Below, piece after piece: positions 1-64,000 of a DNA stretch of 64,000 nucleotides. Source of the DNA: an uncultured Candidatus Bathyarchaeia archaeon. Its GTDB lineage: Archaea; Thermoproteota; Bathyarchaeia; Bathyarchaeales; DTEX01. The stretch spans positions 15,249 to 79,248 of the forward strand of contig CAZELO010000009.1 of the NCBI GenBank assembly GCA_964513245.1, read 5' to 3'. Within the stretch, counting starts at the first letter, position 1, and the number at the start of each line of letters is the position of its first letter. The notes below the pieces were generated by a model. The model made no database searches, was not told the DNA's origin, and was given only the letters and a program-made list of their open reading frames with translations. The translations under genes were made by a program, and so were the position numbers.

Positions 1-172
1 GACGGAGAACTGAAAAAGCTTTCAAAGCAAAGGAAAATATATGCAATACCTGAGACAAGCGCCCTTATTTACGATAACGGTGATTTGTCATTCATAGGCG
101 GTGTGTGTTCTTTTTATGAAGGCAAAAAGACAATGATAAACATGTAGCCTTAAGAGAATAGGAGATATTGGT

Positions 173-940
173 GTGCAGCCTGTAGATTTTAAAGATTACA
201 TTCGGATCAACAAGATCCATTGGGATGCAGTTGCCGCTAAGAACTGGGCGGATAAGAAGGCTAAATTGCCAGATATTGTTCAAGATCCAGATTCCTATTT
301 GGAACGAGTAGAACCGAAGATGTTCCCTTATCTGAGGAACCTCAAAGGAAAGCGCATAATCGTACTTCAGTTCGGCGATGCCCACGTGATGCTGGCATGC
401 GCATTGAAGGAAGCCGAAGTTACCGGAGTTGACCTATCCAGCGAGCACATCCAATTGGCAAGAGAATCAGCCAAATTCTGCGGGACCAACGTGAAGCTGA
501 TTAGGACTGATTGCCAGAATCTTCCTCAGAATGTTCCCGCTTCCTATTTTGATCTGGCGGTTGCCGAATGTGGCATCTTCATTTGGATCGCAAACCTTGA
601 TGCGTGGATGAGGAACGCTCATCGTGTGTTGAAAAGAGGCGGGAGACTGGTTGTTCAAGACTTTCATCCGATTTCGTTCGTTGCTAAAGACTGGCATGCA
701 AAGCTAAAAGATGGATTCGTGGCTTTCAGAAAAAGCTATCTAGATCAAAGCCCCGAGGTCCACCAGTCAGGGGATAACATGCCGCCCGCAATCGAGTTCA
801 CTTGGAAGATAAGCGATGTCATAAACGCGGCGATTAACGCAGGATTTCGCGTAGACCATCTGGAAGAGTTCTACGATAGACCTGAAGAAAGCCTTAACCT
901 TATCCCCAACAAATACCTATTAGTCGCAACCAAGAAATAA
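173..940 (+). CDS. class I SAM-dependent methyltransferase
   Basis: Rossmann-type MTase motifs (VLQFGDAHV..., RGGRLVV); GTG start after GGAG-like RBS. Confidence 0.55.
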   Translation: MQPVDFKDYIRINKIHWDAVAAKNWADKKAKLPDIVQDPDSYLERVEPKMFPYLRNLKGKRIIVLQFGDAHVMLACALKEAEVTGVDLSSEHIQLARESAKFCGTNVKLIRTDCQNLPQNVPASYFDLAVAECGIFIWIANLDAWMRNAHRVLKRGGRLVVQDFHPISFVAKDWHAKLKDGFVAFRKSYLDQSPEVHQSGDNMPPAIEFTWKISDVINAAINAGFRVDHLEEFYDRPEESLNLIPNKYLLVATKK

Positions 941-972
941 TCTAAACGGTTAGAAATCTAACATAAGGGTGA

Positions 973-1752
973 GTGCTGATCTTGTCGTTCAAGGAGCAGA
1001 TGAGGGAGTCGGAGAGAAGGAAAGGCTCGAACATAGTCTTAGCCTTGGACATCGTTTCCGAACGAAACGTGGAGCTCCTCAACAAGAGCTTCAAAATCTT
1101 GGAGGAGACACAGCCCTTTATCTGTGCTCTGAAGATGAACCGCCATCTTGTCTTGCCTCTCGGCCTGTTTGACGGCGTGAAAGCGCTCGTAGAGAGGGCG
1201 CATGCCTCAGGTCTTCCCGTGGTCATGGACTGCAAGATCAATGACATAGGCAACACCAACCGCGTCATAGCCAAAAACTATTTTGAAGCAGGCTTCGACG
1301 CTGTTACTGCCAATCCCTTCGTGGGCTGGGAGGAGGGGCTCCAGCCAGTCTTCAGTGTTGCGAAACGCACGGGGCGAGGCGTCATACTTCTCGTCTACAT
1401 GAGCCACAAAGCCGCGTGGGAAGGCTACGGACAACCAGTTTACGACTCACATGCCAAGCAGCCTAAACAGCAATACCAGATATTCGCCGAAAAAGCCTTG
1501 TCATGGCAGGCTGACGGCGCAGTTGTCGGAGCAACGTACCCGGATAAGATAAAAGAGGTGTACGCGATCCTGAAAGAAGAAGTGCCCATCTATGCTCCTG
1601 GCGTCGGCGCCCAAGGAGGCAGCGTGGAAGCCGCAGCTGCGTCCGGCGCGCGCTACTTGATCGTGGGTCGTTCCATCATAGAGACGGATGAGCCTGCTGA
1701 CGCCGCGAAGAGAATGAGGGATATCGCGTCTAGGTCGCAGAAGCGATTGTAG
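973..1752 (+). CDS. pyrF: orotidine 5'-phosphate decarboxylase
   Basis: NIVLALD ... DCKINDIGNT (KxxDIxNT catalytic motif) typical of OMP decarboxylase. Confidence 0.75.
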   Translation: MLILSFKEQMRESERRKGSNIVLALDIVSERNVELLNKSFKILEETQPFICALKMNRHLVLPLGLFDGVKALVERAHASGLPVVMDCKINDIGNTNRVIAKNYFEAGFDAVTANPFVGWEEGLQPVFSVAKRTGRGVILLVYMSHKAAWEGYGQPVYDSHAKQPKQQYQIFAEKALSWQADGAVVGATYPDKIKEVYAILKEEVPIYAPGVGAQGGSVEAAAASGARYLIVGRSIIETDEPADAAKRMRDIASRSQKRL

Positions 1753-1873
1753 AGCAGCCGGCCTCTGGCGTCCGTCCGCAAGTCATCTTTTGTTTTCGTC
1801 AGCAACGGGCTTCATCATGGGCTAGCTACTCTGACATTTAGGGAGCTAGCCGAGAATAAAAAGGGTATTATTC

Positions 1874-2017
1874 TTATCGGGTCCAGATTTCTCTCTTCAG
1901 CAGGTCTCTGACTGCGGCTCGTATGGCTGCGCTTCGGCTGGGGTACATGTTTGCCCTCACGAGTTCGTCGAGACCCTCGAGATAGGCTTCGGGAAGGAGA
2001 ACCGTTACGAGTTTCAT
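1874..2017 (-). CDS. small ribbon-helix-helix (CopG/Arc/MetJ-like) protein, 47 aa, absent from ORF track
   Basis: Own translation of minus strand: MKLVTVLLPEAYLEGLDELVRANMYPSRSAAIRAAVRDLLKREIWTR; beta-strand then two helices with SRSAAIRAAV signature. Confidence 0.45.
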   Translation of the reverse strand: MKLVTVLLPEAYLEGLDELVRANMYPSRSAAIRAAVRDLLKREIWTR

Positions 2018-2128
2018 CGCATCACACCTTGACCGTATCAACTCACCATAATATTCTTATCTACTCCGTATAAAGCTTAAGTTCAAGAAAGCCCACTCAT
2101 AGTTGAAGTCTGCAAGGAGAGTTGCTTT

Positions 2129-3334
2129 GTGACAGAAGAGTTTGACCCGAAAACCTTTACTGAGACACAAATCAAGGAGATAAAGAAAACCGTCGGAAAC
2201 GAGAAGGTCCTGATCGCCCTGTCCGGCGGAGTAGACAGTTCAACCTGCGCCGTGCTGACCCATCTTGCTTTGGGAGAAAACCTGCTCTGCGTGATGCTGG
2301 ATGACGCTTTCATGAGGGAAGGCGAACCTGAAAGAGTTGCTCACGCCCTTTCGCAGCCGCCCCTAAACCTCCCAGTCAAGATAGAGCACGTGCAAAAACG
2401 TTTCCTTGACGCGTTGAAGGGGCTCCAAGACGCTGAAGAGAAGCGCAAAGCCTTCAGAGAAACCTTTTACAGAACGCTTGGCGAGATCGCCAAGAGGGAG
2501 AAAAGCACATACATGGTTCAAGGCACGATACTCGCAGACATTATAGAGACAAAGGGAGGCATAAAGACCCAGCACAACGTCCTCGAACAGATGGGCATAA
2601 GCACACGCGAAGTCTACGGCTTCAAAGTCGTTGAACCCCTCGTGAGCCTCCTAAAGTGGCAGGTCAGAGAAGTCGCCAGACACCTCAAAATTCCACCCGA
2701 AATCTCAGAACGCCAACCGTTCCCGGGACCAGGACTCTCTGTCAGAGTCGTCGGCGAGATAAGACCGGATAAACTGGCATCGCTTAAGCGGGCAACAACG
2801 ATAACGGAGAAGAACTTTGCGGGGCATAAGCCGAGCCAATACTTCGCGGTCATCGTAGACAACGTGGAGGCAGAGGATCATCCAGCTGCCAAGAAAGCCG
2901 AGGAGACAGCGGCAAAGATTTTGGGGCTCAACTGCGGGGATGTCTCAGCCAGAGTTCTCCGAGACAAGGCGACGGGCATGGTGGAGAAGACGCGCAGATA
3001 CGGTGACATTGTTGTTTTGAGTTGTCGCAAGGCTGATGGTGCCCCTCTTGAAGAGCCCGTAGGCAAACTGGTTGAACTCCAAAAGGCGATTGTCCTTGAG
3101 AATCCGTCGGTGACGAGGGTTCTATACGTGGTCTCTGACTCCGCGAAGAAAGAGCCGTACGTTGTCTCCATGAGGGCGGTGAGCACAAGAGACTTTCTCA
3201 CGGCAAAGGTAACGGACATTCCGTGGTCAACCTTGAAGGCAACATCTGCTTGTATCCTTGAAGAATGCGGCAACGTTTCTTGGGTCTGCTATGATGTGAC
3301 GCCTAAGCCACCCGCCACCGTAGAAATGGAGTGA
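2129..3334 (+). CDS. guaA: GMP synthase, ATP pyrophosphatase subunit (archaeal subunit B)
   Basis: PP-loop SGGVDSS, IKTQHNV, FPGPGL, C-terminal YDVTPKPPATVEME dimerisation signature. Confidence 0.8.
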   Translation: MTEEFDPKTFTETQIKEIKKTVGNEKVLIALSGGVDSSTCAVLTHLALGENLLCVMLDDAFMREGEPERVAHALSQPPLNLPVKIEHVQKRFLDALKGLQDAEEKRKAFRETFYRTLGEIAKREKSTYMVQGTILADIIETKGGIKTQHNVLEQMGISTREVYGFKVVEPLVSLLKWQVREVARHLKIPPEISERQPFPGPGLSVRVVGEIRPDKLASLKRATTITEKNFAGHKPSQYFAVIVDNVEAEDHPAAKKAEETAAKILGLNCGDVSARVLRDKATGMVEKTRRYGDIVVLSCRKADGAPLEEPVGKLVELQKAIVLENPSVTRVLYVVSDSAKKEPYVVSMRAVSTRDFLTAKVTDIPWSTLKATSACILEECGNVSWVCYDVTPKPPATVEME

Positions 3335-3417
3335 GTCCTCGGAAACCGGCTGAACACGGGAACACCTTTATTTGGGCAGCCCCTGATATGATACTTTGAT
3401 AGCAGAGAGGAAAAGCG

Positions 3418-3744
3418 ATGATAAGGGTAAGGGTTCAACGCATAGAGTCGATCAAAGACCCAGAGGGAAACTTGGGCAAACGCGTCGAACTAGTCGAAGA
3501 GAGCATGGTGCCCCGTTTTGCGCTTCGACCGCCGACCGAGGAAGCCCGCATGGTCCAAGATGTCTTCAAGGCGATGCAACAACAAGTCCCCATGCTGAAC
3601 ATTCAGACGCAGCTTAGTTTCCCGAAGATGATTCTCTTCCTGACCGAGCGAGAGTACGAGGAGCTCGGCGTAACTTTTGATGTGAACCAGCTCTACGACA
3701 TTGAGCTTGCCGACCAAACAATAAAATTCAGAAGAGTACCCTAG
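3418..3744 (+). CDS. hypothetical protein
   Basis: ORF with coding-like composition, no recognisable motif. Confidence 0.3.
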   Translation: MIRVRVQRIESIKDPEGNLGKRVELVEESMVPRFALRPPTEEARMVQDVFKAMQQQVPMLNIQTQLSFPKMILFLTEREYEELGVTFDVNQLYDIELADQTIKFRRVP

Positions 3745-3836
3745 CCACCGCTACACGTCAGCGAAATAGAAGACAGAGACCCAATCGGGCACAATCAGCA
3801 GACTGAAAGGCAAGACTCGGCAGCGAGCGTGGACGC

Positions 3837-4109
3837 TTGAAAGTCAAGGCACACGTATTTATCAGCGGGCATGTTCAGGGAGTCTTCTTCAGGTTCGAGA
3901 CTAGGAGAAAAGCGCGGGATCACAACGTTGCTGGGTGGGCGCGGAACCTGTCTGATGGAAGAGTTGAGGCGGTCTTTGAAGGCGAAAAGAAAGATGTAGA
4001 AGCCATGGTTGACTTCTGCCGCAGGGGACCGTCTGGCGCCGTTGTTAGAGATGTTGAGGTTTTCTGGGAGGAGCCCAAGGGAGAAGAAGGTTTCGGCATT
4101 TTGTACTGA
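3837..4109 (+). CDS. acyP: acylphosphatase
   Basis: VQGVFFR and GWARNLSDGRVE motifs, 90 aa. Confidence 0.8.
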   Translation: MKVKAHVFISGHVQGVFFRFETRRKARDHNVAGWARNLSDGRVEAVFEGEKKDVEAMVDFCRRGPSGAVVRDVEVFWEEPKGEEGFGILY

Positions 4110-4133
4110 ACCAAAAAAGATATTAGGCTTTAT

Positions 4134-4559
4134 GTGCTCATAATGGCGAGTTATTTGTGGGCGAGGGGCATGTCCTTCGAAGACATTGGAGGTATAGGAT
4201 TGGGTGAAGGATGGGTCGAAACTTCCGAGAAGATACTTGACCAGATGCGGAAGCTGGGGAACAAAAAAGAAAAGGATCGCTTAGACCTAGTGCAGTCAAT
4301 GAGATTCTCGATTTACGCCATGCACAGGAGCCTTCTAGGCTGGATGAACTGGGTGAACAACCCTGACATAATGTCTTCTTTCAGCAGAGAAGAGCTTGAC
4401 GAGATGAACAAGAAGCTCAAGGGATTCGTCGAAGACTTCATCAAATACGACGTGAAGGCAACGCTGCAGGGAGCAGACAAAGGCACACTCATGCGAGAAG
4501 CCAGACAAGCAGCAGAGGAACAAGCCAGAAGAAGCCCAGAAGACCAATTCTACATATAG
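4134..4559 (+). CDS. hypothetical protein
   Basis: ORF only. Confidence 0.3.
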   Translation: MLIMASYLWARGMSFEDIGGIGLGEGWVETSEKILDQMRKLGNKKEKDRLDLVQSMRFSIYAMHRSLLGWMNWVNNPDIMSSFSREELDEMNKKLKGFVEDFIKYDVKATLQGADKGTLMREARQAAEEQARRSPEDQFYI

Positions 4560-4597
4560 ATCTGCGCACGTTGTCACTTGTGCGAGATTTAGGTTCG

Positions 4598-4996
4598 TCA
4601 GGTTTTCCTAGGAACTTTGAAGTGGGATTCTCTGCCTTGGCTGACGTATTCGCCTCCGAGCTGCTCTCTAACGATGGAGGCTACTTTTGCGAAGACTTCT
4701 GAACCGAGGAACTGCCTCGGCTTTACGAGCACGTTTTCCTCAGTCACCTCAAAATAAAGCATACCCGCCAAGTCGGAAGGAAAAACCCGCTGGACATCTT
4801 CAACCGTCCGCATAGCAGCAGGGGCGCCTGCTCTCTCGAAAGATGGAGCCCCCTGAGACACTGGAGCGGAAGCAGCAACCGTGGCTCTCAGTGTTTTCGA
4901 AATTTCTGCAAGGTCCTCGGATAGAACCTTCAAGATATCGAGGAGATCGCTGATGCGTTTCAGAACTTCTTCAACGCTAGATTTCTCTTCCGCCAT
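4598..4996 (-). CDS. hypothetical protein
   Basis: ORF only. Confidence 0.3.
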   Translation of the reverse strand: MAEEKSSVEEVLKRISDLLDILKVLSEDLAEISKTLRATVAASAPVSQGAPSFERAGAPAAMRTVEDVQRVFPSDLAGMLYFEVTEENVLVKPRQFLGSEVFAKVASIVREQLGGEYVSQGRESHFKVPRKT

Positions 4997-5214
4997 TGAC
5001 TGATCCCTTCTCCTACCTGATCTGTTACTTTGCCCCCTAATTTGTTTTATTGTTATGATGCAATTTGGTCAGATGCCAAAAATCGGAAACCTACAGCATC
5101 ATTGTCGCTACAGGGGGGAGAGATTGAAAAACCTTGCTTTAGTTGCAGCTTTACTTGATCTACCTTGGCACACTGTCCATCCGATCCGAGTTAGCTTAGA
5201 TAAAGGTTTCACGA

Positions 5215-7149
5215 TTATCTGTGAATCAATCGAGAGGAGTTTAGGAATAGGATGAAGTCAGGAAGCGCATGGGCTGCGGCGGCCATCGTGGGACTCAGGA
5301 CGCCCATGTACGCCAGTGTCACCCCAACAATGTTGAAGACAATGCTTGCTGCAATGTTTTGCCTGATCACCTTGAAGGTCTGATCTCCAATCTTGATGGC
5401 TTCCGGGATTTTCGTTAGATCGTCGGTCATCAGGGCGATGTCCGCCGTCTCTATAGCCGCGTCTGTCCCTGCTGCTCCCATAGCGATGCCCACGGAGGCC
5501 TGAGCCAATGCCGGCGCATCGTTTATGCCATCCCCCACCATCACCACTTTCTTTCCGCTCTCCACGAGTTTCCTCACCACGTCAACCTTTCCTTCGGGAA
5601 GCATCTCGGCAAAGACTTCGTTTATGCCTGCCTTCTTCGCTATGGCCTGGGCAGTACGAGGGTTGTCGCCAGTGAGCATGATCAACCTTACACCTCTATC
5701 CTTCAACTCTTTCAGGGCACGGATGGCATCCTCTCTTAAGGTGTCTGATACGGAGATGACACCACAAACGTTGTTGTCGTGGGCAACCAGCATCGCGGTC
5801 TTCCCCTCTTCTTCCTCATGAAGCATGTAATCCTCCACATCCGCAGGAATGTCGACATCCCTGTCTCTAAGCAGCTCCCTGTTGCCTATAGTCAGAGTCT
5901 GATTGTTACAAGTTACAACAACGCCCTTTCCACGTATGACATGGCATTCCTCGTGTTCAGGTATCTCGATCTGATGATCTTTTGCAGTTTCAAGAATGGC
6001 TCCGGCTAAGGGATGCCCAGAGTGTTTCTCGGCGATGGCCGCTAAAGTGAGTATCTCCCTCTCATTATGCGCATCGAAGCCCTTGACATCCGTTACTCTA
6101 GGCTTCCCTATGGTGAGGGTTCCAGTCTTGTCCATTACAACCGTGTCTACGCGTCCCAACTCCTCCAAATAGATCCCGCCTTTTACGATAATCCCCTTTC
6201 TCGCCGCCCTTCCCACACTTGCCACTATGGCAAGGGGTGTCGCCAACGCCACTGCACATGGACAGGCTACCACGGCCACTGCGATGGAAGAATTGATGTT
6301 TCTGGTGATCATGAAGGTGAGGAAGGCAACGACTAGAACGAGGGGTACGAAGTAGGTTGCAAAGCGATCAGCCGCCTTTTGAATCGGCGCCTTAGACCGT
6401 TCAGCCTCCTCGACTAGCTCAATGATCCGAGCCAATGTGGTATCCTTGCCTATCTTGGTTGTTCTCACCTCAATCAGGCCAAGCTCATTAATAGTGCCAG
6501 TAAACACTTCGTCGCCAACCTCTTTCTCCATAGGCATGGATTCTCCAGTGATCGTGGCTTGGTTGACAGAGGCGTGTCCAGCAACCACGATACCGTCTAC
6601 TGGTATTCTCTCTCCGGATTTGACGATAACAACATCGTCCTGCTTCACCTCACTTGTGCCTATCTCCACCTCGACGGCATTCCGCTTAACAACTGCTTTC
6701 TTGGGCGATATCTCTATCAACCCACGGATGGCGGATCTGCCCTTACTGATGATAAACTTGTCTAAAAACTCGGCTATCAGCATAAAAAAGGCTATGACAG
6801 CAGCTGACAGAAACTCGCCTATGGACAGCGCGGCGATCATACCCATGGTCATTGCCACTTCAGCCGTTATCGATTTGGCTTTAAGGTCAAGATACGCCCT
6901 CTTGAAGAGTGGCAAACCACCGAAAAGGGCTACTACGAGTCCGACTATGTCAAGGGAAACGAAAGGACGCAGAGCCTCAGACCAACTAACCAAGATCATC
7001 AGACCAACCGCTAAGATAAGAGAAAGTTCCAAGGTTCGATTTCCATCGGGAACCTCTTTGATCTCCGAATCCTGCAAACTGATGCGAACCCCTGAAGACG
7101 GCTGAACATGCCAGACGTTCATTTGATCCGATAATAAGGTTGCTGGCAA
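5215..7149 (-). CDS. heavy-metal translocating P1B-type ATPase (no N-terminal HMA domain)
   Basis: CPC in TM6 (VVACPCAVALATP), DKTGTLT, GDGINDAPAL; N-terminus has no CxxC metal-binding domain. Confidence 0.85.
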   Translation of the reverse strand: MPATLLSDQMNVWHVQPSSGVRISLQDSEIKEVPDGNRTLELSLILAVGLMILVSWSEALRPFVSLDIVGLVVALFGGLPLFKRAYLDLKAKSITAEVAMTMGMIAALSIGEFLSAAVIAFFMLIAEFLDKFIISKGRSAIRGLIEISPKKAVVKRNAVEVEIGTSEVKQDDVVIVKSGERIPVDGIVVAGHASVNQATITGESMPMEKEVGDEVFTGTINELGLIEVRTTKIGKDTTLARIIELVEEAERSKAPIQKAADRFATYFVPLVLVVAFLTFMITRNINSSIAVAVVACPCAVALATPLAIVASVGRAARKGIIVKGGIYLEELGRVDTVVMDKTGTLTIGKPRVTDVKGFDAHNEREILTLAAIAEKHSGHPLAGAILETAKDHQIEIPEHEECHVIRGKGVVVTCNNQTLTIGNRELLRDRDVDIPADVEDYMLHEEEEGKTAMLVAHDNNVCGVISVSDTLREDAIRALKELKDRGVRLIMLTGDNPRTAQAIAKKAGINEVFAEMLPEGKVDVVRKLVESGKKVVMVGDGINDAPALAQASVGIAMGAAGTDAAIETADIALMTDDLTKIPEAIKIGDQTFKVIRQNIAASIVFNIVGVTLAYMGVLSPTMAAAAHALPDFILFLNSSRLIHR

Positions 7150-7184
7150 AGATTGCCAATGTTGTGCCTAGGATTTGTCAAAGC

Positions 7185-7574
7185 CTAAGCAACGGTGACC
7201 CTGACAACTTCGATGCCTCTTATGACCCTAAGCCTCTCAGCAAACTCTTTTATCCTTGCGATGTCTCCTCTTGTGAGGATAACTTCAAGGCAGGACCCAC
7301 GCATATGATTGTGCAAGGTGGTTGAAATAATATCCTCATACTTGTGTTGCAGTCGGCTAATCTCTTCAAACATGCCTCTTCTATCAATGTTAAAGGTTAT
7401 GGTAACCACGGCCAATGCTGTTCCTGTCAACCTCGACGACCACTCAGCTTCACTGAACAAGGTTCTTAGGGCCTCTCGCACAATCTCTGAACGACTGGCG
7501 TATTGCTTCTCTTTAGCCATTCCATCGAGCTTTACTATCATCTCGTTCGGAAGCGATACATTGATTGTACCCAT
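7185..7574 (-). CDS. nikR: NikR-family nickel-responsive regulator (RHH + C-terminal metal-binding domain)
   Basis: N-terminal RHH (TINVSLPNEMIVKLD...SRSEIVREALR) and HxH...C motif (TLHNHMRGSC); start moved to internal Met. Confidence 0.65.
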   Translation of the reverse strand: MGTINVSLPNEMIVKLDGMAKEKQYASRSEIVREALRTLFSEAEWSSRLTGTALAVVTITFNIDRRGMFEEISRLQHKYEDIISTTLHNHMRGSCLEVILTRGDIARIKEFAERLRVIRGIEVVRVTVA

Positions 7575-7778
7575 GCATAACCCTCTAGGACAATTACTAT
7601 CTAACATCAATGATGCTTATCTACTCATCCCGTTCTTTTACTCGAACAACATGTTGCCATAGTATCGTATAGCTAAAATCTAGCATCGTGGCTTACTATT
7701 ACGAGGTCTTAACCGACAACACGCTAGAAACAGACCAGCAAAATGGAGCCCAAATGTATCGAAATAGAGGAAGGATAG

Positions 7779-8813
7779 ATGCTCGAAATAGATGGAAGCC
7801 AGAAGAGCGGAAGCGGAACCATTCTGCGCATGGCAGTCGCCCTATCCGCGATAGTGGGTAGTCCACTGCACATATGCAACATTCGAAAGAAACGTGACCA
7901 GTCCGGGCTCAAGCCGCAACACCTAGAAGCCGTGCTTACAGCCGCAAAACTTTGCGACGCAGAGATAAAAGGCGCAACACTAGGCTCGCAGGAGCTTTGG
8001 TTTACGCCCAGCCAGATAAAGGGCGGCGAGATGCACGCGGAAATCGGGACAGCCGGCAGCATACCGATGCTGGTCATGACTGTTCTGCCCATATGCGCCT
8101 TTGCGGAGCAGCCTGTGATCCTGCACATAACGCGGGGTGGAACCGACGTCCGACATTCGCCGACGACGAATTATCTTGCCCATGTCCTTCTGCCGATGCT
8201 GAACCGCATGGGGTTGGATGCCTCGATAACCGTCCACAAGTACGGGTATTACCCGAAGGGCATGGGCGAAGCCACATTGAGGGTTCAACCGTGCAGGGGG
8301 CTTAAGCCGCTCGTGTTGAAGGAGTTCGGCAAGGTCACAAATGTGGGCGGAATCTCCACATGTACCTTTTTGGCGGACAGAAGGGTGGCTGAACGTCAGG
8401 CGCGAGAAGCTGAAAGGCTTTTGAGACAAAGAGGCTTCGAACCCAGCATCAGAATAGTCAACGACTTCTCCAATCCCCTTCAGAAGGGAAGCTCCCTCGT
8501 CCTCTGGGCTGAAACGGACACAGGTGCGCTGCTTGGCGGAGACGCGATTGGCGAAATCGGCAAGCCGAGTGAGGCTGTGGCACAAGAGGCTACGAGAAAT
8601 CTTCTCGCTGAGATCGATGCCATGGCTACGGCGGACGTTCACCTTGCAGATCTGCTGGTGCCGTATGTGGCACTTGCCCGAGGCGGATCTGTTTATTTGG
8701 CGCGGCAGGTTACGGATCACGTTGAAGCAAATATTTGGCTTGCATCTGAGATTTTAGGCGTCAGTTTCAGAGTTGAAAAGAAGGGTGCACTATATCAGAT
8801 TGCCAAAACGTAG
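7779..8813 (+). CDS. rtcA: RNA 3'-terminal phosphate cyclase
   Basis: EIDGSQKSGSGTILRMAVALSAI N-terminus and overall RtcA-like length. Confidence 0.85.
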   Translation: MLEIDGSQKSGSGTILRMAVALSAIVGSPLHICNIRKKRDQSGLKPQHLEAVLTAAKLCDAEIKGATLGSQELWFTPSQIKGGEMHAEIGTAGSIPMLVMTVLPICAFAEQPVILHITRGGTDVRHSPTTNYLAHVLLPMLNRMGLDASITVHKYGYYPKGMGEATLRVQPCRGLKPLVLKEFGKVTNVGGISTCTFLADRRVAERQAREAERLLRQRGFEPSIRIVNDFSNPLQKGSSLVLWAETDTGALLGGDAIGEIGKPSEAVAQEATRNLLAEIDAMATADVHLADLLVPYVALARGGSVYLARQVTDHVEANIWLASEILGVSFRVEKKGALYQIAKT

Positions 8814-9075
8814 GCATCGGAACTGCAGGAATTTCACGGTCAAAGCCAGAGTAGAAAGGGGAGCCTGCTCTACAGCGCTCGTGCAACTGGTTGGTATTAT
8901 GGGCTTCACGATAGTCCATTTTTCCAGTCAACTCGGATACCTATGACAGGTCGGATAAACTGGTTGCCGATGGCTGTATCTCCAGCAAGATGCGCCTGAT
9001 TTTTGAGGAAATTTTGAATTTTTTGAGCCTAGAGACCGAGAAAGACGAAAAAATAGGCTGCAAGATGCTTCATAG

Positions 9076-9129
9076 GGGTTCTGTTACCTCTTCGGTTGAT
9101 ATGTAATGCTGTTACTTTTCGGTTGATAA
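9076..9129. repeat. left terminal inverted repeat of IS6-family element
   Basis: gggttctgttacctcttcggttgatatgtaatgctgttacttttcggttgataa; exact reverse complement at 12075-12128. Confidence 0.8.
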
Positions 9130-9216
9130 ATACAATTTCTAGCTACATATTCCGAGTTCATAAAACATAACAAAGAACCATAAGATAAATAAAAAGGAGC
9201 ATAGCATTAACTAGCT

Positions 9217-9549
9217 ATGATTTGGCCAAAAACAAAGGCTGCTCTATGGAGATATACGCCTCGTGGAATCAAGGTATTCCTCAAAAAGACCACTTGGTAT
9301 GATCATATTTGTCGTGGTCATGTAGAGATGAATAATTCATTGGAGGATGTGATAAGAGCATTAGAGAGACCTGAAGCAACCCATGCCTTCAAAAGAGATA
9401 GATTTAGCTACTGCTATTCTCAACGGAGAGGAAGCTTTATAATGTTAGTTTACAAGGTAAGTGGAAGATTGGGATGGGTGAAAACGGCATACATGGTACA
9501 AAACCCTTATGTAGAAGTAGAAGGCTATAATAGAGTGTGGCCAATATGA
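9217..9549 (+). CDS. hypothetical small protein, possible toxin-like partner (DUF4258-like) of downstream DUF2283 gene
   Basis: 13-bp overlap with next ORF in a TA-like arrangement; no strong motif. Confidence 0.3.
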   Translation: MIWPKTKAALWRYTPRGIKVFLKKTTWYDHICRGHVEMNNSLEDVIRALERPEATHAFKRDRFSYCYSQRRGSFIMLVYKVSGRLGWVKTAYMVQNPYVEVEGYNRVWPI

Positions 9550-9830
9550 GTGAAATAATAGATGTGGCTACAAATGTTTTTCATGCGATAAAACCAGACT
9601 CTGAAATAACTATAGATTACGATGAGGAAGCAGATGTCCTGTATATCAATTACCATAATAGCCCTCTTCAGAAAGCAGATTTTGGAAGAAGATTCGGTGA
9701 CTATATTGTTAGAATAAGACAAACATTAGTGATTGGTGTCACAATCATTAATGCCTCACTTCATTTGAAGAAGAGTTTTTCAGATAAACCATCAATACTT
9801 ACCGAACCATTTACTCTTCGGATTGCCTAA
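9537..9830 (+). CDS. DUF2283-family small protein (antitoxin-like)
   Basis: ITIDYDEEADVLYI ... GVTIINAS matches the DUF2283 pattern. Confidence 0.5.
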   Translation: MANMSEIIDVATNVFHAIKPDSEITIDYDEEADVLYINYHNSPLQKADFGRRFGDYIVRIRQTLVIGVTIINASLHLKKSFSDKPSILTEPFTLRIA

Positions 9831-10948
9831 CTGCCTTTTTTGGCATTCTGAATTAGCGTTATCCATTTGTTTTCTCCTTTAATTTCAACTCCGCAGGCTT
9901 CGGAAGGCGTCTTTCCCTTCAAGGCTTCATGCGGTCTTACAAAATTATGGTATATTTGATAACCTTTTAGAATTGGTGTATCTTTCGTCTTCAATCCTCT
10001 CATAACTTTTTCTCTGTCTCTGATTTCTCCGTTTAGTCTTTCCATTTTGTTGTTGTTTTTGTCTCCTCTGATGTGGATGTGTGCGATGTGTTGTGTTCTC
10101 GGAGCTTTCAACGTCCAAAACTCTTTCTTGTATGCGTCATGATAGGCGGGTAATCCATCTGTGATTATTGTTTTAGGGCTTTTGCCCATGAGTTCTTTGC
10201 CCATTTTGAAGAGTTTTCTTGCGTCATGCTTGTATTTGGATTCTGCGACTTCTTGAGCTATCCAATATCGTGTTTCGTCATCCATTAGGGCGAAGACGTA
10301 CTTCATGTCTCCGTTGATTTTAACCCATAATTCGTCGGCTCTCCAAGTGTCTGAAACATCGATTTTCAGTTTCATCACATATTCTTCCATCAGTCGGATG
10401 TACTTCTTAATCCACATGTAAACCGTCTTGTGAGAGATTTTTACTCCTAACAGTCTAAGCGATTTCTGAGTGTTCCTTAATGATTCTCCGCTGAAATACA
10501 GTTGCATGGCTGTCGTTACTGCTTGCGGGTTATGCTTCATCTTCTCAAAGCCAATATTCACGCTGAATGTCTTTCCGCAATTATCACATATGAAACGTTG
10601 AATGTCTCCACTTTTGTTTCTTCTAATCCCGAACTTCTTTATGTTATCTGAATCACAGAACACACATCTACAAACATCCGTTATCGGCTCTATCTTCCTT
10701 GACTCAACTTCTCTTCTCAACCTTTCGGAGAACTCAACAGCCCAAATATGCTTACACTTCACGCCACGATAAATATGATCTGGGCAAGAACACAGCCATC
10801 CAACCTCAGAATTGATGACTTCATATTCTCCGCCGTTTGATTGTGATTTAACCTTGTAGCAACGATTGTCTGTTCTTTCGATGTGGTTCAGCTTCGCTAT
10901 TTCAAGACCTTTCTGTTCACGGATGTTGGCGGTTATCTGTGTTGCCAT
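9827..10948 (-). CDS. IS6-family DDE transposase with N-terminal SWIM-type zinc finger
   Basis: WRADELWVKINGDMKYVFALMDDETRYW, ITDGLPAY, NNNKMERLNGEIRDREKV, YHNFVRPHEAL; CSCPDH...CKH zinc finger. Confidence 0.8.
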   Translation of the reverse strand: MATQITANIREQKGLEIAKLNHIERTDNRCYKVKSQSNGGEYEVINSEVGWLCSCPDHIYRGVKCKHIWAVEFSERLRREVESRKIEPITDVCRCVFCDSDNIKKFGIRRNKSGDIQRFICDNCGKTFSVNIGFEKMKHNPQAVTTAMQLYFSGESLRNTQKSLRLLGVKISHKTVYMWIKKYIRLMEEYVMKLKIDVSDTWRADELWVKINGDMKYVFALMDDETRYWIAQEVAESKYKHDARKLFKMGKELMGKSPKTIITDGLPAYHDAYKKEFWTLKAPRTQHIAHIHIRGDKNNNKMERLNGEIRDREKVMRGLKTKDTPILKGYQIYHNFVRPHEALKGKTPSEACGVEIKGENKWITLIQNAKKGS

Positions 10949-10950
10949 TT

Positions 10951-11049
10951 TAGGTACCTATTATATAGTTAGGTACCTAACAATATAAACCTTTCGGTAC
11001 CTAAAATTTATAAGGAAGCATTCCCAATATCGTAGTAGGTGCCTAAATG
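10951..11049. promoter_or_regulatory. array of four GGTRCCTAA boxes (two perfect 10-bp TAGGTACCTA palindromes) between transposase and AbrB-like gene
   Basis: Copies at 10951, 10969, 10995, 11036; TTATATA TATA-like elements interspersed. Confidence 0.45.
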
Positions 11050-11211
11050 AAACTTCAAAAACAACTTTCAAGAAGAGTGGATGACAGAGAGTATCCCAAA
11101 TACGTTGTAACCATTCCACCCAAACAGATCGAAGAGGTTGGATGGAAAGAAGGTACTGAACTGGAAGCAACAGTTAAAGATGGAAGAATAATACTAAAGC
11201 CAAAAGATTAG
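11047..11211 (+). CDS. AbrB/SpoVT (swapped-hairpin) domain small protein, 54 aa, absent from ORF track
   Basis: Own translation: MKLQKQLSRRVDDREYPKYVVTIPPKQIEEVGWKEGTELEATVKDGRIILKPKD. Confidence 0.45.
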   Translation: MKLQKQLSRRVDDREYPKYVVTIPPKQIEEVGWKEGTELEATVKDGRIILKPKD

Positions 11212-12065
11212 ATTCTGAATTGCCCCTCTATGAACAATCTATCAAAATCAGAAACCTTTGAGCCAACTTCATTAATAAACCGATTAACATCTTCAACAGG
11301 CAATTCTGTTATTGGATACTTGATATTGTGCATGTCATTAACCATTTTCTTACGTTCTTCTTCTGTTTTAAGAGTATTCCAACTATCTGGAAACATCACA
11401 TTTGGAAGATAATACACTTGAGGCAAAAAGTCGGTACGATAACCTACACTAGTGTCAATATCTGTATCTTGAATTAACTTTATAATGAATAGAGCCAATT
11501 TTGCTGTTTGCTCCATAGTCATCTTTTCATTCCACATTTTTTTGATGAACAAAGCACCGTAAGGTCGGCCGTGCCCTATTACTTTAATCTTGTTTACTGG
11601 TTCAGGAAGACCGAGACCAGTGAAGTTCACCAATTCAGGTATTATATTAACTCTTATAGCCATCAAGACATTAAGATAACCTACTAAAAAATGCCTATCT
11701 TGTTCGTAAATCTTGTGCATTTCTCTTATTACATTCTCAGCTATTGTTTTTAGTTTTTCATGGTCATTTAAATTAATTTTTTTAGCTTCTTGATCCCTAA
11801 CTGAAACTGTCATTCTGTTTTGAAATGAACTGAACAAGCCACTTGCTCCAGATGCACCCATAACCACAGAAGTAAAAGGTCTGAACAATTTTTTTCCATA
11901 CTCATTAGTACCTTCATCAACGGTAATTTTCGTATCCCCTACTAAAACTACCCCATCAACACACTTCGCACCCAAGATAAATGTCATATCTTTCTTCACC
12001 AATCTGAGCAATTTATGGTCTATTAGGTACCTATTGTATTCTTCCCCATATAAAACATTTTTCAT
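11208..12065 (-). CDS. proteasome-like Ntn hydrolase (HslV/Anbu/beta-subunit-like), cargo of IS element
   Basis: M-TFILGAKCVDGVVLVGD-TKIT (Thr1, Asp17, Lys near 33) and GASGASG; 26-aa leader or alternative start at 11987. Confidence 0.5.
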   Translation of the reverse strand: MKNVLYGEEYNRYLIDHKLLRLVKKDMTFILGAKCVDGVVLVGDTKITVDEGTNEYGKKLFRPFTSVVMGASGASGLFSSFQNRMTVSVRDQEAKKINLNDHEKLKTIAENVIREMHKIYEQDRHFLVGYLNVLMAIRVNIIPELVNFTGLGLPEPVNKIKVIGHGRPYGALFIKKMWNEKMTMEQTAKLALFIIKLIQDTDIDTSVGYRTDFLPQVYYLPNVMFPDSWNTLKTEEERKKMVNDMHNIKYPITELPVEDVNRFINEVGSKVSDFDRLFIEGQFRI

Positions 12066-12074
12066 AGAATCACC

Positions 12075-12128
12075 TTATCAACCGAAAAGTAACAGCATTA
12101 CATATCAACCGAAGAGGTAACAGAACCC
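12075..12128. repeat. right terminal inverted repeat of IS6-family element
   Basis: Exact reverse complement of 9076-9129. Confidence 0.8.
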
Positions 12129-12185
12129 TTCACAGTAAAGGTTAAATAGCCTCTTTCGGCTTTAGTAAAATCTCGGTGGAGAAGT

Positions 12186-13154
12186 ATGAGCATGCTTAAA
12201 CTGAAGATGTCGATGCTCGGCACATTAGCGGCCATAATAGGTATATCGACTCTTTTCTTAACAATCGTACTTGTCCTGATGGAATCATTCAGCCTAGTCA
12301 CACTAGGCGTGCTGATAGTCGCCTTCAACGTTGCCCAGTGGCTCTTCGCGCCTTACTTGGTAGATACAATGTACCGTGTCCGCAAAGTTTCTAGGTCAGA
12401 GGAGCCGGAGCTCACAAGTATGGTAGAACGCCTGAGCCAAAAAAGTGGAATAAAGACGCCGGAAGTGAGGATAGCTAGAATCCCTCTGCCGAATGCCTTC
12501 GCCTACGGCTCGCCGCTTACAGGAAACCGTGTCGCTGTGACAACCGGGCTTCTGAACACATTGGATTCCGAGGAAGTTGAGGCTGTGATCGGGCATGAAC
12601 TGGGTCACCTGAAGCATCGCGATGTCCAAGTGATGATGTTTGTCTCAATTCTGCCAGCTCTGTTCTACTATCTAGGTTACTCGTTAATGTGGTCCGGCGC
12701 CTACAGTAGACGGGATGACCGCGGAAACGGCAGCCTCATGGCACTGATCGGGATGTTAGGCATGGTCGTGTACGTCGTGCTGACTCTGTTCACGCTTTAC
12801 CTGAGCCGCCTGAGAGAGTACTTTGCTGATAGACACAGCGCCGCAGTTGTGGACGACGGCGCCCACAAACTGCAAGAGGGATTGGTCAAAATAGTCTATG
12901 CAACGGAGGGCATGCGGAGGTCCAATCGCCCTACAAGCAACGTAAGTTCGCTCAAAACCCTGTTCATATCCGACCCCGACAGAGCAGGAAAAGATGCGAG
13001 AATGCTTGCCCGTGCAGGCATCGGAAAGAACGACCGACAACTCGTTATTGAGCAAATGAACCGCCAGGTCACTTCGGGAGCCCTATTCCAAGAAGTCTTA
13101 TCGACACATCCAAATATAATCAAGCGGCTGAGAGCCTTAGAAGAACTAGCATAG
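12186..13154 (+). CDS. htpX: HtpX-like M48 zinc metalloprotease
   Basis: HELGHLKHRD zinc motif, N-terminal TM helices. Confidence 0.8.
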   Translation: MSMLKLKMSMLGTLAAIIGISTLFLTIVLVLMESFSLVTLGVLIVAFNVAQWLFAPYLVDTMYRVRKVSRSEEPELTSMVERLSQKSGIKTPEVRIARIPLPNAFAYGSPLTGNRVAVTTGLLNTLDSEEVEAVIGHELGHLKHRDVQVMMFVSILPALFYYLGYSLMWSGAYSRRDDRGNGSLMALIGMLGMVVYVVLTLFTLYLSRLREYFADRHSAAVVDDGAHKLQEGLVKIVYATEGMRRSNRPTSNVSSLKTLFISDPDRAGKDARMLARAGIGKNDRQLVIEQMNRQVTSGALFQEVLSTHPNIIKRLRALEELA

Positions 13155-13266
13155 ACCTAAACCTAGCACCAACTTGAAACCTTGTTTTCAAACCTCAACC
13201 TATATCTTTTTCTAGTACGCATATGTTTTCAGCTAAACGCGTCAGGCAATCGGCGGGAGAGACAAC

Positions 13267-13827
13267 TTGATGAAAGAGGCACAGATGCTCGGGAGATACG
13301 TCATGATTCAAGGCTTCAGGAAAGCCAAAATCGAGAACGTGGACGCACTGCTAAAGATTGCCAGAGAAGCGTCGAGCGATTGCGATGTGCAGTTTTTTGA
13401 CGCAGGGATGATTGCTGGTTTCGACCACCTGTACTTTGCCACGTTGAACGCTCTGAAAGCATTCGAAGCGAAGCAGAACATATCCAAGAACCTTGCTGTT
13501 GAGGCGCTTCTGTTCGCTTCGGGACAGCACCAGATCAAGAGAGCTGTGGAGCTTCTGGGACTCAAGCATGGTTCCTCCGAAGTCATCGTCCTCGTAATCG
13601 CTGAGGACAGGTCGAAAGACCTCAAGACACTAGAGCGTATCTCGAAATTGTTGGGAGGCGAAGCCTGCTTGGATGTCATCGAGTTGACGGATGAAAAGGC
13701 TGCCAGAATAAAGGCTGCATTCGGCATAACGGATCTCGAGATTGAGTCAACGCTGAGGCAGTCAGAGAAAGAGGCTCTGTCCATGTTGCTGGTTGAACGG
13801 GGCGCCCTGCTGGTCACGCAGCGCTAG
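13267..13827 (+). CDS. cgi121: KEOPS complex subunit Cgi121
   Basis: EALLFASGQHQIKRAVELLGLKHGSSEVIVLVIAED aligns with M. jannaschii Cgi121 (ILVRASGQRQIHEAIKIIGAKDGNVCLICED) as recalled. Confidence 0.65.
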   Translation: MMKEAQMLGRYVMIQGFRKAKIENVDALLKIAREASSDCDVQFFDAGMIAGFDHLYFATLNALKAFEAKQNISKNLAVEALLFASGQHQIKRAVELLGLKHGSSEVIVLVIAEDRSKDLKTLERISKLLGGEACLDVIELTDEKAARIKAAFGITDLEIESTLRQSEKEALSMLLVERGALLVTQR

Positions 13828-14357
13828 ATGAGTCTTTCCTTCACGACTGAAAGTATGTCTCCGGGCTTGATGACCGAGATGCCTGTTAAGCCGCCTAAGA
13901 CCTCCACTAAGACAATTTTGTCAGGTTTGTCTAGGTTCACCTTCCGCTCTATGTTTCCAGCCACCGCGTCGATTATGGCTTTCATCGAAAGTTCAGTGTG
14001 CCTCTTCTCAACAGTTACGCGGAAGATTTCGCCCTCCAATATTTTCTGAGACAGGTTCATGCTTGCTGTGTTTATTTCCGCGAGGTTCGTTCGGACCACT
14101 ACCTCGATCGGTGCCACCTTAAGCGTATAGCGGAACTCTTCCGGGCGTTCTTCTAGGATTCGCCTCAATCCCTCGACTGCCTCGAAGGGGTCCAGAACTG
14201 TTTTCGCAACAACTAGACCCAGAATTTCTGTCTTTTCCACTGTGGCGTCGCGGTCTCCGAGTTCTCCGAGAAGGAACCAGATTTCTGCGCACGCCTTGTT
14301 TTCTAATCTTCGCGGGCTCGAAACCAACAGATTGAAATCATCGATCAACGGAGCCAT
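13824..14357 (-). CDS. THUMP-domain protein (Tan1-like, putative tRNA modification)
   Basis: Size and N-terminal pattern (AEIWFLLGELGD) typical of small archaeal THUMP proteins. Confidence 0.4.
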   Translation of the reverse strand: MAPLIDDFNLLVSSPRRLENKACAEIWFLLGELGDRDATVEKTEILGLVVAKTVLDPFEAVEGLRRILEERPEEFRYTLKVAPIEVVVRTNLAEINTASMNLSQKILEGEIFRVTVEKRHTELSMKAIIDAVAGNIERKVNLDKPDKIVLVEVLGGLTGISVIKPGDILSVVKERLI

Positions 14358-14404
14358 TTTTGACGCCTCAAAACATCACAGCCGGTCCAAAAAAGGATAG
14401 CGGA

Positions 14405-15067
14405 TCAAACAAGCCTTTTTTGATGGCTTTCAGTTTTTCCTTCAAACCTCTTCGCTGGCTTCCAAGACCTTCGAACAAACTCGGGGTAAACCCTATGCGT
14501 GTCCATCCACTCCTTCAGGAAGTTAACTGTCTTCGGATCCGAAACGTAGCCTGACCCGAAGTCTCCATATCTTTGTCTCAGTTCGGCGATCACGCTGTCG
14601 CGTTCAACCTTGGCTAGGATCGATGCGGCAGACACCACGGGGTATGTCTTGTCTGCCTTGTGCTCTGACACTATCTTGACCTCAAAGGGAACCTCTTGGG
14701 CGATGTGTTGCCCGAAACGTTCCGCCAACACGTCTGAAGCATCAACGTAGGCGATGTCAGGCTTCAAGTTCCGTATGACCTCCGCCATGGCTCGCGCTTC
14801 AAGCCTGTTCAGCCGGTTAAGCTTCGTGCCTGTCTCGACCACCCTGTCGATTTCTGCGGGGGACAGATGCACAATGCTGTGTTTTTTGACGATTTCGAGG
14901 ATCTCTTCTCTGAGATGCTCTCTTCTTCTCGGTGAAAGGAGCTTAGAGTCCTTCACGCCTAGGCTTGCAAGTTCAGAAAGAGAATCTTCGTCGACGAGCA
15001 CGCCGGCTATGACAAGCGGACCTATGACGGGTCCTCGCCCGGCGTCGTCAATTCCAGCTATCAGCAT
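14405..15067 (-). CDS. rnhB: ribonuclease HII
   Basis: MLIAGIDDAGRGPVIGPLVIAGV; start at internal Met because the longer ORF overlaps pyrI. Confidence 0.8.
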   Translation of the reverse strand: MLIAGIDDAGRGPVIGPLVIAGVLVDEDSLSELASLGVKDSKLLSPRRREHLREEILEIVKKHSIVHLSPAEIDRVVETGTKLNRLNRLEARAMAEVIRNLKPDIAYVDASDVLAERFGQHIAQEVPFEVKIVSEHKADKTYPVVSAASILAKVERDSVIAELRQRYGDFGSGYVSDPKTVNFLKEWMDTHRVYPEFVRRSWKPAKRFEGKTESHQKRLV

Positions 15068-15207
15068 CTTCGTGTCCTCGCTATTCAAAGGCGGCTTCGA
15101 ATGTGATAACCTTTGCCTCAGCCCTTTAACTGTCTTCAGCAGAACTGCCATTTTTACGATGTCTAGACGCCCGGTCAAGAAAGATTGGGCGTTTGAACTT
15201 TTTTCTT

Positions 15208-15684
15208 TCAGAATTGTTTGAGTATGTCCTCTTTCTCCATGATGTGTCCGCAGTAGTGGCACCTGAGCCTCAACGGCTCTTCATTCTCGACGTAGAATAT
15301 GGGTTTGACGGGTTCCCTCTCGCTGTTGGATATGCACGGGGGATTTGCACACTTGACCGTGCCGTGTATTATCGATGGCAGCTTGACCCTCTGTTTCTCC
15401 GTTACCTTGAAGCTGCGGATAATGTTTATCGTGGCATGGGGCGATATGAGGGCTATCTTGTCAACCTCCTGCGAGGCGAGTTCTCTGCCCTCTACCTTGA
15501 TCACGTCTTTGACCGCGATCTTTCCGCTGGGAACGTTCATGGCGATCGTGACAACGCCGCCTTGGTGTCCGTCTATGCCGAGAAGCTTCACAACGTCTAG
15601 GGCATGTCCTCTCGTAATGTGGTCTATGACCGTGCCATCTCTGATCTTCGAAACCTTCAAAGTCTGCTTAGACACACACACCAC
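15208..15684 (-). CDS. pyrI: aspartate carbamoyltransferase regulatory subunit
   Basis: KIRDGTVIDHI N-domain and C-terminal 4-Cys zinc domain (CANPPC...CHYCGH). Confidence 0.8.
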   Translation of the reverse strand: MVCVSKQTLKVSKIRDGTVIDHITRGHALDVVKLLGIDGHQGGVVTIAMNVPSGKIAVKDVIKVEGRELASQEVDKIALISPHATINIIRSFKVTEKQRVKLPSIIHGTVKCANPPCISNSEREPVKPIFYVENEEPLRLRCHYCGHIMEKEDILKQF

Positions 15685-15920
15685 CGCACAAACCTAAACT
15701 ATCAAACCCAACAAATATATAACTATCCACTGCCCACCAAGTAAGCCCAATATACACAAGCCATCCAATGCCCCTAAATTGTATCAAAAGACTAGGAAGA
15801 GTCCTGAATCAATCTTCCACCCTACAAGCCCTCTGCCTAAGAATCACTAGATTACACATCGCCAAATGCTCGGCAACAAGAAAAATATTTAGCGATAATG
15901 AAATTAACTTTAGATATGCA

Positions 15921-16418
15921 ATGAAAGCCGATGATGTTGATCATAAGAGGAAGCATACAATGAAAGAGGAAGAGGTCATTTTTTATGTCAAAAGGTTCTT
16001 TGAGAAACAAAACTATCGTGTTCAAAAAGAGGTTTCCATTCATGGCTACAGAGTAGATATATTAGCGGAGAAGGCAGATGAAAAGTATTTGGTTGAGTGC
16101 AAGTCAGATGAGTATCTCAGATCACATGAAATACACGTTATGATTGGACAATTGGTTTCCGAGATGCACCAGGTAGGTTCTCAACTGCATTATGGTCTTG
16201 CGATGCCGTTTTCACTTTCAACTTACTTAGGAGAATTTGGTATCGGGGGCATCAATGCACTAAGATTGCATCTATTTGTCGTGGGACAAGGAGATATATG
16301 GAATGGGGAAGTCTTTTATCTAGACACGGAAAGCCTGCTCAGTTATATCAAAGACCTTAGAAAAAATCCTGACACTGCCTGGGCAACTCTTATTACCTTA
16401 GGGAAAAAACTGAATTAA
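15921..16418 (+). CDS. PD-(D/E)xK nuclease-fold hypothetical protein
   Basis: GYRVDILAEK...YLVECKS gives D...ExK catalytic signature; AT-rich context. Confidence 0.35.
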   Translation: MKADDVDHKRKHTMKEEEVIFYVKRFFEKQNYRVQKEVSIHGYRVDILAEKADEKYLVECKSDEYLRSHEIHVMIGQLVSEMHQVGSQLHYGLAMPFSLSTYLGEFGIGGINALRLHLFVVGQGDIWNGEVFYLDTESLLSYIKDLRKNPDTAWATLITLGKKLN

Positions 16419-16592
16419 GTTACTATTAAGCATATTCATATAGATAATGGGAATTTTCTCATTCTAGAAAACCTGGTAACTGGAATATCTAACTAGAAAA
16501 CATGGCACTTAATTCTTTCGACAGACGAAAGTCCCATATTTGAGTGTTACGAATCTTTCGACAGCCTATTGTACTTCATTTTCATTGGTTCT

Positions 16593-17093
16593 TTAGGGAT
16601 AGATGTACAGTCTGGTTGAGCGAGAGAAGGTGCCTTGCTGAATCATGACAACCCTCTTGTTTTCCGTTTCCCATCGGACAATAAGAATCAATCTTAAAAG
16701 AAAATAAGCGAATAGCCCCGCGAAGAGGAAAGAGACTTCGCCATATACAAAAGCTGGACTTAGCGCACGAAAGAGAAAATGAAAAAGTAGAAAAGCCAGA
16801 ATCCCAGCTGTACCTGCATATATAATCGCACGGTTCCCTATTGTGAATTCTCCTTTTCTTTTTAAAACTTTTAATTCTCCTTGAGTGACTATCGTTCCTG
16901 CAATTATACCCGAGCCTAGCCCGAAAATGATGAAGCAAACAACAAGAGCTATCGAAGACGGATTAACCGGGTTTAAGGTTACGATTTGACGAAACAGTAG
17001 TACGTCGCCAAAGAACAAAAAAGCCAAAGAAAGGAGACCAAAACCAGTATTGGTCGTTTCCTTCTCCACTATAGCCGCTCTCCTCGCGAGCAA
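16593..17093 (-). CDS. hypothetical membrane protein
   Basis: Multiple hydrophobic helices; AT-rich. Confidence 0.3.
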   Translation of the reverse strand: MLARRAAIVEKETTNTGFGLLSLAFLFFGDVLLFRQIVTLNPVNPSSIALVVCFIIFGLGSGIIAGTIVTQGELKVLKRKGEFTIGNRAIIYAGTAGILAFLLFHFLFRALSPAFVYGEVSFLFAGLFAYFLLRLILIVRWETENKRVVMIQQGTFSRSTRLYIYP

Positions 17094-17326
17094 TTCGATT
17101 TTGACATAGTTTTATTTTCTATTTAAGGCTTGTTCTTCACACTTCCTCATAGTCTGACTAGTTTTTTACTCTTACGAGAATGTCAACAGGGAATGTCATT
17201 TCGTCCGATTTCACTTTTCATTGTTCCTCTTTGTCGAGTAGAAAATTTATCGAACAAGGAGATACGAATGAAGTCGCGGGAAATAAATGGTTAATGAGAA
17301 AAAGCGCAATTAAATCATCGTTAAAC

Positions 17327-17336
17327 ATATTTAAAT
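17327..17336 (+). promoter_or_regulatory. archaeal TATA box (TTTAAATA inside a 10-bp palindrome TATTTAAATA) for a leaderless arsR transcript
   Basis: About 24 bp upstream of ATG at 17358. Confidence 0.4.
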
Positions 17337-17357
17337 ACAGTTTTTCGCTTTTACCTC

Positions 17358-17753
17358 ATGGTTACGATGTCCAAGACAAGGTTGGGCAAGCGCCTTAATG
17401 CTTTGTGCAAGTCGGGAATATGCACCGCAGCTGACACCTCCAAGTATGCGGAGGATTTGAGGCAGATGGCTGAGCAAACCGCAGATCAGAAGTCCGCTAG
17501 AATGCAGAGCAGGTTTTTCAAGGCTTTGGCTGACGAGACCCGCGTCAAGATCTTGAGGCTCCTCGAAGTCAGAGAGATGTGCGTATGCGAGATAATGGTG
17601 GCTTTGGACCTTACACAGCCCACGGCGTCTCACCATCTGGGGCTGCTGAAAAACGCGGGAATAATTGCTGACAGAAAAGAGGGCAAATGGGTTTTCTACA
17701 GCCTCGCAAACCCAAGAATCGTTGAAGCGATGCAGGAAATGGTTCATACCTAA
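17358..17753 (+). CDS. ArsR/SmtB-family metalloregulator
   Basis: ADETRVKILRLL, CVCEI metal site, LTQPTASHHLGLLKNAGI. Confidence 0.75.
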   Translation: MVTMSKTRLGKRLNALCKSGICTAADTSKYAEDLRQMAEQTADQKSARMQSRFFKALADETRVKILRLLEVREMCVCEIMVALDLTQPTASHHLGLLKNAGIIADRKEGKWVFYSLANPRIVEAMQEMVHT

Positions 17754-17929
17754 AAAGCCAAAATTCAGTCTCAATCGGCGTATGCATCGTTTTTTCTCCC
17801 TGTTTGCGCTGCTGACAAACAGGGCTATTTTCTTGCGTTTACGCTTTGCAGAGATGGCTTGTCCGCTCTTTTATGGTTCTGGAGCCAAAAGGTAAGGCAG
17901 GTTGAGTAATCTTTAAATCAAGAGAATGG

Positions 17930-18208
17930 GTGATGTTTAGGGAGATGGCTATGCCCAAGATCAATGATTATACGGATGCTGAGAGAGAATTCGGAAGATG
18001 GTTGATGGACAAGTATCCGACGGTAAAGAAGGTCAACTTTAAGAAGGTTTCGAAGGACAGGGAACGAGAATTGTGGACGATTGAAGGGGAAATGGAAACC
18101 GAAAGCGGATTGTTCAAAAGCACGTGGCAACCGTTCAAACTGGAAATGAACACAGACGGGGAAATCGTCGGCTACGAGCTGGTTTCGGAAGAAGACAAAA
18201 AAACCTGA
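17930..18208 (+). CDS. hypothetical protein
   Basis: ORF only. Confidence 0.3.
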   Translation: MMFREMAMPKINDYTDAEREFGRWLMDKYPTVKKVNFKKVSKDRERELWTIEGEMETESGLFKSTWQPFKLEMNTDGEIVGYELVSEEDKKT

Positions 18209-18454
18209 TTCCCGCCAAAGACCGCAATGGTGCTCCCAAGACCTACAAGATGAGCCTAAGGCGAGCCTCGTGAGGGTCTCCATCGTTTCTTTGAAGAGAT
18301 TCGGAATCAAAAAGCGAAGGACATTGGCTCTGCCAAAGTAAGCATTTCTGCGGTAATCTGAGCGGATCCAGAGATAGAGCCGCATAGCAACAAAAACTAT
18401 TTATTCTCAACAAGAGATTAAGTAGCAGATAAAGGAATTCAGAATGAATCAATT

Positions 18455-18703
18455 GTGGTGATTGTGATGGCGGAGAAGAAAGAAATCCCTCCTTACCGTT
18501 CACACAAAGTGATCATCCGAGGAACCGTGGAAGGATACGAAGTCGCATCCCTTGAAGACCTAAAAAAAGTCACAGACCAGATCGAAAGTCTCCAGACAGA
18601 GATCATGGTCTTGAAGGGACAGCTGAGCGACCTGCAAAAGGCTCTAAACGCCACGAACCTGAGGCTAGAACGACTCGAGGGCTTCTTGAAGTCATTCAGG
18701 TAA
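18455..18703 (+). CDS. hypothetical coiled-coil protein
   Basis: Heptad-rich C-terminal half. Confidence 0.3.
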   Translation: MVIVMAEKKEIPPYRSHKVIIRGTVEGYEVASLEDLKKVTDQIESLQTEIMVLKGQLSDLQKALNATNLRLERLEGFLKSFR

Positions 18704-18814
18704 TCAGGCAGCATCACCAGAAGCCCACTTTTTCAGCCCATTTCTAAAGAAGGCTGACCTAGATAGCTGAAAAGATGAGATTCCTTCTTCATTGACTGAA
18801 CTGGAACTTCGGGT

Positions 18815-19540
18815 TTACGTCTTCTCCAGACTTCTCAAGCTTTGCTCAAACGCCTGTATGGCTTCCACCAGATTGTTCCTAGTTATGAACGAGCCGACAA
18901 CAGCCTCCCCTGCTCCAGCCTTGGCAGCCGTAATGATCGTTCTTGGGTCTATCCCGCCGTCAACCTCTATCAGTTTTAGCGGGAACCGCCGAGAGAAGTC
19001 CGCAATCCTCCGAGTGGCTTCGTCGCCGTATTTTTGGCCGCCCTGCCCCATCGGCACGGACATTATCAGCAGCGTGTCTGCGGCTTCCACTATCTTTTTT
19101 GTGAGCGCACGGGTGGGGGTTGGAAGATCGAGGCATATTCCAGCTTCATAGCCGTATTTCTTCAAGAGGCCCAACGCCTCGATTGTCTCGCGTTCAGAGG
19201 TGAAGGATTCTCTCTGTATGATGATTATGGTTTTGGCTCTGTCTTTCTCTGGCACGAAGCCGTTGATCTCTTCAACTATCGGAAACGGCTCGTTAACCAT
19301 GAGGTGAAACCCCATGAGCACCTTATCGGACAGCTTCACATATAATTGCTTCATCAGTTGTGTTGAGAACTTGGTCGTGTTGGGTATCAACGGCGGCCTC
19401 ATGACATCGACATGGACGCGGTGAATCTTCCCTGTTTCAACAATCCTGACTATCTTGGGCAGAGACTCGGATCTGGAAAGGTCATCCGAATGCGTTGCAA
19501 GGTCAGGTTCATACTCAAGGATCGAAAGCGAGATCGACAT
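18815..19540 (-). CDS. rpe: ribulose-phosphate 3-epimerase
   Basis: HVDVM and LIMSVPMGQGGQKY (RPE MSVNPGFGGQ motif), VDGGI; start at internal Met. Confidence 0.7.
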   Translation of the reverse strand: MSISLSILEYEPDLATHSDDLSRSESLPKIVRIVETGKIHRVHVDVMRPPLIPNTTKFSTQLMKQLYVKLSDKVLMGFHLMVNEPFPIVEEINGFVPEKDRAKTIIIIQRESFTSERETIEALGLLKKYGYEAGICLDLPTPTRALTKKIVEAADTLLIMSVPMGQGGQKYGDEATRRIADFSRRFPLKLIEVDGGIDPRTIITAAKAGAGEAVVGSFITRNNLVEAIQAFEQSLRSLEKT

Positions 19541-19607
19541 GTTCATCCAATACAAAAATGTAAAAGCCACAAATAACATTTTAGTGCTTGGAGAAGAGGC
19601 CTAAGAC

Positions 19608-21152
19608 ATGGTTAGGGCGGATTATTTCGTCGGGATCGACAACGGCACGCAGAGCACAAAAACAATAGTCGTGAACGGCAACACGGGCCAAGTAGTTGGA
19701 AAGGCAACAAAAAACTACGGGCTAATAGAGGGTCTGCCACCCGGTTACAAGGAACAGGACCCGACAGTCTGGATCGAAGCCCTGCACGAAACCATGAAAA
19801 GAGTGCTGGAAAAGGCAAAGATCGATCCGAAAGACGTGAAAGCCATCGGCGTATCCGGACAGCAACACGGGTTGGTTCCCTTAGACGAGAACGGGAACGT
19901 CATTCGCCCCGTTAAACTGTGGAACGACACCAGCACCTTCAAAGAATGCGAACACTTGACCCGGAAACTCGGCGGCAAAAAGGTAGTCATAAAACTTCTG
20001 GGGCTCACGATTCCTCCGGGTTTCACGGCGTCGAAGATTCTTTGGCTGAGGAACCGCGAGCCAGACAACTACAAGAGGCTCAGGACAGTTCTCCTGCCGC
20101 ATGATTATTTGAATTTCTATCTGACGGGCAGGAAGGTGATGGAGTACGGCGACGCTTCAGGAACCGCCCTTATGAACATCCGAACCCGAACGTGGAGCAA
20201 AGAAATCTTAGAAGCCATTGACCCACGCCTAGATGAAAAGCTTCCGCCACTGCAGAGCTCAGACGAACCTGCTGGCAGAATCAGAAAGGAGATTGGCGGA
20301 GCCTTCGGGTTCAACGAAGATGTTCTTGTCAGCGCAGGCGGAGGCGACAACATGATGGGCGCCATAGGCACGGGAAACACGCGGAGGGGCATAGTCACCG
20401 CAAGCCTCGGAACCTCTGGCACAATATATGCATACTCGGGCGTCCCTGTTGTCGACCCTGAAGGCGAAATAGCTGCCTTCTGTGACTCTACCAACGCTTG
20501 GTTGCCGTTGCTTTGCACGATGAATGTCACGGTAGCAACTGAGCTTGTTAGAGGTCTCTTCGGTCTGTCACATGACGAGTTGACAGAAGCCGTTAATGAG
20601 GCGCCCGTAGGCTCGGACGGTTTGATACTTCTACCTTACTTCGAAGGGGAGAGGACGCCCAATGTTCCCGATGGGACAGGTGTTTTCTACGGGTTGAACA
20701 GTCGGACCTTCAGCAAGGCTCATCTTGTCCGCTCGGCGATGGAGGGCGCGACGATGGGCATGAACTATGGATTGAACAGAATGAGGGCTTTGGGCATAGA
20801 GCCCGCCCAGATAAGGTTGACAGGCGGAGGTTCGAAAAACAGGGCTTGGCGGCAAATAGCAGCCGATGTTTTCGGTGTGGAGGTTGTCTGTCTGAAGATA
20901 GATGAGGGCGCAGCTTACGGGGCGGCGTTGCAGGCACTCTGGACATACCGCAACCAAGTTGGCGAGAAAACAAGCATTCGAGACGTAACTGACCGCTACG
21001 TGGAAGTTGACGGGGAAACTTTGACTTCTCCGAGACAGCCCAATGTTGCAAGGTACAAAGCCCTTCAAACGATTCAGGACAGTCTAAGCAAGGATCTCAG
21101 GAAAACCTTCGGCTCGCACAGAAAGTATCTGGATGGACACATAGCTAGATAA
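19608..21152 (+). CDS. FGGY-family carbohydrate kinase (xylulokinase-like)
   Basis: FVGIDNGTQSTK N-terminus, 514 aa; adjacent to rpe. Confidence 0.7.
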   Translation: MVRADYFVGIDNGTQSTKTIVVNGNTGQVVGKATKNYGLIEGLPPGYKEQDPTVWIEALHETMKRVLEKAKIDPKDVKAIGVSGQQHGLVPLDENGNVIRPVKLWNDTSTFKECEHLTRKLGGKKVVIKLLGLTIPPGFTASKILWLRNREPDNYKRLRTVLLPHDYLNFYLTGRKVMEYGDASGTALMNIRTRTWSKEILEAIDPRLDEKLPPLQSSDEPAGRIRKEIGGAFGFNEDVLVSAGGGDNMMGAIGTGNTRRGIVTASLGTSGTIYAYSGVPVVDPEGEIAAFCDSTNAWLPLLCTMNVTVATELVRGLFGLSHDELTEAVNEAPVGSDGLILLPYFEGERTPNVPDGTGVFYGLNSRTFSKAHLVRSAMEGATMGMNYGLNRMRALGIEPAQIRLTGGGSKNRAWRQIAADVFGVEVVCLKIDEGAAYGAALQALWTYRNQVGEKTSIRDVTDRYVEVDGETLTSPRQPNVARYKALQTIQDSLSKDLRKTFGSHRKYLDGHIAR

Positions 21153-21169
21153 GGCAACATGCCTTTTTT

Positions 21170-22819
21170 ATGCGTTGGAAAGCGTTTTTATCTCCCCGTC
21201 CCGTCACATTCCACGATGGACGGATGAACCCAGAGACCGACAAAGCCAACAGAGAGATCATAGACCGCCTCATGCAGATCCCGAGCCCAACACTGCGAGA
21301 CGTCAGCCTTGCCAAGATAAAAATTGCTGGAAAATACAGGCTAAGCGCGGTTCCATCAAACTCTGAGCTCATCCGATGCCTCAAGCCAGAAGAACAAGGC
21401 AAGATGCTGAAAGTCCTAAAACGGAAATTAGTCCGCATAGCTTCAGGTATCGCCGTAATAGCCGTTATGGCTAAGCCCTGGCCATGCCCCCATAAGGAAC
21501 CGTGCGCCTATTGTCCCGGCGGACCGTCCAAAGGTGCACCCCAAAGTTACACGGGGCACGAGCCGGCTTCTATGCGGGGACTGCAGAATAATTTTGATCC
21601 ATACCGCCAAGTTCGGCACCGGATTGAACAGTTAGAGGCGATTGGGCACGTGGTTGACAAGGTCGAGCTGATCGTTATGGGCGGGACGTTTCCAGCCATG
21701 CCCTCGGACTACCAAGCCCACTTCATCCAAAGGTGTTTGGATGCAATGACCGGCCGTCCGTCCAGTTGTCTTGAAGAAGCAAAGAGCCTTGCTGAAACCA
21801 GCCTGATCAGGAACGTAGGCATCACTGTCGAGACGAGGCCTGATTGGGCGAAAGAAGCAAATGTGGATCGCATGTTGTCGATGGGCGTGACGCGCGTAGA
21901 GATAGGCGTCCAGAACATATACGATGACATTTACGAACGGGTGAACCGAGGTCACACCCTGAAAGACGTGGTCGAGGCAACGCGGATTCTTAAGGACTGC
22001 GGGCTCAAAGTCGTCTATCACATGATGCCCGGTCTGCCCGGCTCCAGCTTAGAACGCGACCTCGAAGCCTTCAAACGCATATTTGCAGATCCGCTCTTCA
22101 AGCCTGACATGCTGAAAATTTATCCGTGTCTGGTAATTGAGGGAACAAAACTCTACCAGTGGTGGAAAGAGGGCAACTATAAGCCCTATACGACTGATGA
22201 AGCCGCTTCGCTTGTCGCTGAAATCAAGAAAATCGTCCCAGAATGGATCCGCATCATGCGTGTCCAACGAGACATACCCGCATACCTGATCACAGACGGC
22301 GTCAAGCGGAGCAACCTTCGCGAACTGGCCCTAGACAGACTCAAGGAGCAGGGCATGAGGTGCCGCTGCATAAGGTGCCGCGAGGCTGGTCACAGATGGC
22401 TGAAAGATGGCGTGAAGCCTGACCCTGAGAACGTGCAGATTCGAACAACGGCGTATGAGGCTTCTGAGGGCACGGAGCTCTTCATTTCAGCCGAGGACCT
22501 AGCAAACGATGTGCTTGTTGGCTACGTGAGGCTAAGGCTGCCGTCCGAGAAGGCGTACAGACCAGAAATCTCAGGTGCGAATGCGGTTCTGATCAGGGAA
22601 CTACGTGTCCTTGGCCCTCTTGTCCCAGTTGGCAAACATCTTAGAGACGCTTATCAGCACAAGGGGCTCGGGGCGCTGCTCCTCGAAAAAGCGGAAGAGT
22701 CCAGCATAGAACGGGGTGCTGAGAAGATGCTTGTGACCAGTGCATTGGGAACGAAGCGCTATTACAGGCGGTTCGGCTACACGTACGATGGACCGTACAT
22801 GAGCAAGATGTTAAAGTAA
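21170..22819 (+). CDS. elp3: tRNA uridine(34) modification radical SAM/GNAT enzyme Elp3
   Basis: CPHKEPCAYCPGGP radical-SAM cluster, C-terminal GNAT; start may be at 21224. Confidence 0.85.
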   Translation: MRWKAFLSPRPVTFHDGRMNPETDKANREIIDRLMQIPSPTLRDVSLAKIKIAGKYRLSAVPSNSELIRCLKPEEQGKMLKVLKRKLVRIASGIAVIAVMAKPWPCPHKEPCAYCPGGPSKGAPQSYTGHEPASMRGLQNNFDPYRQVRHRIEQLEAIGHVVDKVELIVMGGTFPAMPSDYQAHFIQRCLDAMTGRPSSCLEEAKSLAETSLIRNVGITVETRPDWAKEANVDRMLSMGVTRVEIGVQNIYDDIYERVNRGHTLKDVVEATRILKDCGLKVVYHMMPGLPGSSLERDLEAFKRIFADPLFKPDMLKIYPCLVIEGTKLYQWWKEGNYKPYTTDEAASLVAEIKKIVPEWIRIMRVQRDIPAYLITDGVKRSNLRELALDRLKEQGMRCRCIRCREAGHRWLKDGVKPDPENVQIRTTAYEASEGTELFISAEDLANDVLVGYVRLRLPSEKAYRPEISGANAVLIRELRVLGPLVPVGKHLRDAYQHKGLGALLLEKAEESSIERGAEKMLVTSALGTKRYYRRFGYTYDGPYMSKMLK

Positions 22820-22993
22820 AGGCAACACGGCGCTTCCGAGATTTTAGGATTTCAGCTGTATGAGTGCGAGATGTTTTTCTTGGATAGATTTTTCCCAAGT
22901 TTGCTCAGGCAAAAGTTTTCATGCGTGGTAATGTTAATATCAGAGATTGTTCGTTGCTTAGTTAAAAGTGACAGGTGATCGGAGGCTTTTCCC

Positions 22994-24736
22994 TTGAAAT
23001 CCGCAGACAAGTATGATGCCGTTAGCGCCTTGGCACGTCGCCGTGGCTTCTTCTGGCCGTCGTACGAAATTTACGGCGGAGTCGGCGGCTTCATCAATTG
23101 GGGACCATTAGGCGCGGTCATGAAACGGAAGATCGAGGACAAGTTTAGGGAGATCTTCCTCCGCCAATTGGGCTTCTACGAGTTGGAGTCGCCGATAATT
23201 ACTCCTGAAGTCGTGTTCAAGGCTTCGGGCCACATTGAACATTTCAAAGAACTCATGGTCGAATGCGCCAAATGCAACAAGAATTTCAGAGCCGATCATC
23301 TGCTTCAAGAGAACGCCAAACTCAGTCCGCAAGACACTGACAGAATGAGTCCCGAGGAAGTCTCCAAAGCAATAAAGAAGCACGACATTAAATGCCCAGA
23401 GTGCGGCGGCGCCTTCGGCGAGCCGAAGTACTTTCTGACCATGTTCAAGACAGCGATCGGACCGTACTCAGATGCCGTCGGCTATGGGCGCCCCGAAGCG
23501 GCACAGGGCATCTTTGCCGAGTTCAAGCGGCTGTATGAGCAGGCGCGGGAGAGGCTTCCGATTGGTTTTGCAACGATCGGTCACTCTTTGAGAAACGAGA
23601 TCTCGCCGAGGCAAGGTCCGATTAGGCTTAGGGAGTTCACAATAATCGATTTAGAGTTTTTCTTTGACCCTGAGAACCCAAGGTGCCATCTTCTAGCAGA
23701 CGTAGCAGACGAGTCTTTGAGGCTGGTCCTCGCTGAGGAAAGGCTACGGGACTCGGAGGAGCCTGCTACGGTCACTGTATCCGAGGCATTGGCTAAGGGC
23801 TACATAAAGACTGAGTGGACGGCTTTCTTCATGGCGCTGGGCAAACGGTTCTTGGCAAGTCTCGGCGTTCCGGAAGACCAGCAACGTTTCATAGAGAAGC
23901 ATAGATGGGAGCGGGCGCACTACTCTTCCGAAGGCTTTGACCAAGAGATTTACTGCGACAGGTGGGGATGGACTGAGGTTTCAGGATTCAACAACCGAAC
24001 TGATTATGATCTTGCTGGTCACATGAAAGAAAGTGGCGTCGACATGCGGGTCTTCAAAGCAGACGAGAAAAAGACGATAAGAACGGAAATTGTCATCAAA
24101 CCCGTAACCGCCAAGATAGGTCCAGTCTTCAAAGAAAAGGCATCACAGGTCATGAATCTGCTTTCTAAAGCTGATCCTGAAACGATTGAGGCATCATTTG
24201 AGAAGCAAGGATTCCACATATTAGGCGAATTCAAGGTCCTGCCGGAGCATGTTGAAATCATCAAAAAAGAAAAGGAGGAGACCGGACGGCGCTTCATACC
24301 GCATGTGATTGAGCCCTCTTTTGGCTCGGACCGTCTCGCCTACGTCGCTCTTGAGCACTCATACGCGACCAAAGACGACAGAACGGTTCTCAGACTGCCC
24401 CGCGACATCGCACCCGTGCAGCTAGCCGTTCTTCCCCTCGTCAGCAAGGACGGCTTGCCAGAGAAGGCTCGGGGACTCCATGCATTGCTGATTCGCGAGG
24501 GTTTTCTGGCTGAGATTGATGAGGCGGGTTCCATTGGGCGGCGGTATGCCCGTTTTGACGAGATAGGTACTCCCCTCTGCGTGACCGTGGACTATCAGAC
24601 GCTTGAGGATGAAACCGTGACCCTGCGTGACCGAGACTCTTGGAGCCAAATCCGAGTGAAGGTAAAAGAACTCGCTAGCCTTTTGCAAGACTATTTCTGT
24701 TTCAAGTTGAACTTTGAGGATCTAGGCAAATCTTAA
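22994..24736 (+). CDS. glyS: glycine--tRNA ligase (archaeal/eukaryotic alpha2 type)
   Basis: ALARRRGFFWPSYEIYGGVGGFINWGPLG N-terminus, 580 aa. Confidence 0.9.
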   Translation: MKSADKYDAVSALARRRGFFWPSYEIYGGVGGFINWGPLGAVMKRKIEDKFREIFLRQLGFYELESPIITPEVVFKASGHIEHFKELMVECAKCNKNFRADHLLQENAKLSPQDTDRMSPEEVSKAIKKHDIKCPECGGAFGEPKYFLTMFKTAIGPYSDAVGYGRPEAAQGIFAEFKRLYEQARERLPIGFATIGHSLRNEISPRQGPIRLREFTIIDLEFFFDPENPRCHLLADVADESLRLVLAEERLRDSEEPATVTVSEALAKGYIKTEWTAFFMALGKRFLASLGVPEDQQRFIEKHRWERAHYSSEGFDQEIYCDRWGWTEVSGFNNRTDYDLAGHMKESGVDMRVFKADEKKTIRTEIVIKPVTAKIGPVFKEKASQVMNLLSKADPETIEASFEKQGFHILGEFKVLPEHVEIIKKEKEETGRRFIPHVIEPSFGSDRLAYVALEHSYATKDDRTVLRLPRDIAPVQLAVLPLVSKDGLPEKARGLHALLIREGFLAEIDEAGSIGRRYARFDEIGTPLCVTVDYQTLEDETVTLRDRDSWSQIRVKVKELASLLQDYFCFKLNFEDLGKS

Positions 24737-24827
24737 TGGGTGAAAACGGGTCCTAGGCTGAAGACAGACAAAAAACCTTTAAGTGGGAATCCACGTAAAA
24801 GCATAAAAACCATTTCGGAGCCGAGCT

Positions 24828-27548
24828 GTGATGGCAGAAGCGTTGTACGCTAAGGATGTCGAAGATGTTTTCCAAGCCCTAGAAACCAGCCCCAAAGGCT
24901 TGACAGGTGAAGAAGCCCAGAAGAGGCTTGAAGAGTACGGACCGAATGAACTGAAAGAGGCGAAGAAGGTCACTGCCCTCGATATATTGATCGATCAGTT
25001 CAAGGACATATTCGTTATTATGTTGATAGCCGCCACTGGAATCGCGTACTGGGTTGATTTCTCAAAAGGCGAAACCCCAACAGACGCCGCAGCCATAGCT
25101 GCCATCGTGATCCTCAACGCCGTTGTGGGCTTCATCCAAGAATACCGCTCAGAAAAAGCCATGGAAGCCATGAAGAAGCTAACGGCGCCGAAAGCCCATG
25201 TAATCCGAGATGGAAAAGAACTCTATATACCCGCCAAAGAAGTGGTGCCCGGCGAGGTCTTGCTGCTAGAATCAGGAGACCGCATTGCAGCGGATGCGCG
25301 GCTCATAGAGGTTGTGGACCTGAAGACGGACGAAGCGGTTCTGACCGGGGAATCCACGCCGATAGATAAGACAACGGACCCTGTGGGCGAAAAGGCTCCC
25401 ATAGGCGACAGAAAGAACATGCTCTTCATGGCAACCCACGTCACTTATGGGCGAGGCAGAGCCTTAGTGGCGTCCACTGGCATGAACACAGAATTCGGCA
25501 AGATCGCACAGATGGTGCAGGCTGTAGAAGAGGAGCAGACGCCGCTTGAACAGAAGCTAGAAAAATTCGCCAAAAAGATAGGGCTGATAGTGATCGCCGT
25601 CTGCATCGTAGTCTTCGTTTTAGAGCTTATTGACCCTGCAAGACCAGGGGATTTCGTTGAAAGTTTTCTAACCGCCGTTGCCCTAGCGGTCTCCGCCGTG
25701 CCTGAAGGGTTGCCAGCTGTTGTCACAGTCTCACTTGCTCTGGGCGCGCGTGAGCTGGCCAAACGAAACGCGATCATCAGAAAGTTGTCTTCAGCTGAAA
25801 CTCTCGGCGCGACAACCATAATCTGTTCTGACAAGACAGGCACGTTGACCAAAGGCGAGATGACGGTCCGCAAGATTTACGTGAACGGCAAAACCGTCCA
25901 AGTCACAGGGGTTGGCTATGAAGCAAAAGGCGACTTCAAACTTGGAGACAAGGAAATAGACGCCAAAAAAGACAAGAACCTATCCCTAATGCTCACGGGT
26001 TCAATGTTGTGCACCAACGCCAGCTACGACGGAAAAACCATAATCGGAGACACCACCGAAGGCGCGTTGATGGTTGCCGCAGCGAAAGCCGGGCTCAACG
26101 AGGAAGAACTGGAGAAGCAGTATCCACGGGTCCATGAGGCCCCGTTCACTTCAGAAAGGAAGTGCATGACCACCGTGCACAAAGGCTCCGATGGCAAATT
26201 TCTGGTCTTCACGAAAGGAGCGCCCGAAGTTGTTCTGCGGAACTGCATGCACATCCTCAAGGATGGAAAAGAGAAGAGGCTGACTGAAAAAGAAAGAGAG
26301 GCAATACTGAAAGCCAACGAGGACATGGCGAACGAGGCGCTCCGAGTGCTTGGAATGGCATACAAGGAAATTGCCGGCGTGGACCCCGAAAGCTTCAGCA
26401 AGAAGGGCGCCAATGCAACCTTGGAAAGCCAACTTGTCTTCATAGGCTTGGCAGGCATGATCGACCCGCCGCGGGAAGAAGCCAAAGAAGCAAACCGCCG
26501 ATGCCAAAAAGCCGGCATAAAGACCGTCATGATCACAGGAGACCACAAGCTCACAGCCGTCGCCGTGGCTAAGGAGATCGGCATGATACACAGCGGACTG
26601 GCATTTACAGGCGAAGAACTGGACAAAATGAACGATGAAGAGTTCGACAAAGTCGTGGAAGACGTATCGGTCTATGCCCGCGTCTCACCTGAACATAAGC
26701 TTCGCATAGTGAAGGCGCTAAAGAAGAAGGGACACATCGTTGCCATGACCGGCGACGGCGTAAACGACGCACCGGCGCTTAAGCAGTCAGACATCGGCGT
26801 AGCCATGGGCATCACAGGCACCGATGTGACCAAGGAAGCCGCAGACATGGTGTTGGCGGACGACAACTTCGCTACGATAGTGAACGCCGTAGAGGGCGGA
26901 CGCACAATCTACGACAACATCAGAAAGTTTTCCTTTTTCCTCTTAAGATGCAACTTCGATGAGCTGCTCGTCATCGGGACATTCGCCCTGCTCGGCTTAG
27001 AGCTCCCCCTCACCGCAGGCATGATCCTGTGGATAAACCTAGTAACCGACGGCGCACCTGCAATAGCGCTCAGCCAGGACCCGCCTGAAAAGGACGTTAT
27101 GGAACGGTCGCCGAGGAACCCCGAGGAGGGGCTGCTTCACGGCAGATTCGCGTCCATACTCGCCACTTTCGTAACGCAGTTCGTGGGAACAGCGGTCCTG
27201 TTCTACGTGGCATATTACGTATGGCACGAACCCCTTGAAGAAGCGAGGACTCTGGCATTCATTCAGGCTACGATGCAGGAACTCATCGTGGTGTGGAACT
27301 GCCGCTCAGAGAAAAAGAACGCCTTCAGAGTGGGATTCACAAACAACAAATATCTGTTGCTGGCTGTGGTCTTCTCCGGAGCCATAACCGCAATGATACC
27401 CTACACCGGAACCCTATTCGGCATCGCGCTGTTCGAGACGGCACCGATGTCTCCGATCGACTGGGCAATGGTCCTGCCATTCTCATTCGCAGGGCTCCTC
27501 GTAATGCCCGAGATCTTCTACAACAGAAAGGTTCTGCGCTGGAGGTAG
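24828..27548 (+). CDS. P2-type cation (Ca2+) transporting ATPase
   Basis: PEGLPAVVTVSLALG, DKTGTLT, TGDGVNDAPAL, 906 aa. Confidence 0.85.
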   Translation: MMAEALYAKDVEDVFQALETSPKGLTGEEAQKRLEEYGPNELKEAKKVTALDILIDQFKDIFVIMLIAATGIAYWVDFSKGETPTDAAAIAAIVILNAVVGFIQEYRSEKAMEAMKKLTAPKAHVIRDGKELYIPAKEVVPGEVLLLESGDRIAADARLIEVVDLKTDEAVLTGESTPIDKTTDPVGEKAPIGDRKNMLFMATHVTYGRGRALVASTGMNTEFGKIAQMVQAVEEEQTPLEQKLEKFAKKIGLIVIAVCIVVFVLELIDPARPGDFVESFLTAVALAVSAVPEGLPAVVTVSLALGARELAKRNAIIRKLSSAETLGATTIICSDKTGTLTKGEMTVRKIYVNGKTVQVTGVGYEAKGDFKLGDKEIDAKKDKNLSLMLTGSMLCTNASYDGKTIIGDTTEGALMVAAAKAGLNEEELEKQYPRVHEAPFTSERKCMTTVHKGSDGKFLVFTKGAPEVVLRNCMHILKDGKEKRLTEKEREAILKANEDMANEALRVLGMAYKEIAGVDPESFSKKGANATLESQLVFIGLAGMIDPPREEAKEANRRCQKAGIKTVMITGDHKLTAVAVAKEIGMIHSGLAFTGEELDKMNDEEFDKVVEDVSVYARVSPEHKLRIVKALKKKGHIVAMTGDGVNDAPALKQSDIGVAMGITGTDVTKEAADMVLADDNFATIVNAVEGGRTIYDNIRKFSFFLLRCNFDELLVIGTFALLGLELPLTAGMILWINLVTDGAPAIALSQDPPEKDVMERSPRNPEEGLLHGRFASILATFVTQFVGTAVLFYVAYYVWHEPLEEARTLAFIQATMQELIVVWNCRSEKKNAFRVGFTNNKYLLLAVVFSGAITAMIPYTGTLFGIALFETAPMSPIDWAMVLPFSFAGLLVMPEIFYNRKVLRWR

Positions 27549-27633
27549 ACAGCCAGCTCAGCCTTCGGCGTTCGCTAGGCATGAATGGTCCCCTAGCGAA
27601 GCTTTTTTCTATCGGGAGACAGTTCATGGTGAA

Positions 27634-28782
27634 GTGAGCGTTGCAGAAACTGAACCTGAAAGTACTTCATTAGGCGTTGGGAAAGGCACGGAAATGACCG
27701 AGCTAAAAAATGTCGGAAAGACGAAACAGACAGCCATACTGAAAGTGAGCCCCGAAGAGCCAGAGGCGGACAAGATTAGGCTGGCTGCCGAAGTTATCCG
27801 AAAGGGCGGCTTAGTAGCCTTCCCAACAGAAACCGTTTACGGCCTCGGGGCAGACGCCCTTAACCCGAAGGCAGTCGCGGATATCTATGCTGCCAAGAAA
27901 CGACCGCTTGACAACCCGATCATAGTGCACATAGCCAACAAAGAAGAAATCTACAGACTGACAGAGGCACCCCCAACATGCATGAAAGCGCTCATTGACA
28001 GTTTCTGGCCTGGACCGCTGACGTTGGTGCTGAAGGCTTCCAAGGTCGTTCCCAAAATAACGATGGGAGGCTTAGACACCGTGGCAATAAGGATGCCAAG
28101 CCACCAAGTAGCCCTCGCCCTCGTTGCAGAGTCCGGCGTGCCCATCGCTGCGCCAAGTGCGAACCTTGCTGGAAAGCCAAGTCCAACAACTGCAGAGCAT
28201 GTGAAGCAGGATCTTTTTGGAAGGATAGACATGATTCTGGACGCTGGACCAACAATTGTCGGCGTAGAATCAACAATCCTAGACTTGACATCAGACCCCC
28301 CACAGATATTGAGACCAGGCGGCACACCATACGAGGAGCTCCGCAGAACCCTAAGCCGAGTTGTGCTTCATCCAGCTGCAACAGCTGAAAGAAAAGTTAG
28401 ATTCACCCAAGCCCGTTCGCCAGGCACAAAGCACAAGCATTACGCGCCGAACGCCAAGATGTTCCTGATCGAAGGGAAGCCCGATGATGCTGCACGGAAG
28501 GTGCAGGAAATTGCAGACAGCCACATGAAGATGGGAAAGAAGGTCGGCATCCTAGCCACCGACGAAAGCAAAGCCGACTACAAAGCAGATGTAGTCAGGT
28601 CCTTGGGAAGCGGAGATGACCCATCCACAGCCGCGAAGAACCTTTTTAGGCTGCTCAGAGAATTCGACGAAGACAGGGTTGACATAATAGTCGCGGAGGG
28701 AATAACATCGAAGGGCTTAGGCCTAGCGGTCATGAACAGGTTGAGACGAGCCTCAGGCTACAATACCGTCAAGGCGGGTTAG
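27634..28782 (+). CDS. sua5: L-threonylcarbamoyladenylate synthase Sua5 (YrdC + Sua5 domains)
   Basis: KGGLVAFPTETVYGLGADA...KKRPLDNPIIVHI; start may be at 27694. Confidence 0.85.
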   Translation: MSVAETEPESTSLGVGKGTEMTELKNVGKTKQTAILKVSPEEPEADKIRLAAEVIRKGGLVAFPTETVYGLGADALNPKAVADIYAAKKRPLDNPIIVHIANKEEIYRLTEAPPTCMKALIDSFWPGPLTLVLKASKVVPKITMGGLDTVAIRMPSHQVALALVAESGVPIAAPSANLAGKPSPTTAEHVKQDLFGRIDMILDAGPTIVGVESTILDLTSDPPQILRPGGTPYEELRRTLSRVVLHPAATAERKVRFTQARSPGTKHKHYAPNAKMFLIEGKPDDAARKVQEIADSHMKMGKKVGILATDESKADYKADVVRSLGSGDDPSTAAKNLFRLLREFDEDRVDIIVAEGITSKGLGLAVMNRLRRASGYNTVKAG

Positions 28783-29744
28783 CTTTCGCCGTCTGCGTCT
28801 TCTCCCTCGGTGTCTTCCACGCCTTTCTCGGTTATCATGAAGCGGGTAGGCGTTTCGGGTAGATATGGGCTGTCGATCACTCTTGCGATTCTAGATCTTT
28901 TGCTTCCTTTGCGGAGAAAGACTCTGTGCGTGCATGCATGGGCCATGATGTTTCCACCCGCAGGCTTGTTTGGGTCTCCGAAGAAAGCTGTCGGATTGGC
29001 CTGAACTTGGTTTGTCAGGACGACGGATAGGTTGCAGGCTTCAGCAAGCCTAATGAGCTTGTGCAGATACTGATTCAGGTTTTGCTGCCGTTCTGAAAGG
29101 TTCTCCCGTCCGATGTATTCTCCTCTGAAGTGGCTGATCATGCTGTCGACTATGACGAGTTTCACGTTATTTTCTGGGCAGAGGGAAAAGAGTTTATCGA
29201 TCAGGAGGCATTGGTGGCTGCTGTTGTATGCCCTCGCCACGAAGATGCCGTCGGCGATGCTTCGGGGGTCCAGCCCCATCTCTGAGGCAATTTGGTATAC
29301 TCGTTCGGGCATGAATGTGCCTTCGGTGTCGATGAAGGCAACTTTGCCATTTAAGCCCCCTTTCTCATGCGGGAGCTGAGCCATGACAGAAAGTGTGAAA
29401 CATATCTGGGTTTTGCCTGAGCCGAATTCGCCTATTAGTTCGGTTATGGCTTGTGTTTCGACTCCGCCGCCTAGGGCTTCGTCCAGTTTCCTGCTTCCCG
29501 TTGTGCATTTTTTCATTGCCTTCCTTTTCTCGTAGAAGTCTTGGGCGGTTTTGAACTCGGCGGATATCATTTTCCTCGCGGCTTCTTGTGTCTTCAGTAT
29601 CGTGTTGAAGCCGATGCCTGTTTTCTCCATGATTTCGCGTGGGGGTGCCATTGCAAAGGCTTCTATGGTTGTGTATCCCGCAGTTCTGAGTTTTGATGCT
29701 GTTGTGGAGCCTACGCCGTCTAGGGATTCTAGGTCGTTCAACAT
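28779..29744 (-). CDS. radA: DNA repair and recombination protein RadA
   Basis: N-terminal HhH, Walker A GEFGSGKTQ, 321 aa. Confidence 0.9.
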   Translation of the reverse strand: MLNDLESLDGVGSTTASKLRTAGYTTIEAFAMAPPREIMEKTGIGFNTILKTQEAARKMISAEFKTAQDFYEKRKAMKKCTTGSRKLDEALGGGVETQAITELIGEFGSGKTQICFTLSVMAQLPHEKGGLNGKVAFIDTEGTFMPERVYQIASEMGLDPRSIADGIFVARAYNSSHQCLLIDKLFSLCPENNVKLVIVDSMISHFRGEYIGRENLSERQQNLNQYLHKLIRLAEACNLSVVLTNQVQANPTAFFGDPNKPAGGNIMAHACTHRVFLRKGSKRSRIARVIDSPYLPETPTRFMITEKGVEDTEGEDADGES

Positions 29745-29981
29745 TTAGATTCCCCTCCATTCGATGTTTTTGGCTGATATGCCGTTCCAACATCGTCGGC
29801 AGATCGGGAGCCTTCTACCCTTGTGCATTATGTAAAGTGCGATATCGGTGCGTCCACATTCGTGGTCCCAGGGGTTCATGCATTTCTCTTTTTCGAATGC
29901 AACAGAATTGGATATTCTAGTTCTAGGTCTCAGATTGCTCTTCTTTTTCTTCATCGGTTCAGCTCCCTTCGCTGCCCACAT
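29745..29981 (-). CDS. hypothetical small zinc-binding protein
   Basis: C-x5-H-x-C ... C-x2-C arrangement; immediately upstream of radA. Confidence 0.25.
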   Translation of the reverse strand: MWAAKGAEPMKKKKSNLRPRTRISNSVAFEKEKCMNPWDHECGRTDIALYIMHKGRRLPICRRCWNGISAKNIEWRGI

Positions 29982-30064
29982 CTGTGTTTTGGATATTTAA
30001 GGCCTCTGTGAAAGTGTGGGGGGAGGGGGTGCGAAGAAAGAATTGATGCACGGTCAAGATTGGT

Positions 30065-30370
30065 TTAGGGTTTGCCTTCAAGGTATTTCAGTCTTTGAAA
30101 CATCTTGGAGACTTCTTTGGCAACCTCGTTCTCAAGGTTGATCTGATAGGTCCTCGGCGTGAACGGATACTGTTTGATCCAGCCTAGCTCAACAAGCACT
30201 TTAAGGTGCTCTTCCACCGTTGGCGTTCTGAGCCCCGTGGCTTTCACCAAGGCGTATCTCGTGAATGCCTCGTCGGGATGCAGGATCAGGTGCGCCAGGA
30301 TTCTGAATTTGCTTCCGCCGCCGAATCCTTTTTCTAGGGTTTCCCAGATGTCATGTTCTTTGCTTTTCAT
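30065..30370 (-). CDS. winged-helix DNA-binding protein
   Basis: Small wHTH pattern; 4-bp overlap with orc1/cdc6. Confidence 0.4.
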   Translation of the reverse strand: MKSKEHDIWETLEKGFGGGSKFRILAHLILHPDEAFTRYALVKATGLRTPTVEEHLKVLVELGWIKQYPFTPRTYQINLENEVAKEVSKMFQRLKYLEGKP

Positions 30371-31581
30371 CGGTGGTCCTGCCTTAGTTGTTGTGTGAGG
30401 TTGTTCAGGAATTTTTCGAGGTCCGTAAGCGAGGCTCCTGTGATGCCGAGTTCGGTTAGAGACTTCATTTCGACTATGCCTCTGTGGATGAGGTCCTGCA
30501 GGTGTTCCTCGAATTTTTCTGTGGGCTTTGCGCCGTGCTCTTCGCAGAGGACTTCGTAGCTTAGCTTCGCGTCTCTCAAGCCGATGTAGGCTGACCTGTT
30601 CGCTTGCAGGCTTTGCACGAAGGCTAGAAGGATGAGCCTGTTTGTTTCGTCCAGGTTTGTGATGTCCTCTGATGTGACGGTTGGGTTCGTCTCGCTGTAG
30701 ACCTTTCTAACGTGGTCGGGCAGAACACTTTTTGAGCCTGTGTTCTCGGCTAGCGTGCCCGCATAGTACAGCAGTTCCAGCCCGACGCGTAGGTCGCCGT
30801 TCACAGGCGGGTTAGCCGTTATGTCGCTTATGAGCCCCAAAGTCTCTTCGTTCACCGCATTGGGGCAGAAAGCCTCTGCAATCCGCTCTTCGAGTATGTC
30901 TCGGATTTGGCGGGCTGTGTATCTTGGGAACTCGATTATGCCCATTCCGAGGGTGGATTTCTCGCTGGGTTCCAGCATGCTGTGCCACTTCAGCGACCTT
31001 GCGATGAATATTTCGCCGATCACTGGCGGTGGTTCGCCGGGATGCATTTCGGGGATGCGTGTCAGGTCGTAGATTATGTGTTCGCGGGGGTTCGTCTGGA
31101 CGAAGTAGTCTATCTCGTCGAAGGTGATTATGAGGCGCCTGCCGTCAACCCGCAGGTACTCGATGAGCTGCCTGATCATCTCTTCCGGGCTCAGGCTCCG
31201 CGTCGAGATCTGCGTCGTCACCTTTCTGACGAGGTTTCCGAAGAGGACGAAGCGGGTTGTGCCGTCGACCTTGCAGTTGACGTAGACGTGCTGCAGGTTG
31301 ACGCCTTCCTTCTCTGCGTACGCGGTGATGGCTTCGCCGAACTTCAGCGTTGTGCAGGTTTTGCCGGTTCCCGTGTTGCCGATTATCTGCGTGTATCGGG
31401 GATAGGCATTCTCGACATTTTTGACCGTTTCGCCATAGATGGCGTGGAGCCGCTGCATCTGGTCGTCTCTGTGGCGTAGACACTTCGGGATATAGTACGG
31501 CGAAAGCTTGTTCCTATCCGTGAAGATCGGCGAGCCACGCAGAGACATTGATCCAAACCTGACAGAATATATCTCGATCAC
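30367..31581 (-). CDS. cdc6: Orc1/Cdc6 replication initiator (AAA+ with C-terminal wH)
   Basis: IGNTGTGKT Walker A, DEIDY Walker B, 404 aa. Confidence 0.85.
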   Translation of the reverse strand: MIEIYSVRFGSMSLRGSPIFTDRNKLSPYYIPKCLRHRDDQMQRLHAIYGETVKNVENAYPRYTQIIGNTGTGKTCTTLKFGEAITAYAEKEGVNLQHVYVNCKVDGTTRFVLFGNLVRKVTTQISTRSLSPEEMIRQLIEYLRVDGRRLIITFDEIDYFVQTNPREHIIYDLTRIPEMHPGEPPPVIGEIFIARSLKWHSMLEPSEKSTLGMGIIEFPRYTARQIRDILEERIAEAFCPNAVNEETLGLISDITANPPVNGDLRVGLELLYYAGTLAENTGSKSVLPDHVRKVYSETNPTVTSEDITNLDETNRLILLAFVQSLQANRSAYIGLRDAKLSYEVLCEEHGAKPTEKFEEHLQDLIHRGIVEMKSLTELGITGASLTDLEKFLNNLTQQLRQDHR

Positions 31582-31734
31582 AAGCCTATAAACCTAACAA
31601 CTGTTCTGGGTCTGTGGTCTCGTTTCGCTGTTTCATTGTGTTTTCTGTAGACTTGAAGGGTGGCGTCTTCGTTGAGACAGTAAAACTTATATTGGACTTA
31701 ATCTGAACTAATAGTGGACTTGAGGTAAACCGTC

Positions 31735-32151
31735 ATGGAAGTTCCTCTTTTGGGCAGAACATATGCCTTCGATCTCTTGAGAGTCCTTGCAGGCGGAAGG
31801 TTGACTTTCACTGGTCTACTTAACGAGGTGAAGGTTTCCCGCACAACCCTCAGCAACACGCTTCAAGCCTTAGCCGATGAGGGCTACGTCAGCAAAGAAG
31901 CCATCGGACGATACACGGTCTATCGCATCTCAGAAAAAGGCATCCAAACCCTTCAGCTCCGATCACAAACAGACGGAGCCCTATTAGAGCATCTGACCGA
32001 TTATGTTCTCAAACGGCTTAAGGAAAGGGGTTTGCTCCAACAATATGATGTTGACAGAAGGGAGCTTTCCGAGGAGATACAGAAACGAACCCATAAGCTT
32101 CTGAAAGAAATAGTTGAAGATGTCGAGAAAACCATCACGGAGGGAGAATAA
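31735..32151 (+). CDS. winged-helix transcriptional regulator
   Basis: HTH pattern; first gene of the paralog array operon. Confidence 0.45.
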   Translation: MEVPLLGRTYAFDLLRVLAGGRLTFTGLLNEVKVSRTTLSNTLQALADEGYVSKEAIGRYTVYRISEKGIQTLQLRSQTDGALLEHLTDYVLKRLKERGLLQQYDVDRRELSEEIQKRTHKLLKEIVEDVEKTITEGE

Positions 32152-32153
32152 TC

Positions 32154-33194
32154 ATGATGGACAACTTCTCCGAGAGTCTAGATTTTCCTATCCCGGACGA
32201 AGTTAAAAAAGCGATCGAAGAGATCCTTGTGGACGGAAAGGTAAACGAAGAATTGACGAGGACAGCGATCCTCAAGTTGCTTAAAGGAAAGGGAGGCGAA
32301 ATCAGATTGGTGAAAATGCCGGGAGAAAGCACGGGGCTACAAGTCGGAGGGTATGAGGAAGGTGACATTTCTGCTTTGGTCGAGATAGTGAATGAAAACT
32401 ATGTGGACTATGCCGACTTTTTCTACGAATTCATTCCCTACAGCGAAGAAACATTCCGTTCGGCGGTTAGAGCTCGACCTGTTGTCTTTGTGGCGAAAAG
32501 TCAGACAATCGAAGGCTTCATAGCATGCAGTGCGGATTGGGGCGTCAGGATAGACATGTTCTGCGTCAAACCGGGGCCTAACAGAACAAAAATCGAAGAT
32601 ATACTCATCTCAAGAGTCGAAGAAGAGGCAAAAAACCGCAAAGTTACCGTTTGGCTTAGCTCCGACAGTCGTATCGCAAAGTTTGAAAAGAGAGGCTACG
32701 AAGTCTATGGCGGATTTTACCACCTCGTGAGGAGTCTGCACAATGTCCCTGCGATTCCGCCACTGCCAGAGGGAGTTACCCTGAGAGGAATGGCTAAGGG
32801 AGAAGAGAAAACGATTACACAGACCTTTTATGATCCAAACCATGTCGGCACTAGCATCTTTAAGCCCGGATTCACAAAAACTTGGAAAGAAGACTGGAAC
32901 CACGTAGCAGAGTTGAATGGAAAAATCATCGCCATTATCTGCACCAGACCTGACCACAAGTTCAACGCGCACTTCAATGCGAAGAGGGCTGAAATCTGGG
33001 GACCGATTGTGCTTTCTGAGCACCGGGGAAAAGGCATTGAAAAAGCGTTCGAGTGTTACGCTCTGCGTTCCCTTCGGGAGAAGGAGATGGAAGTAGCCAC
33101 CGTATGGGATGTCGAATGGCCGCCTGAACCCACGAACCTTGAAATGAGCCTAGGTTTCAGGGTGAAAAATTATTGGAAATTCATGCGCAAGTAA
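32154..33194 (+). CDS. protein with conserved ~55-aa N-terminal module fused to two GNAT-like acetyltransferase domains
   Basis: N-module FPIPDEVKKAIEEIL...KGKGGEIRL; GNAT motif A-like HRGKGIEKA. Confidence 0.4.
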   Translation: MMDNFSESLDFPIPDEVKKAIEEILVDGKVNEELTRTAILKLLKGKGGEIRLVKMPGESTGLQVGGYEEGDISALVEIVNENYVDYADFFYEFIPYSEETFRSAVRARPVVFVAKSQTIEGFIACSADWGVRIDMFCVKPGPNRTKIEDILISRVEEEAKNRKVTVWLSSDSRIAKFEKRGYEVYGGFYHLVRSLHNVPAIPPLPEGVTLRGMAKGEEKTITQTFYDPNHVGTSIFKPGFTKTWKEDWNHVAELNGKIIAIICTRPDHKFNAHFNAKRAEIWGPIVLSEHRGKGIEKAFECYALRSLREKEMEVATVWDVEWPPEPTNLEMSLGFRVKNYWKFMRK

Positions 33195-33225
33195 GATTAT
33201 TGCGTTTCACATAAGGTCCCAAGAA

Positions 33226-34242
33226 TTGGGGAGAGTAGATATGGAAGACAAGTTTCTTGATGTGTTCGAGTTTCCTCTTCCGGATGATGTGAAGAGGACG
33301 ATTGAAGAGATTCTGAGGGAGGAAGGAGCCAGAAAGGAACTGATGAGGATGGCACTCCTTGAATTCGTGAAAAGAAAGGGAGGCGAGATTAGATTGAGCG
33401 TTAATCAGTCCAGAAGCCTTGATAACTTGGAGCAGATGATCAATGTTTCTTCAAGATATGCTGAGAAGTATCAAGATCATCCGCTCATAGAAGGCGCCGT
33501 CTTGCTGAGTCCTCATATGAAGATCGGCGAAGAGTACGACTTTGAAATCCTCTTCGTACTTTCAGATGCGGCATTGCCCCCGATGATGGGGGAATGGAAG
33601 AAAGGCATGGGAGACAAACCAATAGGAGGTTTGTGGGATGAGTGGGAGATCTTCAACGACAAGACTCTTCCTTTCGATGAGGATAAGTTTGAGGGAAAGA
33701 TTGTTCATCCCATGTTTATGACGCCAACAGTGATAAAGAATGAATTGGCTGATGCGCAGAAGCATCCCACGCTGGCACTTTCGTTGTTCCAATATGGCGT
33801 CACCGTCTATGATAAGCGGGGTATGGTCAAAAAGATAGTCAGTGAGATACTTCCCCCTTCCGAAGAATACTTCAAGCATTGGAAAAAGAAGAGATATGGA
33901 GAATTCGAGAATCTGCTGTGGAGCCTAGAAAGTTTTCTTGAAGAGGGCGATACGGCTTCGGCGGAAATAGTATCCGTTGACGCTGTCAAAACTTTTCTTC
34001 AACTTATGTTCTCCGTGGACAAGAAAATAGAACCCCATCAACATCCAGGGTCCAAAAGAATTCTGTCAGCTTCAAGGAAACATCTTTCGCCAGAAATCGC
34101 GGAACACGTTGAAAATGTATTAGCAACTCACGATCTGCGTGAACGACTAAAGCTATTGCAGGACCTACGTTCATCAGTAGCCGAGAAGGACGAATGGATG
34201 AAAAAATATCATGAAACCCTCATGAAATACAGGAAAGAATGA
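33226..34242 (+). CDS. paralog with the same N-terminal module fused to a putative nucleotidyltransferase-like core and helical C-terminal domain
   Basis: N-module FPLPDDVKRTIEEIL...KRKGGEIRL; G..S...DFEILFVLSD resembles a minimal NTase motif. Confidence 0.3.
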   Translation: MGRVDMEDKFLDVFEFPLPDDVKRTIEEILREEGARKELMRMALLEFVKRKGGEIRLSVNQSRSLDNLEQMINVSSRYAEKYQDHPLIEGAVLLSPHMKIGEEYDFEILFVLSDAALPPMMGEWKKGMGDKPIGGLWDEWEIFNDKTLPFDEDKFEGKIVHPMFMTPTVIKNELADAQKHPTLALSLFQYGVTVYDKRGMVKKIVSEILPPSEEYFKHWKKKRYGEFENLLWSLESFLEEGDTASAEIVSVDAVKTFLQLMFSVDKKIEPHQHPGSKRILSASRKHLSPEIAEHVENVLATHDLRERLKLLQDLRSSVAEKDEWMKKYHETLMKYRKE

Positions 34243-34245
34243 GAA

Positions 34246-34374
34246 ATGGAAGATACGCCGCCTGAGTTTCTTAGTCTTCCTCTAGCAGACGATGTTAGGA
34301 AAGCAATCGAAGAGATCCTTCAAGAACAAGACACATCAGTTGGAAGCAGATCATCGCACAGTCACCATTAGATT
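34246..34374 (+). pseudogene. truncated third copy of the shared N-terminal module (42 aa)
   Basis: Own translation: MEDTPPEFLSLPLADDVRKAIEEILQEQDTSVGSRSSHSHH then stop. Confidence 0.45.
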
Positions 34375-34511
34375 CAAATCCTAAGACGCGAAGCAACGGA
34401 GAGGCCGTCCTTTGTTGGACAAAGCGGAAGAACGAATGTTGCGCAAAATAGGATCTGCACCGGTAAGTTGCTTTTGATAATCATTATCAATTCGGAATTC
34501 TGGTTGTTAAT

Positions 34512-34680
34512 CAAATCTACAAAGTCTGCCGGTAGGCTCCCATTTGTCAGTGACTGACAAAACAGAAAAAATTTTGTCAGACAAATCTACAAAGGCACTC
34601 TGGCAGGCTCTCTGCCGTTCGACAGTCACTGTCAAAACACAGGAAAATTTGACAGTCAAATCTACAAGGGTCCTCTCATC
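34512..34680. repeat. tandem direct repeat, 2.3 copies of a 70-76 bp unit with embedded perfect palindromes
   Basis: CAAATCTACAAAG at 34512, 34582, 34658; TGTCAGTgACTGACA and GACAGTcACTGTC; GGCAGgctctCTGCC. Confidence 0.6.
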
Positions 34681-34750
34681 TCAGCGCCCGCTTTTGCTCA
34701 TCAGTACAGCGGTTGCCCCAGCGTTCTCTGAGGCATCAAAGAAAGAGCGG

Positions 34751-35527
34751 TTAGGGGAGTTTTTCGAGTTCTTTTGCGTGTCCCCTTATTGGCATCTGTC
34801 TTTTGGTTGGTGCTGCCCAGTGTGCGGCGTTCGTGATTATTCTGAGGACGTTTGGGTCGTAATAGGTCGGGTAGGTCTCGTGTCCCGGCTGGAAGTAGAA
34901 GATTTTGCCTGAGCCCCTGTAGAAGCAGCAGCCGCTGCGGAAGACTTCTCCGCCTTTGAACCAGCCTATGAGCACGAGCTCGTCGGGCTGAGGTATGTCG
35001 AAGTGTTCGCCGTACATTTCTTCGTGCTCAAGTTCGAAGTAGTCGCCGATGCCCCCGACAATCTGGTGCCCCGGAGACACAACCCACAAACGTTCCTTCT
35101 CGCCGGCTTCCCGCCACTTCAGGTTGCACGTGGCGCCCATAAGCCGCTTGAAAATCTTCGAGAAATGAGCCGAATGAAGCGCAATCAGCCCCATGCCCTC
35201 GTTCACTATCCTGCTGTAAATCTTGTCAACGACAAGGTCGCTCACCTTCGCATGCGCCGCATGCCCCCACCAAACAAGCACATCAGTGACCCCGAGAACC
35301 CCGTCAGTCAACCCATGCTCAGGCTCGTCAAGAGTAGCCGTCCGAACCTCGAAACCAGCCTGACCACGCAGGTGCTTCGCTATGGCGCCATGTATGCCCT
35401 CGGGATAGACCGCCGCAACCTTCGGACTCGTCTTCTCATGCTGAAATTCGTTCCACACCGTGACCCGTACGGTTCCGCCCATTCCGTCCACCCGGGCAAT
35501 AGTTGAGTCAAGACCGAGAGATAACAT
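34751..35527 (-). CDS. ThuA-family class I glutamine amidotransferase-like protein
   Basis: [15 protein letters not shown] patterns. Confidence 0.55.
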
Positions 35528-35637
35528 TTTCCGTATGATTGGCGGGGCGACCTAAACGTTTCTTGATTTATAAGTACCGATGCCCTATCTTCACTGCATT
35601 GCCTATCGTCGGTCATCCAAACGTGGTGTGACATTCC

Positions 35638-36720
35638 ATGAACAACAGGGAACGCTTCTCAGCCTGCATGAACTACGAGAGTTTCGATCGGGTGCCCCTC
35701 TGGGAGTTCTGGGGATTCGAAACGGAGACCATTAACCGCTGGCACCGCGAGGGACTGCTGGACATGAGTGTAACCGATTTCTTCGAGCTGGACACGTGGG
35801 AACTCGTCCAGATAGATTCGGGATCCATCCCCAGATTCGTCTCAAAAACCATCAGCGAAGACGAGAGATACAGGATCGTGAACAGGGAAGACGGCGTCAC
35901 CGTCAAAGTCTCACGCGACAGACCGAACATGATCTACATCGGCTTAGACTACCCAGTCAAGAACCGAACAGATTTCGAAAGAATAAAGAAACGATATAAA
36001 CCAACAGACATGATGAGATACCCGAAGGCATGGTCCGACGAACTGCTGGACTACTATGAAGAGGCGGAACACCCCATCGGACTTTGGGCACCAGGCTTCT
36101 TCAGGCAGGCGCAGAACCACTGGATGGGAACAAAAGAAACGCTTGTCGCCTTTCATAAAGACCCGAAGCTCGTCCACGAGATGTTCAGTTTCTGGGCAGA
36201 ATTCCTCATCGAAGCCATGAGGCAAGTTGTTGAAAACGCAAAAATCGATTTCGTATGCCTCACCGAGGACATTGCTGGCAGAGACGGAGCGCTCATCTCG
36301 CCCAGAATGTACAGCGAATTCATTCTGCCCTATGAAAAAGAAGTGCTCGCCTTCTTCAAGAAGAACGGGATAGCCACTCTCATGGTGGACTGCAGCGGAA
36401 ACATAGAGCATCTTATACCCGTCTTTCTTGAGGCGGGATACAACTGCCTGACCCCTGTTGAGACGCAGGCTGGAATGGACGTCTTGCAGCTGAACAAAGC
36501 GTACGGCAAGAAACTCCGCTACATAGGGAACATGTCGCTCCAAGCCATCGTTGAAGGCGGAGAAATCATCGAGAAGGAGGTCGAGTACAAGGCTTCTCTG
36601 GTCAAAAAAGGAGGATACATACCGAGCACTGACGACATAGTGTCCCCAGATGTCCCCCTCAAAAACTACACTCGCTACCTCAACATTCTCAAAACACTCC
36701 TGTCACCGCATGGCTCCTAA
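35638..36720 (+). CDS. uroporphyrinogen decarboxylase (URO-D) family protein, paralog 1
   Basis: URO-D/MtaA-like fold; paralogous to 54395 and 58162. Confidence 0.55.
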   Translation: MNNRERFSACMNYESFDRVPLWEFWGFETETINRWHREGLLDMSVTDFFELDTWELVQIDSGSIPRFVSKTISEDERYRIVNREDGVTVKVSRDRPNMIYIGLDYPVKNRTDFERIKKRYKPTDMMRYPKAWSDELLDYYEEAEHPIGLWAPGFFRQAQNHWMGTKETLVAFHKDPKLVHEMFSFWAEFLIEAMRQVVENAKIDFVCLTEDIAGRDGALISPRMYSEFILPYEKEVLAFFKKNGIATLMVDCSGNIEHLIPVFLEAGYNCLTPVETQAGMDVLQLNKAYGKKLRYIGNMSLQAIVEGGEIIEKEVEYKASLVKKGGYIPSTDDIVSPDVPLKNYTRYLNILKTLLSPHGS

Positions 36721-37034
36721 ATCTAGCTGACTTCGGCATGAACATCAGCTGAGTGTCGCTTGGGAATGTGGTTCAACGCTGAGTTCTAGGGAACACGGCA
36801 TTACTACATGCTTTGGATTAGAGAACCCAGCAGAGCGCCTATTCGTCTTCCTAGCTGCAGAATGAACATTAACGCCGAAGTCAGGTTCATATAGTTCTCT
36901 TGTTTAAGGCTTGAACCTATGTCTGAGAGCGTATTCTCAGTCGTTGTCTTTTCCTTTTTGATGCCACGATTGAGAGTTGTGGAGGGAGGAAAGTGACTTT
37001 GGGGTTCGTACCTATGGTCGATAAGGGATAACTA

Positions 37035-37625
37035 ATGTCTGTGCCCTTCAGGTTACGTGTGACCGATATGACAATGTTGGACCACAGAGAGTTCATTGTT
37101 GACCAAAGGTTCCTCTCAGTTAGAAACACCTACGTCATCAAAGACAGATCCGAGGAACAACTAGGCTACATAAAGCAGGAGTTCGTCAGTCTGGGACCCA
37201 AATTCTGGCTAGAAGACAACAACGGCGTCCACCTAGGCGTGGTCGACGGAAAGGTCATCAGCATTCACAACGAGTACGAAATAAAGGACAAAGACGGGCA
37301 ACTTAAAGCCAGAATCAAAAAGAAGATTCTGAAGTTCTTCGGAAGCGAATGGTGGATGGAAGACCCCGACGGTCGCGAAATAGCCCGAATAAAGGGCAAC
37401 GTCGTCCGCCACACATATGACATGATCGCGCCTGACAAAAGCGTCATAGCCAAGGTACATCTCAACTGGGTAACCATCAGCGACGAATACTGCGTCGAAA
37501 TGGTAAGACAAGACTTCGATCCGTTGCTGGCGCTAGGCTACGCAGTCGCCATGGACCACGTAGAACATCAAGGCAGAACCACCGTGTCAAGCGGAAAAAT
37601 CCTCGGAAGACTTCTGGGACGATAA
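37035..37625 (+). CDS. LURP-one-related / DUF567 (tubby C-terminal-like) protein
   Basis: Repetitive beta-rich pattern typical of the family. Confidence 0.3.
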   Translation: MSVPFRLRVTDMTMLDHREFIVDQRFLSVRNTYVIKDRSEEQLGYIKQEFVSLGPKFWLEDNNGVHLGVVDGKVISIHNEYEIKDKDGQLKARIKKKILKFFGSEWWMEDPDGREIARIKGNVVRHTYDMIAPDKSVIAKVHLNWVTISDEYCVEMVRQDFDPLLALGYAVAMDHVEHQGRTTVSSGKILGRLLGR

Positions 37626-37876
37626 AGCCAACATACGCGGCACCGCTTAGAAGAACGTTTTTCCCGGTCCGAAGAACAAAACAAAGGTAAAGCCAAAGTT
37701 ACAGCGTCCCACAAAAAGGCAAGCATCTATTCATTTTTCCTGCATCTCTCGATAATTCACCATGCCTTTAAATCTGACAAATGAAAATATGAAATAGACT
37801 ACGGAGGAACAACCATGACAGAAACGGAATGCATGCTTCCAGATTCGCTCAAAGAACGGGGAGAGGACTGCTGAGG

Positions 37877-39262
37877 ATGACCCACCAATACATCCCCAAC
37901 GAAGCGGAAGAAATCCAAGGGAAGCTAAAGAAAGAAATCGGCATCAAGAGCATCGAAGAACTATTCTCGGATGTACCCGAAGAAATCCGCTTGAAAAACC
38001 CCCTTTCCCTGCCCAAACCCCATTCTGAGATCGAGGTCAGGCGGGAGATAGAAAAGATCCTCCGAAAAAACTGCACAACCAAGGAGATAACGTCTTTCCT
38101 CGGAGCCGGTGTCTGGCCGCATTTTGTACCTGCAGCAGTAGACGCTGTCGCTTCGAGAAGCGAATTCTTGACATGCTATACTCCCTATCAACCAGAGATC
38201 AGCCAAGGACTCCTTCAGGCGCTTTTCGAGTATCAAAGCATGATCTGCGAACTTTTGGACATGGAAGTTGCCAACTGCTCGATGTATGACTGGGCGTCTT
38301 CTTTGGGCGAGGCGGCACGCATGACGGCACGCGTTACACGACGCAACGGGTTCTTGGTTCCCCGCTACATCAGCCCTGAAAGGATGGCGGTTTTAAGAGC
38401 ATACGCCGAACCCGCTGAAATCAAAATCACAGAAATCAAACAAAGCCCAGTGGACGGCCAAGTCGATCTGGAAGACCTGAAGGAAAAAGTCTCAAAAGAC
38501 ACAGCCGGCGTCTATGTTGAAAACCCCTCGCACTTGGGGTTTCTCATGGATTCAATGAAAGCCATATCTGAAATTGTTCATGACGCCGAAGGATTATTCG
38601 TCACGGGAGTTGACCCTTCCTCCCTAGGCATTCTGAAGACGCCTGGCAATTACGGAGCAGACATCGCCATAGGTGAAGGGCAACCTTTGGGGAATTATAT
38701 GAATTGGGGAGGACCTCTCCTCGGCATCTTTGCCTGCAAGGATGAAGATCGTCTTATGCGGCAGATGCCTGGCAGGATCATAGGAATGACCACGACCCAA
38801 GATGGCGGCGAGAGGGCTTTCTGTATGGTTCTTCAAACTCGGGAGCAGCATATCCGCCGTCACAAGGCAACATCCAACATATGCAGCAATGAAGCCCTAT
38901 GCGCCTTGAGAGCAGCTGTCTACATGGCTCTTCTAGGCAGAGACGGATTCAAAGACCTGGGCGAAGTGATTCTATCCAAGGCTGCCTCTGCCATCAAAAA
39001 TCTTTCCGGCATCCCAGGCTTACGTGTCCCCGTGTTTACGGCATCTCACTTCAAGGAATTTACAGTGAATTTTGATGGCACATCAAAATCTGTTCAAGAA
39101 GTGAACCGCGGACTATCTGAACGAGCAATCTTAGGCGGCAAGCCACTCCGCCGCGAGTTTCCCGAACTAGGAGAAACAGCCCTCTACTGCGTTACCGAGA
39201 TGCATTCCCAAGAAGAAATCGAGAAACTGCGAAAGGAAATCAGAGAAGTCATGGAGGAATAG
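37877..39262 (+). CDS. gcvPA: glycine dehydrogenase (decarboxylating) subunit 1
   Basis: Split GcvP N-terminal subunit; start at MTHQYIP. Confidence 0.85.
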   Translation: MTHQYIPNEAEEIQGKLKKEIGIKSIEELFSDVPEEIRLKNPLSLPKPHSEIEVRREIEKILRKNCTTKEITSFLGAGVWPHFVPAAVDAVASRSEFLTCYTPYQPEISQGLLQALFEYQSMICELLDMEVANCSMYDWASSLGEAARMTARVTRRNGFLVPRYISPERMAVLRAYAEPAEIKITEIKQSPVDGQVDLEDLKEKVSKDTAGVYVENPSHLGFLMDSMKAISEIVHDAEGLFVTGVDPSSLGILKTPGNYGADIAIGEGQPLGNYMNWGGPLLGIFACKDEDRLMRQMPGRIIGMTTTQDGGERAFCMVLQTREQHIRRHKATSNICSNEALCALRAAVYMALLGRDGFKDLGEVILSKAASAIKNLSGIPGLRVPVFTASHFKEFTVNFDGTSKSVQEVNRGLSERAILGGKPLRREFPELGETALYCVTEMHSQEEIEKLRKEIREVMEE

Positions 39263-39265
39263 CAC

Positions 39266-40807
39266 ATGAAAGAATTTCGACAAGCAAAGTGGCCCGAGCC
39301 GACACTCTTCGAAACCGGAAGCCACGGAAGACACGGCTATAGCTTCCCCGCACCAGAAACAAGCTCGGGATCGAAACTCGCTACGCAAAGCTCTCTGCCC
39401 GGGCATCTGAAACGAGAGGCAGAACCTGACCTGCCCAGCCTCTCAGAGGTCGAGGTTGTTAGACATTTTACCAGACTGTCTCAGATGAACTTTGGCATAG
39501 AAAACGGTTTGTACCCTTTGGGAAGCTGCACCATGAAGTATAATCCTAAGGTAAACGATGCCATCGCGGCATCGGACAAGGTGCATTGGACACATCCGTA
39601 TCAGCCTGAAGAGACCACACAGGGAACGCTGGAGATCATGCACAACCTCGCATCGTGGCTTGCTGAAATTACGGGAACCAGCAGGGTCTCGCTTCAGCCT
39701 GCTGCTGGAGCACAAGGCGAATTGACAGGCACATTGATCATCCGAGCCTACCACAAGCATAACGGCGAATTGGCAACCAGAGACGAGATTATAGTGCCTG
39801 ACTCGGCTCACGGAACGAATCCCTCAAGCGCGGCTATGGCTGGGTTCAAAGCCGTCATTGTGCCTACGGGCGAAGACGGCTGCGTAGACATTGAAGCCCT
39901 AAAGAAAGCTGTGTCACCGAGAACCGCTGGGTTCATGTTGACCAACCCCAACACCTTAGGGATATTCGAAGGAAAGATACTTGAAATCGAGAAGATAGTT
40001 CACAGGGCAGGCGGTCTTCTCTACTATGACGGTGCCAACCTGAACGCCATAATGGGAAGGACAAGACCGGGAGACATGGGCTTCGACATAGTGCACATCA
40101 ACCTGCACAAGACCTTCTCGACCCCCCACGGCGGCGGCGGACCCGGAGCTGGTCCAGTGGGAGTGAAAGATCAACTGAAAGAGTTTTTGCCGGTCCCGCT
40201 CATCGAATTTGACGGAGAGCGCTACTACCTAGATTACAGTATTCCGCATACTATCGGAAAGGTCAGAGCCTTCTATGGAAACTTCGAGGTTCTCATAAGA
40301 GCCTACGCATACATACTCTCAATGGGAGCGGAAGGGTTGAAGAAAGCCGCAGAGATAGCCGTTTTGAATGCTAACTATCTGGCGCATAGACTGTCAACGA
40401 TCAAGGGCTTCGATATACCCTACGAAAAGAGCAGATCTAGGAAGCATGAGTTCGTCCTCAGCTGCAGCCGCCTCAAGTCTGAGACAGGCGTATCCGCGGG
40501 GAACGTTGCAAAAAGGCTGCTAGATTACGGTGTTCATGCACCCACGGTATATTTTCCACCGATTGTCAAGGAAGCGTTGATGATAGAACCCACGGAAACC
40601 GAGACCGTGGAGGAACTGGACAGGTTCACCGAGATCATGGCATCAATATCCCAAGAGGCATATGCAAATCCTAAGATGGTCATAGAAGCGCCCCACAACA
40701 CCTCGGTCGGCACCATAGACGAAGCCAAAGGCTCTCACCCGAAAACTCTGTGCCTCAGCTGGAGAATGTACAAGAAAAAATTTGACAAGGGTCTGCAAAA
40801 ACCATGA
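39266..40807 (+). CDS. gcvPB: glycine dehydrogenase (decarboxylating) subunit 2
   Basis: PLP-dependent C-terminal subunit (NLHKTFSTPHGGGGPG) immediately after gcvPA. Confidence 0.85.
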   Translation: MKEFRQAKWPEPTLFETGSHGRHGYSFPAPETSSGSKLATQSSLPGHLKREAEPDLPSLSEVEVVRHFTRLSQMNFGIENGLYPLGSCTMKYNPKVNDAIAASDKVHWTHPYQPEETTQGTLEIMHNLASWLAEITGTSRVSLQPAAGAQGELTGTLIIRAYHKHNGELATRDEIIVPDSAHGTNPSSAAMAGFKAVIVPTGEDGCVDIEALKKAVSPRTAGFMLTNPNTLGIFEGKILEIEKIVHRAGGLLYYDGANLNAIMGRTRPGDMGFDIVHINLHKTFSTPHGGGGPGAGPVGVKDQLKEFLPVPLIEFDGERYYLDYSIPHTIGKVRAFYGNFEVLIRAYAYILSMGAEGLKKAAEIAVLNANYLAHRLSTIKGFDIPYEKSRSRKHEFVLSCSRLKSETGVSAGNVAKRLLDYGVHAPTVYFPPIVKEALMIEPTETETVEELDRFTEIMASISQEAYANPKMVIEAPHNTSVGTIDEAKGSHPKTLCLSWRMYKKKFDKGLQKP

Positions 40808-41133
40808 ACAGAACTGTTCGCTCACGGTTCTTTTCCGTCGCTCGCTCAAAAAAAGGAAATGCCCTTTGATACGAAGAAATCACCCCAGAACATCTAGCAG
40901 CCAAAAACGCAGCAGTTCTTAGGGGCAGGAAAAGTCCTGTTCTGGCAGAAGGTCGAGAGAATCAAACGAGGACGTAGACACATACCTGAGAAGAAAAGGT
41001 TTTGAATAAAAACATACTCGACACTTACAAACTTTCGATAACGCCAATTGACAGACTAGCTAGCTTGGGAGATTCTGCTAAGTCTTCGAGCGATAGCGAA
41101 AAATGTTAACTATCGGTTGATGTGAAATAAATC

Positions 41134-41922
41134 TTGAGGGCAAAGCACATGTCAGTATACGAAGAACCCCTATACTATGAGATAGCTTTTAGTTTCGTAA
41201 ATCCGAAAGAGCAGGCGGATTTCTTTGAGATACTAATCAAAAAGTTCAGTAAAATAGAAGTCAAGAGATTTTTGGATATAGCTTGCGGTTCGAGTCTTCA
41301 ATTGAGGGAGATAGTTAGAAGAGGATATGAAACAATCGGTTTGGATTCGAGTCCTCAAATGCTGAGATACCTGAAAAACGAGGCAAGAAGGGAAGGAAAG
41401 AAGATAGAGACTGTAAGAACAGATATGACAGATTTTAGATTGAGAAAGAAAGTGGATTTCGCATTTATCATGATGGGTTCCTTGAATGTCGAGTCAAATG
41501 AGAGATTCTTAAGTCACTTGGATTCTGTGGCGGCCTCCTTAAACGAAGGCGGTCTCTATTTCATTCAGAATCAAGGTCTAGATTGGACAAAGAGTACAAT
41601 GCAAAGCTGGACGATGAAGAGAAATGGAATAACAGTGACAACTACCTACGAAAGCCATTTCAAAGACATACTTAACCAGATCTACACAGAAAAGATGACG
41701 CTAGAAATCGATGATAACGGGAAAAGAAAGAAGCTTATCCATGAAAAAGATCTAAAGTTCATCTTCCCACAAGAATTCAAGGCACTCGTTAGATTGAATG
41801 GAAAATTCGAGTTCCTCGGATGGTGGAAGGGAAACTGCAACACTTGGCATTTAGATAAACCTCTTGAAGAAGTCAAAGACTTGAACGACAACATGATACT
41901 TCTTAGGAGGAAACCTTTCTGA
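41134..41922 (+). CDS. class I SAM-dependent methyltransferase (AT-rich island)
   Basis: LDIACGSS motif I; low GC relative to neighbours. Confidence 0.55.
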   Translation: MRAKHMSVYEEPLYYEIAFSFVNPKEQADFFEILIKKFSKIEVKRFLDIACGSSLQLREIVRRGYETIGLDSSPQMLRYLKNEARREGKKIETVRTDMTDFRLRKKVDFAFIMMGSLNVESNERFLSHLDSVAASLNEGGLYFIQNQGLDWTKSTMQSWTMKRNGITVTTTYESHFKDILNQIYTEKMTLEIDDNGKRKKLIHEKDLKFIFPQEFKALVRLNGKFEFLGWWKGNCNTWHLDKPLEEVKDLNDNMILLRRKPF

Positions 41923-42148
41923 CATTTCGGTAAATGCTTCTACTTCTGACAACGCCGACTAACAGAAATCCTCTGGCGGCTCAAAACTGGGCTCAAATAA
42001 GAAATGGAATGCCTAACTGGGTTCTTCGTTATCTGCCTTCACCTGCCCTAGGATTGCTTGCTAAAGGTCAAGTCTGTATTCTTTTCTTCACAATCAATTG
42101 TAGAAGCATCAGGTTGGGGTGTTCCGCGTAGAACCCGCCTTCCTTTCT

Positions 42149-43834
42149 TTAAGAATATTTGGCTTTCCTTTCAAATTGTCTTTCGTATATGTCCCAGACT
42201 TTGTCTATGGTATCGGTATCTTCTGGTGTTTTGTCATCGCGGATTCTTGTTATACGGGCGAATCTTAAGGCCAATTCGCTCTTGTACTTGGGGCTCTTCT
42301 GGATCTCGTTATACGCAACCTCAACGACTATTCTGGGCAGCACAATGACTCTGTTTCCTTCTTCTCTTACAGCCGTCTCCTTAAGCCTTTCAGTCATATC
42401 CTCTAGCTCCGCATCAGTTAACCCTTTAAACGTCTTGCCAATAATTAGAAAGCCACTTGTCTGAGCATCAACTCTTGCACCCAAGTAGTAGTCCGAAAGC
42501 CACTTGTGCCTTTTTCCGTACCCGTACTCAGCAGCCACGATTACAAGGTCCAAGGGCTCCAAAGTAGTCTTGATCTTAAGCCAATGCTTGCCCCGTATCC
42601 CAGGCGCGTAAGGACCGTCCAGCCTCTTAGCCATCAATCCCTCATGACCACTGTCAACGGCTTCTTTCAAGAACCCCTCAGCCTCCTCCGGGTCGCCAGT
42701 GACAATCTGCTTAGTCAAGGGTATGGTTCCAGCCACCTGCCCCAGAAGCTCTCGCCTCTTCACGTATGGGAGGTCGATCAGGTTTTGGCCGTCCACATAG
42801 ACGGCGTCGAAAAGGTGAAGCTGAACGGGCATCCGTTCGGCTGCCTTCTCTATCTCGTAGACTCTTCTAAACCTGCGCATAAGATGTTGAAACGGCAGCG
42901 GGTTGCCGTCCGCCCCGATGGCGATAACCTCGCCTTCTAGGATGGCGTTTTGAGCCTTAACTTCCCTTCCAACTAGATCCACAACTTCAGGCAGACTCTC
43001 CGTGACATCGCTTAGACGACGGCTGAATATCTTAACGTCGCCATCAGCCTTGTGGATCTGGATGCGTGCGCCGTCCAGCTTATACTCAAAAGCCGTTCTT
43101 TCCCCGTGTTCCTTCAAAGCCTCCTCGGGGTTCTCAGCCATCTGTGCCAGCATGGGCTGGATGGGTCTGAAGACCTTGAAGCCTAGCTGCAGTAACCCCT
43201 GCATGCCTTGTGCTTTGCATATTTGTGCTACTTCGCCTACGTCTCCCGTCAGCATTGTTGCTTTTTGGACTGCTCCGAGCGGTATTGAGAAGGCTTTTGA
43301 GATGGCGTTTTCCATGAGCCCTTCGTGGAACCCGGTTCTCATCTCGCCGATGATTATCTTGACGATATACTTAGTTTCGAGCGGTGAAGCCTTTCCGAGC
43401 AGTGTCTCGATCAGCCGTTCCTTTCGTTCTTTTGAACCGTGACCTGTAGATTCAGCCACAGCCTCTAGAACCCGCCTTACCTCAAGGATTGACAGGGGCT
43501 TCTCGACAAGCGTTGTCTGTCTGCGGACTTTGTTCTTCTCAAAGACTGTCCTTGTTGCGTCCCCCACGTCGCCTGTAGCTCGGAAGGCAGATGAGAACTC
43601 TTTCCAGTCAATCTTGGTTAGATTCTTGATCACCGCGCTTAAGGTTGCCCAGCTCACATCCAGAGTCCGTGAGTCCCATTTTGGAAATGGCCTCCCAAGC
43701 ATCATTGAGACAGCAGGTTCGACCTCATCCCTTTCTAGATGCAACAAAAAGTCCGCGACAAGTTCTGCCATCAAAATGCGCCTAGTTGTTGCTGCGAGTT
43801 CTTCGCAAAGCCGAGCCAAAGCCTCGAACTGCAT
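42149..43834 (-). CDS. lig: ATP-dependent DNA ligase
   Basis: EYKLDGARIQIH (KxDG adenylation lysine); start at MQFEALARL. Confidence 0.85.
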   Translation of the reverse strand: MQFEALARLCEELAATTRRILMAELVADFLLHLERDEVEPAVSMMLGRPFPKWDSRTLDVSWATLSAVIKNLTKIDWKEFSSAFRATGDVGDATRTVFEKNKVRRQTTLVEKPLSILEVRRVLEAVAESTGHGSKERKERLIETLLGKASPLETKYIVKIIIGEMRTGFHEGLMENAISKAFSIPLGAVQKATMLTGDVGEVAQICKAQGMQGLLQLGFKVFRPIQPMLAQMAENPEEALKEHGERTAFEYKLDGARIQIHKADGDVKIFSRRLSDVTESLPEVVDLVGREVKAQNAILEGEVIAIGADGNPLPFQHLMRRFRRVYEIEKAAERMPVQLHLFDAVYVDGQNLIDLPYVKRRELLGQVAGTIPLTKQIVTGDPEEAEGFLKEAVDSGHEGLMAKRLDGPYAPGIRGKHWLKIKTTLEPLDLVIVAAEYGYGKRHKWLSDYYLGARVDAQTSGFLIIGKTFKGLTDAELEDMTERLKETAVREEGNRVIVLPRIVVEVAYNEIQKSPKYKSELALRFARITRIRDDKTPEDTDTIDKVWDIYERQFERKAKYS

Positions 43835-43940
43835 AGTTCCTCCTCCCTCGGTTACGGACGACCTCCCACATGAATGATGGGTTCCAGAATGCACGGTATA
43901 GTTGAAGCCCAGATCAGAAGGGTGTTGATGTTTTGGCTTT

Positions 43941-44852
43941 CTACGCCCATACCTTGTCTATTTCAGCCTGCAGTTCGCTTTTTCTTTTTTCGTATTCTTC
44001 TATGGAGATTTCGCTGAGCTTGTATCGGGTTTGAAGGACCTCGAGTTGTTCCGTGAGGCTTTTCTCTTTTTCTTTCAGGGCTACAATTTGGGAGTTAAAG
44101 AAGGCAAGGGTCTCTTCAACATCTGATTTGATCGCGTTCAGAGTCTGCGCCGAGATTTTTCCTTCTCCTAGAAGCTTTTGAAGGGCTTCGTAGTTCGTCC
44201 TCATCTTTGTTTCTAAGTCTCGGATCTCGCTGGGCTTCTTTTCCGACAGCATCTTTCCGAGGCGATCAAGGTTCATTCTGAAAGTCTTCACAGAATTCAT
44301 GAGTCCCTGCTGTTCCATCTTCAACCTGTCCGCTTTCTGGGCGAAGACGCCTAGGTCAATCTCTCCTATCTTGTGGCGCACCCCGAGCTCTTCAAGGTTG
44401 GCATTCACTTGAGCCAACCGCCTGTTTGCTTCGTCCAACCGGCTTCTGTGCTCGTCGATCCTGCGGATGCGGGCGTTCAGAAGGTCGCTCAGCTTGCCGC
44501 TGTACTCATTATAAAGTTTCAAAAAGATTCCTTCGGTTACACCGCCCGTCCGAAACATGTCAAGCAGGGCTGCTTTCCGCTCATAGGACGTGCTAATATT
44601 TGACATGAGAGACGCGCTCTCAGCTTCTGGTCCCCCGATGACAGCGGGCGCAGTAATCTTAACTGAAGGCGGTTGTGGAGGTGGAACTTTGGGTGGGAGA
44701 GATGGCGGGGGAGCAGTCTGGGTTGGACGAGGACTTATTGTAGGCGGAACCGCTTGAGACAATCTTGCCCCGCAGTATATGCAGTATTTCATCGCTGGAA
44801 CATTTCTGCCACAACTCGCGCAGCGTACACGATGCTCATTCAGGTCGGACAA
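43941..44852 (-). CDS. zinc-ribbon / proline-rich linker / coiled-coil protein
   Basis: CASCGRN...CIYCGA N-terminus, PPPSLPPKVPPPQPP, long heptad C-terminal region. Confidence 0.3.
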   Translation of the reverse strand: MSDLNEHRVRCASCGRNVPAMKYCIYCGARLSQAVPPTISPRPTQTAPPPSLPPKVPPPQPPSVKITAPAVIGGPEAESASLMSNISTSYERKAALLDMFRTGGVTEGIFLKLYNEYSGKLSDLLNARIRRIDEHRSRLDEANRRLAQVNANLEELGVRHKIGEIDLGVFAQKADRLKMEQQGLMNSVKTFRMNLDRLGKMLSEKKPSEIRDLETKMRTNYEALQKLLGEGKISAQTLNAIKSDVEETLAFFNSQIVALKEKEKSLTEQLEVLQTRYKLSEISIEEYEKRKSELQAEIDKVWA

Positions 44853-44983
44853 ATGACTGCCTCCAACCCTTAGTGTTATTGACGGGTTATATATTTAATG
44901 GTTGATGCTTATAAGAATATTAGCGTCTTAACATTGCAAGCGGAAGACGCCTGTCGAAGACAACATTCAGATGTGAATGCGGC

Positions 44984-45355
44984 ATGCCCTCCAATGACTA
45001 CATCGAACTCCGAAAAGCCCTAAAAGATTACCTCAAGGAAGAACGAATCACCCTCAAAGACATATTGGACGCAATGGACGAAGAGAAGAACGGCATAATG
45101 GAAGCCATACGCCAGAGAGTCCATCTAACCGAAGCACAAAGCAGAACCCTAGAGCGGGCAATCTCAAGCAAAGACTTGAATCTGCTCCTCTTCGTTATCC
45201 AAGTCTTCTATCTGCTGAACCCAGCGGGAATCTACAAAGGATTCTTCATCGAACCCGCAAGAGAAACCGTTGTCCTCGGAGACAAGATAACCTTCGAAGG
45301 ATGCAAAATGATCCTAAAAGCATTAAACATCACTACACAGAAACTGGAATCTTGA
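44984..45355 (+). CDS. hypothetical protein
   Basis: ORF only. Confidence 0.25.
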   Translation: MPSNDYIELRKALKDYLKEERITLKDILDAMDEEKNGIMEAIRQRVHLTEAQSRTLERAISSKDLNLLLFVIQVFYLLNPAGIYKGFFIEPARETVVLGDKITFEGCKMILKALNITTQKLES

Positions 45356-45436
45356 ACGCCGATCCCAAACGCCATAAAAATCGACACGAACTTGACGGTT
45401 GAGAAGCGCCAAGAGCTTCGCGATTCCAGAAAAACT

Positions 45437-45444
45437 CTTTTATA
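45437..45444 (+). promoter_or_regulatory. TATA box for tRNA-Ile
   Basis: cttttata about 26 bp upstream of tRNA 5' end, A-rich BRE-like stretch before it. Confidence 0.35.
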
Positions 45445-45469
45445 CCGAAGACCCAAAGAATAATCTGCC

Positions 45470-45544
45470 GGGCCGGTAGCTCAGCATGGCTAGAGCGTTC
45501 GGCTGATAACCGAAAGGTCGAGAGTCCAAATCTCTCCCGGCCCA
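45470..45544 (+). tRNA. tRNA-Ile (anticodon GAT)
   Basis: Hand-folded cloverleaf: acceptor GGGCCGG/CCGGCCC, D stem GCTC/GAGC, anticodon loop CTGATAA, T-loop TCCAAAT, discriminator A, no encoded CCA, followed by T-run. Confidence 0.85.
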
Positions 45545-45821
45545 CTTTTTACTTCTCCCGGACCGCTATGCAACTATTTTCGTTTGCGGAAGAGCATGAT
45601 GTTTTCAGGTGTTGTGCAGGCGTATCTGGAGGCTGCTCAGTTTTTTGAAATAAACGGAGCAAGAACTGCCGTTGAGACATTTAGCCGAGGGGGCTACAGT
45701 TGCCGATCAATGGATCTATAGAGAATAACGTTATCTCGGTATTGCGAATATCGATTTGGGGTTTGAACCCGTTGTTCACTAGGCTTTAATGTCTTTTTGT
45801 AGCTCTTTCATGAGAGGTAGC

Positions 45822-46082
45822 ATGAGCTATAGACGAGGTAAGCTAGAGATATACTTGGAAGTATTAAAGGCTGTGAACAAGGGTACTGAGAAGCCTACGA
45901 GGATTATGTACAAGACGAATCTGTCCTGGAAGCCCCTCACGGAGATTCTCCAGTCCATGCAGGATCAGGGTTTAATTGCCAGCCACAAGAAAGGAAACAG
46001 CACCATCTACAAGATCACTGAAAAAGGAAAAAACGTTCTCAAGTACTTTGTAGATGCGATGAACCTGATCAAAATAGAATGA
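45822..46082 (+). CDS. small winged-helix DNA-binding protein
   Basis: wHTH-like pattern. Confidence 0.35.
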   Translation: MSYRRGKLEIYLEVLKAVNKGTEKPTRIMYKTNLSWKPLTEILQSMQDQGLIASHKKGNSTIYKITEKGKNVLKYFVDAMNLIKIE

Positions 46083-46187
46083 ACACGGACCGTCGAGAAG
46101 AGCCTAAGAAAAGTCCCGCCAATCAGCACCATCGGAAAACCCGTGCATGCGCAATATATTGATTATAGAAAAACTTTTGTCTAGGCA

Positions 46188-46433
46188 TTGGCAATGATTG
46201 CCTGTAAAGGAGATCATCTTGCCCCAAACACCGAAGCGCCCAAAGAAGTTCTGTCCCAAATGCGGCTCAAACAACGTGTTTTGGGCCAGTGGATTCCCCC
46301 AATTATGGTCGGTTGGGAATGCAAAGAATGTGGCTTCCGAGGTCCGCTGACAATTGAAGACGGAAAAATAGCCGACAAACTTAGAGAAGAGTACACACAA
46401 AAACAGAAGAAAACGAAAAAAGAAAAGAACTAG
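46188..46433 (+). CDS. small zinc-ribbon protein, apparently split by a frameshift at a C5 run
   Basis: CPKCGSNNV in the +1 frame and CKECGF in the listed frame, joined at ttcccccaa (about 46295). Confidence 0.25.
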   Translation: MAMIACKGDHLAPNTEAPKEVLSQMRLKQRVLGQWIPPIMVGWECKECGFRGPLTIEDGKIADKLREEYTQKQKKTKKEKN

Positions 46434-46616
46434 AATGCCGTCACACCGCTAATCGCGGTTATAGCGATTCGTAGAAACGGAAGAGGTTAGTTCAAGGGTG
46501 TTCATCGAAATTGGCAACCCTGCCGCGTATCTGATGGTTTGCAGAAAACTTCGCTGGATCTTGTGAATGAACCGTGCCTGTTATCGCTTGTTTTGCTCTA
46601 ACCGTCGTCTTGGGCG

Positions 46617-47096
46617 TCAGGGAGCAGATTTTCTTAGATAGGTTGGTGGGGGCATGGTTGTCTCATCTGTGATTATGGCTGATGATAGTTCTTCTACGCC
46701 TTCTATTGATCTCAGTTCCTCGATAAACGCCGACATCTTCTTCAGGCTCTGCGTCCTTGCCCGTATCACCAAATCAAAACCAAATCCTTGGACCTCGATA
46801 ATCTCCTCGTTCTCTTCGAAAGTTCTCAAATTGTTGAGGGTGTCTTTTTTTGGGATGTGGCCTTTTCCGGGAGTTGTTTCTGCTAGGTTGACTAGCAGCA
46901 GGACGCCTATCGGTCTGGTTGTTTTCTCGTGATCGATTAAGGCTTTGTATCCCAAGATTACGCCTGATCGCTCTAGTTTCTGGATTCTTCTATGCACGGT
47001 AGAGATGGGGAGTCCTGTCATGCTCGAAAGGGTCCTGCTGGATAAACCTGCTTTCCTCTCAAGCACCCTTATCAATGCCTCGTCCTTTTCATCCAT
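46617..47096 (-). CDS. Lrp/AsnC-family transcriptional regulator
   Basis: N-terminal HTH plus RAM domain. Confidence 0.8.
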   Translation of the reverse strand: MDEKDEALIRVLERKAGLSSRTLSSMTGLPISTVHRRIQKLERSGVILGYKALIDHEKTTRPIGVLLLVNLAETTPGKGHIPKKDTLNNLRTFEENEEIIEVQGFGFDLVIRARTQSLKKMSAFIEELRSIEGVEELSSAIITDETTMPPPTYLRKSAP

Positions 47097-47226
47097 TTCA
47101 GATCGTTATACATGAGAAAAAATCTCATATTTAACAGTTTTTCGGGTTATTTTCTTAAAAATCTGGGATAATACCCAAATAGAAATAACACGTTCTTCTC
47201 GTCAAAGCCGTAGGAGGTGAAAAAGA

Positions 47227-48558
47227 ATGCTGGAAATAGAATTGGGAACGTTGGAAATGGCTGGAATAACATCTGCAGTCGTCGTTGCTTTCTTGGTGTT
47301 GCTTAAGCTAACGTATACTGTGGTTCAGCCTCATCAGGCACACGTTGTAGTGACTAGAAGCAGAGGAAGGAAAATCTTCAGCTCAAGGGAAGGAATGAAA
47401 AGCGCTTATTTCCACATTCCAATAATTCAGGAACGCAGCATTCTTCCGCTGGAGAACATACAGCTAAAGATCGACAACATCTCTTTCCGAGACAAAGACT
47501 TGGCAAAATTCACGTGCGACGTCGTATGCTGGGTTAACGTGCAAGACCCGATCCTTGCGTCTGAAAGACTTGGAAAGGTAGAGGCCGAGCAGACCATTGA
47601 AGGCTTCAGGCAGGTAGAAGCTGACGTGAAGTCTCTGATTGAAGCGGTGAGTCGAACTACCACGATGAAGTATGACATCGTTACTTTGATGGGCGAAAGA
47701 CAAACGTTCGGCGAAACAGTTGAAAAGGAGATTGACGCGCAGCTGAAAGGATGGGGCTTGGAACTCATTGACCTGGAGATCGTTGATTTCCACGATTCAG
47801 AGGGATACAAAGTCATAGAAAACCTCGAGAAACGCCGCGCTAAGGAGATCGAGACCGAGACAAGAAAGAAGGTTGCTGACAAAGAAAGAGAAGCCACGGT
47901 TGCAGAGTCAAACGCTCAGAAGGAAACTGAACTAGTCAAGGCCCAGAATGAAGAGATATTCAGGTCAAGGCAAATCGAAAAAGACGAGGCAATCGGGAAG
48001 AAAGAACAAGAAAAGAACACGAACATATCGGAGTTGGAGCAGAAGGCAAATGTTCAGGCGGTCCAAGCGAGGAAAGCCAAAGTAGTGGGCGACGCCGAAG
48101 TGGATAAAGAATCCACAATCAAGAGATCAGAAGGCGAAGCCGAATCCACGAGAATAAAAGGCAAAGCTGACGCAGACATCATAAACCTCAAAGGAACCGC
48201 AGAAGCCGACATCACAAAGAAACGACTACTATCGGAAGCAACAGGCAAAGACGCTCTGGCAGACGCCTTGAAGAAGTTCAACGAATCTGGCATTCTCTTG
48301 GAACTAATAACCGCGATCAGAGATGTCCAACTGGGCAAGTACAAGAGCCTCAGCGAAGCCTTACAGAAGGCCAACGTCAACCTGATCACAAGCGGCGAAA
48401 AAGACATACTTGGAATTCCGGTCGGTGCTGACCTCGGAGCTGACGTGGGCGCAATGATCAATGCGATGGAAAAAGCAGGCTTTGACGTCAAAGGCTTGCT
48501 CAAGACAATGAGCGAAATAACCAAAGACATTCTCTCGACATCAAAGAAGGACGAATGA
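47227..48558 (+). CDS. SPFH/band-7 (flotillin-like) membrane protein
   Basis: N-terminal TM, SPFH core, long E/K/A-rich coiled-coil tail. Confidence 0.7.
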   Translation: MLEIELGTLEMAGITSAVVVAFLVLLKLTYTVVQPHQAHVVVTRSRGRKIFSSREGMKSAYFHIPIIQERSILPLENIQLKIDNISFRDKDLAKFTCDVVCWVNVQDPILASERLGKVEAEQTIEGFRQVEADVKSLIEAVSRTTTMKYDIVTLMGERQTFGETVEKEIDAQLKGWGLELIDLEIVDFHDSEGYKVIENLEKRRAKEIETETRKKVADKEREATVAESNAQKETELVKAQNEEIFRSRQIEKDEAIGKKEQEKNTNISELEQKANVQAVQARKAKVVGDAEVDKESTIKRSEGEAESTRIKGKADADIINLKGTAEADITKKRLLSEATGKDALADALKKFNESGILLELITAIRDVQLGKYKSLSEALQKANVNLITSGEKDILGIPVGADLGADVGAMINAMEKAGFDVKGLLKTMSEITKDILSTSKKDE

Positions 48559-48591
48559 AAAAACAAGCCATAACCTCTCTTTTTTTCTAAA

Positions 48592-48852
48592 TTGCAGAAA
48601 GGTTCAAGAGGTGAGAACATGGTTGAAGAAAACACGGTCAAATTGGAGATATGCATCAGCAAAAAAGCCGCAGATCTGGTGGAACACTATGCAATGACCA
48701 CTGGATACGGGAGCCGAGATCGAGTAATTGAAGAGCTCGTATTTGCTGTTTACGAGTTACTCAAGATAGACAGAGAAAGAAACATTTCGTTAGAGGAGTT
48801 CAGAGGAGTCCTGAAGACATTCAGAAGATTTGAAACCGAACAAGACCCCTAG
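48592..48852 (+). CDS. hypothetical protein
   Basis: ORF only. Confidence 0.25.
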   Translation: MQKGSRGENMVEENTVKLEICISKKAADLVEHYAMTTGYGSRDRVIEELVFAVYELLKIDRERNISLEEFRGVLKTFRRFETEQDP

Positions 48853-49476
48853 ATGGCTCTCAGGCAACTCTCTGTCTAAAGCACGGTGAACTAGAAGCCC
48901 TCGGCAAGGCAAACTCCCAAATTTTGTGTAATCCTTACCTGATTATATGAAAGGTTGCTGTTGAACAATCGGCCCTAATCATCATGAATTCTGATGCGCT
49001 GTCAGACATAGTTCTGATTATTGAATGTTTGGAAATAGTCTCAATGTTCTAAGTTATGGGGTGGGACATGTTTATATATAACGCCGTTATATTATTTAAT
49101 TGGTGAAAAAAGAATGAAGAGAGAAACAAGAGAACGTTTAGAGACAGCCGTATTCACCATCATCAGCAACGCCGCCGCTTACGCCTTTGTTCTACATCTA
49201 TTTGGAGCAATCTAAGGGTACATGGCTAAGAGCAAAAATGCACTTCTCCTTTCAGTCAATATTTTGCTGGCAGTCTCTGTTGAGTCTCTGATCGTTCCGC
49301 TATGTATGGAAGGCAGGGCGGATTTTATCCATTCCACAGGCGGATTAGATTTTGCTCGTCAAGCAGTCCACACCCGTCTAAAGCATCTGTTGTGAGCTCA
49401 ACTTTCCAGAGATTGAAGCACATATGCTTCTTCAAAAAGGGGGATTGTGCATGTGCATGGGGTATCATTACTTTTT

Positions 49477-49665
49477 TTATTCTGCTATTGCAACGGAGTC
49501 GTCGTTAATGGTGACTAAGCCGTAGTGTCGCATCAATGAAATCGTGTCTTTTACTTCTTGTTTCATTTTCCTGTCGCGACCGAGGGCGGCGCACACTTCG
49601 CTTATTCTCGCTTTGTCACCGTTCTTCTTGATGAACTGGTATATCTCGTATTCTCGTGTTACCAT
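49477..49665 (-). CDS. small HTH/wHTH protein
   Basis: EYEIYQFIKKNGDKARISEVCAALG pattern; inside AT-rich gene-poor stretch. Confidence 0.3.
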   Translation of the reverse strand: MVTREYEIYQFIKKNGDKARISEVCAALGRDRKMKQEVKDTISLMRHYGLVTINDDSVAIAE

Positions 49666-50076
49666 CTTGCATCTACCTCTAACAAGCAGACTGCCGCATT
49701 GCAGACAAATTAACCCTGCTAACACACGGAAATATGACGCCGCATTATCTGGATATGTGTTCCTTTAAATAGCACCAATTTTCCGTTGAGATTCACATGT
49801 TTGTCTCAATTTCAATAAAAGGACGCAGGAAGAATATTACGCTTTAAGATGCAATCTAGGCATCCTAGGCGATCCACTCCGTCGTCCCACCACATCTGGC
49901 GCCTAATACAAAGTCACTGAAAAACGGAAAAACGAGATCAAATATTCTCTAGGCAATGAACCTAATCGAAGAAGCCTGAACATTTGTTTCTCATAGCTGC
50001 CAATCGCGATTCTTCAGGACGACCATAATGTTTAAGTTTGTGTGAACCGCACAACAAGACTGGAGGGTGATTTGAA

Positions 50077-51564
50077 GTGGAGGCTAAGGCTAAGGAGATA
50101 GGTTACCGAAAGCAGTTGTTCGTTGATGATTATATAATTGAGGGCATGAAGGGCGTCTCGACGACGCTTAACCCTGCTAAGAAGCATCCAGCCAATCCTT
50201 TGGTGGTATCTGATCGCCCATGGGAAGGCAGCATACAGCTCTATGGAACTGTGCTCTATGACAAGACGCAGAAACTTTTCAGGATGTGGTATTATGGAGG
50301 ACCCACTGGCAGCCTCTACGCCACGTCTAAGGACGGTTTAAAATGGGAGAAACCTAACCTCGGACTGTACGAGTATGAGGGCTCCAAAGAGAACAATGCT
50401 ATTCCTGATGGCCCGTGCTTCGTGGTCTATAATCCTGAAATGTATGGATATGAATCCGACGAAAGACGTTACAAGACCTTTCACAGGGATAAAAGCGGAT
50501 GGGGCGCCATTTTCTCCAAAGACGGTTTACACTGGACTCCGCACTCTGGAAACCCGTTACTCACGGGCGTAAGCGATGAATGCCCAATCAGCGCAACATC
50601 GCACGGCGTTTTCCCAGAAAGGGTACTCTATAAGGACGCGATTCCGCCAAAGTACATAGCCTTTCCAAAGATCGGCGTTTGGGTTGGAAAGTTTCCCCGG
50701 CGGTCTGTAGCATTTTCGCACAGCAACGACTTCATCAAGTGGACAAAGCCTGTTTTAGTCTTGGCGCCAGACGAAAGAGACGACGAGATCAGTGAAACAC
50801 GGATACGAGAAGCCTTGGAAGACGGCTTAATCGACATAGACCACCCGGACGACCACCGGGCAGAATTCTATCATCTATGCGTCTTCCCATACGAAAGCTT
50901 GTACCTCGGCTTTCTAGACGTCTTCTACGCCAACGCTGAGCTGAAACGTATCGGGCAGCTCAACCAAACCGGACCGGATGAAGTGCAGCTTGTTTCAAGC
51001 CGAGATTTGATTCACTGGGAACGCGCGGGCGATCGGCAACCCATAATACCGAATGGGAAGAGAGGCGACTGGGACAGAGGCTGGAAGTCCACCGTCAACA
51101 TCCCCATTGTCGTAGGAGACGAAATATGGATATACTACTGCGGCGTGGGAGGCCACAACATCTTGGTCTGGACCGAGAAAACTGCTCCACCCCTTTATGA
51201 GGTAGCTTCATACTTGGTTCAAGGCATAGGCTTAGCCATATTGCGTTTGGACGGCTTTGTCTCCGTAGACGCGGGTCAGAACGAAGGCATCTTAACCACC
51301 AAGCCGCTTGTCTTCGAAGGAAACAAACTGGTGATAAACGCTCAAACCCAGAATGGCTCGGTGACAGTGGAGATACTTGACGAGAAAGGGAGACCGGTGA
51401 AAGGTTTTAGGAGAGACGACTGCGACGCCTTCACAGGCGACAGCGTACGCCACACGGTCACTTGGAAGGGCAGCCCAGACGTCGCTTCCCTGCAAGGAAA
51501 AACTGTGAAGCTACGGTTCCGCATGAAGAATGCGAAGCTGTACTCTTTCGTCTTTGCCAACTAG
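50077..51564 (+). CDS. putative glycoside hydrolase, five-bladed beta-propeller type (GH43/GH32/GH130-like)
   Basis: Repeated W/G/D-rich blade pattern; family not resolved. Confidence 0.35.
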   Translation: MEAKAKEIGYRKQLFVDDYIIEGMKGVSTTLNPAKKHPANPLVVSDRPWEGSIQLYGTVLYDKTQKLFRMWYYGGPTGSLYATSKDGLKWEKPNLGLYEYEGSKENNAIPDGPCFVVYNPEMYGYESDERRYKTFHRDKSGWGAIFSKDGLHWTPHSGNPLLTGVSDECPISATSHGVFPERVLYKDAIPPKYIAFPKIGVWVGKFPRRSVAFSHSNDFIKWTKPVLVLAPDERDDEISETRIREALEDGLIDIDHPDDHRAEFYHLCVFPYESLYLGFLDVFYANAELKRIGQLNQTGPDEVQLVSSRDLIHWERAGDRQPIIPNGKRGDWDRGWKSTVNIPIVVGDEIWIYYCGVGGHNILVWTEKTAPPLYEVASYLVQGIGLAILRLDGFVSVDAGQNEGILTTKPLVFEGNKLVINAQTQNGSVTVEILDEKGRPVKGFRRDDCDAFTGDSVRHTVTWKGSPDVASLQGKTVKLRFRMKNAKLYSFVFAN

Positions 51565-51674
51565 GCAGACATGCCGCTGCAAAGCGGACGGAAAAAAGAG
51601 AAGGAAATATTAGTCCAAACGAAGACTAGGTAACGCAAGGTCTAAGAGTTCATTGACATTCTGGGGAAGATAGT

Positions 51675-54173
51675 ATGACTGAACTTTTGAAGAATTTCTC
51701 AGTCACGCATGGTGGCTTAAAACCAGTTTTGCATCCGGAGCTGGGCGTCTCGATAGTGGGGCAAACCGCGGTACGTTATCTTCGTTTCATGCGGCATGTT
51801 CGCCTGGACCGCCTTGAGCTGAGCCATTCGGTCTATGGACGCATAGTTCCAGACGTGCCCACGCATCCTGCGCATTTGACGATAAGCGTGCTTGAACCTC
51901 AGACGCATCAATGGAGAAAGGTCAAAGAGGTCGAGTTCCCACCTGACCCCCGCATAATCGGAGAAGGGTTATCCCAGAAAATGACCATCGACGAGATGAG
52001 TGCCCATTTTGAGCGGGTTCTCAAAGATCCGCCTTATGTCATAGACATGGACGGCTTAAGGACAGATCATCTCCGCGTTGAATGCGACCGGGAACATCCT
52101 GTCTGGCCGAACCACGGCGAGATGAATGGAAACCGCTTCAGCGTACCCTTTGGAATCTTGGAGCCGTTGCGGGCTTACGGCGAAGCAGAAAGCGAGAATA
52201 TAGCTCAGGCTCCTTACAACCCGATCCTTGAAACGGGAAGGATCGAGCCGGAAGCGCCGAGGGGCATGTGTGTCCGCGACTTGCCGCAGATGATCCTGTT
52301 TGAGGGCAAGTATCTGTCAATCGGCTTCTCGCTTCGTCGCCCGTTGCTTATGCATTTGGGATGGGACGCAAACGGCTGGGGCCAAGCAGGATGCAACCGG
52401 CTTCTCGCATCGAGAAGACATAAGGAAGGTCCGAAAATTATCGATTTCCTAGGTGGCTTAAGCGGACCTCTGGCGCGTACGCTGACTATGGACAGCGCCG
52501 CACAGATATGGACTGGCAAAGTCTCCATCGTGGGAAACAAAGTTTCTTACAGGAACTTGAGAGGCTTTGACGGCTTGACTATTGACGCCGTGTTCACTGT
52601 TGAGCCGAAACGCATAATGATCGAGCTGACCCAAAAATGCGAGAAAGATATGCCCGTACTTGAGGCAGAAGCATGGCGCCTCGCCTTCGACCTAACCGCA
52701 GGAATCACCGGCGTAGCTGGAATGCCTATTCTCAGATCAGGAAGAAACGGCGACGTGAAGCTGCCTGCTCTCTTAGCCAGCGACGGAGTAGGCTGCCTCT
52801 CTTGCCAAAAGATCGAAGGCGACCGGACTCAGTCCTATTTTCAAGTGGAGAGCTTCAGAACTCTGAGTGCGGTGACGTGTGGTTTTGTATTGGCCCGAAA
52901 ACCTGAAGCGGACAGATGCTTGGTTCTGCCATCAGGAACGCGCCGCGCGAGATTCCAGCTTACCATTACAGCCTTCGAGCCTAAACGGTTCAAAGGGTCG
53001 CTGAAAACTGGAAAAGGGGTTCGGAAGCATTGGGGCACTATCTTTTCTTGTTTTCGGCCGGAGTACGGTGGTTTCTCCAACCATTCGGCTTCAGTAAATT
53101 GTCACAATACGCAGGCTTGCGCGACCGAGATCGCTGTTTCCACTAAACGCCCGAAGGCAGGACCCAACCCGGTTGACCTTGCTCGTTATACTGTGGGTCG
53201 CGCGCTTATGGATGGCGGCGGATATGGATACTTCCGGAATCTTTTTCACGACAGTGATCCCTCTCTCGTCTCAGCAGCTGGAAAGATACACCAAGTCGAC
53301 CCGGATAGAAATTGGTTGAAATCGGTCGAACCCGGACTTATTCAAGCGGTAAACCGCATGTCACGCGATATTGGAGAAGAAGGCTTAGTTGTTTGCAGGG
53401 ATCTTTCGGGTAACTCGGGTTCATACCGTTGGAGTTCAAACCTAATGGATGTCATAGGATTTGGACACATTGATGCGTACGTCAACGCTTGGACATACCG
53501 CGCGCTTCGGAACGCTACGGTGTTGATGGCTGAACTGGGACATGACGACTTGGCTGAACAGTGCCGCGAACTAGCAAAAGGCGTCCGTGCGTCGTATGCT
53601 GATTATCTTTTGAACACGGAAACTAGATGGGTGGCTGGCTGGCGAAGCCGGGATGGAAAGCTTCACGACTATGCATTCACTTTGGTTAACGGGGTTGCCG
53701 TCTCTTTTGGTCTCCTTGGCGCCGAAGAATCGCGAACTGCGATGACAGGGCTTGAAGAACTGCGTGATAAGGTTTATCCGGTGTCGGCGCGGCTGGGTAT
53801 TCCAAGTAATTTGCTGCCAATACGGCCAGAGGACCATCTGCTCTTGAAGATCTTTGGTGAGACGCAACCGTCTTTTGAGGTATACATTGATGGCAGTTTG
53901 AACAGTTTTGTGGCAACCTACTATCTTCGAGCGCTTTCTATTTGTGGTCTGAAAGATCGAGCCAGAAAGCTGGCGCAAGAGTTGGATGAAGGCTATGCTG
54001 CCGATGTGTTCAACGGTGGCGACGGCACTGGTCATGGACTTTGTTCTTGGGAGGGTCTGCCCACTGGCTATGAAGGGACTCTTGGACTTAGTTTTGGATC
54101 ACTTTACGCGATAGCCATTGAACAGGGAGTCATAAAACCAACTGAACCTGAATGGTGGCTAAAGGGCGGATAA
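51675..54173 (+). CDS. large protein with C-terminal six-hairpin (alpha/alpha)6 glycoside-hydrolase-like region
   Basis: 832 aa; C-terminal half has W/Y/G-rich pattern of (alpha/alpha)6 glycosidases. Confidence 0.3.
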   Translation: MTELLKNFSVTHGGLKPVLHPELGVSIVGQTAVRYLRFMRHVRLDRLELSHSVYGRIVPDVPTHPAHLTISVLEPQTHQWRKVKEVEFPPDPRIIGEGLSQKMTIDEMSAHFERVLKDPPYVIDMDGLRTDHLRVECDREHPVWPNHGEMNGNRFSVPFGILEPLRAYGEAESENIAQAPYNPILETGRIEPEAPRGMCVRDLPQMILFEGKYLSIGFSLRRPLLMHLGWDANGWGQAGCNRLLASRRHKEGPKIIDFLGGLSGPLARTLTMDSAAQIWTGKVSIVGNKVSYRNLRGFDGLTIDAVFTVEPKRIMIELTQKCEKDMPVLEAEAWRLAFDLTAGITGVAGMPILRSGRNGDVKLPALLASDGVGCLSCQKIEGDRTQSYFQVESFRTLSAVTCGFVLARKPEADRCLVLPSGTRRARFQLTITAFEPKRFKGSLKTGKGVRKHWGTIFSCFRPEYGGFSNHSASVNCHNTQACATEIAVSTKRPKAGPNPVDLARYTVGRALMDGGGYGYFRNLFHDSDPSLVSAAGKIHQVDPDRNWLKSVEPGLIQAVNRMSRDIGEEGLVVCRDLSGNSGSYRWSSNLMDVIGFGHIDAYVNAWTYRALRNATVLMAELGHDDLAEQCRELAKGVRASYADYLLNTETRWVAGWRSRDGKLHDYAFTLVNGVAVSFGLLGAEESRTAMTGLEELRDKVYPVSARLGIPSNLLPIRPEDHLLLKIFGETQPSFEVYIDGSLNSFVATYYLRALSICGLKDRARKLAQELDEGYAADVFNGGDGTGHGLCSWEGLPTGYEGTLGLSFGSLYAIAIEQGVIKPTEPEWWLKGG

Positions 54174-54394
54174 ACTAACGCCTCTATCTTTCTCGCCGAG
54201 TTTACAGATGCTTTGAATTCTTTATGCTAGTTGTAGCAGAGTTTTGTCTGCATCTCTACCGCGTTTAGTGATATTCCGTGCGCCTTCGCTTTCTTTTTGG
54301 TAAATCGAGTTTCCAGAATAGACTTCCCATTTATGGTATCATAACCGGATGGTCCGCCCGAGATCTGCGAGGATGCTGAATTGACCTAGGGCCG

Positions 54395-55537
54395 GTGGTT
54401 CACGAGGATTTTGGGGGATTCGAAATGGTGGAACCAAAAACTTTAAGGCGTATGTTTCTTCATGATAGAATCATGAATTCGCGTGAAAGAATGGCTAGAG
54501 CGATCCGTTTTCAACAGCCAGATCGAATCCCGATAATGCACTCTTATTCGAAGGCTGGTTACGCCGAGCATGGAGAGAAGCTACGTGAACTCTGGAAAAA
54601 ATATCCAGGGGATTCCCGTGATCCCACAAGCGACCCCGTTCCCTACCCGGACCCAGCATTCATCGACAAAGACGGTAAATACTCCCACATCTGGACCGAC
54701 AGCTGGGGAGTAACGTGGGAGGAACGGCTGTGGGGCATCTGGCCCATGCGTATCTATCATCCGCTGGATGATCTCACTAATCTTAAGAATTATGAAGCCC
54801 CGCCGCTTCCTAGCGATAGCGGAGAGGAATTCGAGAAAGGGCTCAGGGCGGCTCGCCTGCACAAAGAGCGTTATTACCTTCAGATGGGCACGATAAGCAT
54901 CTGGGATGGAGGGGTTGATCGGGGAGGGCTGCAGAGTCTCCGCCGATTGGAGCGTGTCCTCATAGATATCGAGCGTGACACTGCCGAGATCAACTATATA
55001 GCGGACATGCTTACTGACTATCAGCTGGGCATAGTGAAGCATCTTCTCAAGTTTGATCCTGACGGAATCTCGTTTGCCGATGATTATGGCACCCAGCATA
55101 ATCTCATGTTGAGCCTTAAGACGTGGCGGCGCTTCTTCAAGCCACGTTACGAACGCCTCATGGAGCCCATAAAGAAGGCGGGCAAGGACATCATATTCCA
55201 TTCCTGCGGTCACATTCTGCCCCTGATCGACGATTTTGGAGAACTCGGCATCAATGCCATCTGGCCGCAGTTGGGGGTGAACGATAACGAAAAACTTGCT
55301 GAGAAACTCTTGCAACACCATATCTGTCTCTACGGTCATCTGGACAGGCAGCGATTGATGGCTCATCAGCCTCCGCCTTCGCCTCAAGAGGTAGACGCGG
55401 CTGTTAAAAGAATGGCGCAGCTGTTCGGTCACCGCGAAGGAGGGCTCATCTTCTTCGCAGAGATTGACATAGGCTTCACTTTCGAGAACATCAAGGCTGC
55501 TTTAGACGCCTTCTGGAAATACGGCAAAATGAAATGA
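54395..55537 (+). CDS. URO-D family protein, paralog 2
   Basis: Similar to 35638..36720 and 58162..59172. Confidence 0.55.
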   Translation: MVHEDFGGFEMVEPKTLRRMFLHDRIMNSRERMARAIRFQQPDRIPIMHSYSKAGYAEHGEKLRELWKKYPGDSRDPTSDPVPYPDPAFIDKDGKYSHIWTDSWGVTWEERLWGIWPMRIYHPLDDLTNLKNYEAPPLPSDSGEEFEKGLRAARLHKERYYLQMGTISIWDGGVDRGGLQSLRRLERVLIDIERDTAEINYIADMLTDYQLGIVKHLLKFDPDGISFADDYGTQHNLMLSLKTWRRFFKPRYERLMEPIKKAGKDIIFHSCGHILPLIDDFGELGINAIWPQLGVNDNEKLAEKLLQHHICLYGHLDRQRLMAHQPPPSPQEVDAAVKRMAQLFGHREGGLIFFAEIDIGFTFENIKAALDAFWKYGKMK

Positions 55538-55558
55538 CGCGTGGAAATATGGGTTCTC

Positions 55559-56380
55559 TTACAGGTGCATCCTGAACCACGCGAGTATCAGGGGTCCCAT
55601 GAACTCGTCCTCGTAGGTGTGGGGGTTGTCCTTGAATATTATCATCTTCTTCGCGCCTTGAAGAGAGTTGTAGAATTTGGTTAGGGTTTCAAGAGGCGGC
55701 CACTCGTCCTTCTCGTTGGCTAAGATCAACGTGGGCTGCGTAAGTTCTTCTGGATGATTGAAAGGGTCTACGTCGTCGAAGTATGCCAGCGCTTCATCGA
55801 GGGTTAACTTACCTTGGACCGCAAGTTCATTGAAGCGTTCAGGAACGATTCGTTCGATTATCTCTCTCTTCGTGAGAAACGCGTCGTGCCAATCGTCCTG
55901 CAACGTGTCCGGCTCGCCTCTCATCACTTTTGCGTATCTCTCGAAGAGACCTCGAATGAAGGGCTGCTGAGCCAGAGTCCTCACGCCGATGTCGGGACAG
56001 ACGACGGCTACCGCCCCAATCTTCTTGAACTTGCAGGCGGTTTCCAGAGAAGTGATTCCGCCCATTGACACGCCGGCTATTCCCAATCTTTCGGGATCGA
56101 TCTTCCCGCTGTTCAGCAGCCACTCCGCTGCCGCGATTGCATCCTTGTAAGCATCTTTGCCGATGACTCCGCCGGTCTCTCCGTGCCCCCGCATCTCAGG
56201 CATGATGCACGTGAAACCAGCCAACGCCAGTCTAGCCGCCAAGCGTCTACAGTAGTTCTTTGGCGCTGTCCAGCCGTGGATCAAAACGGCGCCGGGCGGC
56301 TGTTTCGCTTCAGCCTCGCACAGTTCAGCCTTGATCACATGGTCTTTGAACTTGATGTCCACACACGTGAAATCTATCAC
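55559..56380 (-). CDS. alpha/beta hydrolase (dienelactone hydrolase/esterase-like)
   Basis: GxSxG nucleophile elbow IAGVSMGG, HGW oxyanion region. Confidence 0.6.
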   Translation of the reverse strand: MIDFTCVDIKFKDHVIKAELCEAEAKQPPGAVLIHGWTAPKNYCRRLAARLALAGFTCIMPEMRGHGETGGVIGKDAYKDAIAAAEWLLNSGKIDPERLGIAGVSMGGITSLETACKFKKIGAVAVVCPDIGVRTLAQQPFIRGLFERYAKVMRGEPDTLQDDWHDAFLTKREIIERIVPERFNELAVQGKLTLDEALAYFDDVDPFNHPEELTQPTLILANEKDEWPPLETLTKFYNSLQGAKKMIIFKDNPHTYEDEFMGPLILAWFRMHL

Positions 56381-56709
56381 GGTTCCTCCTCCGCCTTCGA
56401 AATAGTTTCCTGTTTCTGATTTCTGCCCTCTCGCGTATATAGGCTTTTGTTCGTATCCGGCTTTTTCCCAGCGTAGTTTCCGCTGTCTAATTCAAATCTA
56501 TTTCGGCTCATTGGGTTGTTTGTTGTTGTGTCTTGCGTGTGTAATAGATTTTGATAGCCCAGATCTCAGCTGCTCATGTTTCTGGCATTTTTTACACATT
56601 TGCCATAGGTTCTTGTTAGAACAAATCCCTCTATTGCGAAATTCGTATATTGATAACGAAAAACATAAATACCTATCTCTCAGCAATAAACAAAAAGCGT
56701 GATCAGCCA

Positions 56710-57863
56710 ATGAAAAAGATACGAATCGGAATCTTCGGTGCCACAGGCAATGTTGGACGGGAGGCATTGGAGGCATTAGTCAGTCATCCCTTCCTAGAAA
56801 TCTCTCGTCTTTATGCCTCTGAAAGAAGCGCTGGTAAAAAGTATAGAGATGCTTGTTCCTTAGACATCCATTTTCTTCCTGAAGACATTTGTGAAATGAT
56901 CGTAGAACCCACAGACATGAATAAGGTTCCTCAAGACATAGATGTCGCGTTTCTAGCAGTACCTGAAAATGTGGCAAAAGAATATGAACTGATGCATGCG
57001 CTGGAATTCGCGAAGCATCTAACAGTCATCACAACCTCTTCCGCGTTAAGAATGCATGAAAGAATTCCTTTAGTGATAACCGAGATCAATTCAGAACACA
57101 TAAAGTTGGCAGAAGACTACAGAAGAGAATTTCACTCAAAGGGATGCCCATTCCCACAATGCAACTGCACTGCAGTTCCAATTTCTTTTGCCTTGAAGCC
57201 TTTATTAGAAGATGAAAGAGTGGGCTTAGAAGAAGTTCATGTGGATTCCTATCAATCCGTTTCTGGTTCTGGAGCAAGAGCCATAGGTATATGGGAGAAG
57301 CAGAGATCAGCTGAAAAGGGACTACCAAAGCCGTTCCTGTCTGAGGTCCCTCTTGACAATCCTGAAGTGACTTACGAAGGCAATGTTCGGCCTATAGGTG
57401 AAATAGACTCGGTGGAGGAAGAGACTAAGGTTAAACAAGAAATGTTGAGGATGCTAGGAAACTATGATGACGGAAGAATCGTACCTGCGGACTTTAAACT
57501 GGATTGTATGCGCAACCGAGTGCCCGCCTTGAGGGGGTCATCTTGTGCATATTCGGATCAAACCAAGCAAAACATGCACAAAGGACGAGATCGTATCAAT
57601 CTACAAGGAGTTCAGTGAGAGATGCAGAAGACTTTACGGTGACCTTCCGTCAAGTCCTGAAAAGACCATTTGTTCTTTTGGACAGGCAACCTCAAACAAG
57701 ATTCGATGTTGGTCTTGGTGGAGGTATGTCGATAGTCATAGGACCCGTTGAGGTGGAGGACGGGTGGATAAGACTCCGAGCTCTCTCCGACAATCTGAGA
57801 AAGGGGGCAGCTAAAGGTTCTATTCAGCTTTTGGAGTACCTTTACAAGACCGGATTTCTTTGA
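56710..57863 (+). pseudogene. asd: aspartate-semialdehyde dehydrogenase family gene disrupted by two frameshifts
   Basis: Frame 1 GIFGATGNVGRE...QCNCTAV ends 57618; frame 3 HIRIKPSKTCTKDEIVSIYKEF; frame 2 LDRQPQTRFDVGLGGGMSIVIG...DNLRKGAAKGSIQLLEYL; shifts at GGGGG 57533-57537 and AAAA 57660-57663. Confidence 0.6.
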
Positions 57864-58161
57864 TGCACTGTAGATACCATGAATCAATTTGAGTTACGTG
57901 AACGAGCACATTATATCAATCATCGAACCTCTGAAGTACCGTTCATGACGAAACATGGATCAACCAGTGCATGAAGGCAACAGAAAACAAAAATAGAGGA
58001 GTTACAGAGGATGTCTCCAGCAGTGGGAGTTCAAATCTATCTCTTCAACGGATATTGAATCGGCAAAAAAGGTTGTCACGTTTAGAGGTGTCTGGTGCTG
58101 AGAATGCTTCTGGTTTTTTCGGGTGATAATTTTTATAAACGGTTCTCTTGATAGTTGAGGG

Positions 58162-59172
58162 TTGATGATAAACAAGAAAGAGGCTGTCAAAGAGGCTATA
58201 GCCCACCGCGATGTGTTTCCAGTTCCATATTTCTTGACTTTTGACGCCTATCTAGAGGATAAACTGAGGAAACACTTTCACACGGATGACCTTCGAAGGA
58301 CTCTCGGCGACTACATATTCTACACACCGGTTGTTCCCATAATCCCCGAAGGCTTGGTTGACGGCTCCTACACGGACATCTTCGGCGTACGATGGGTCGG
58401 AGTCGGGAATACCAGGGGGCAGGCAAAAGACCACCCGCTGAAGAAGCCAAGCATGAGGGGGTACAGGTTCCCCGAGCCCTGTCCTCCCAAAACCGTGAAA
58501 AGGATAGAGAGGCAGATTGAACTCCACAAAGATGTGTACATCCTCGTGAAGTTGGGGGACCTGTTTGAGCGAGCCCACTTCATGCGAGGGATGCCTCAGC
58601 TCCTCGTGGACTTCTACCGGAACCCCAACTTCGTAGATGAACTCTTTCGCGGGATTACGGAGTATAATCTGGGCGTCATTGAGAGGCTTTCCAGCCTCAA
58701 GATCGATGGGCTTTGGCTGAGCGATGACTACGGCGCCCAAAATGGTCTGCTGATGTCTCCCCGGCATTGGCGGAGGTTCATAAAGCCTCATCTCCGAGCC
58801 ATCATCCAAAAAGTCCACGAAGTAGGCTTCGATTTCTTTCTCCATTCCGACGGCGACATAACAGACCTGATCCCTGAGATAGTTGAGCTCGGCGTTGATG
58901 TGATTCAGCCCCTTCAATCCGAATGCATAGACATCATGGAAATAAAGAAGAGATACGGCGACGCGATCACAATCTTCAGCGGAACAGGAGCCCAAGGCGC
59001 CCTCCTCACAAAAACCCCGGAGGAGATAGGACGAAACGTCAGAAGCCTCTGCAGAAGCCTAGGAAAAGGAGGAGGCTTCATACTCTGCCCAGGCATCCAA
59101 ATCATGCATAACACACCCTTCGAAAATGTCCTAGCGTTCATAGATGTTGCCATGCACCAAGAAGACGAATAA
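58162..59172 (+). CDS. URO-D family protein, paralog 3
   Basis: URO-D-like; paralogous to 35638 and 54395. Confidence 0.55.
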   Translation: MMINKKEAVKEAIAHRDVFPVPYFLTFDAYLEDKLRKHFHTDDLRRTLGDYIFYTPVVPIIPEGLVDGSYTDIFGVRWVGVGNTRGQAKDHPLKKPSMRGYRFPEPCPPKTVKRIERQIELHKDVYILVKLGDLFERAHFMRGMPQLLVDFYRNPNFVDELFRGITEYNLGVIERLSSLKIDGLWLSDDYGAQNGLLMSPRHWRRFIKPHLRAIIQKVHEVGFDFFLHSDGDITDLIPEIVELGVDVIQPLQSECIDIMEIKKRYGDAITIFSGTGAQGALLTKTPEEIGRNVRSLCRSLGKGGGFILCPGIQIMHNTPFENVLAFIDVAMHQEDE

Positions 59173-59347
59173 TCTCGGAGAAGGCAAAAAAAGGATTGTC
59201 TCCGTCAAAAAACGTGGAATCTAGAACATATACAGCCATCTCTCATTGCTTACTGCTCGGCAACTTGTTGTTTGTGTTTTCGGAGATCCTTGAACCAGCT
59301 TATCTTAAGGAAAATGTCGTATTCTACGGCTCAAAATAAGAGAGGGC

Positions 59348-59692
59348 ATGGATCTAGAGTTCTCAAGATTTTTAAAGAATTCTCTGCTATGTGTACTGGA
59401 GAGAGAGGAAATGCCGTTCTTTGAAAGTGGAACTCACACTATTGAGGTTAAACTTGGCTCCGACGGAGAAGTAACTGTTCTATATGATGGTTTAATGATC
59501 TCCCATAAGGAACCGTACACGTTCAGCGGCCCTCATAGATTCTCGATCAAAGAAGGTGACGCAGAAATCATTTACGAGGTAAAGGTTAAGCCAAAAGGAG
59601 GACGACTTGGGGCTGTTACCGGAATCGGGAAGGCTCTAGCACCAGTCGTCGAAGTGTTCAGAAACGGCGAGAAGCTCAAACAAAAAACCTAG
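59348..59692 (+). CDS. hypothetical protein
   Basis: ORF only; AT-rich. Confidence 0.25.
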   Translation: MDLEFSRFLKNSLLCVLEREEMPFFESGTHTIEVKLGSDGEVTVLYDGLMISHKEPYTFSGPHRFSIKEGDAEIIYEVKVKPKGGRLGAVTGIGKALAPVVEVFRNGEKLKQKT

Positions 59693-60182
59693 GTACTTGT
59701 CCGAAAAAGGGTGATGTATGACCTAGGCCTGTCAGAACTGAAACGATTCATAGACAAGTACTAGATAGAGAAAGTCTGATAGAGTTCGGCTAAACTTCAA
59801 AATGTGTGTAAGTATTTTTTTCTTTGAATGTATTCGTTTGTTTTTGTGGCTATCTCCTTCGCTATCGTTTCAACCCATTCTTCCTTTTGGGCTTCACTCA
59901 ATTTCTTATCATTCATAATCTCCGTTATTTGGTTCAACTTTGTTTCTAAATAGTTTTTAAGTTCAGAAACTTTCACTTTCCTTTTCACCTCCCTTATCGT
60001 TATCCTTAATTTCTAATAATGACCTTTATGGCTTATATAATAAGTTCCGAAACAATAACTGACTAAGGGATAAAGAGTGCTTGATAAACTTCGGCTAATA
60101 TTGTATGAAAAAGCAGGGCTCTATCTATATCTGAAGAACTAATCAGCGTGAGGACTCGCGGTTCAGCTCCAACTGAAAGGTT

Positions 60183-60512
60183 TCAGCCTCTTTTCTTCCT
60201 ATGGAATGGACGGTTTCTAATATCCTCTTTCTCGTTTTCTCGGGTTCTTTTGGAAACGAAAAACCTTGGGTCTTCAAGATTGATGTTCATACTTGGTCTT
60301 CTTTTTTGACCTATTGTCTCTGAAAAGACGTGAGAATAACTGGTTGACGGCTCAAATTTCTCTGTTTCCTCGGCAGGTGCTTGCGGTTGTGTTACAGCGG
60401 CTTTTTCCCGTTTTTCTTTATAGTAGGCAAGAGCTTGATCCACTATACTCGACACGGTCAATCCCCAGACTTCTTTATTCCTCTTGAGACTAAATCTCTT
60501 ATGAATCTGCAA
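60183..60512 (-). CDS. hypothetical protein
   Basis: ORF only. Confidence 0.25.
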   Translation of the reverse strand: MQIHKRFSLKRNKEVWGLTVSSIVDQALAYYKEKREKAAVTQPQAPAEETEKFEPSTSYSHVFSETIGQKRRPSMNINLEDPRFFVSKRTRENEKEDIRNRPFHRKKRG

Positions 60513-60716
60513 TAAAGGACCAAAGCATAGGTCTAAAAAGAATTCTTTCTAGCGTAAAGAAAATGAGGGCTTACCAAATAGAACCTTGCTGCGCCTGACG
60601 GCTCTAATCCAAAAATTTTATCCTATAACGTAGCCCATGACCAAATACTAGGAGAGGAACGTGGGACCCAACGCTCGTAAAAAACGCACAGTAATACTGT
60701 AAGCCTAACAATGACA

Positions 60717-61535
60717 TTAGTACCAGCCTAGGGTGCCTTCTCGTTTGGATCTGGCTACTCCCCACTGAAAGATCTTGTAGCCGATTGGAAGCAGTATGAT
60801 GGCGAAGATGGAGCCTTTCGCGAACTCGATCAGCACGGTCGGGTCCAGCAGCGAAGGATTAGTCAGCATGGACAACCGGCAGAGATGGTAGACCCACGTC
60901 TGAGGAAGAAACCACGAGACCACCGAGACGCCGGGAAAGAAGATCGTGTCTAGGTACACGACGGGAAAGGAGACTCCTGCGAAGAGGTTCTGGAGTATGT
61001 CTATCGCCCACGTGATGGGGTCTGTGGATTTCGTCACGATCCTTAAGCCCGTGGAGATCATGGCTAGTCCCATCAGTATGGCGGCTGAGATCAGAAATGC
61101 CACGATTACGGCTAGAATGTTTGCGTTCAGTTTTGCGTTGAAGACGTAGATTCCGACGAGAAGGTATGGGATGAACGTTAGTGTCGAGAAGATGTATGTC
61201 CACATGATGTTGCCTATGACGAACACGGGGGTGCTTATGCCAGTCATCAAGATTGTCTCAAGCGTCCACGGGTTCAGCTGCCTCTCCACCCCCCGCACAA
61301 GAGGCATCACGAGGTTGCCTATTGCTATTCCCACCAGCAGAAAGGAGATGTAGTCGGTAGGACCATACATCTGCGTGACGGCTTTATTCACGTACGTGGC
61401 GCCCACTCCCCACGAGACCACACCTATGAAAATGTTGATGAACTGAGTGGTCGCCGCGGTCTTGTAGGTCGCCCAACTATGGAAATCCCGCTTCGTGAAG
61501 GCAACAATCTGCTTTAATTCCACAGGAATCTCCAT
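60717..61535 (-). CDS. ABC-2 type transporter permease
   Basis: Six TM helices; start set at internal Met to avoid overlap with the ATPase. Confidence 0.6.
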   Translation of the reverse strand: MEIPVELKQIVAFTKRDFHSWATYKTAATTQFINIFIGVVSWGVGATYVNKAVTQMYGPTDYISFLLVGIAIGNLVMPLVRGVERQLNPWTLETILMTGISTPVFVIGNIMWTYIFSTLTFIPYLLVGIYVFNAKLNANILAVIVAFLISAAILMGLAMISTGLRIVTKSTDPITWAIDILQNLFAGVSFPVVYLDTIFFPGVSVVSWFLPQTWVYHLCRLSMLTNPSLLDPTVLIEFAKGSIFAIILLPIGYKIFQWGVARSKREGTLGWY

Positions 61536-61539
61536 GTTT

Positions 61540-62652
61540 TTATGCCCCCCGTCCAAAATCCCTAGGCTCGCCCGGCTGTTCGCCACGGCGCCTCGTAATG
61601 GCCATGAACGCCTCCTCCAAAGTTGGTTCCTTCGTGTTTATCATTCTTATCCTTAGCCCCCTCTTCATGATAACGTCTAGAACGTCGCAGAGGTCCATGT
61701 TCTTGTCCACTCGGATTGATATCCCATGGAAATTTTCTTCAGGATCGATCTCCGGCGTAACGCCGTGGACACCATGCATCTCCTCCAATTCATTCATCAT
61801 CTTTGTATGCTCGCCGTTGAAGGTGGCGTCAATGAATGTCATGTTGAAAACTTTCTCCTCCAGCATCCTATACCGAATGTTGTCCGGCGTGTCGCATGCA
61901 GTTATCTTTCCGTGATCGAGGATGGCTATGCGGTCGCACATACCCTGCGCCTCGTAAAGATTGTGCGTGCTGAGAAAAATCGTCTTTCCCTGTTCCCGAG
62001 CCAGCCTGTCACGCAGTAGACTGCGAAATTCTGTTGCCGAGCCAGGGTCCAAGCCGACCGTCGGCTCATCGAAGAGCAGCGTAGGCGTATTCCGAAGCAG
62101 AGCCCTGCAGAGCAGCAGCTTCCGCTGCATTCCACTGGAGTAGCGTTGGTAACCGTCGTCCGCCCGTTCATCCAAGCCGGTGAACTTCAAGAGGAAGTCG
62201 ATCCTTTCCGTTGCCTCGTTTTCTTTCAAGCCGTAAAGCAATGCGTAAAATTCTAGGTTCTGCCTTCCCGTCAGCCTCCAGGTGAACCCTCTGCTTTCCG
62301 GCAGGACTGCTTGGAGGTTCTTGAGCACTTTGTCGGGTTCTTTCTTGACATCGAAGCCGTGGACGTATGCTTCGCCTTCGTCGTGGATGACCAACGTGCA
62401 AAGAATCTTGATCAACGTTGTCTTCCCTGCGCCGTTGGGACCCAACACGCCGAAGACCTCGCCTTTCTTGATCTTTAGGTCCACTCCCCGAAGCGCTTCT
62501 ATGAAAGGACCCTTCACGCCTTTAAGGACGCTGAGTATACTGCTGAAAGAGTCAATGCGCCCACCCCTGCGAAAAAAGAAATGTCCTCTCTCTCGTCTTG
62601 CGCTGGTTGGATACCGCTTAACAAGGCCCGTAGTCTCTATGGTATACTCCAT
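61540..62652 (-). CDS. ABC transporter ATP-binding protein
   Basis: GPNGAGKTT Walker A, YSSGMQRKLLL signature, LLFDEPTVGLD Walker B. Confidence 0.8.
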   Translation of the reverse strand: MEYTIETTGLVKRYPTSARRERGHFFFRRGGRIDSFSSILSVLKGVKGPFIEALRGVDLKIKKGEVFGVLGPNGAGKTTLIKILCTLVIHDEGEAYVHGFDVKKEPDKVLKNLQAVLPESRGFTWRLTGRQNLEFYALLYGLKENEATERIDFLLKFTGLDERADDGYQRYSSGMQRKLLLCRALLRNTPTLLFDEPTVGLDPGSATEFRSLLRDRLAREQGKTIFLSTHNLYEAQGMCDRIAILDHGKITACDTPDNIRYRMLEEKVFNMTFIDATFNGEHTKMMNELEEMHGVHGVTPEIDPEENFHGISIRVDKNMDLCDVLDVIMKRGLRIRMINTKEPTLEEAFMAITRRRGEQPGEPRDFGRGA

Positions 62653-62971
62653 TACCACCGCCAAGCCCATTCTCATAGCTGCAAACCACTCATATAAACA
62701 GTATCTCCTGCAACTTCGCGATTTCAAGATATTCTGGAGCCATCAATCATTCCTCAGATATGATTCTTCGCCAATCCTGTCAGTTCACCCAAAAATTCCT
62801 AGGAAGCTCAGGCTGCCCTTATCTAGCCGCCAGAAACTTGAGATAAAATTTTTCAGGTAGACGCCTTCTTTTTTTGGACGACTGGCTCAAGCCGGGCTCC
62901 GTTTGAGCCTCGGCATAGAGAAACCTGTGGGATTGTAAGTTTTCCAGACTCTTTTTCACTATGAAGTGTAC

Positions 62972-63655
62972 TTATGATGAAAGGTTCTGATTGTCGAGGT
63001 CTCGGTTTAGGTGAAGCTCGTAGACTGGGTCAGTGCCTCTTGAATAGGGCGCAAGCAACCTGAAAAACAGTATGAGCGTTGCCGCCGCAAGAGCTAGCAT
63101 CCACGAGAACAAAAAGGCAAGCACGATCACGGTGACGGAGAGAGCATCTCCAGCCATTTCTTTTCCATTCAGCTCTAGCCATTTCCTTCGACCCAGCGCT
63201 AGCCGTTTTCTTGTAAGCCAATCGCTAATTGACCAGAAATGCTTCGAGTACAGCACGAGGAAGCAGAGGTTAATGAGCAACAAAGCCCGATACATCTCGT
63301 TGTACGAGGGATCAGTTAGATCTATTTGCATGTCTAGACTTACGGATCCTGCCGGAGCCAGGATCACTACAGAGTATTCTCCTGCAGACGAGATAAAGAG
63401 AGAGCCTGGAGGACCTCCTCCTGGATTCTCACCCGGTAGGAAGTAGAATGGGCCCCACACAATTCCGCTTCTCTGCGGAGACCGAACGCGAGCTTCCTCG
63501 TAAGTCAGATTCACATCGGACCTGGCAATATATACATAGAATAGTGCTGAAAAATTGTAGAATTTATAAGAAAAAGACATCTTTGAGTCATTTTTCACAT
63601 AAAAGCTACGCCTCCACGTTCCTTCTACTGATGTGTTTTTTCTCGTCAATAACAT
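62972..63655 (-). CDS. hypothetical membrane protein
   Basis: Hydrophobic helices. Confidence 0.3.
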   Translation of the reverse strand: MLLTRKNTSVEGTWRRSFYVKNDSKMSFSYKFYNFSALFYVYIARSDVNLTYEEARVRSPQRSGIVWGPFYFLPGENPGGGPPGSLFISSAGEYSVVILAPAGSVSLDMQIDLTDPSYNEMYRALLLINLCFLVLYSKHFWSISDWLTRKRLALGRRKWLELNGKEMAGDALSVTVIVLAFLFSWMLALAAATLILFFRLLAPYSRGTDPVYELHLNRDLDNQNLSS

Positions 63656-63983
63656 TGTATGAAATGGGACAGTAAAGAATGTATGACGAAGCCAGAATTA
63701 GCATGGACGAGAGAATGATGAGTGGGAGGGAGGACCAGAGAGTACGCAGCTTGCTCTTCTTTCTCGGCCGGGTTTCCTCGGTCTCTTCGACGCCGTGCAT
63801 CAATGCGGTGGTTGCGTCTCCGAATGTTGAAAGCGAATACTTCCCGTATCCTGTCTGGTTGAGGAGCTCCTGCATAGCTTGCAGGTGATAGCTGAGATGC
63901 GCGTTGCTTATCTTCAGCGTATTCTGTATCTCCGTGAAGAGCATAGGCTTCTCTGACAGCATACGCAGAATCCTACGTCTCAC
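63606..63983 (-). CDS. ArsR-like HTH protein with C-terminal TM helix
   Basis: RRRILRMLSEKPMLFTEIQNTLKISNAHLSYHLQ HTH; hydrophobic C-terminus. Confidence 0.4.
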   Translation of the reverse strand: MRRRILRMLSEKPMLFTEIQNTLKISNAHLSYHLQAMQELLNQTGYGKYSLSTFGDATTALMHGVEETEETRPRKKSKLRTLWSSLPLIILSSMLILASSYILYCPISYNVIDEKKHISRRNVEA

Positions 63984-64000
63984 AGGATGTTTGAGAGCCG

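Follow-up and report, generated by a model that had tools for sequence, protein, structure and literature searches.

Described members of the IS6 family of insertion sequences are 0.7-1.8 kb long, have single inverted repeats (IRs) of 15-20 bp and carry no regulator gene (PMC7986276). Their IR motif is a GG tip followed by cTGTt (PMC7986276). ISDsp3 of Dehalococcoides is the only IS6-family transporter IS that PMC7986276 records, and a review of the family similarly has one passenger-carrying member in the whole of it, while a SWIM domain is not mentioned (Varani et al. 2021). The same review describes clades h and i, with zinc-finger-extended transposases, which are bacterial, mostly from Clostridia, and measure 1.2-1.8 kb.

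For archaea, thaumarchaeal IS have been described as elements of one or two genes, and passenger-carrying transposons were stated to be undetected in archaea (PMC6563490). The 'aloposons' of Heimdallarchaeia are cargo-carrying archaeal transposons, to judge from the passage that cites them in PMC11529989. They share archaeal hosts and cargo with the elements presented here, a likeness by description. The thaumarchaeal IS share the archaeal hosts, but the archaeal family presented here carries cargo. No published description of this family was found in the searchable literature.

The window, which is the whole stretch of 64 kb that was analysed, contains a block that is very probably a unit transposon ('transporter IS') of 3051 bp, at positions 9077-12127 of a Bathyarchaeia-like chromosome. 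To judge from its sequence, it belongs to a large archaeal family with a distant IS6-type transposase, and it holds four ORFs besides that of the transposase. An earlier sequence-only reading had noted an AT-rich block here, and the GC profile agrees: 0.34-0.41 within the block versus 0.50-0.57 in the flanks. Overall the block has 37% GC in a genome of roughly 52%, and no 2-kb bin of the window is lower in GC than the one here. The rtcA and htpX regions of the host lie on either side.

The reading had also delimited the block by perfect 54-bp terminal inverted repeats, and a repeat search returns exactly these: arms at 9076-9129 and 12075-12128, 54 nt long, 100% complementary and 2945 nt apart. 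A common genomic repeat, which the reading had named as a case that would count against it, is not what was found, as a 25-nt stretch from the arm is present at just two places in the window, versus 0 times in 100 shuffles. The rule that relatives follow puts the functional end at 53 nt (9077-9129 on the forward strand, 12075-12127 on the reverse strand). The 54th pair, G9076/C12128, is then probably an extra G whose complement happens to be the target duplication's first base.

Both ends carry the tip GGTTCTGTT, which combines the GG tip with the cTGTt motif and is IS6-like, as had been proposed. We take it to be the IS257-type tip; the tip of the closest relative, GGCACTGTT, is presumably of IS26 type. 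Each end contains a 19-nt site, TGTTAC(C)TYTTCGGTTGAT, twice. The ends are as long as 54 nt because there are two such transposase-type sites in each. On the left, the tip GGTTC (9077-9081) is followed by the outer site TGTTACCTCTTCGGTTGAT (9082-9100), a spacer (9101-9109) and the inner site TGTTACTTTTCGGTTGAT (9110-9127). On the right, the order is inner site (12077-12094), spacer (12095-12103), outer site (12104-12122) and tip (12123-12127). This two-site layout is present in 63 ends of relatives, where the inner site begins at nt 33/34 or 43/45. The 7 nt that close the site change in step across the four sites of an element and are different in other elements: outer and inner site are 1.0 positions apart within an end, versus 3.2 between elements. 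The similarity of sites weakly follows that of the transposases (rho -0.24).

The transposase (373 aa, 9827-10948, reverse strand) had been called an IS6-type DDE enzyme with a SWIM zinc finger, and profile searches bear this out. It matches Pfam PF13610 (DDE_Tnp_IS240) with 61.3 bits against a cut-off of 27, and the SWIM domain with 22 bits against 19.6. The IS6-type core is intact (D205, D264, E303, R310). It is preceded by a SWIM finger with ligands C53, C55, C65 and H67, and by a four-cysteine zinc ribbon (C95, C98, C121, C124). The core residues and zinc ligands are invariant across 28 homologues, and the window transposase keeps every residue that is invariant in the family.

The NCBIfam equivalog model for IS6, NF033587, is matched from end to end (1-202 of 202, E 6e-33), with 114.2 bits under a curated cut-off of 125. 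There is also a match to an IS1/IS1595-type zinc domain. In PLSDB, the best annotated tblastn matches are all 'IS6 family transposase', with Clostridium IS6 and ISCpe7-type transposases among them. No annotated IS6 transposase there is more than 32% identical, and the identity spans the DDE part only. The matches set in at about residue 91-137 of the query, which leaves the SWIM part outside them, and none covers 80% or more of the transposase. More than 5000 homologues exist, and those that are named are all archaeal; public annotation of the relatives says only 'DDE-type integrase/transposase/recombinase'. On sequence grounds, this is a distant, zinc-finger-extended relative of the IS6 transposases.

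The family can be set beside IS6 feature by feature. With IS26, IS257/IS431, IS6100 and IS240 it has in common an IS240/IS6-type DDE transposase with the D..D..E plus K/R spacing, tips that start with GG and then cTGTt, and an 8-bp target duplication. With clades h and i it shares an N-terminal CxxC zinc-finger extension on the IS6 core. The archaeal transposase, however, has some 130 extra N-terminal residues with the SWIM finger and the four-cysteine ribbon. The archaeal ends are 50-60 nt long with two sites, versus 15-20 bp in IS6. The window element measures 3 kb and its relatives 0.8-6.3 kb, versus 0.7-0.9 kb for the IS6 elements named first. Unlike in IS6, cargo genes are the rule, there is a divergent small regulator gene, and insertions lie beside promoter TATA boxes. 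ISDsp3 is similar in being an IS6-type element with a passenger gene inside its IRs, but it is a single bacterial copy with one hypothetical gene, whereas here an archaeal clade carries, on either side of the transposase gene, cargo that is diverse and often of the defence type.

The sequence-only reading had reported no clean 8-bp target duplication. A near-perfect one is in fact present. The left copy, CTTCATAG (9068-9075), is followed by the extra G (9076) and then the GGTTCTG tip; the right copy, CTTCACAG (12128-12135), directly abuts the CAGAACC tip, as in relatives. The two agree at 7/8 positions, with one substitution, and are offset by the extra left G. The insertion lies within the last codons of a decayed DUF402 gene.

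Related loci, to which the reading had pointed for 8-bp duplications and further copies, are more regular. Relatives with 53-85% identical transposases have the same GGTTCTG(T) tips, enclosing 2-6 kb. On a first pass, perfect 8-bp duplications abut the tips in 29 of 33 relatives (units of 2.0-5.9 kb), and another locus (L002) proved to have one as well when it was re-delimited. An unbiased, duplication-anchored search of related loci yields 42 units, 0.8-6.3 kb in size, that have ends of the GGTTCTG type and are flanked by perfect 8-bp duplications. They enclose a transposase of the same kind together with variable cargo, most of it genes for restriction-modification, toxins and other functions of the defence type. 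In L084, the closest relative, the transposase is 85% identical; this element measures 2356 bp and is flanked by the perfect duplication AACAATAG. A larger one (L095, 4290 bp) has restriction-modification cargo. There are also short non-autonomous derivatives, one of them 459 bp long (L020) and another 781 bp (L067). Members of the clade occur in Bathyarchaeia, Nitrososphaeria, Methanoperedens, Methanocellaceae, Thermoplasmata and Atabeyarchaeia.

Because perfect 8-bp duplications flank the relatives, the whole unit would move, cargo included, and the claim that the 3-kb block is one mobile unit is upheld on that comparison. As in a transporter IS, genes other than those for transposition lie within the IRs of these duplication-flanked units. 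Further copies are found as related units in other archaeal loci, and not in the 64-kb window, where one copy is seen. For that reason the mobility of the window copy rests on family comparison, from which we infer transposition of the element.

Next to the transposase gene lies a small gene for a 54-aa protein of the AbrB/SpoVT/MazE type (11047-11211, forward strand). It matches PF04014 with 38.2 bits (cut-off 24.7) and TIGR01439 with 28.3 bits, exactly at its cut-off of 28.3. In 30 of 33 relatives, the transposase gene has a small divergent ORF immediately upstream. Where such an ORF matches a family, its product is an AbrB, ribbon-helix-helix or zinc-ribbon protein. All four extra genes had been read as passengers. 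This holds for the proteasome-like gene and two small ORFs, but going by the gene order of relatives, the AbrB-like gene fills a regulator slot conserved across the family and is not a passenger.

Its product is presumed to repress promoters of the element. The divergent control region between the transposase and AbrB genes (10950-11045) has palindromes between TATA-like runs: two copies of AGGTACCT (10952-10959 and 10971-10978) and the variants GGTACCTA (10996-11003) and AGGTGCCTA (11037-11045). A third AGGTACCT lies at 12025-12032, downstream of a TATA-like run and upstream of codon M27 of the proteasome-like gene. These 3 occurrences in 64 kb, versus 0.32 expected, are all within the element, and the positions of the motif are kept in four relatives (L084, L010, L012, L001). 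Through the palindrome TAGGTACCTA, the AbrB-type protein probably represses three promoters: its own, that of the transposase and that of the proteasome-like gene. DNA binding by this protein and by the transposase is putative, and the promoters, including that of htpX, are predicted.

The predicted htpX promoter of the host (12136-12188, forward strand) adjoins the insertion. After the duplication come the spacer TAAAGG in the position of a BRE, the TATA-like TTAAATA (12142-12148) and the htpX ATG at 12186. Like those of most relatives, the insertion sits 6 nt upstream of the TATA-like box. The same layout recurs in relatives: duplication, 5-7 nt, TATA-like box and a gene pointing outward, whose ORF starts about 40-75 nt away in most cases. 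A strict TATA pattern is found 5-7 nt from the duplication at 17 of 31 sites, versus 0.95% of 260,865 background positions (binomial 9e-27), where the background includes coding sequence, which inflates the contrast, and where some of the 31 sites may be orthologous and not independent (L030/L064 and L008/L009, for example). The histogram of offsets has a sharp peak, and further sites have degenerate boxes at +5. Arrays of elements in tandem share one 8-mer and terminate at a TATA box. The 8-mer GTGAAGGA is present five times in L020; L075 and L045 each have theirs three times. Junctions of the form end/8-bp/end number 14, versus at most 2 at any other spacing from 0 to 40.

This points to an insertion position that is fixed just upstream of the BRE/TATA promoter elements. 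On balance, we lean slightly towards a wider reading, in which an archaea-wide clade of IS6-related cargo transposons homes to the position immediately upstream of the BRE/TATA core, hits the same 8-bp site again so that tandem arrays form, and ferries defence-type genes between archaeal phyla. On this reading the site can be hit again because the promoter stays intact. The elements might read promoter DNA directly, or the bound TBP/TFB complex. If true, different elements stack in arrays and carry restriction-modification, toxin and defence genes across archaeal phyla.

Ty3 targets Pol III start sites via TFIIIB (TBP plus Brf1), and Tn7 targets attTn7. What these have in common with the archaeal family is insertion at a set distance from a landmark which survives it, and thus a reusable 'safe' site. 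There is no homology between them and the archaeal family, and no dedicated target-selector protein was identified here. Tn7 also has target immunity, whereas the archaeal elements stack in tandem. The cargo of Tn7-like elements is rich in defence genes (PMC8649781), as it is in the archaeal family.

As to mechanism, transposase molecules would bind the outer and inner sites at both ends and then pair the ends, after which the 3' ends would be joined to a target whose two strands are cut 8 bp apart. Homology with IS26-type elements suggests copy-in formation of a cointegrate, followed by resolution, as the route. Such a replicative mechanism is an extrapolation here, because the IRs of described IS6 members are single and 15-20 bp long, and these members lack a regulator gene. 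Cut-and-paste transposition, or a circular intermediate, is possible in its place, but we give it clearly less weight. It would suit the two sites per end, the regulator gene and the large N-terminal extension, all foreign to IS26-type elements (PMC7986276), as well as the dominance of simple insertions with perfect duplications and the existence of the short non-autonomous derivatives. Yet the catalytic core covers the IS6 profile from one end to the other, the tips and the 8-bp duplication resemble those of IS6, and the resolution of cointegrates also ends in simple insertions.

The other rivals concern what the block is and how its position arose. It could be thought of as a standard short IS6 inside a genomic island, with unrelated outer 54-nt repeats (genomic, or of a plasmid or virus attachment type) that do not move with the transposase. 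That would be in keeping with the 0.7-1.8 kb and 15-20 bp IRs of described members, which bar one have no passengers (PMC7986276), and with the single copy in the window. We give it almost no credence, given that there are no IS6-like ends beside the transposase gene. Matches of the GGTTCTGTTAC type in 64 kb are the two outer ends only, and a repeat search finds no inner short IS6 with repeats of its own, which the sequence-only reading had also named as a refuting case. In relatives, it is the outer ends of multi-gene units that the perfect duplications adjoin. The end sites vary together within each element, and weakly so with the transposase, and Pfam, NCBIfam and PHROGs searches find no integrase, replication or virion genes in the block. 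That the window copy, though a true family member, has become fixed in the chromosome as an immobile relic, retained for its cargo or for an effect on htpX expression, is rather unlikely. Its duplication is imperfect (7/8 plus one extra base), there is one copy in 64 kb, and L095 similarly sits at one fixed site across many samples. Against this, the two ends match each other at all 53 nt, the transposase ORF runs its full length and lacks none of the invariant catalytic and zinc residues, and the GC content is still far from that of the host. All ORFs are intact, unlike those of L012, where the proteasome-like gene is split. Finally, the position next to TATA boxes may stem from selection, if insertion were random and survivors remained only in harmless AT-rich intergenic DNA upstream of promoters. 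IS elements do generally survive mainly in intergenic DNA, and the coding sequence in the background adds to the apparent contrast. We hold this to be improbable: selection predicts neither the fixed spacing of 5-7 nt nor the reuse of one 8-bp site by up to four or five different elements, and the excess of 8-bp junctions over other spacings also speaks against it.

Of the passengers in the window, the two small ORFs overlap on the forward strand. The first (110 aa, 9217-9549) has no match in Pfam, NCBIfam, PHROGs or PADLOC. The second (97 aa, 9537-9830, or 94 aa from the ATG at 9546) resembles DUF2283 weakly (E 9e-4, 19.8 bits, below the Pfam cut-off of 23), and possibly is an antitoxin-like partner. 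Its ATG at 9546 overlaps the TGA of the upstream ORF as ATGA. Neither ORF matches PADLOC, and the pair is absent from L084, which has the trio of proteasome-like, AbrB and transposase genes. The pair had been called toxin-antitoxin-like, which is weakly supported. A type II pair of the DUF4258/DUF2283 kind would have two recognisable partners; here the overlapping layout is present, the second ORF scores below the DUF2283 cut-off and the first has no match.

The third passenger is a proteasome-fold (Ntn-hydrolase) protein of 285 aa (11208-12065, reverse strand; Pfam PF00227, E 1e-12). Its gene is common to a subclade of elements, together with the same operator motif. Translation likely starts in fact at M27 (11985-11987), and Thr28 would then be exposed. 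T28, D44 and K59, all invariant, are the equivalents of Thr1, Asp17 and Lys33 in proteasome beta subunits. The AlphaFold model has a pLDDT of 87, and its top Foldseek matches in the PDB are 20S proteasome subunits and Anbu, with target-normalised TM-scores of at most 0.85. By sequence and model, this is a predicted hydrolase of proteasome fold with an intact Thr/Asp/Lys triad.

IS6-type elements are regarded as minimal, one-gene insertion sequences, which transfer other genes only as pairs flanking a segment. The element in the window represents an IS6-type core in a new, cargo-carrying and apparently promoter-homing format. In this family, transposons with several genes are self-contained and rely on the same catalytic core. 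The family further differs from IS6 in its two-site ends, in having its own regulator, and in cargo that is exchangeable and flanks the transposase gene on both sides.

A 2021 review of IS6 describes a single passenger-carrying member, ISDsp3, has zinc-finger extensions in the bacterial clades h and i only, and places archaeal members in the Halobacteria, Thermococcales, Methanococcales and Sulfolobales (PMC7986276). In a 2019 survey of thaumarchaeal mobile elements, insertion sequences are treated as elements of one or two genes, and passenger-carrying transposons are stated to have gone undetected in archaea until then (PMC6563490). The available text of the Atabeyarchaeia paper mentions five 'IS-like transposons' without detail (PMC11529989). 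A search of the literature outside ISfinder gave no relevant paper that links IS6 to Bathyarchaeia, to SWIM, to cargo or to TATA-box targeting.

The sequence-only reading had proposed an IS6-family element with passenger genes. This is correct, and leads further than was proposed. The inverted repeat is real and perfect: a repeat search of the window gives two arms (9076-9129 and 12075-12128) of 54 nt that are 100% complementary. It is also not a common genomic repeat, as a 25-nt piece of the arm occurs twice in the 64 kb, both times in the arms, and 0 times in 100 shuffles. No short IS6 with ends of its own sits within the block. Both findings that the sequence-only reading had listed as refuting it are therefore absent. 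The AT-richness is equally plain from the GC profile, which is 0.34-0.41 within the block versus 0.50-0.57 in the flanks, and no other 2-kb bin of the window has a GC content as low. The window contains one copy of the element, and GGTTCTGTTACCTCTTCGGTTGAT can be used as a query for further copies. A second low-GC stretch (0.38-0.41) lies at 15600-17000. By look, the ORFs there resemble membrane or hypothetical proteins, and the stretch has no transposase homologue or family-type ends.

The block has five ORFs. That of the transposase, on the minus strand, is 373 aa long and matches Pfam DDE_Tnp_IS240 and SWIM. The others are an AbrB/MazE-type gene (54 aa), a proteasome-family gene (285 aa), and a 110-aa ORF without a family match, overlapped by a 97-aa ORF with a sub-threshold DUF2283 match. 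The last two had been called a TA-like pair; the overlap is there, but family support consists of the sub-threshold match for one partner and nothing for the other. Compared with PADLOC and PHROGs, the five proteins received no defence or phage assignment.

The transposase does have both the IS6-type DDE and the SWIM domain that had been claimed for it, but it falls short of standard IS6 membership. Along its full length, the NCBIfam IS6 model aligns to residues 134-338 (E 6e-33), with a score of 114.2 bits, below the curated 125. An IS1/IS1595-type zinc domain occupies residues 95-129. The SWIM ligands C53, C55, C65 and H67, the CxxC pairs C95/C98 and C121/C124, and D205, D264, E303 and R310 are all invariant or nearly so in 28 homologues. 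Every top match in PLSDB is annotated 'IS6 family transposase', with an identity of at most 32%, and none of the PLSDB matches covers 80% of the query. Judged by its sequence, the protein is distantly related to IS6 transposases, with an N-terminal extension, and does not count as a standard member of the family. It resembles IS6 transposases in its tips and 8-bp stagger; to assign it an IS26-type copy-in mechanism would be an extrapolation.

Since the window holds a single copy, relatives were used for the question of mobility. The family is abundant in uncultured archaea, with more than 5000 protein clusters homologous to the transposase. An exact look-up of the transposase gave no record, although one protein (P0001) is identical to it. 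A scan of one genome per species delivered 79 loci with transposase homologues, from Bathyarchaeia, Nitrososphaeria, Methanoperedens, Methanocellaceae, Thermoplasmata and an Atabeyarchaeia (Asgard) chromosome. A first pass searched for ends of the GGTTCTG type to the left and right of the transposase gene and delimited 33 units of 2031-5923 bp; in 29 of them a perfect 8-bp direct repeat abuts both tips. A second search, anchored solely on an 8-bp direct repeat beside GG-tipped inverted ends, found 42 units of 781-6267 bp. For one locus (L002), a right end at 7177 was discarded, as it has no duplication; the duplication-anchored search places this end at 9014, with a perfect duplication.

In the closest relative (L084), the transposase is 85% identical to that of the window, and the unit measures 2356 bp, bounded by AACAATAG on both sides. 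It carries proteasome-like, AbrB-like and transposase genes, and its right end comes directly after the transposase stop codon. By this comparison, the window copy has two small ORFs added to the gene set of L084. Another unit (L095), of 4290 bp, has a perfect duplication and methylase/specificity-subunit cargo. Because the duplications abut the ends of whole units, multi-gene units transpose as wholes, which bears out the proposal that the entire block is one mobile unit. Recent jumps were sought by comparing the 17 contigs that carry protein P0110, and there was no evidence of any: all share one and the same insertion site, in different samples.

Two IMG/VR contigs classified as viral (L085 and L086) have full-length family transposases, 65-67% identical, and L086 contains a 2584-bp unit with a perfect duplication. 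TnpB/IS605-type genes are found near the related element in L084 (9082-10311 and 14144-15164), so this neighbourhood is rich in mobile elements.

In the window, the element is flanked by rtcA (7779-8813) and the M48/HtpX protease gene htpX (12186-13154). The host is taken to be a Bathyarchaeia-like archaeon because, among named HtpX homologues, those of Bathyarchaeia are the closest, with identities of up to 73%. In the relatives, the duplication directly abuts GGTTCTG and CAGAACC. Applied to the window, this rule gives a right copy CTTCACAG at 12128-12135 and a left copy CTTCATAG at 9068-9075, with one extra G (9076) before the tip. A candidate duplication is thus visible where none had been seen clean, matching in 7 of 8 positions with a one-base offset. 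The chance of such a match is, by our own arithmetic, about 4e-4 per register. The repeat measures 54 and not 53 nt probably because the extra G pairs by chance with the C that starts the right duplication. Tips of GGG with a 7-bp duplication, TTCAYAG, would be a less likely reading, since the relatives uniformly have GG tips and 8 bp. The predicted empty-site sequence is GCAAGATGCTTCAYAGTAAAGGTTAAATA.

The left flank (about 8945-9066) translates to ...EILNFLSLETEKDEK..., which resembles the DUF402 C-terminus ...EILDSLSLNAERDNL... of the relative L082, where rtcA and htpX have an intact DUF402 gene of 361 aa between them. The flank is probably a C-terminal remnant of such a gene, with about 900 bp missing and the frame interrupted by stop codons; by itself, the tblastn match of the flank translation to DUF402 is non-significant (E 1.5). 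If the remnant is genuine, the insertion falls within the final codons of a decayed DUF402 gene, directly before the predicted htpX promoter. The gene order in L082 fixes the context of the insertion, while not being a true empty site. No comparable empty site was found at the DNA level, the nearest HtpX homologue being 73% identical. The only exact matches to the flanking genes come from L080 and L081, short-read Logan contigs (SRR14802573) that belong to the same organism. These stop about 30 nt inside each terminal inverted repeat, at window positions ~9105 and ~12099. This is probably an assembly effect of the 54-nt inverted repeat, so the contig ends are uninformative on copy number.

Most units have one end with the same outward arrangement: the 8-bp duplication, 5-7 nt that are often A-rich, a TATA-like box, and a host ORF that points away and in most units starts about 40-75 nt from the duplication. 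In the window, the right copy of the duplication, CTTCACAG, is followed by TAAAGG, the TATA-like TTAAATA (12142-12148) of the predicted promoter, and the htpX ATG at 12186. A strict TATA pattern is found at +5 to +7 in 17 of 31 sites, versus 0.95% of 260,865 background positions. The binomial probability of 9e-27 is generous, since coding DNA is part of the background and a small number of the sites may be orthologous. The offsets have a sharp peak at 5, 6 and 7, and additional sites have degenerate boxes at +5. It is this fixed spacing, rather than the P value, that is the real argument for a target preference. It suggests that insertions target the region just upstream of BRE/TATA promoter elements.

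Family members are also stacked head to tail, exactly 8 bp apart, with the same 8-mer between successive different elements. At 14 junctions in the loci, a right end is followed by 8 bp and then by a left end, and any other spacing from 0 to 40 occurs at most 2 times. For example, L020 has GTGAAGGA five times (656, 1123, 4799, 7807 and 10396), L075 has CTATTTCT three times (1960, 5867 and 9894) and L045 has CCTGCCTG three times (3813, 4947 and 7170). The L020 members differ: measured against the query, their transposases show 60% and 54% identity, and compared with each other at the nucleotide level, 64%. The arrays in L020 and L045 terminate at a TATA box. Three short units, in L020 (664-1122, 459 bp), L067 (5954-6734, 781 bp) and L045 (3821-4946, 1126 bp), have family-type ends and a perfect duplication around no complete transposase gene, and are likely non-autonomous derivatives.

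Selection alone could be held responsible for the position beside TATA boxes. This accounts for neither the exact spacing nor the reuse of one 8-mer. An incoming transposase that recognises the tip of a resident element would lead to arrays, but a model based on distance to the promoter covers single insertions as well. In this promoter-distance model, insertion would take place upstream of the BRE/TATA core with a fixed spacing, and the landmark read by the transposase would be either the promoter DNA or bound TBP/TFB. The promoter-side copy of the duplication would then stay a perfect target, so that later arrivals would insert between the resident element and the promoter. The model fits both the single-site placement and the tandem arrays.

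To our knowledge, no prokaryotic transposon has been described earlier that homes to a basal promoter. If the TATA placement is real targeting, this family would be the first, and a counterpart of Ty3, which targets TFIIIB. It would also offer a simple experimental handle on archaeal promoter recognition, and possibly a tool for promoter-proximal insertion.

Both ends of the window element are laid out as GGTTC, then TGTTACCTCTTCGGTTGAT, a 9-nt spacer, and TGTTACTTTTCGGTTGAT. This two-site layout is also present in 63 ends of relatives, where 47 ends have an inner site that begins at nt 33/34 and 13 have one that begins at nt 43/45, or roughly one helical turn deeper. Described IS6 members have single inverted repeats of 15-20 bp (PMC7986276). 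The last 7 nt of the site are GGTTGAT in the window and, among others, GTCGGAT, GTCTGTT, GGGAGAT and GGGTCAT elsewhere. Within one end, the heptamers of the outer and the inner site differ in 1.0 positions, versus 3.2 between elements. Elements with the same heptamer have transposases that are 66% identical, versus about 58% otherwise (rho -0.24; the pairs are not independent). From this we infer that the outer and inner stretches are putative binding sites for the cognate transposase, two per end.

A small divergent ORF of 48-106 aa is located just upstream of the transposase gene in 30 of the 33 relatives. Among 27 such ORFs scanned (L001-L076), 7 are AbrB/MazE-type and 3 are zinc ribbons, and single ones match ribbon-helix-helix families, among them Omega repressor, RHH_6 and HicB. 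What is conserved is the position of this gene, not its fold. The palindrome AGGTACCT occurs 3 times in the 64 kb where 0.32 would be expected, each time inside the element: twice in the 98 nt that separate the transposase gene from the AbrB gene, and once upstream of Met27 of the proteasome-like gene. It is present at the same positions in the relatives L084, L010, L012 and L001. We infer that the 54-aa AbrB-like protein may repress the transposase gene and the proteasome-like gene as well as its own, with TAGGTACCTA as the candidate operator.

The passenger genes proposed for the interior of the element have their parallel across the family, where variable cargo is found on both sides of the transposase gene. 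This includes components of Type I, IIG and III restriction-modification systems, GmrSD and Mrr nucleases, ParB-like proteins, MazF, a TIR effector domain, DUF3800 and GNAT acetyltransferases. The family would be a major, overlooked vehicle of defence and restriction-modification genes in archaea. A 2025 survey reported no CRISPR-cas loci in 23 complete Bathyarchaeota genomes.

The proteasome-like protein has T28, D44 and K59, corresponding to Thr1, Asp17 and Lys33, in every homologue. Its model (pLDDT 87) best matches 20S subunits and Anbu in the PDB. Only 49 homologues were found, and a metagenome scan with this protein as query found nothing. Homologues that are at least 70% identical occur in a trio with AbrB-like and transposase genes (L089, L090 and L091), and some that are 43-49% identical occur without a transposase (L092, from Methanolobus, and L093). 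Between the window and L084 (5816-8171), the transposases are 85% identical versus 38% for the proteasome-like proteins, which means that the elements are mosaic; the AbrB-like proteins of the two fall in one 90% cluster. That the proteasome-like protein might be an anti-repressor protease in the manner of ImmA/ImmR is pure speculation.

The cargo 3' of the transposase gene varies between close relatives. Weak matches are to a PycTM (Pycsar effector-like) protein in L089 (7424-7918) and to a HicB-like antitoxin in L090 (7992-8372). In the window, the cargo downstream of the transposase gene is the DUF2283-like pair.

Follow-up and report, generated by a model that had tools for sequence, protein, structure and literature searches.

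A self-contained operon cassette occurs in a few Bathyarchaeia lineages, and the locus described here is one of its copies. The cassette is built from a constant head and interchangeable cargo, and we tentatively propose that a short module at the N-terminus of each cargo protein docks it to the regulator encoded in the head, a reading that we consider plausible but somewhat short of probable. Docking is supported by the strict two-way coupling of wHTH regulator and module, by the lack of the wHTH at the loci of module-less GNAT relatives in a 25-locus control, by the co-divergence of module and wHTH, as judged from pairwise identities, independently of the protein body, and by an operator that is conserved where its flanks are not, in neighbourhoods that are otherwise unrelated.

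Organization of the cassette

In the 64-kb stretch of DNA analysed (the window), the cassette is flanked by core genes; its features are listed in Table 1. The wHTH stop codon and the ATG of gene 2 are 2 nt apart, and in nearly all related loci this junction measures -4 to +2 nt, which bears out the earlier suggestion that the regulator and the array behind it form an operon. Each wHTH is followed by one to three module proteins. The genomic neighbourhoods of the cassette are unrelated between loci, and extra GNAT and methyltransferase genes lie close to several cassettes. The module protein P0014 also derives from Bathyarchaeia. An Rfam search of positions 29500-36000 gave no match.

Table 1. 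Features of the cassette in the window (positions in nt)
Feature	Position	Strand	Basis or remark
Putative promoter/operator of the cassette	31677..31734	+	TATA-like CTTATAT, ACT(T) repeats, GAGGT Shine-Dalgarno
wHTH regulator gene, 138 aa	31735..32151	+	MarR/ArsR-type; Pfam MarR_2
N-module copy 1 (gene 2 residues 1-55)	32154..32318	+	HMM E 2e-25
Gene 2, N-module and double GNAT, 346 aa	32154..33194	+	Pfam Acetyltransf_1/7/10
N-module copy 2 (gene 3 residues 1-54)	33241..33402	+	HMM E 4e-28
Gene 3, N-module, NTase-fold core and HEPN-like bundle	33241..34242	+	Fold; degenerate motifs
Remnant of an N-module-methyltransferase fusion	34246..34386	+	Alignment to the intact gene in L001

The N-terminal module

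The sequence-only reading had described one N-terminal module common to three consecutive genes, and this similarity survives proper alignment. By BLASTP, genes 2 and 3 align over residues 1-52 only (27/52 identical, 52%; E 2e-13), the rest being unalignable, and an HMM built from 21 modules recovers all three copies, the third at E 4e-10, with no other match in the 64 kb. As had been suspected, the module lies outside recognised families, since its profile has no significant match among PDB sequences, Pfam, NCBIfam or PHROGs. It is not a ubiquitous domain fused promiscuously, a possibility raised at the outset, being both rare, with 16 clusters in a set of 1.84 billion representative proteins, and strictly locus-specific. 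A homologous-protein search with the module profile returned five short proteins only and nothing beyond the exhaustive search, and a scan of GTDB species-representative genomes found no relative, so that the family seems to be absent from them. Judged by its sequence, the module is a new family, and the evidence favours the initial guess of a new domain with a targeting or regulatory role.

In 34 module sequences, P12 and L40, together with P14, E23, E33, G47, G48 and I50, show little or no variation, and outside these positions identity drops to ~30-40%. For the module alone, AF2 (pLDDT 77) predicts an extended PxP segment, helices at residues 15-25 and 28-45, and a disordered GGEIRL tail. 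The linker behind copy 1 is flexible and ~10 residues long, and the linkers between module and body are modelled by AF2 at low confidence, which indicates that the module is an independent domain on a tether. A ubiquitin-like cleavable tag (with the GG of GGEIRL), an encapsulin or microcompartment targeting peptide and a secretion signal were considered and dropped: a beta-grasp would need a longer and less helical sequence than the module, a shell gene is absent, and the module is charged and has no hydrophobic core segment.

The wHTH regulator and its putative operator

The regulator is predicted to bind DNA. It consists of a winged helix (residues ~7-75) and a ~60-aa helical C-terminal part, and exceeds the Pfam cut-offs (in brackets) for MarR_2 at 32.1 bits (27), TrmB at 28.3 (25.6), HTH_27 at 28.6 (22.2) and HTH_5 at 27.7 (22), with further wHTH families also matching the gene. 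Orthologues with 39-78% identity lie directly upstream of every module gene examined.

The wHTH gene is preceded by five ACT(T) repeats with an exact 11-nt period, at 31685, 31696, 31707, 31718 and 31729, and the Shine-Dalgarno sequence falls between repeats 4 and 5. In 15 loci, which represent both subtypes, the ~58 nt before the wHTH start can be aligned and four repeats keep an invariant A-C (alignment columns 37/48/59/70); the DNA further upstream is unrelated. No 11-nt ACT periodicity was found elsewhere in the window. This segment is probably the promoter/operator of the cassette and, because it spans the expected transcription start, the wHTH may repress its own promoter.

Cargo proteins encoded in the window

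Gene 2 continues, as previously read, into two GNAT regions with an HRGKGIEKA motif. They extend over residues ~65-195 and ~205-346, with Pfam matches to Acetyltransf_7/10 on residues 88-184 and to Acetyltransf_1 on 249-295; the latter, at 37.6 bits against a cut-off of 20.7, places the protein in the GNAT superfamily. At the acetyl-CoA motif Q/R-x-x-G-x-G/A, the C-terminal GNAT reads R-G-K-G-I-E, with a non-canonical last position, and the N-terminal GNAT reads N-R-T-K-I-E. Among orthologues this region is variable or carries insertions, and R291 is nearly invariant. We found 28 homologues of gene 2; the alignment with its module-less relatives runs from residue ~60 to the C-terminus, and these module-less orthologues are conserved in many Bathyarchaeia.

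The start codon of gene 3 is most likely ATG 33241 rather than TTG 33226, because its orthologues all begin at the corresponding Met and P0001, the database protein, has 333 aa. Behind the module and a flexible linker come an NTase-fold alpha/beta core (~62-205) and then a HEPN-like helical bundle (~207-333). The body is nearest in fold to the antibiotic nucleotidyltransferases LinB, ANT(6) and ANT(4'). The proposal of an NTase-like core with a helical C-domain thus holds for the fold, but not for the canonical catalytic motif: the hG[GS] of hG[GS]-x9-13-[DE]h[DE]h is absent, with LLS in its place, and D-F-E is kept. L-S-x10-D-F-E is found in 4/5 gene 3 orthologues and is lost in P0041. The protein has no match in Pfam or NCBIfam, PF01909 (NTP_transf_2) included, and the Rx4-6H HEPN RNase motif is absent from its helical bundle. 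P0042, which represents another cargo type, matches PF01909 at E 1.5e-7.

The third copy had been taken for a decayed copy terminating after 42 aa. It does end early and is decayed, but the short ORF (34246-34371) encodes 41 aa and the copy is not a duplicate of its neighbours. It retains the first half of the module, truncated after helix A and with the second conserved Pro replaced by Ala. Positions 34246-34331 of the window align with 4861-4943 of L001, and 34328-34386 with L001 5893-5950, the final codons of an intact 365-aa methyltransferase. The 5' 86 nt therefore run straight into the last ~59 nt of the same gene type, in a different reading frame, corresponding to a deletion of ~949 bp relative to the intact L001 gene, with the junction and a frameshift at CAAGA, ~34327-34331; the peptide QLEADHRTVTIRFKS, read in the alternative frame, corresponds to the C-terminal end of P0005. 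As judged from these alignments, copy 3 is an internal-deletion remnant of a third type of fusion, between the module and a class-I SAM methyltransferase. Alignment of the three modules at the DNA level, which had been suggested as a means of dating the duplication, shows ~65-70% identity; each has its closer match in the orthologous module of another genome, not in the neighbouring copy, so the duplication is old.

Coupling of regulator and module across unrelated cargoes

A profile search for fusion partners, as proposed in the sequence-only reading, placed the module always at the N-terminus, with at least ten unrelated bodies behind it. These include three GNAT types, two methyltransferases, two NTase-fold types, a TBP domain, a Cdc48-N/Cdc48_2 domain and an all-helical protein. 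For every module protein on a readable contig, the gene directly upstream encodes either a cognate wHTH or a further module protein. Conversely, scanning metagenomes with the wHTH alignment yielded 23 loci, and in 20/20 of those with downstream DNA a module ORF comes next, although these loci are not independent, many coming from one set of JGI metagenomes, and the cassette sample as a whole is small and phylogenetically narrow. Neither the module nor the cassette wHTH was found within 4 kb of any of 25 genome loci of the module-less GNAT (0/25), the HMMs remaining blank even at E<10.

Identity matrices for 12 double-GNAT cassettes correlate strongly between wHTH and module (r=0.78, Mantel p=6e-4), compared with r=0.29 for wHTH and body and r=0.22 for module and body. 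In L065, a subtype-B-like body is combined with a subtype-A module and wHTH. Comparison of the wHTH and module alignments with hhalign gave a probability of 0.2%, which indicates no homotypic adaptor.

Proposed mechanism and alternatives

The constant head comprises the 11-nt-periodic ACT promoter, the MarR/ArsR-type wHTH gene and the ~50-residue module that opens the next gene, which is translationally coupled to the wHTH. The variable cargo is the protein carried on a flexible linker behind the module; in the window it is represented by the double GNAT, the ANT/LinB-like NTase-fold and HEPN-like protein, and the SAM methyltransferase remnant. The module may serve as a docking adaptor for the wHTH protein or for the wHTH-operator complex, by which the regulator could hold the cargo proteins in place, control them or receive feedback from them. 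Several considerations weigh against docking. The 3' end of the wHTH gene and the 5' end of the module are contiguous DNA, and a single crossover in the linker would explain their co-inheritance with no contact between the proteins. There is also no obvious reason for a choice of cargoes as unlike as GNATs, a TBP domain and Cdc48-N, and sub-threshold similarities of the module to CopG/RHH-like proteins leave room for DNA binding or mere dimerisation.

These similarities are the basis of an unlikely but appreciable alternative, in which the module is an RHH-like domain for dimerisation and DNA binding, the cargoes are PutA-like enzyme-repressors acting on the operator repeats, and the wHTH is a separate co-regulator. 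The AF2 model has an extended-helix-helix form, and the order and lengths of the elements (an extended stretch with LP at its end, a ~15-residue helix, a G and a ~18-residue helix) follow the CopG/Arc pattern. Sub-threshold Pfam values for the module (RHH_1 0.12, VapB_antitoxin 0.033) and the likewise sub-threshold similarity of 5/34 module members to a CopG-like repressor family in PHROGs (best E 0.02) point the same way. Some RHH repressors recognise direct-repeat operators, and the operator of the cassette consists of direct repeats. A much bolder extension of docking, and an improbable one at present, would make the wHTH and module a hitherto unrecognised archaeal recruitment system, in which a hub bound to DNA in a sequence-specific way tethers interchangeable activities directed at chromatin and transcription to its sites through one docking domain. 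The activities concerned would be those of the acetyl-, methyl- and nucleotidyl-transferases, of the TBP paralogue and of the substrate-binding domain of Cdc48-N type, and their assembly as a prokaryotic counterpart of eukaryotic activator-coactivator recruitment is similarly improbable.

Resistance enzymes classically include GNATs and methyltransferases, and genes of this kind are often under the control of MarR-type regulators. The cassette could accordingly be read as an operon for small-molecule (xenobiotic or antibiotic) modification, with a ligand-sensing MarR-type repressor over acetyl-, nucleotidyl- and methyl-transferases and the module as no more than an oligomerisation or stability tag; the LinB and ANT-like fold of gene 3 and the additional GNAT and methyltransferase genes near several cassettes also fit. 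However, the TBP, Cdc48-N/Cdc48_2 and all-helical cargoes are non-enzymes, gene 3 is without the canonical NTase motif, module-less GNAT relatives work with neither tag nor regulator, and a mere tag is not expected to co-diverge with a regulator. We therefore regard this reading as rather unlikely, and the AAC/ANT-like pairing suggested earlier is not supported, given the missing hG[GS] of gene 3 and the poor fit of the TBP and Cdc48-N cargoes. Still less likely is a toxin-antitoxin-like or conflict module, with growth-arresting effectors (a GNAT, NTase or MTase that modifies tRNA or protein) as cargo and the wHTH as an autoregulating antitoxin that neutralises them by way of their common module. 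It would account for the compact, putatively autoregulated two-gene core with overlapping genes, for the variable genomic location and for the swappable effector bodies and decayed copies, and toxins of both the GNAT and NTase kinds exist (PMC9177977, PMC6698736, PMC7641770, PMC13000451). However, the ~290-aa double GNAT has conserved module-less orthologues in many Bathyarchaeia and appears housekeeping-like, gene 3 lacks the HEPN and MNT catalytic motifs, a toxic role is unlikely for TBP and Cdc48-N bodies, and the cassette in the window sits among core genes. PADLOC defence models gave no specific match, only generic wHTH, MTase and NTase similarities, and no cassette was found on the viral contigs searched. 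The earlier GNAT/MNT toxin pairing likewise fails on the widespread module-less relatives of the double GNAT and on the absence of both an RHH antitoxin and Rx4-6H. Lastly, the module could be a functionless by-product of gene capture behind the wHTH, left in place when a resident gene recombines at its start and then carried along passively. Head and body do recombine at the linker, but (near-)invariant positions in 34 otherwise divergent sequences and retention of the module on at least ten bodies imply purifying selection, and this explanation is very improbable.

Comparison with known systems

PutA (an RHH domain with proline catabolic enzymes), BirA and NadR are enzyme-repressor fusions. 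Like the cassette as proposed here, they use a small N-terminal domain to link an enzyme to transcriptional control of its own operon; in these proteins, however, a DNA-binding domain is fused to one enzyme, whereas in the cassette DNA binding presumably resides on the separate wHTH and one adaptor serves many cargoes. With ANT/LinB and with MNT-HEPN proteins, including the fused FhepTA (PMC13000451) and HepT/MntA (PMC7641770), gene 3 shares a two-domain architecture in which a HEPN-like four-helix bundle stands behind a Pol-beta-type NTase fold. These families differ from gene 3, which retains only D-x-E (lost in P0041) and has neither hG[GS] nor Rx4-6H, and they have no counterpart of the N-module and wHTH partner.

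In the GNAT/RHH toxin-antitoxin systems TacAT, AtaRT and KacAT (PMC9177977, PMC6698736), an upstream gene for a DNA-binding partner overlaps the GNAT gene, as in the cassette; the operon is autoregulated, as that of the cassette may be, and the cassette may also have an RHH-like element. Their toxins are single-domain GNATs (~160-180 aa) with a separate RHH (DUF1778) antitoxin, whereas the cassette has the module fused to a ~290-aa double GNAT, a MarR_2 wHTH upstream and non-GNAT cargo as well; no cassette protein matches DUF1778 in Pfam or NCBIfam. The effector-associated domains (EADs) and other adaptor domains of prokaryotic conflict systems (Kaur, Burroughs, Iyer and Aravind 2020, PMC7159879) resemble the cassette in that a small helical adaptor is carried by many unrelated effectors and lies beside a constant core gene, coupling varied effectors to one core. 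However, EADs are homotypic, with the same domain on core and effector, whereas the wHTH has no module-like part according to the hhalign comparison above. Their core is an NTPase sensor rather than a small DNA-binding protein, and the cassette is archaeal.

Implications

Should the module prove to be a divergent RHH domain or a plain oligomerisation tag, the finding would shrink to a lineage-specific regulatory quirk. If instead the module docks on the regulator, the cassette would provide a compact new archaeal docking pair, consisting of a ~50-residue tag and a 138-residue partner, and a natural example of modular wiring in which one regulator head serves many interchangeable cargoes; such a pair might, in addition, find use as a tool for orthogonal tethering. 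In the TBP and Cdc48-N cargoes there is a hint of connections with transcription and with protein handling, which no annotated family would have led one to guess. Docking would give a functional handle on otherwise uninterpretable genes of the globally abundant, uncultured Bathyarchaeia.

A regulator gene and its module-bearing partners

Gene 2 and gene 3 of the window, which follow a winged-helix (wHTH) gene, encode proteins that BLASTP aligns over residues 1–52 only (27/52 identical, E = 2e-13), the remainder of each beyond this N-terminal module being unrelated. The first ~27 module residues are also present in the short ORF behind gene 3, and an HMM of 21 modules matches the 64 kb in exactly these three places, which bears out the common module proposed in the sequence-only reading.

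Coordinates of the cassette, its surroundings and features of related loci
Feature	Position	Strand	Remark
Sua5/TsaC	27634–28782
RadA	28779–29744	−
wHTH, 101 aa	30065–30370	−	overlaps Orc1/Cdc6 gene by 4 nt
Orc1/Cdc6	30367–31581	−
Replication/repair neighbourhood	27634–31581
ACT(T) repeats, five	31685, 31696, 31707, 31718, 31729
Cassette wHTH, 138 aa	31735–32151	+	ORF
Gene 2, 346 aa	32154–33194	+	ORF; starts two nucleotides after wHTH gene
Gene 3, 333 aa	33241–34242	+	ORF from ATG; ORF-finder start, TTG 33226, is upstream of the start common to all orthologues
Short ORF, 41 codons	34246–34371	+	three nucleotides after gene 3
Tandem repeats	34504–34676		two 75-nt units
Small wHTH ORF	45783–46079
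L009; L010, subtype-B cassette	1228–3079; 190–2377		non-enzyme cargoes
L001; L007; L011, module-less GNAT/methyltransferase genes	878–2212; 9288–10448, 13608–14345; 1–163, 724–1980
L011; L012, genes behind the NTP_transf_2-cargo cassette	6075–7624; 3286–4835
L023, broken double-GNAT gene (P0021)	1247–1939

A block of ~58 nt 5′ of the wHTH start codon, kept in all loci of both cassette subtypes (A and B), marks where the cassette begins on its left, at about 31677; the DNA farther upstream is unrelated. This block comprises a TATA-like CTTATAT, ACT(T) repeats of exact 11-nt period in which A-C is invariant at four successive positions, and GAGG as ribosome-binding site. No second instance of the periodic pattern occurs in the window. 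In archaeal promoters transcription is expected to begin some 25 nt downstream of the TATA box, so the predicted start lies within the repeats, and a protein bound there would repress.

Upstream of every module protein with a readable contig lies an orthologue of the window wHTH (39–78% identity) or another module gene, with junction distances of −4 to +2 nt in all architectures but one. When metagenomes were scanned with the wHTH alignment, 23 loci emerged, and a module ORF came next in 20/20 of those reaching past the wHTH gene. In the control, 25 loci with module-less relatives of the GNAT body in species-representative genomes, neither the module nor this wHTH occurred within 4 kb (0/25). 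Nothing similar to the module was found in the wHTH protein. A small wHTH ORF elsewhere in the window is weakly similar to the cassette wHTH (HMM E = 7.7e-7) and has no adjoining module gene.

Scored against 1.84 billion representative proteins, with E below 1e-7 taken as genuine, the module profile returned 16 clusters, in every one of which the module opens the protein. Many different bodies stand behind it. The double GNAT is commonest; the others are two single-GNAT types (database proteins P0043/P0038 and locus L035), class-I SAM methyltransferases of two kinds (P0005, P0032), the X body of gene 3 (P0041 has an additional helical repeat), a true NTP_transf_2 protein whose C-domain is helical (P0042, E = 1.5e-7), a protein with a TBP domain (P0039, PF00352, E = 2e-10), one with Cdc48_N/Cdc48_2 (L010, E = 6.9e-14) and an all-helical unknown protein (P0044). 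Sequence searches of Pfam, NCBIfam, PDB chains and PHROGs gave nothing significant for the module. This is the opposite of a known, ubiquitous domain fused without locus specificity, a prospect raised at the outset: the module is rare, and its promiscuity is confined to a single type of locus.

Cargo proteins and the third copy

As had been read from the sequence, gene 2 encodes a double GNAT (Pfam Acetyltransf_1, 7 and 10); from residue ~60 to its end it aligns with ~300-aa proteins without the module, which are common in Bathyarchaeia genomes. For gene 3, without match in Pfam, NCBIfam or PDB sequences, the AF2 model (pLDDT 73, pTM 0.55) has the N-module at low confidence, a disordered linker (residues 43–61), an alpha/beta core and then a confident helical bundle. 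The nucleotidyltransferase-like core with helical C-domain suggested earlier is thus right for the fold, but the catalytic signatures are non-canonical, with L-L-S in place of hG[GS] and D-F-E retained in 4/5 orthologues (D-I-G in P0041); the Rx4-6H HEPN motif is absent from gene 3. The protein is a candidate transferase by fold.

The short ORF, taken at first for a decayed copy, is indeed a remnant with a module start, but of a methyltransferase fusion. Locus L001 has the module-methyltransferase gene intact; at the DNA level, window 34246–34331 aligns to its first 83 nt and window 34328–34386 to its last ~58 nt. The window lacks ~949 bp between them, a length not divisible by three, and the two parts meet at a CAAGA microhomology. 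An ORF in another frame, which overlaps the short ORF at its 3′ end, encodes QLEADHRTVTIRFKS; the C-terminus of P0005, the methyltransferase fusion, reads ...ELETAHRTVTIGFKPEKNSPV. Copy 3 is thus what is left of a third type of fusion. The ancestral cassette had three cargo genes, as L001 still has; the order there, unlike that of the window, is wHTH, X, GNAT, methyltransferase. Cargo decay recurs in P0021, broken by a frameshift after ~200 residues. Aligned as DNA, the three window modules are only ~65–70% identical and each is nearer its orthologue elsewhere than its neighbour, so the duplications are old.

Genomic neighbourhood

Core genes flank the window cassette. To one side are Sua5, RadA and a small wHTH whose gene overlaps that of Orc1/Cdc6, a mere ~95 nt separating the Orc1/Cdc6 start from the cassette promoter; to the other are ThuA, a URO-D-like protein and the glycine-cleavage P protein. 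In other genomes the neighbours are wholly different. The interval from the cassette remnant to the divergent ThuA gene contains two tandem units, 77% identical, each with a palindrome of 17–19 nt (TTGTCAGTGACTGACAA / CGACAGTCACTGTC) and a conserved 14-mer, (T/A)CAAATCTACAA(A/G)G, which occurs three times; Rfam gave no match to the repeats. With orc1/cdc6 only ~3 kb away, they could be an origin-recognition-box-like or regulatory array; if they were an origin, the cassette would separate orc1/cdc6 from it.

Several cassettes have additional module-less GNAT and class-I methyltransferase genes nearby, on either strand and at most a few kb away. In L009 and L010 the wHTH is followed by module plus TBP-domain protein (274 aa) and module plus Cdc48_N/Cdc48_2, cut by the contig end. 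Behind the cassette with NTP_transf_2 cargo in L011 and L012 come two conserved module-less genes (330 and 184 aa) in the same orientation, which may or may not belong to its operon, and then a DprA-like gene.

Head, cargo and possible function

Identity matrices for 12 double-GNAT cassettes were compared by Mantel tests: wHTH correlates with module (r = 0.78, p = 6e-4), against r = 0.29 (p = 0.06) for wHTH and body and r = 0.22 (p = 0.10) for module and body. In L065 (Bathyarchaeia MAG GCA_041862135.1) the body is nearest subtype-B loci (79% to L007), and module and wHTH are of subtype A. The module therefore shares the history of the regulator, not of the attached polypeptide. This is compatible with a co-evolving binding pair, and also with plain recombination at the linker, because the DNA encoding the module directly adjoins the wHTH gene; on both views the unit consists of a head (promoter, wHTH, module) and swappable cargo. 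The best-supported reading, quite possible if short of probable, is a modular regulator cassette in which, by the mechanism that we infer, the module would be an adaptor and link the individual cargo proteins to the wHTH or the wHTH-operator complex. A less likely rival makes the module an RHH-like DNA-binding or dimerisation domain; the least likely makes it a functionless capture scar. For the isolated module, AF2 (alignment of 34 sequences, pLDDT 77) gives an extended segment around an invariant P-x-P, helices at 15–25 and 28–45, and a disordered tail containing the nearly invariant G-G-E-I-R.

The cassette might also be a MarR-controlled operon for small-molecule modification, with the module as a passive tag, or a toxin-antitoxin-like conflict module with the module as universal handle. 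The resemblance to GNAT/RHH and MNT-HEPN toxin-antitoxin systems (PMC9177977, PMC6698736, PMC7641770, PMC13000451) raised from the sequence does not hold, their defining features being absent here; the cassette had no specific defence-system matches and was absent from viral contigs. Among known systems, the logic nearest to the adaptor reading is seen in bacterial conflict systems with their effector-associated adaptor domains (PMC7159879), from which the cassette differs in its heterotypic pairing, a small wHTH as core and a module of a new family. The module domain and cassette architecture are real, statistically solid, previously undescribed and narrow in distribution. On the adaptor reading the cassette would belong among adaptor-mediated modular systems, an already known principle, to which it adds a new domain and a new architecture.
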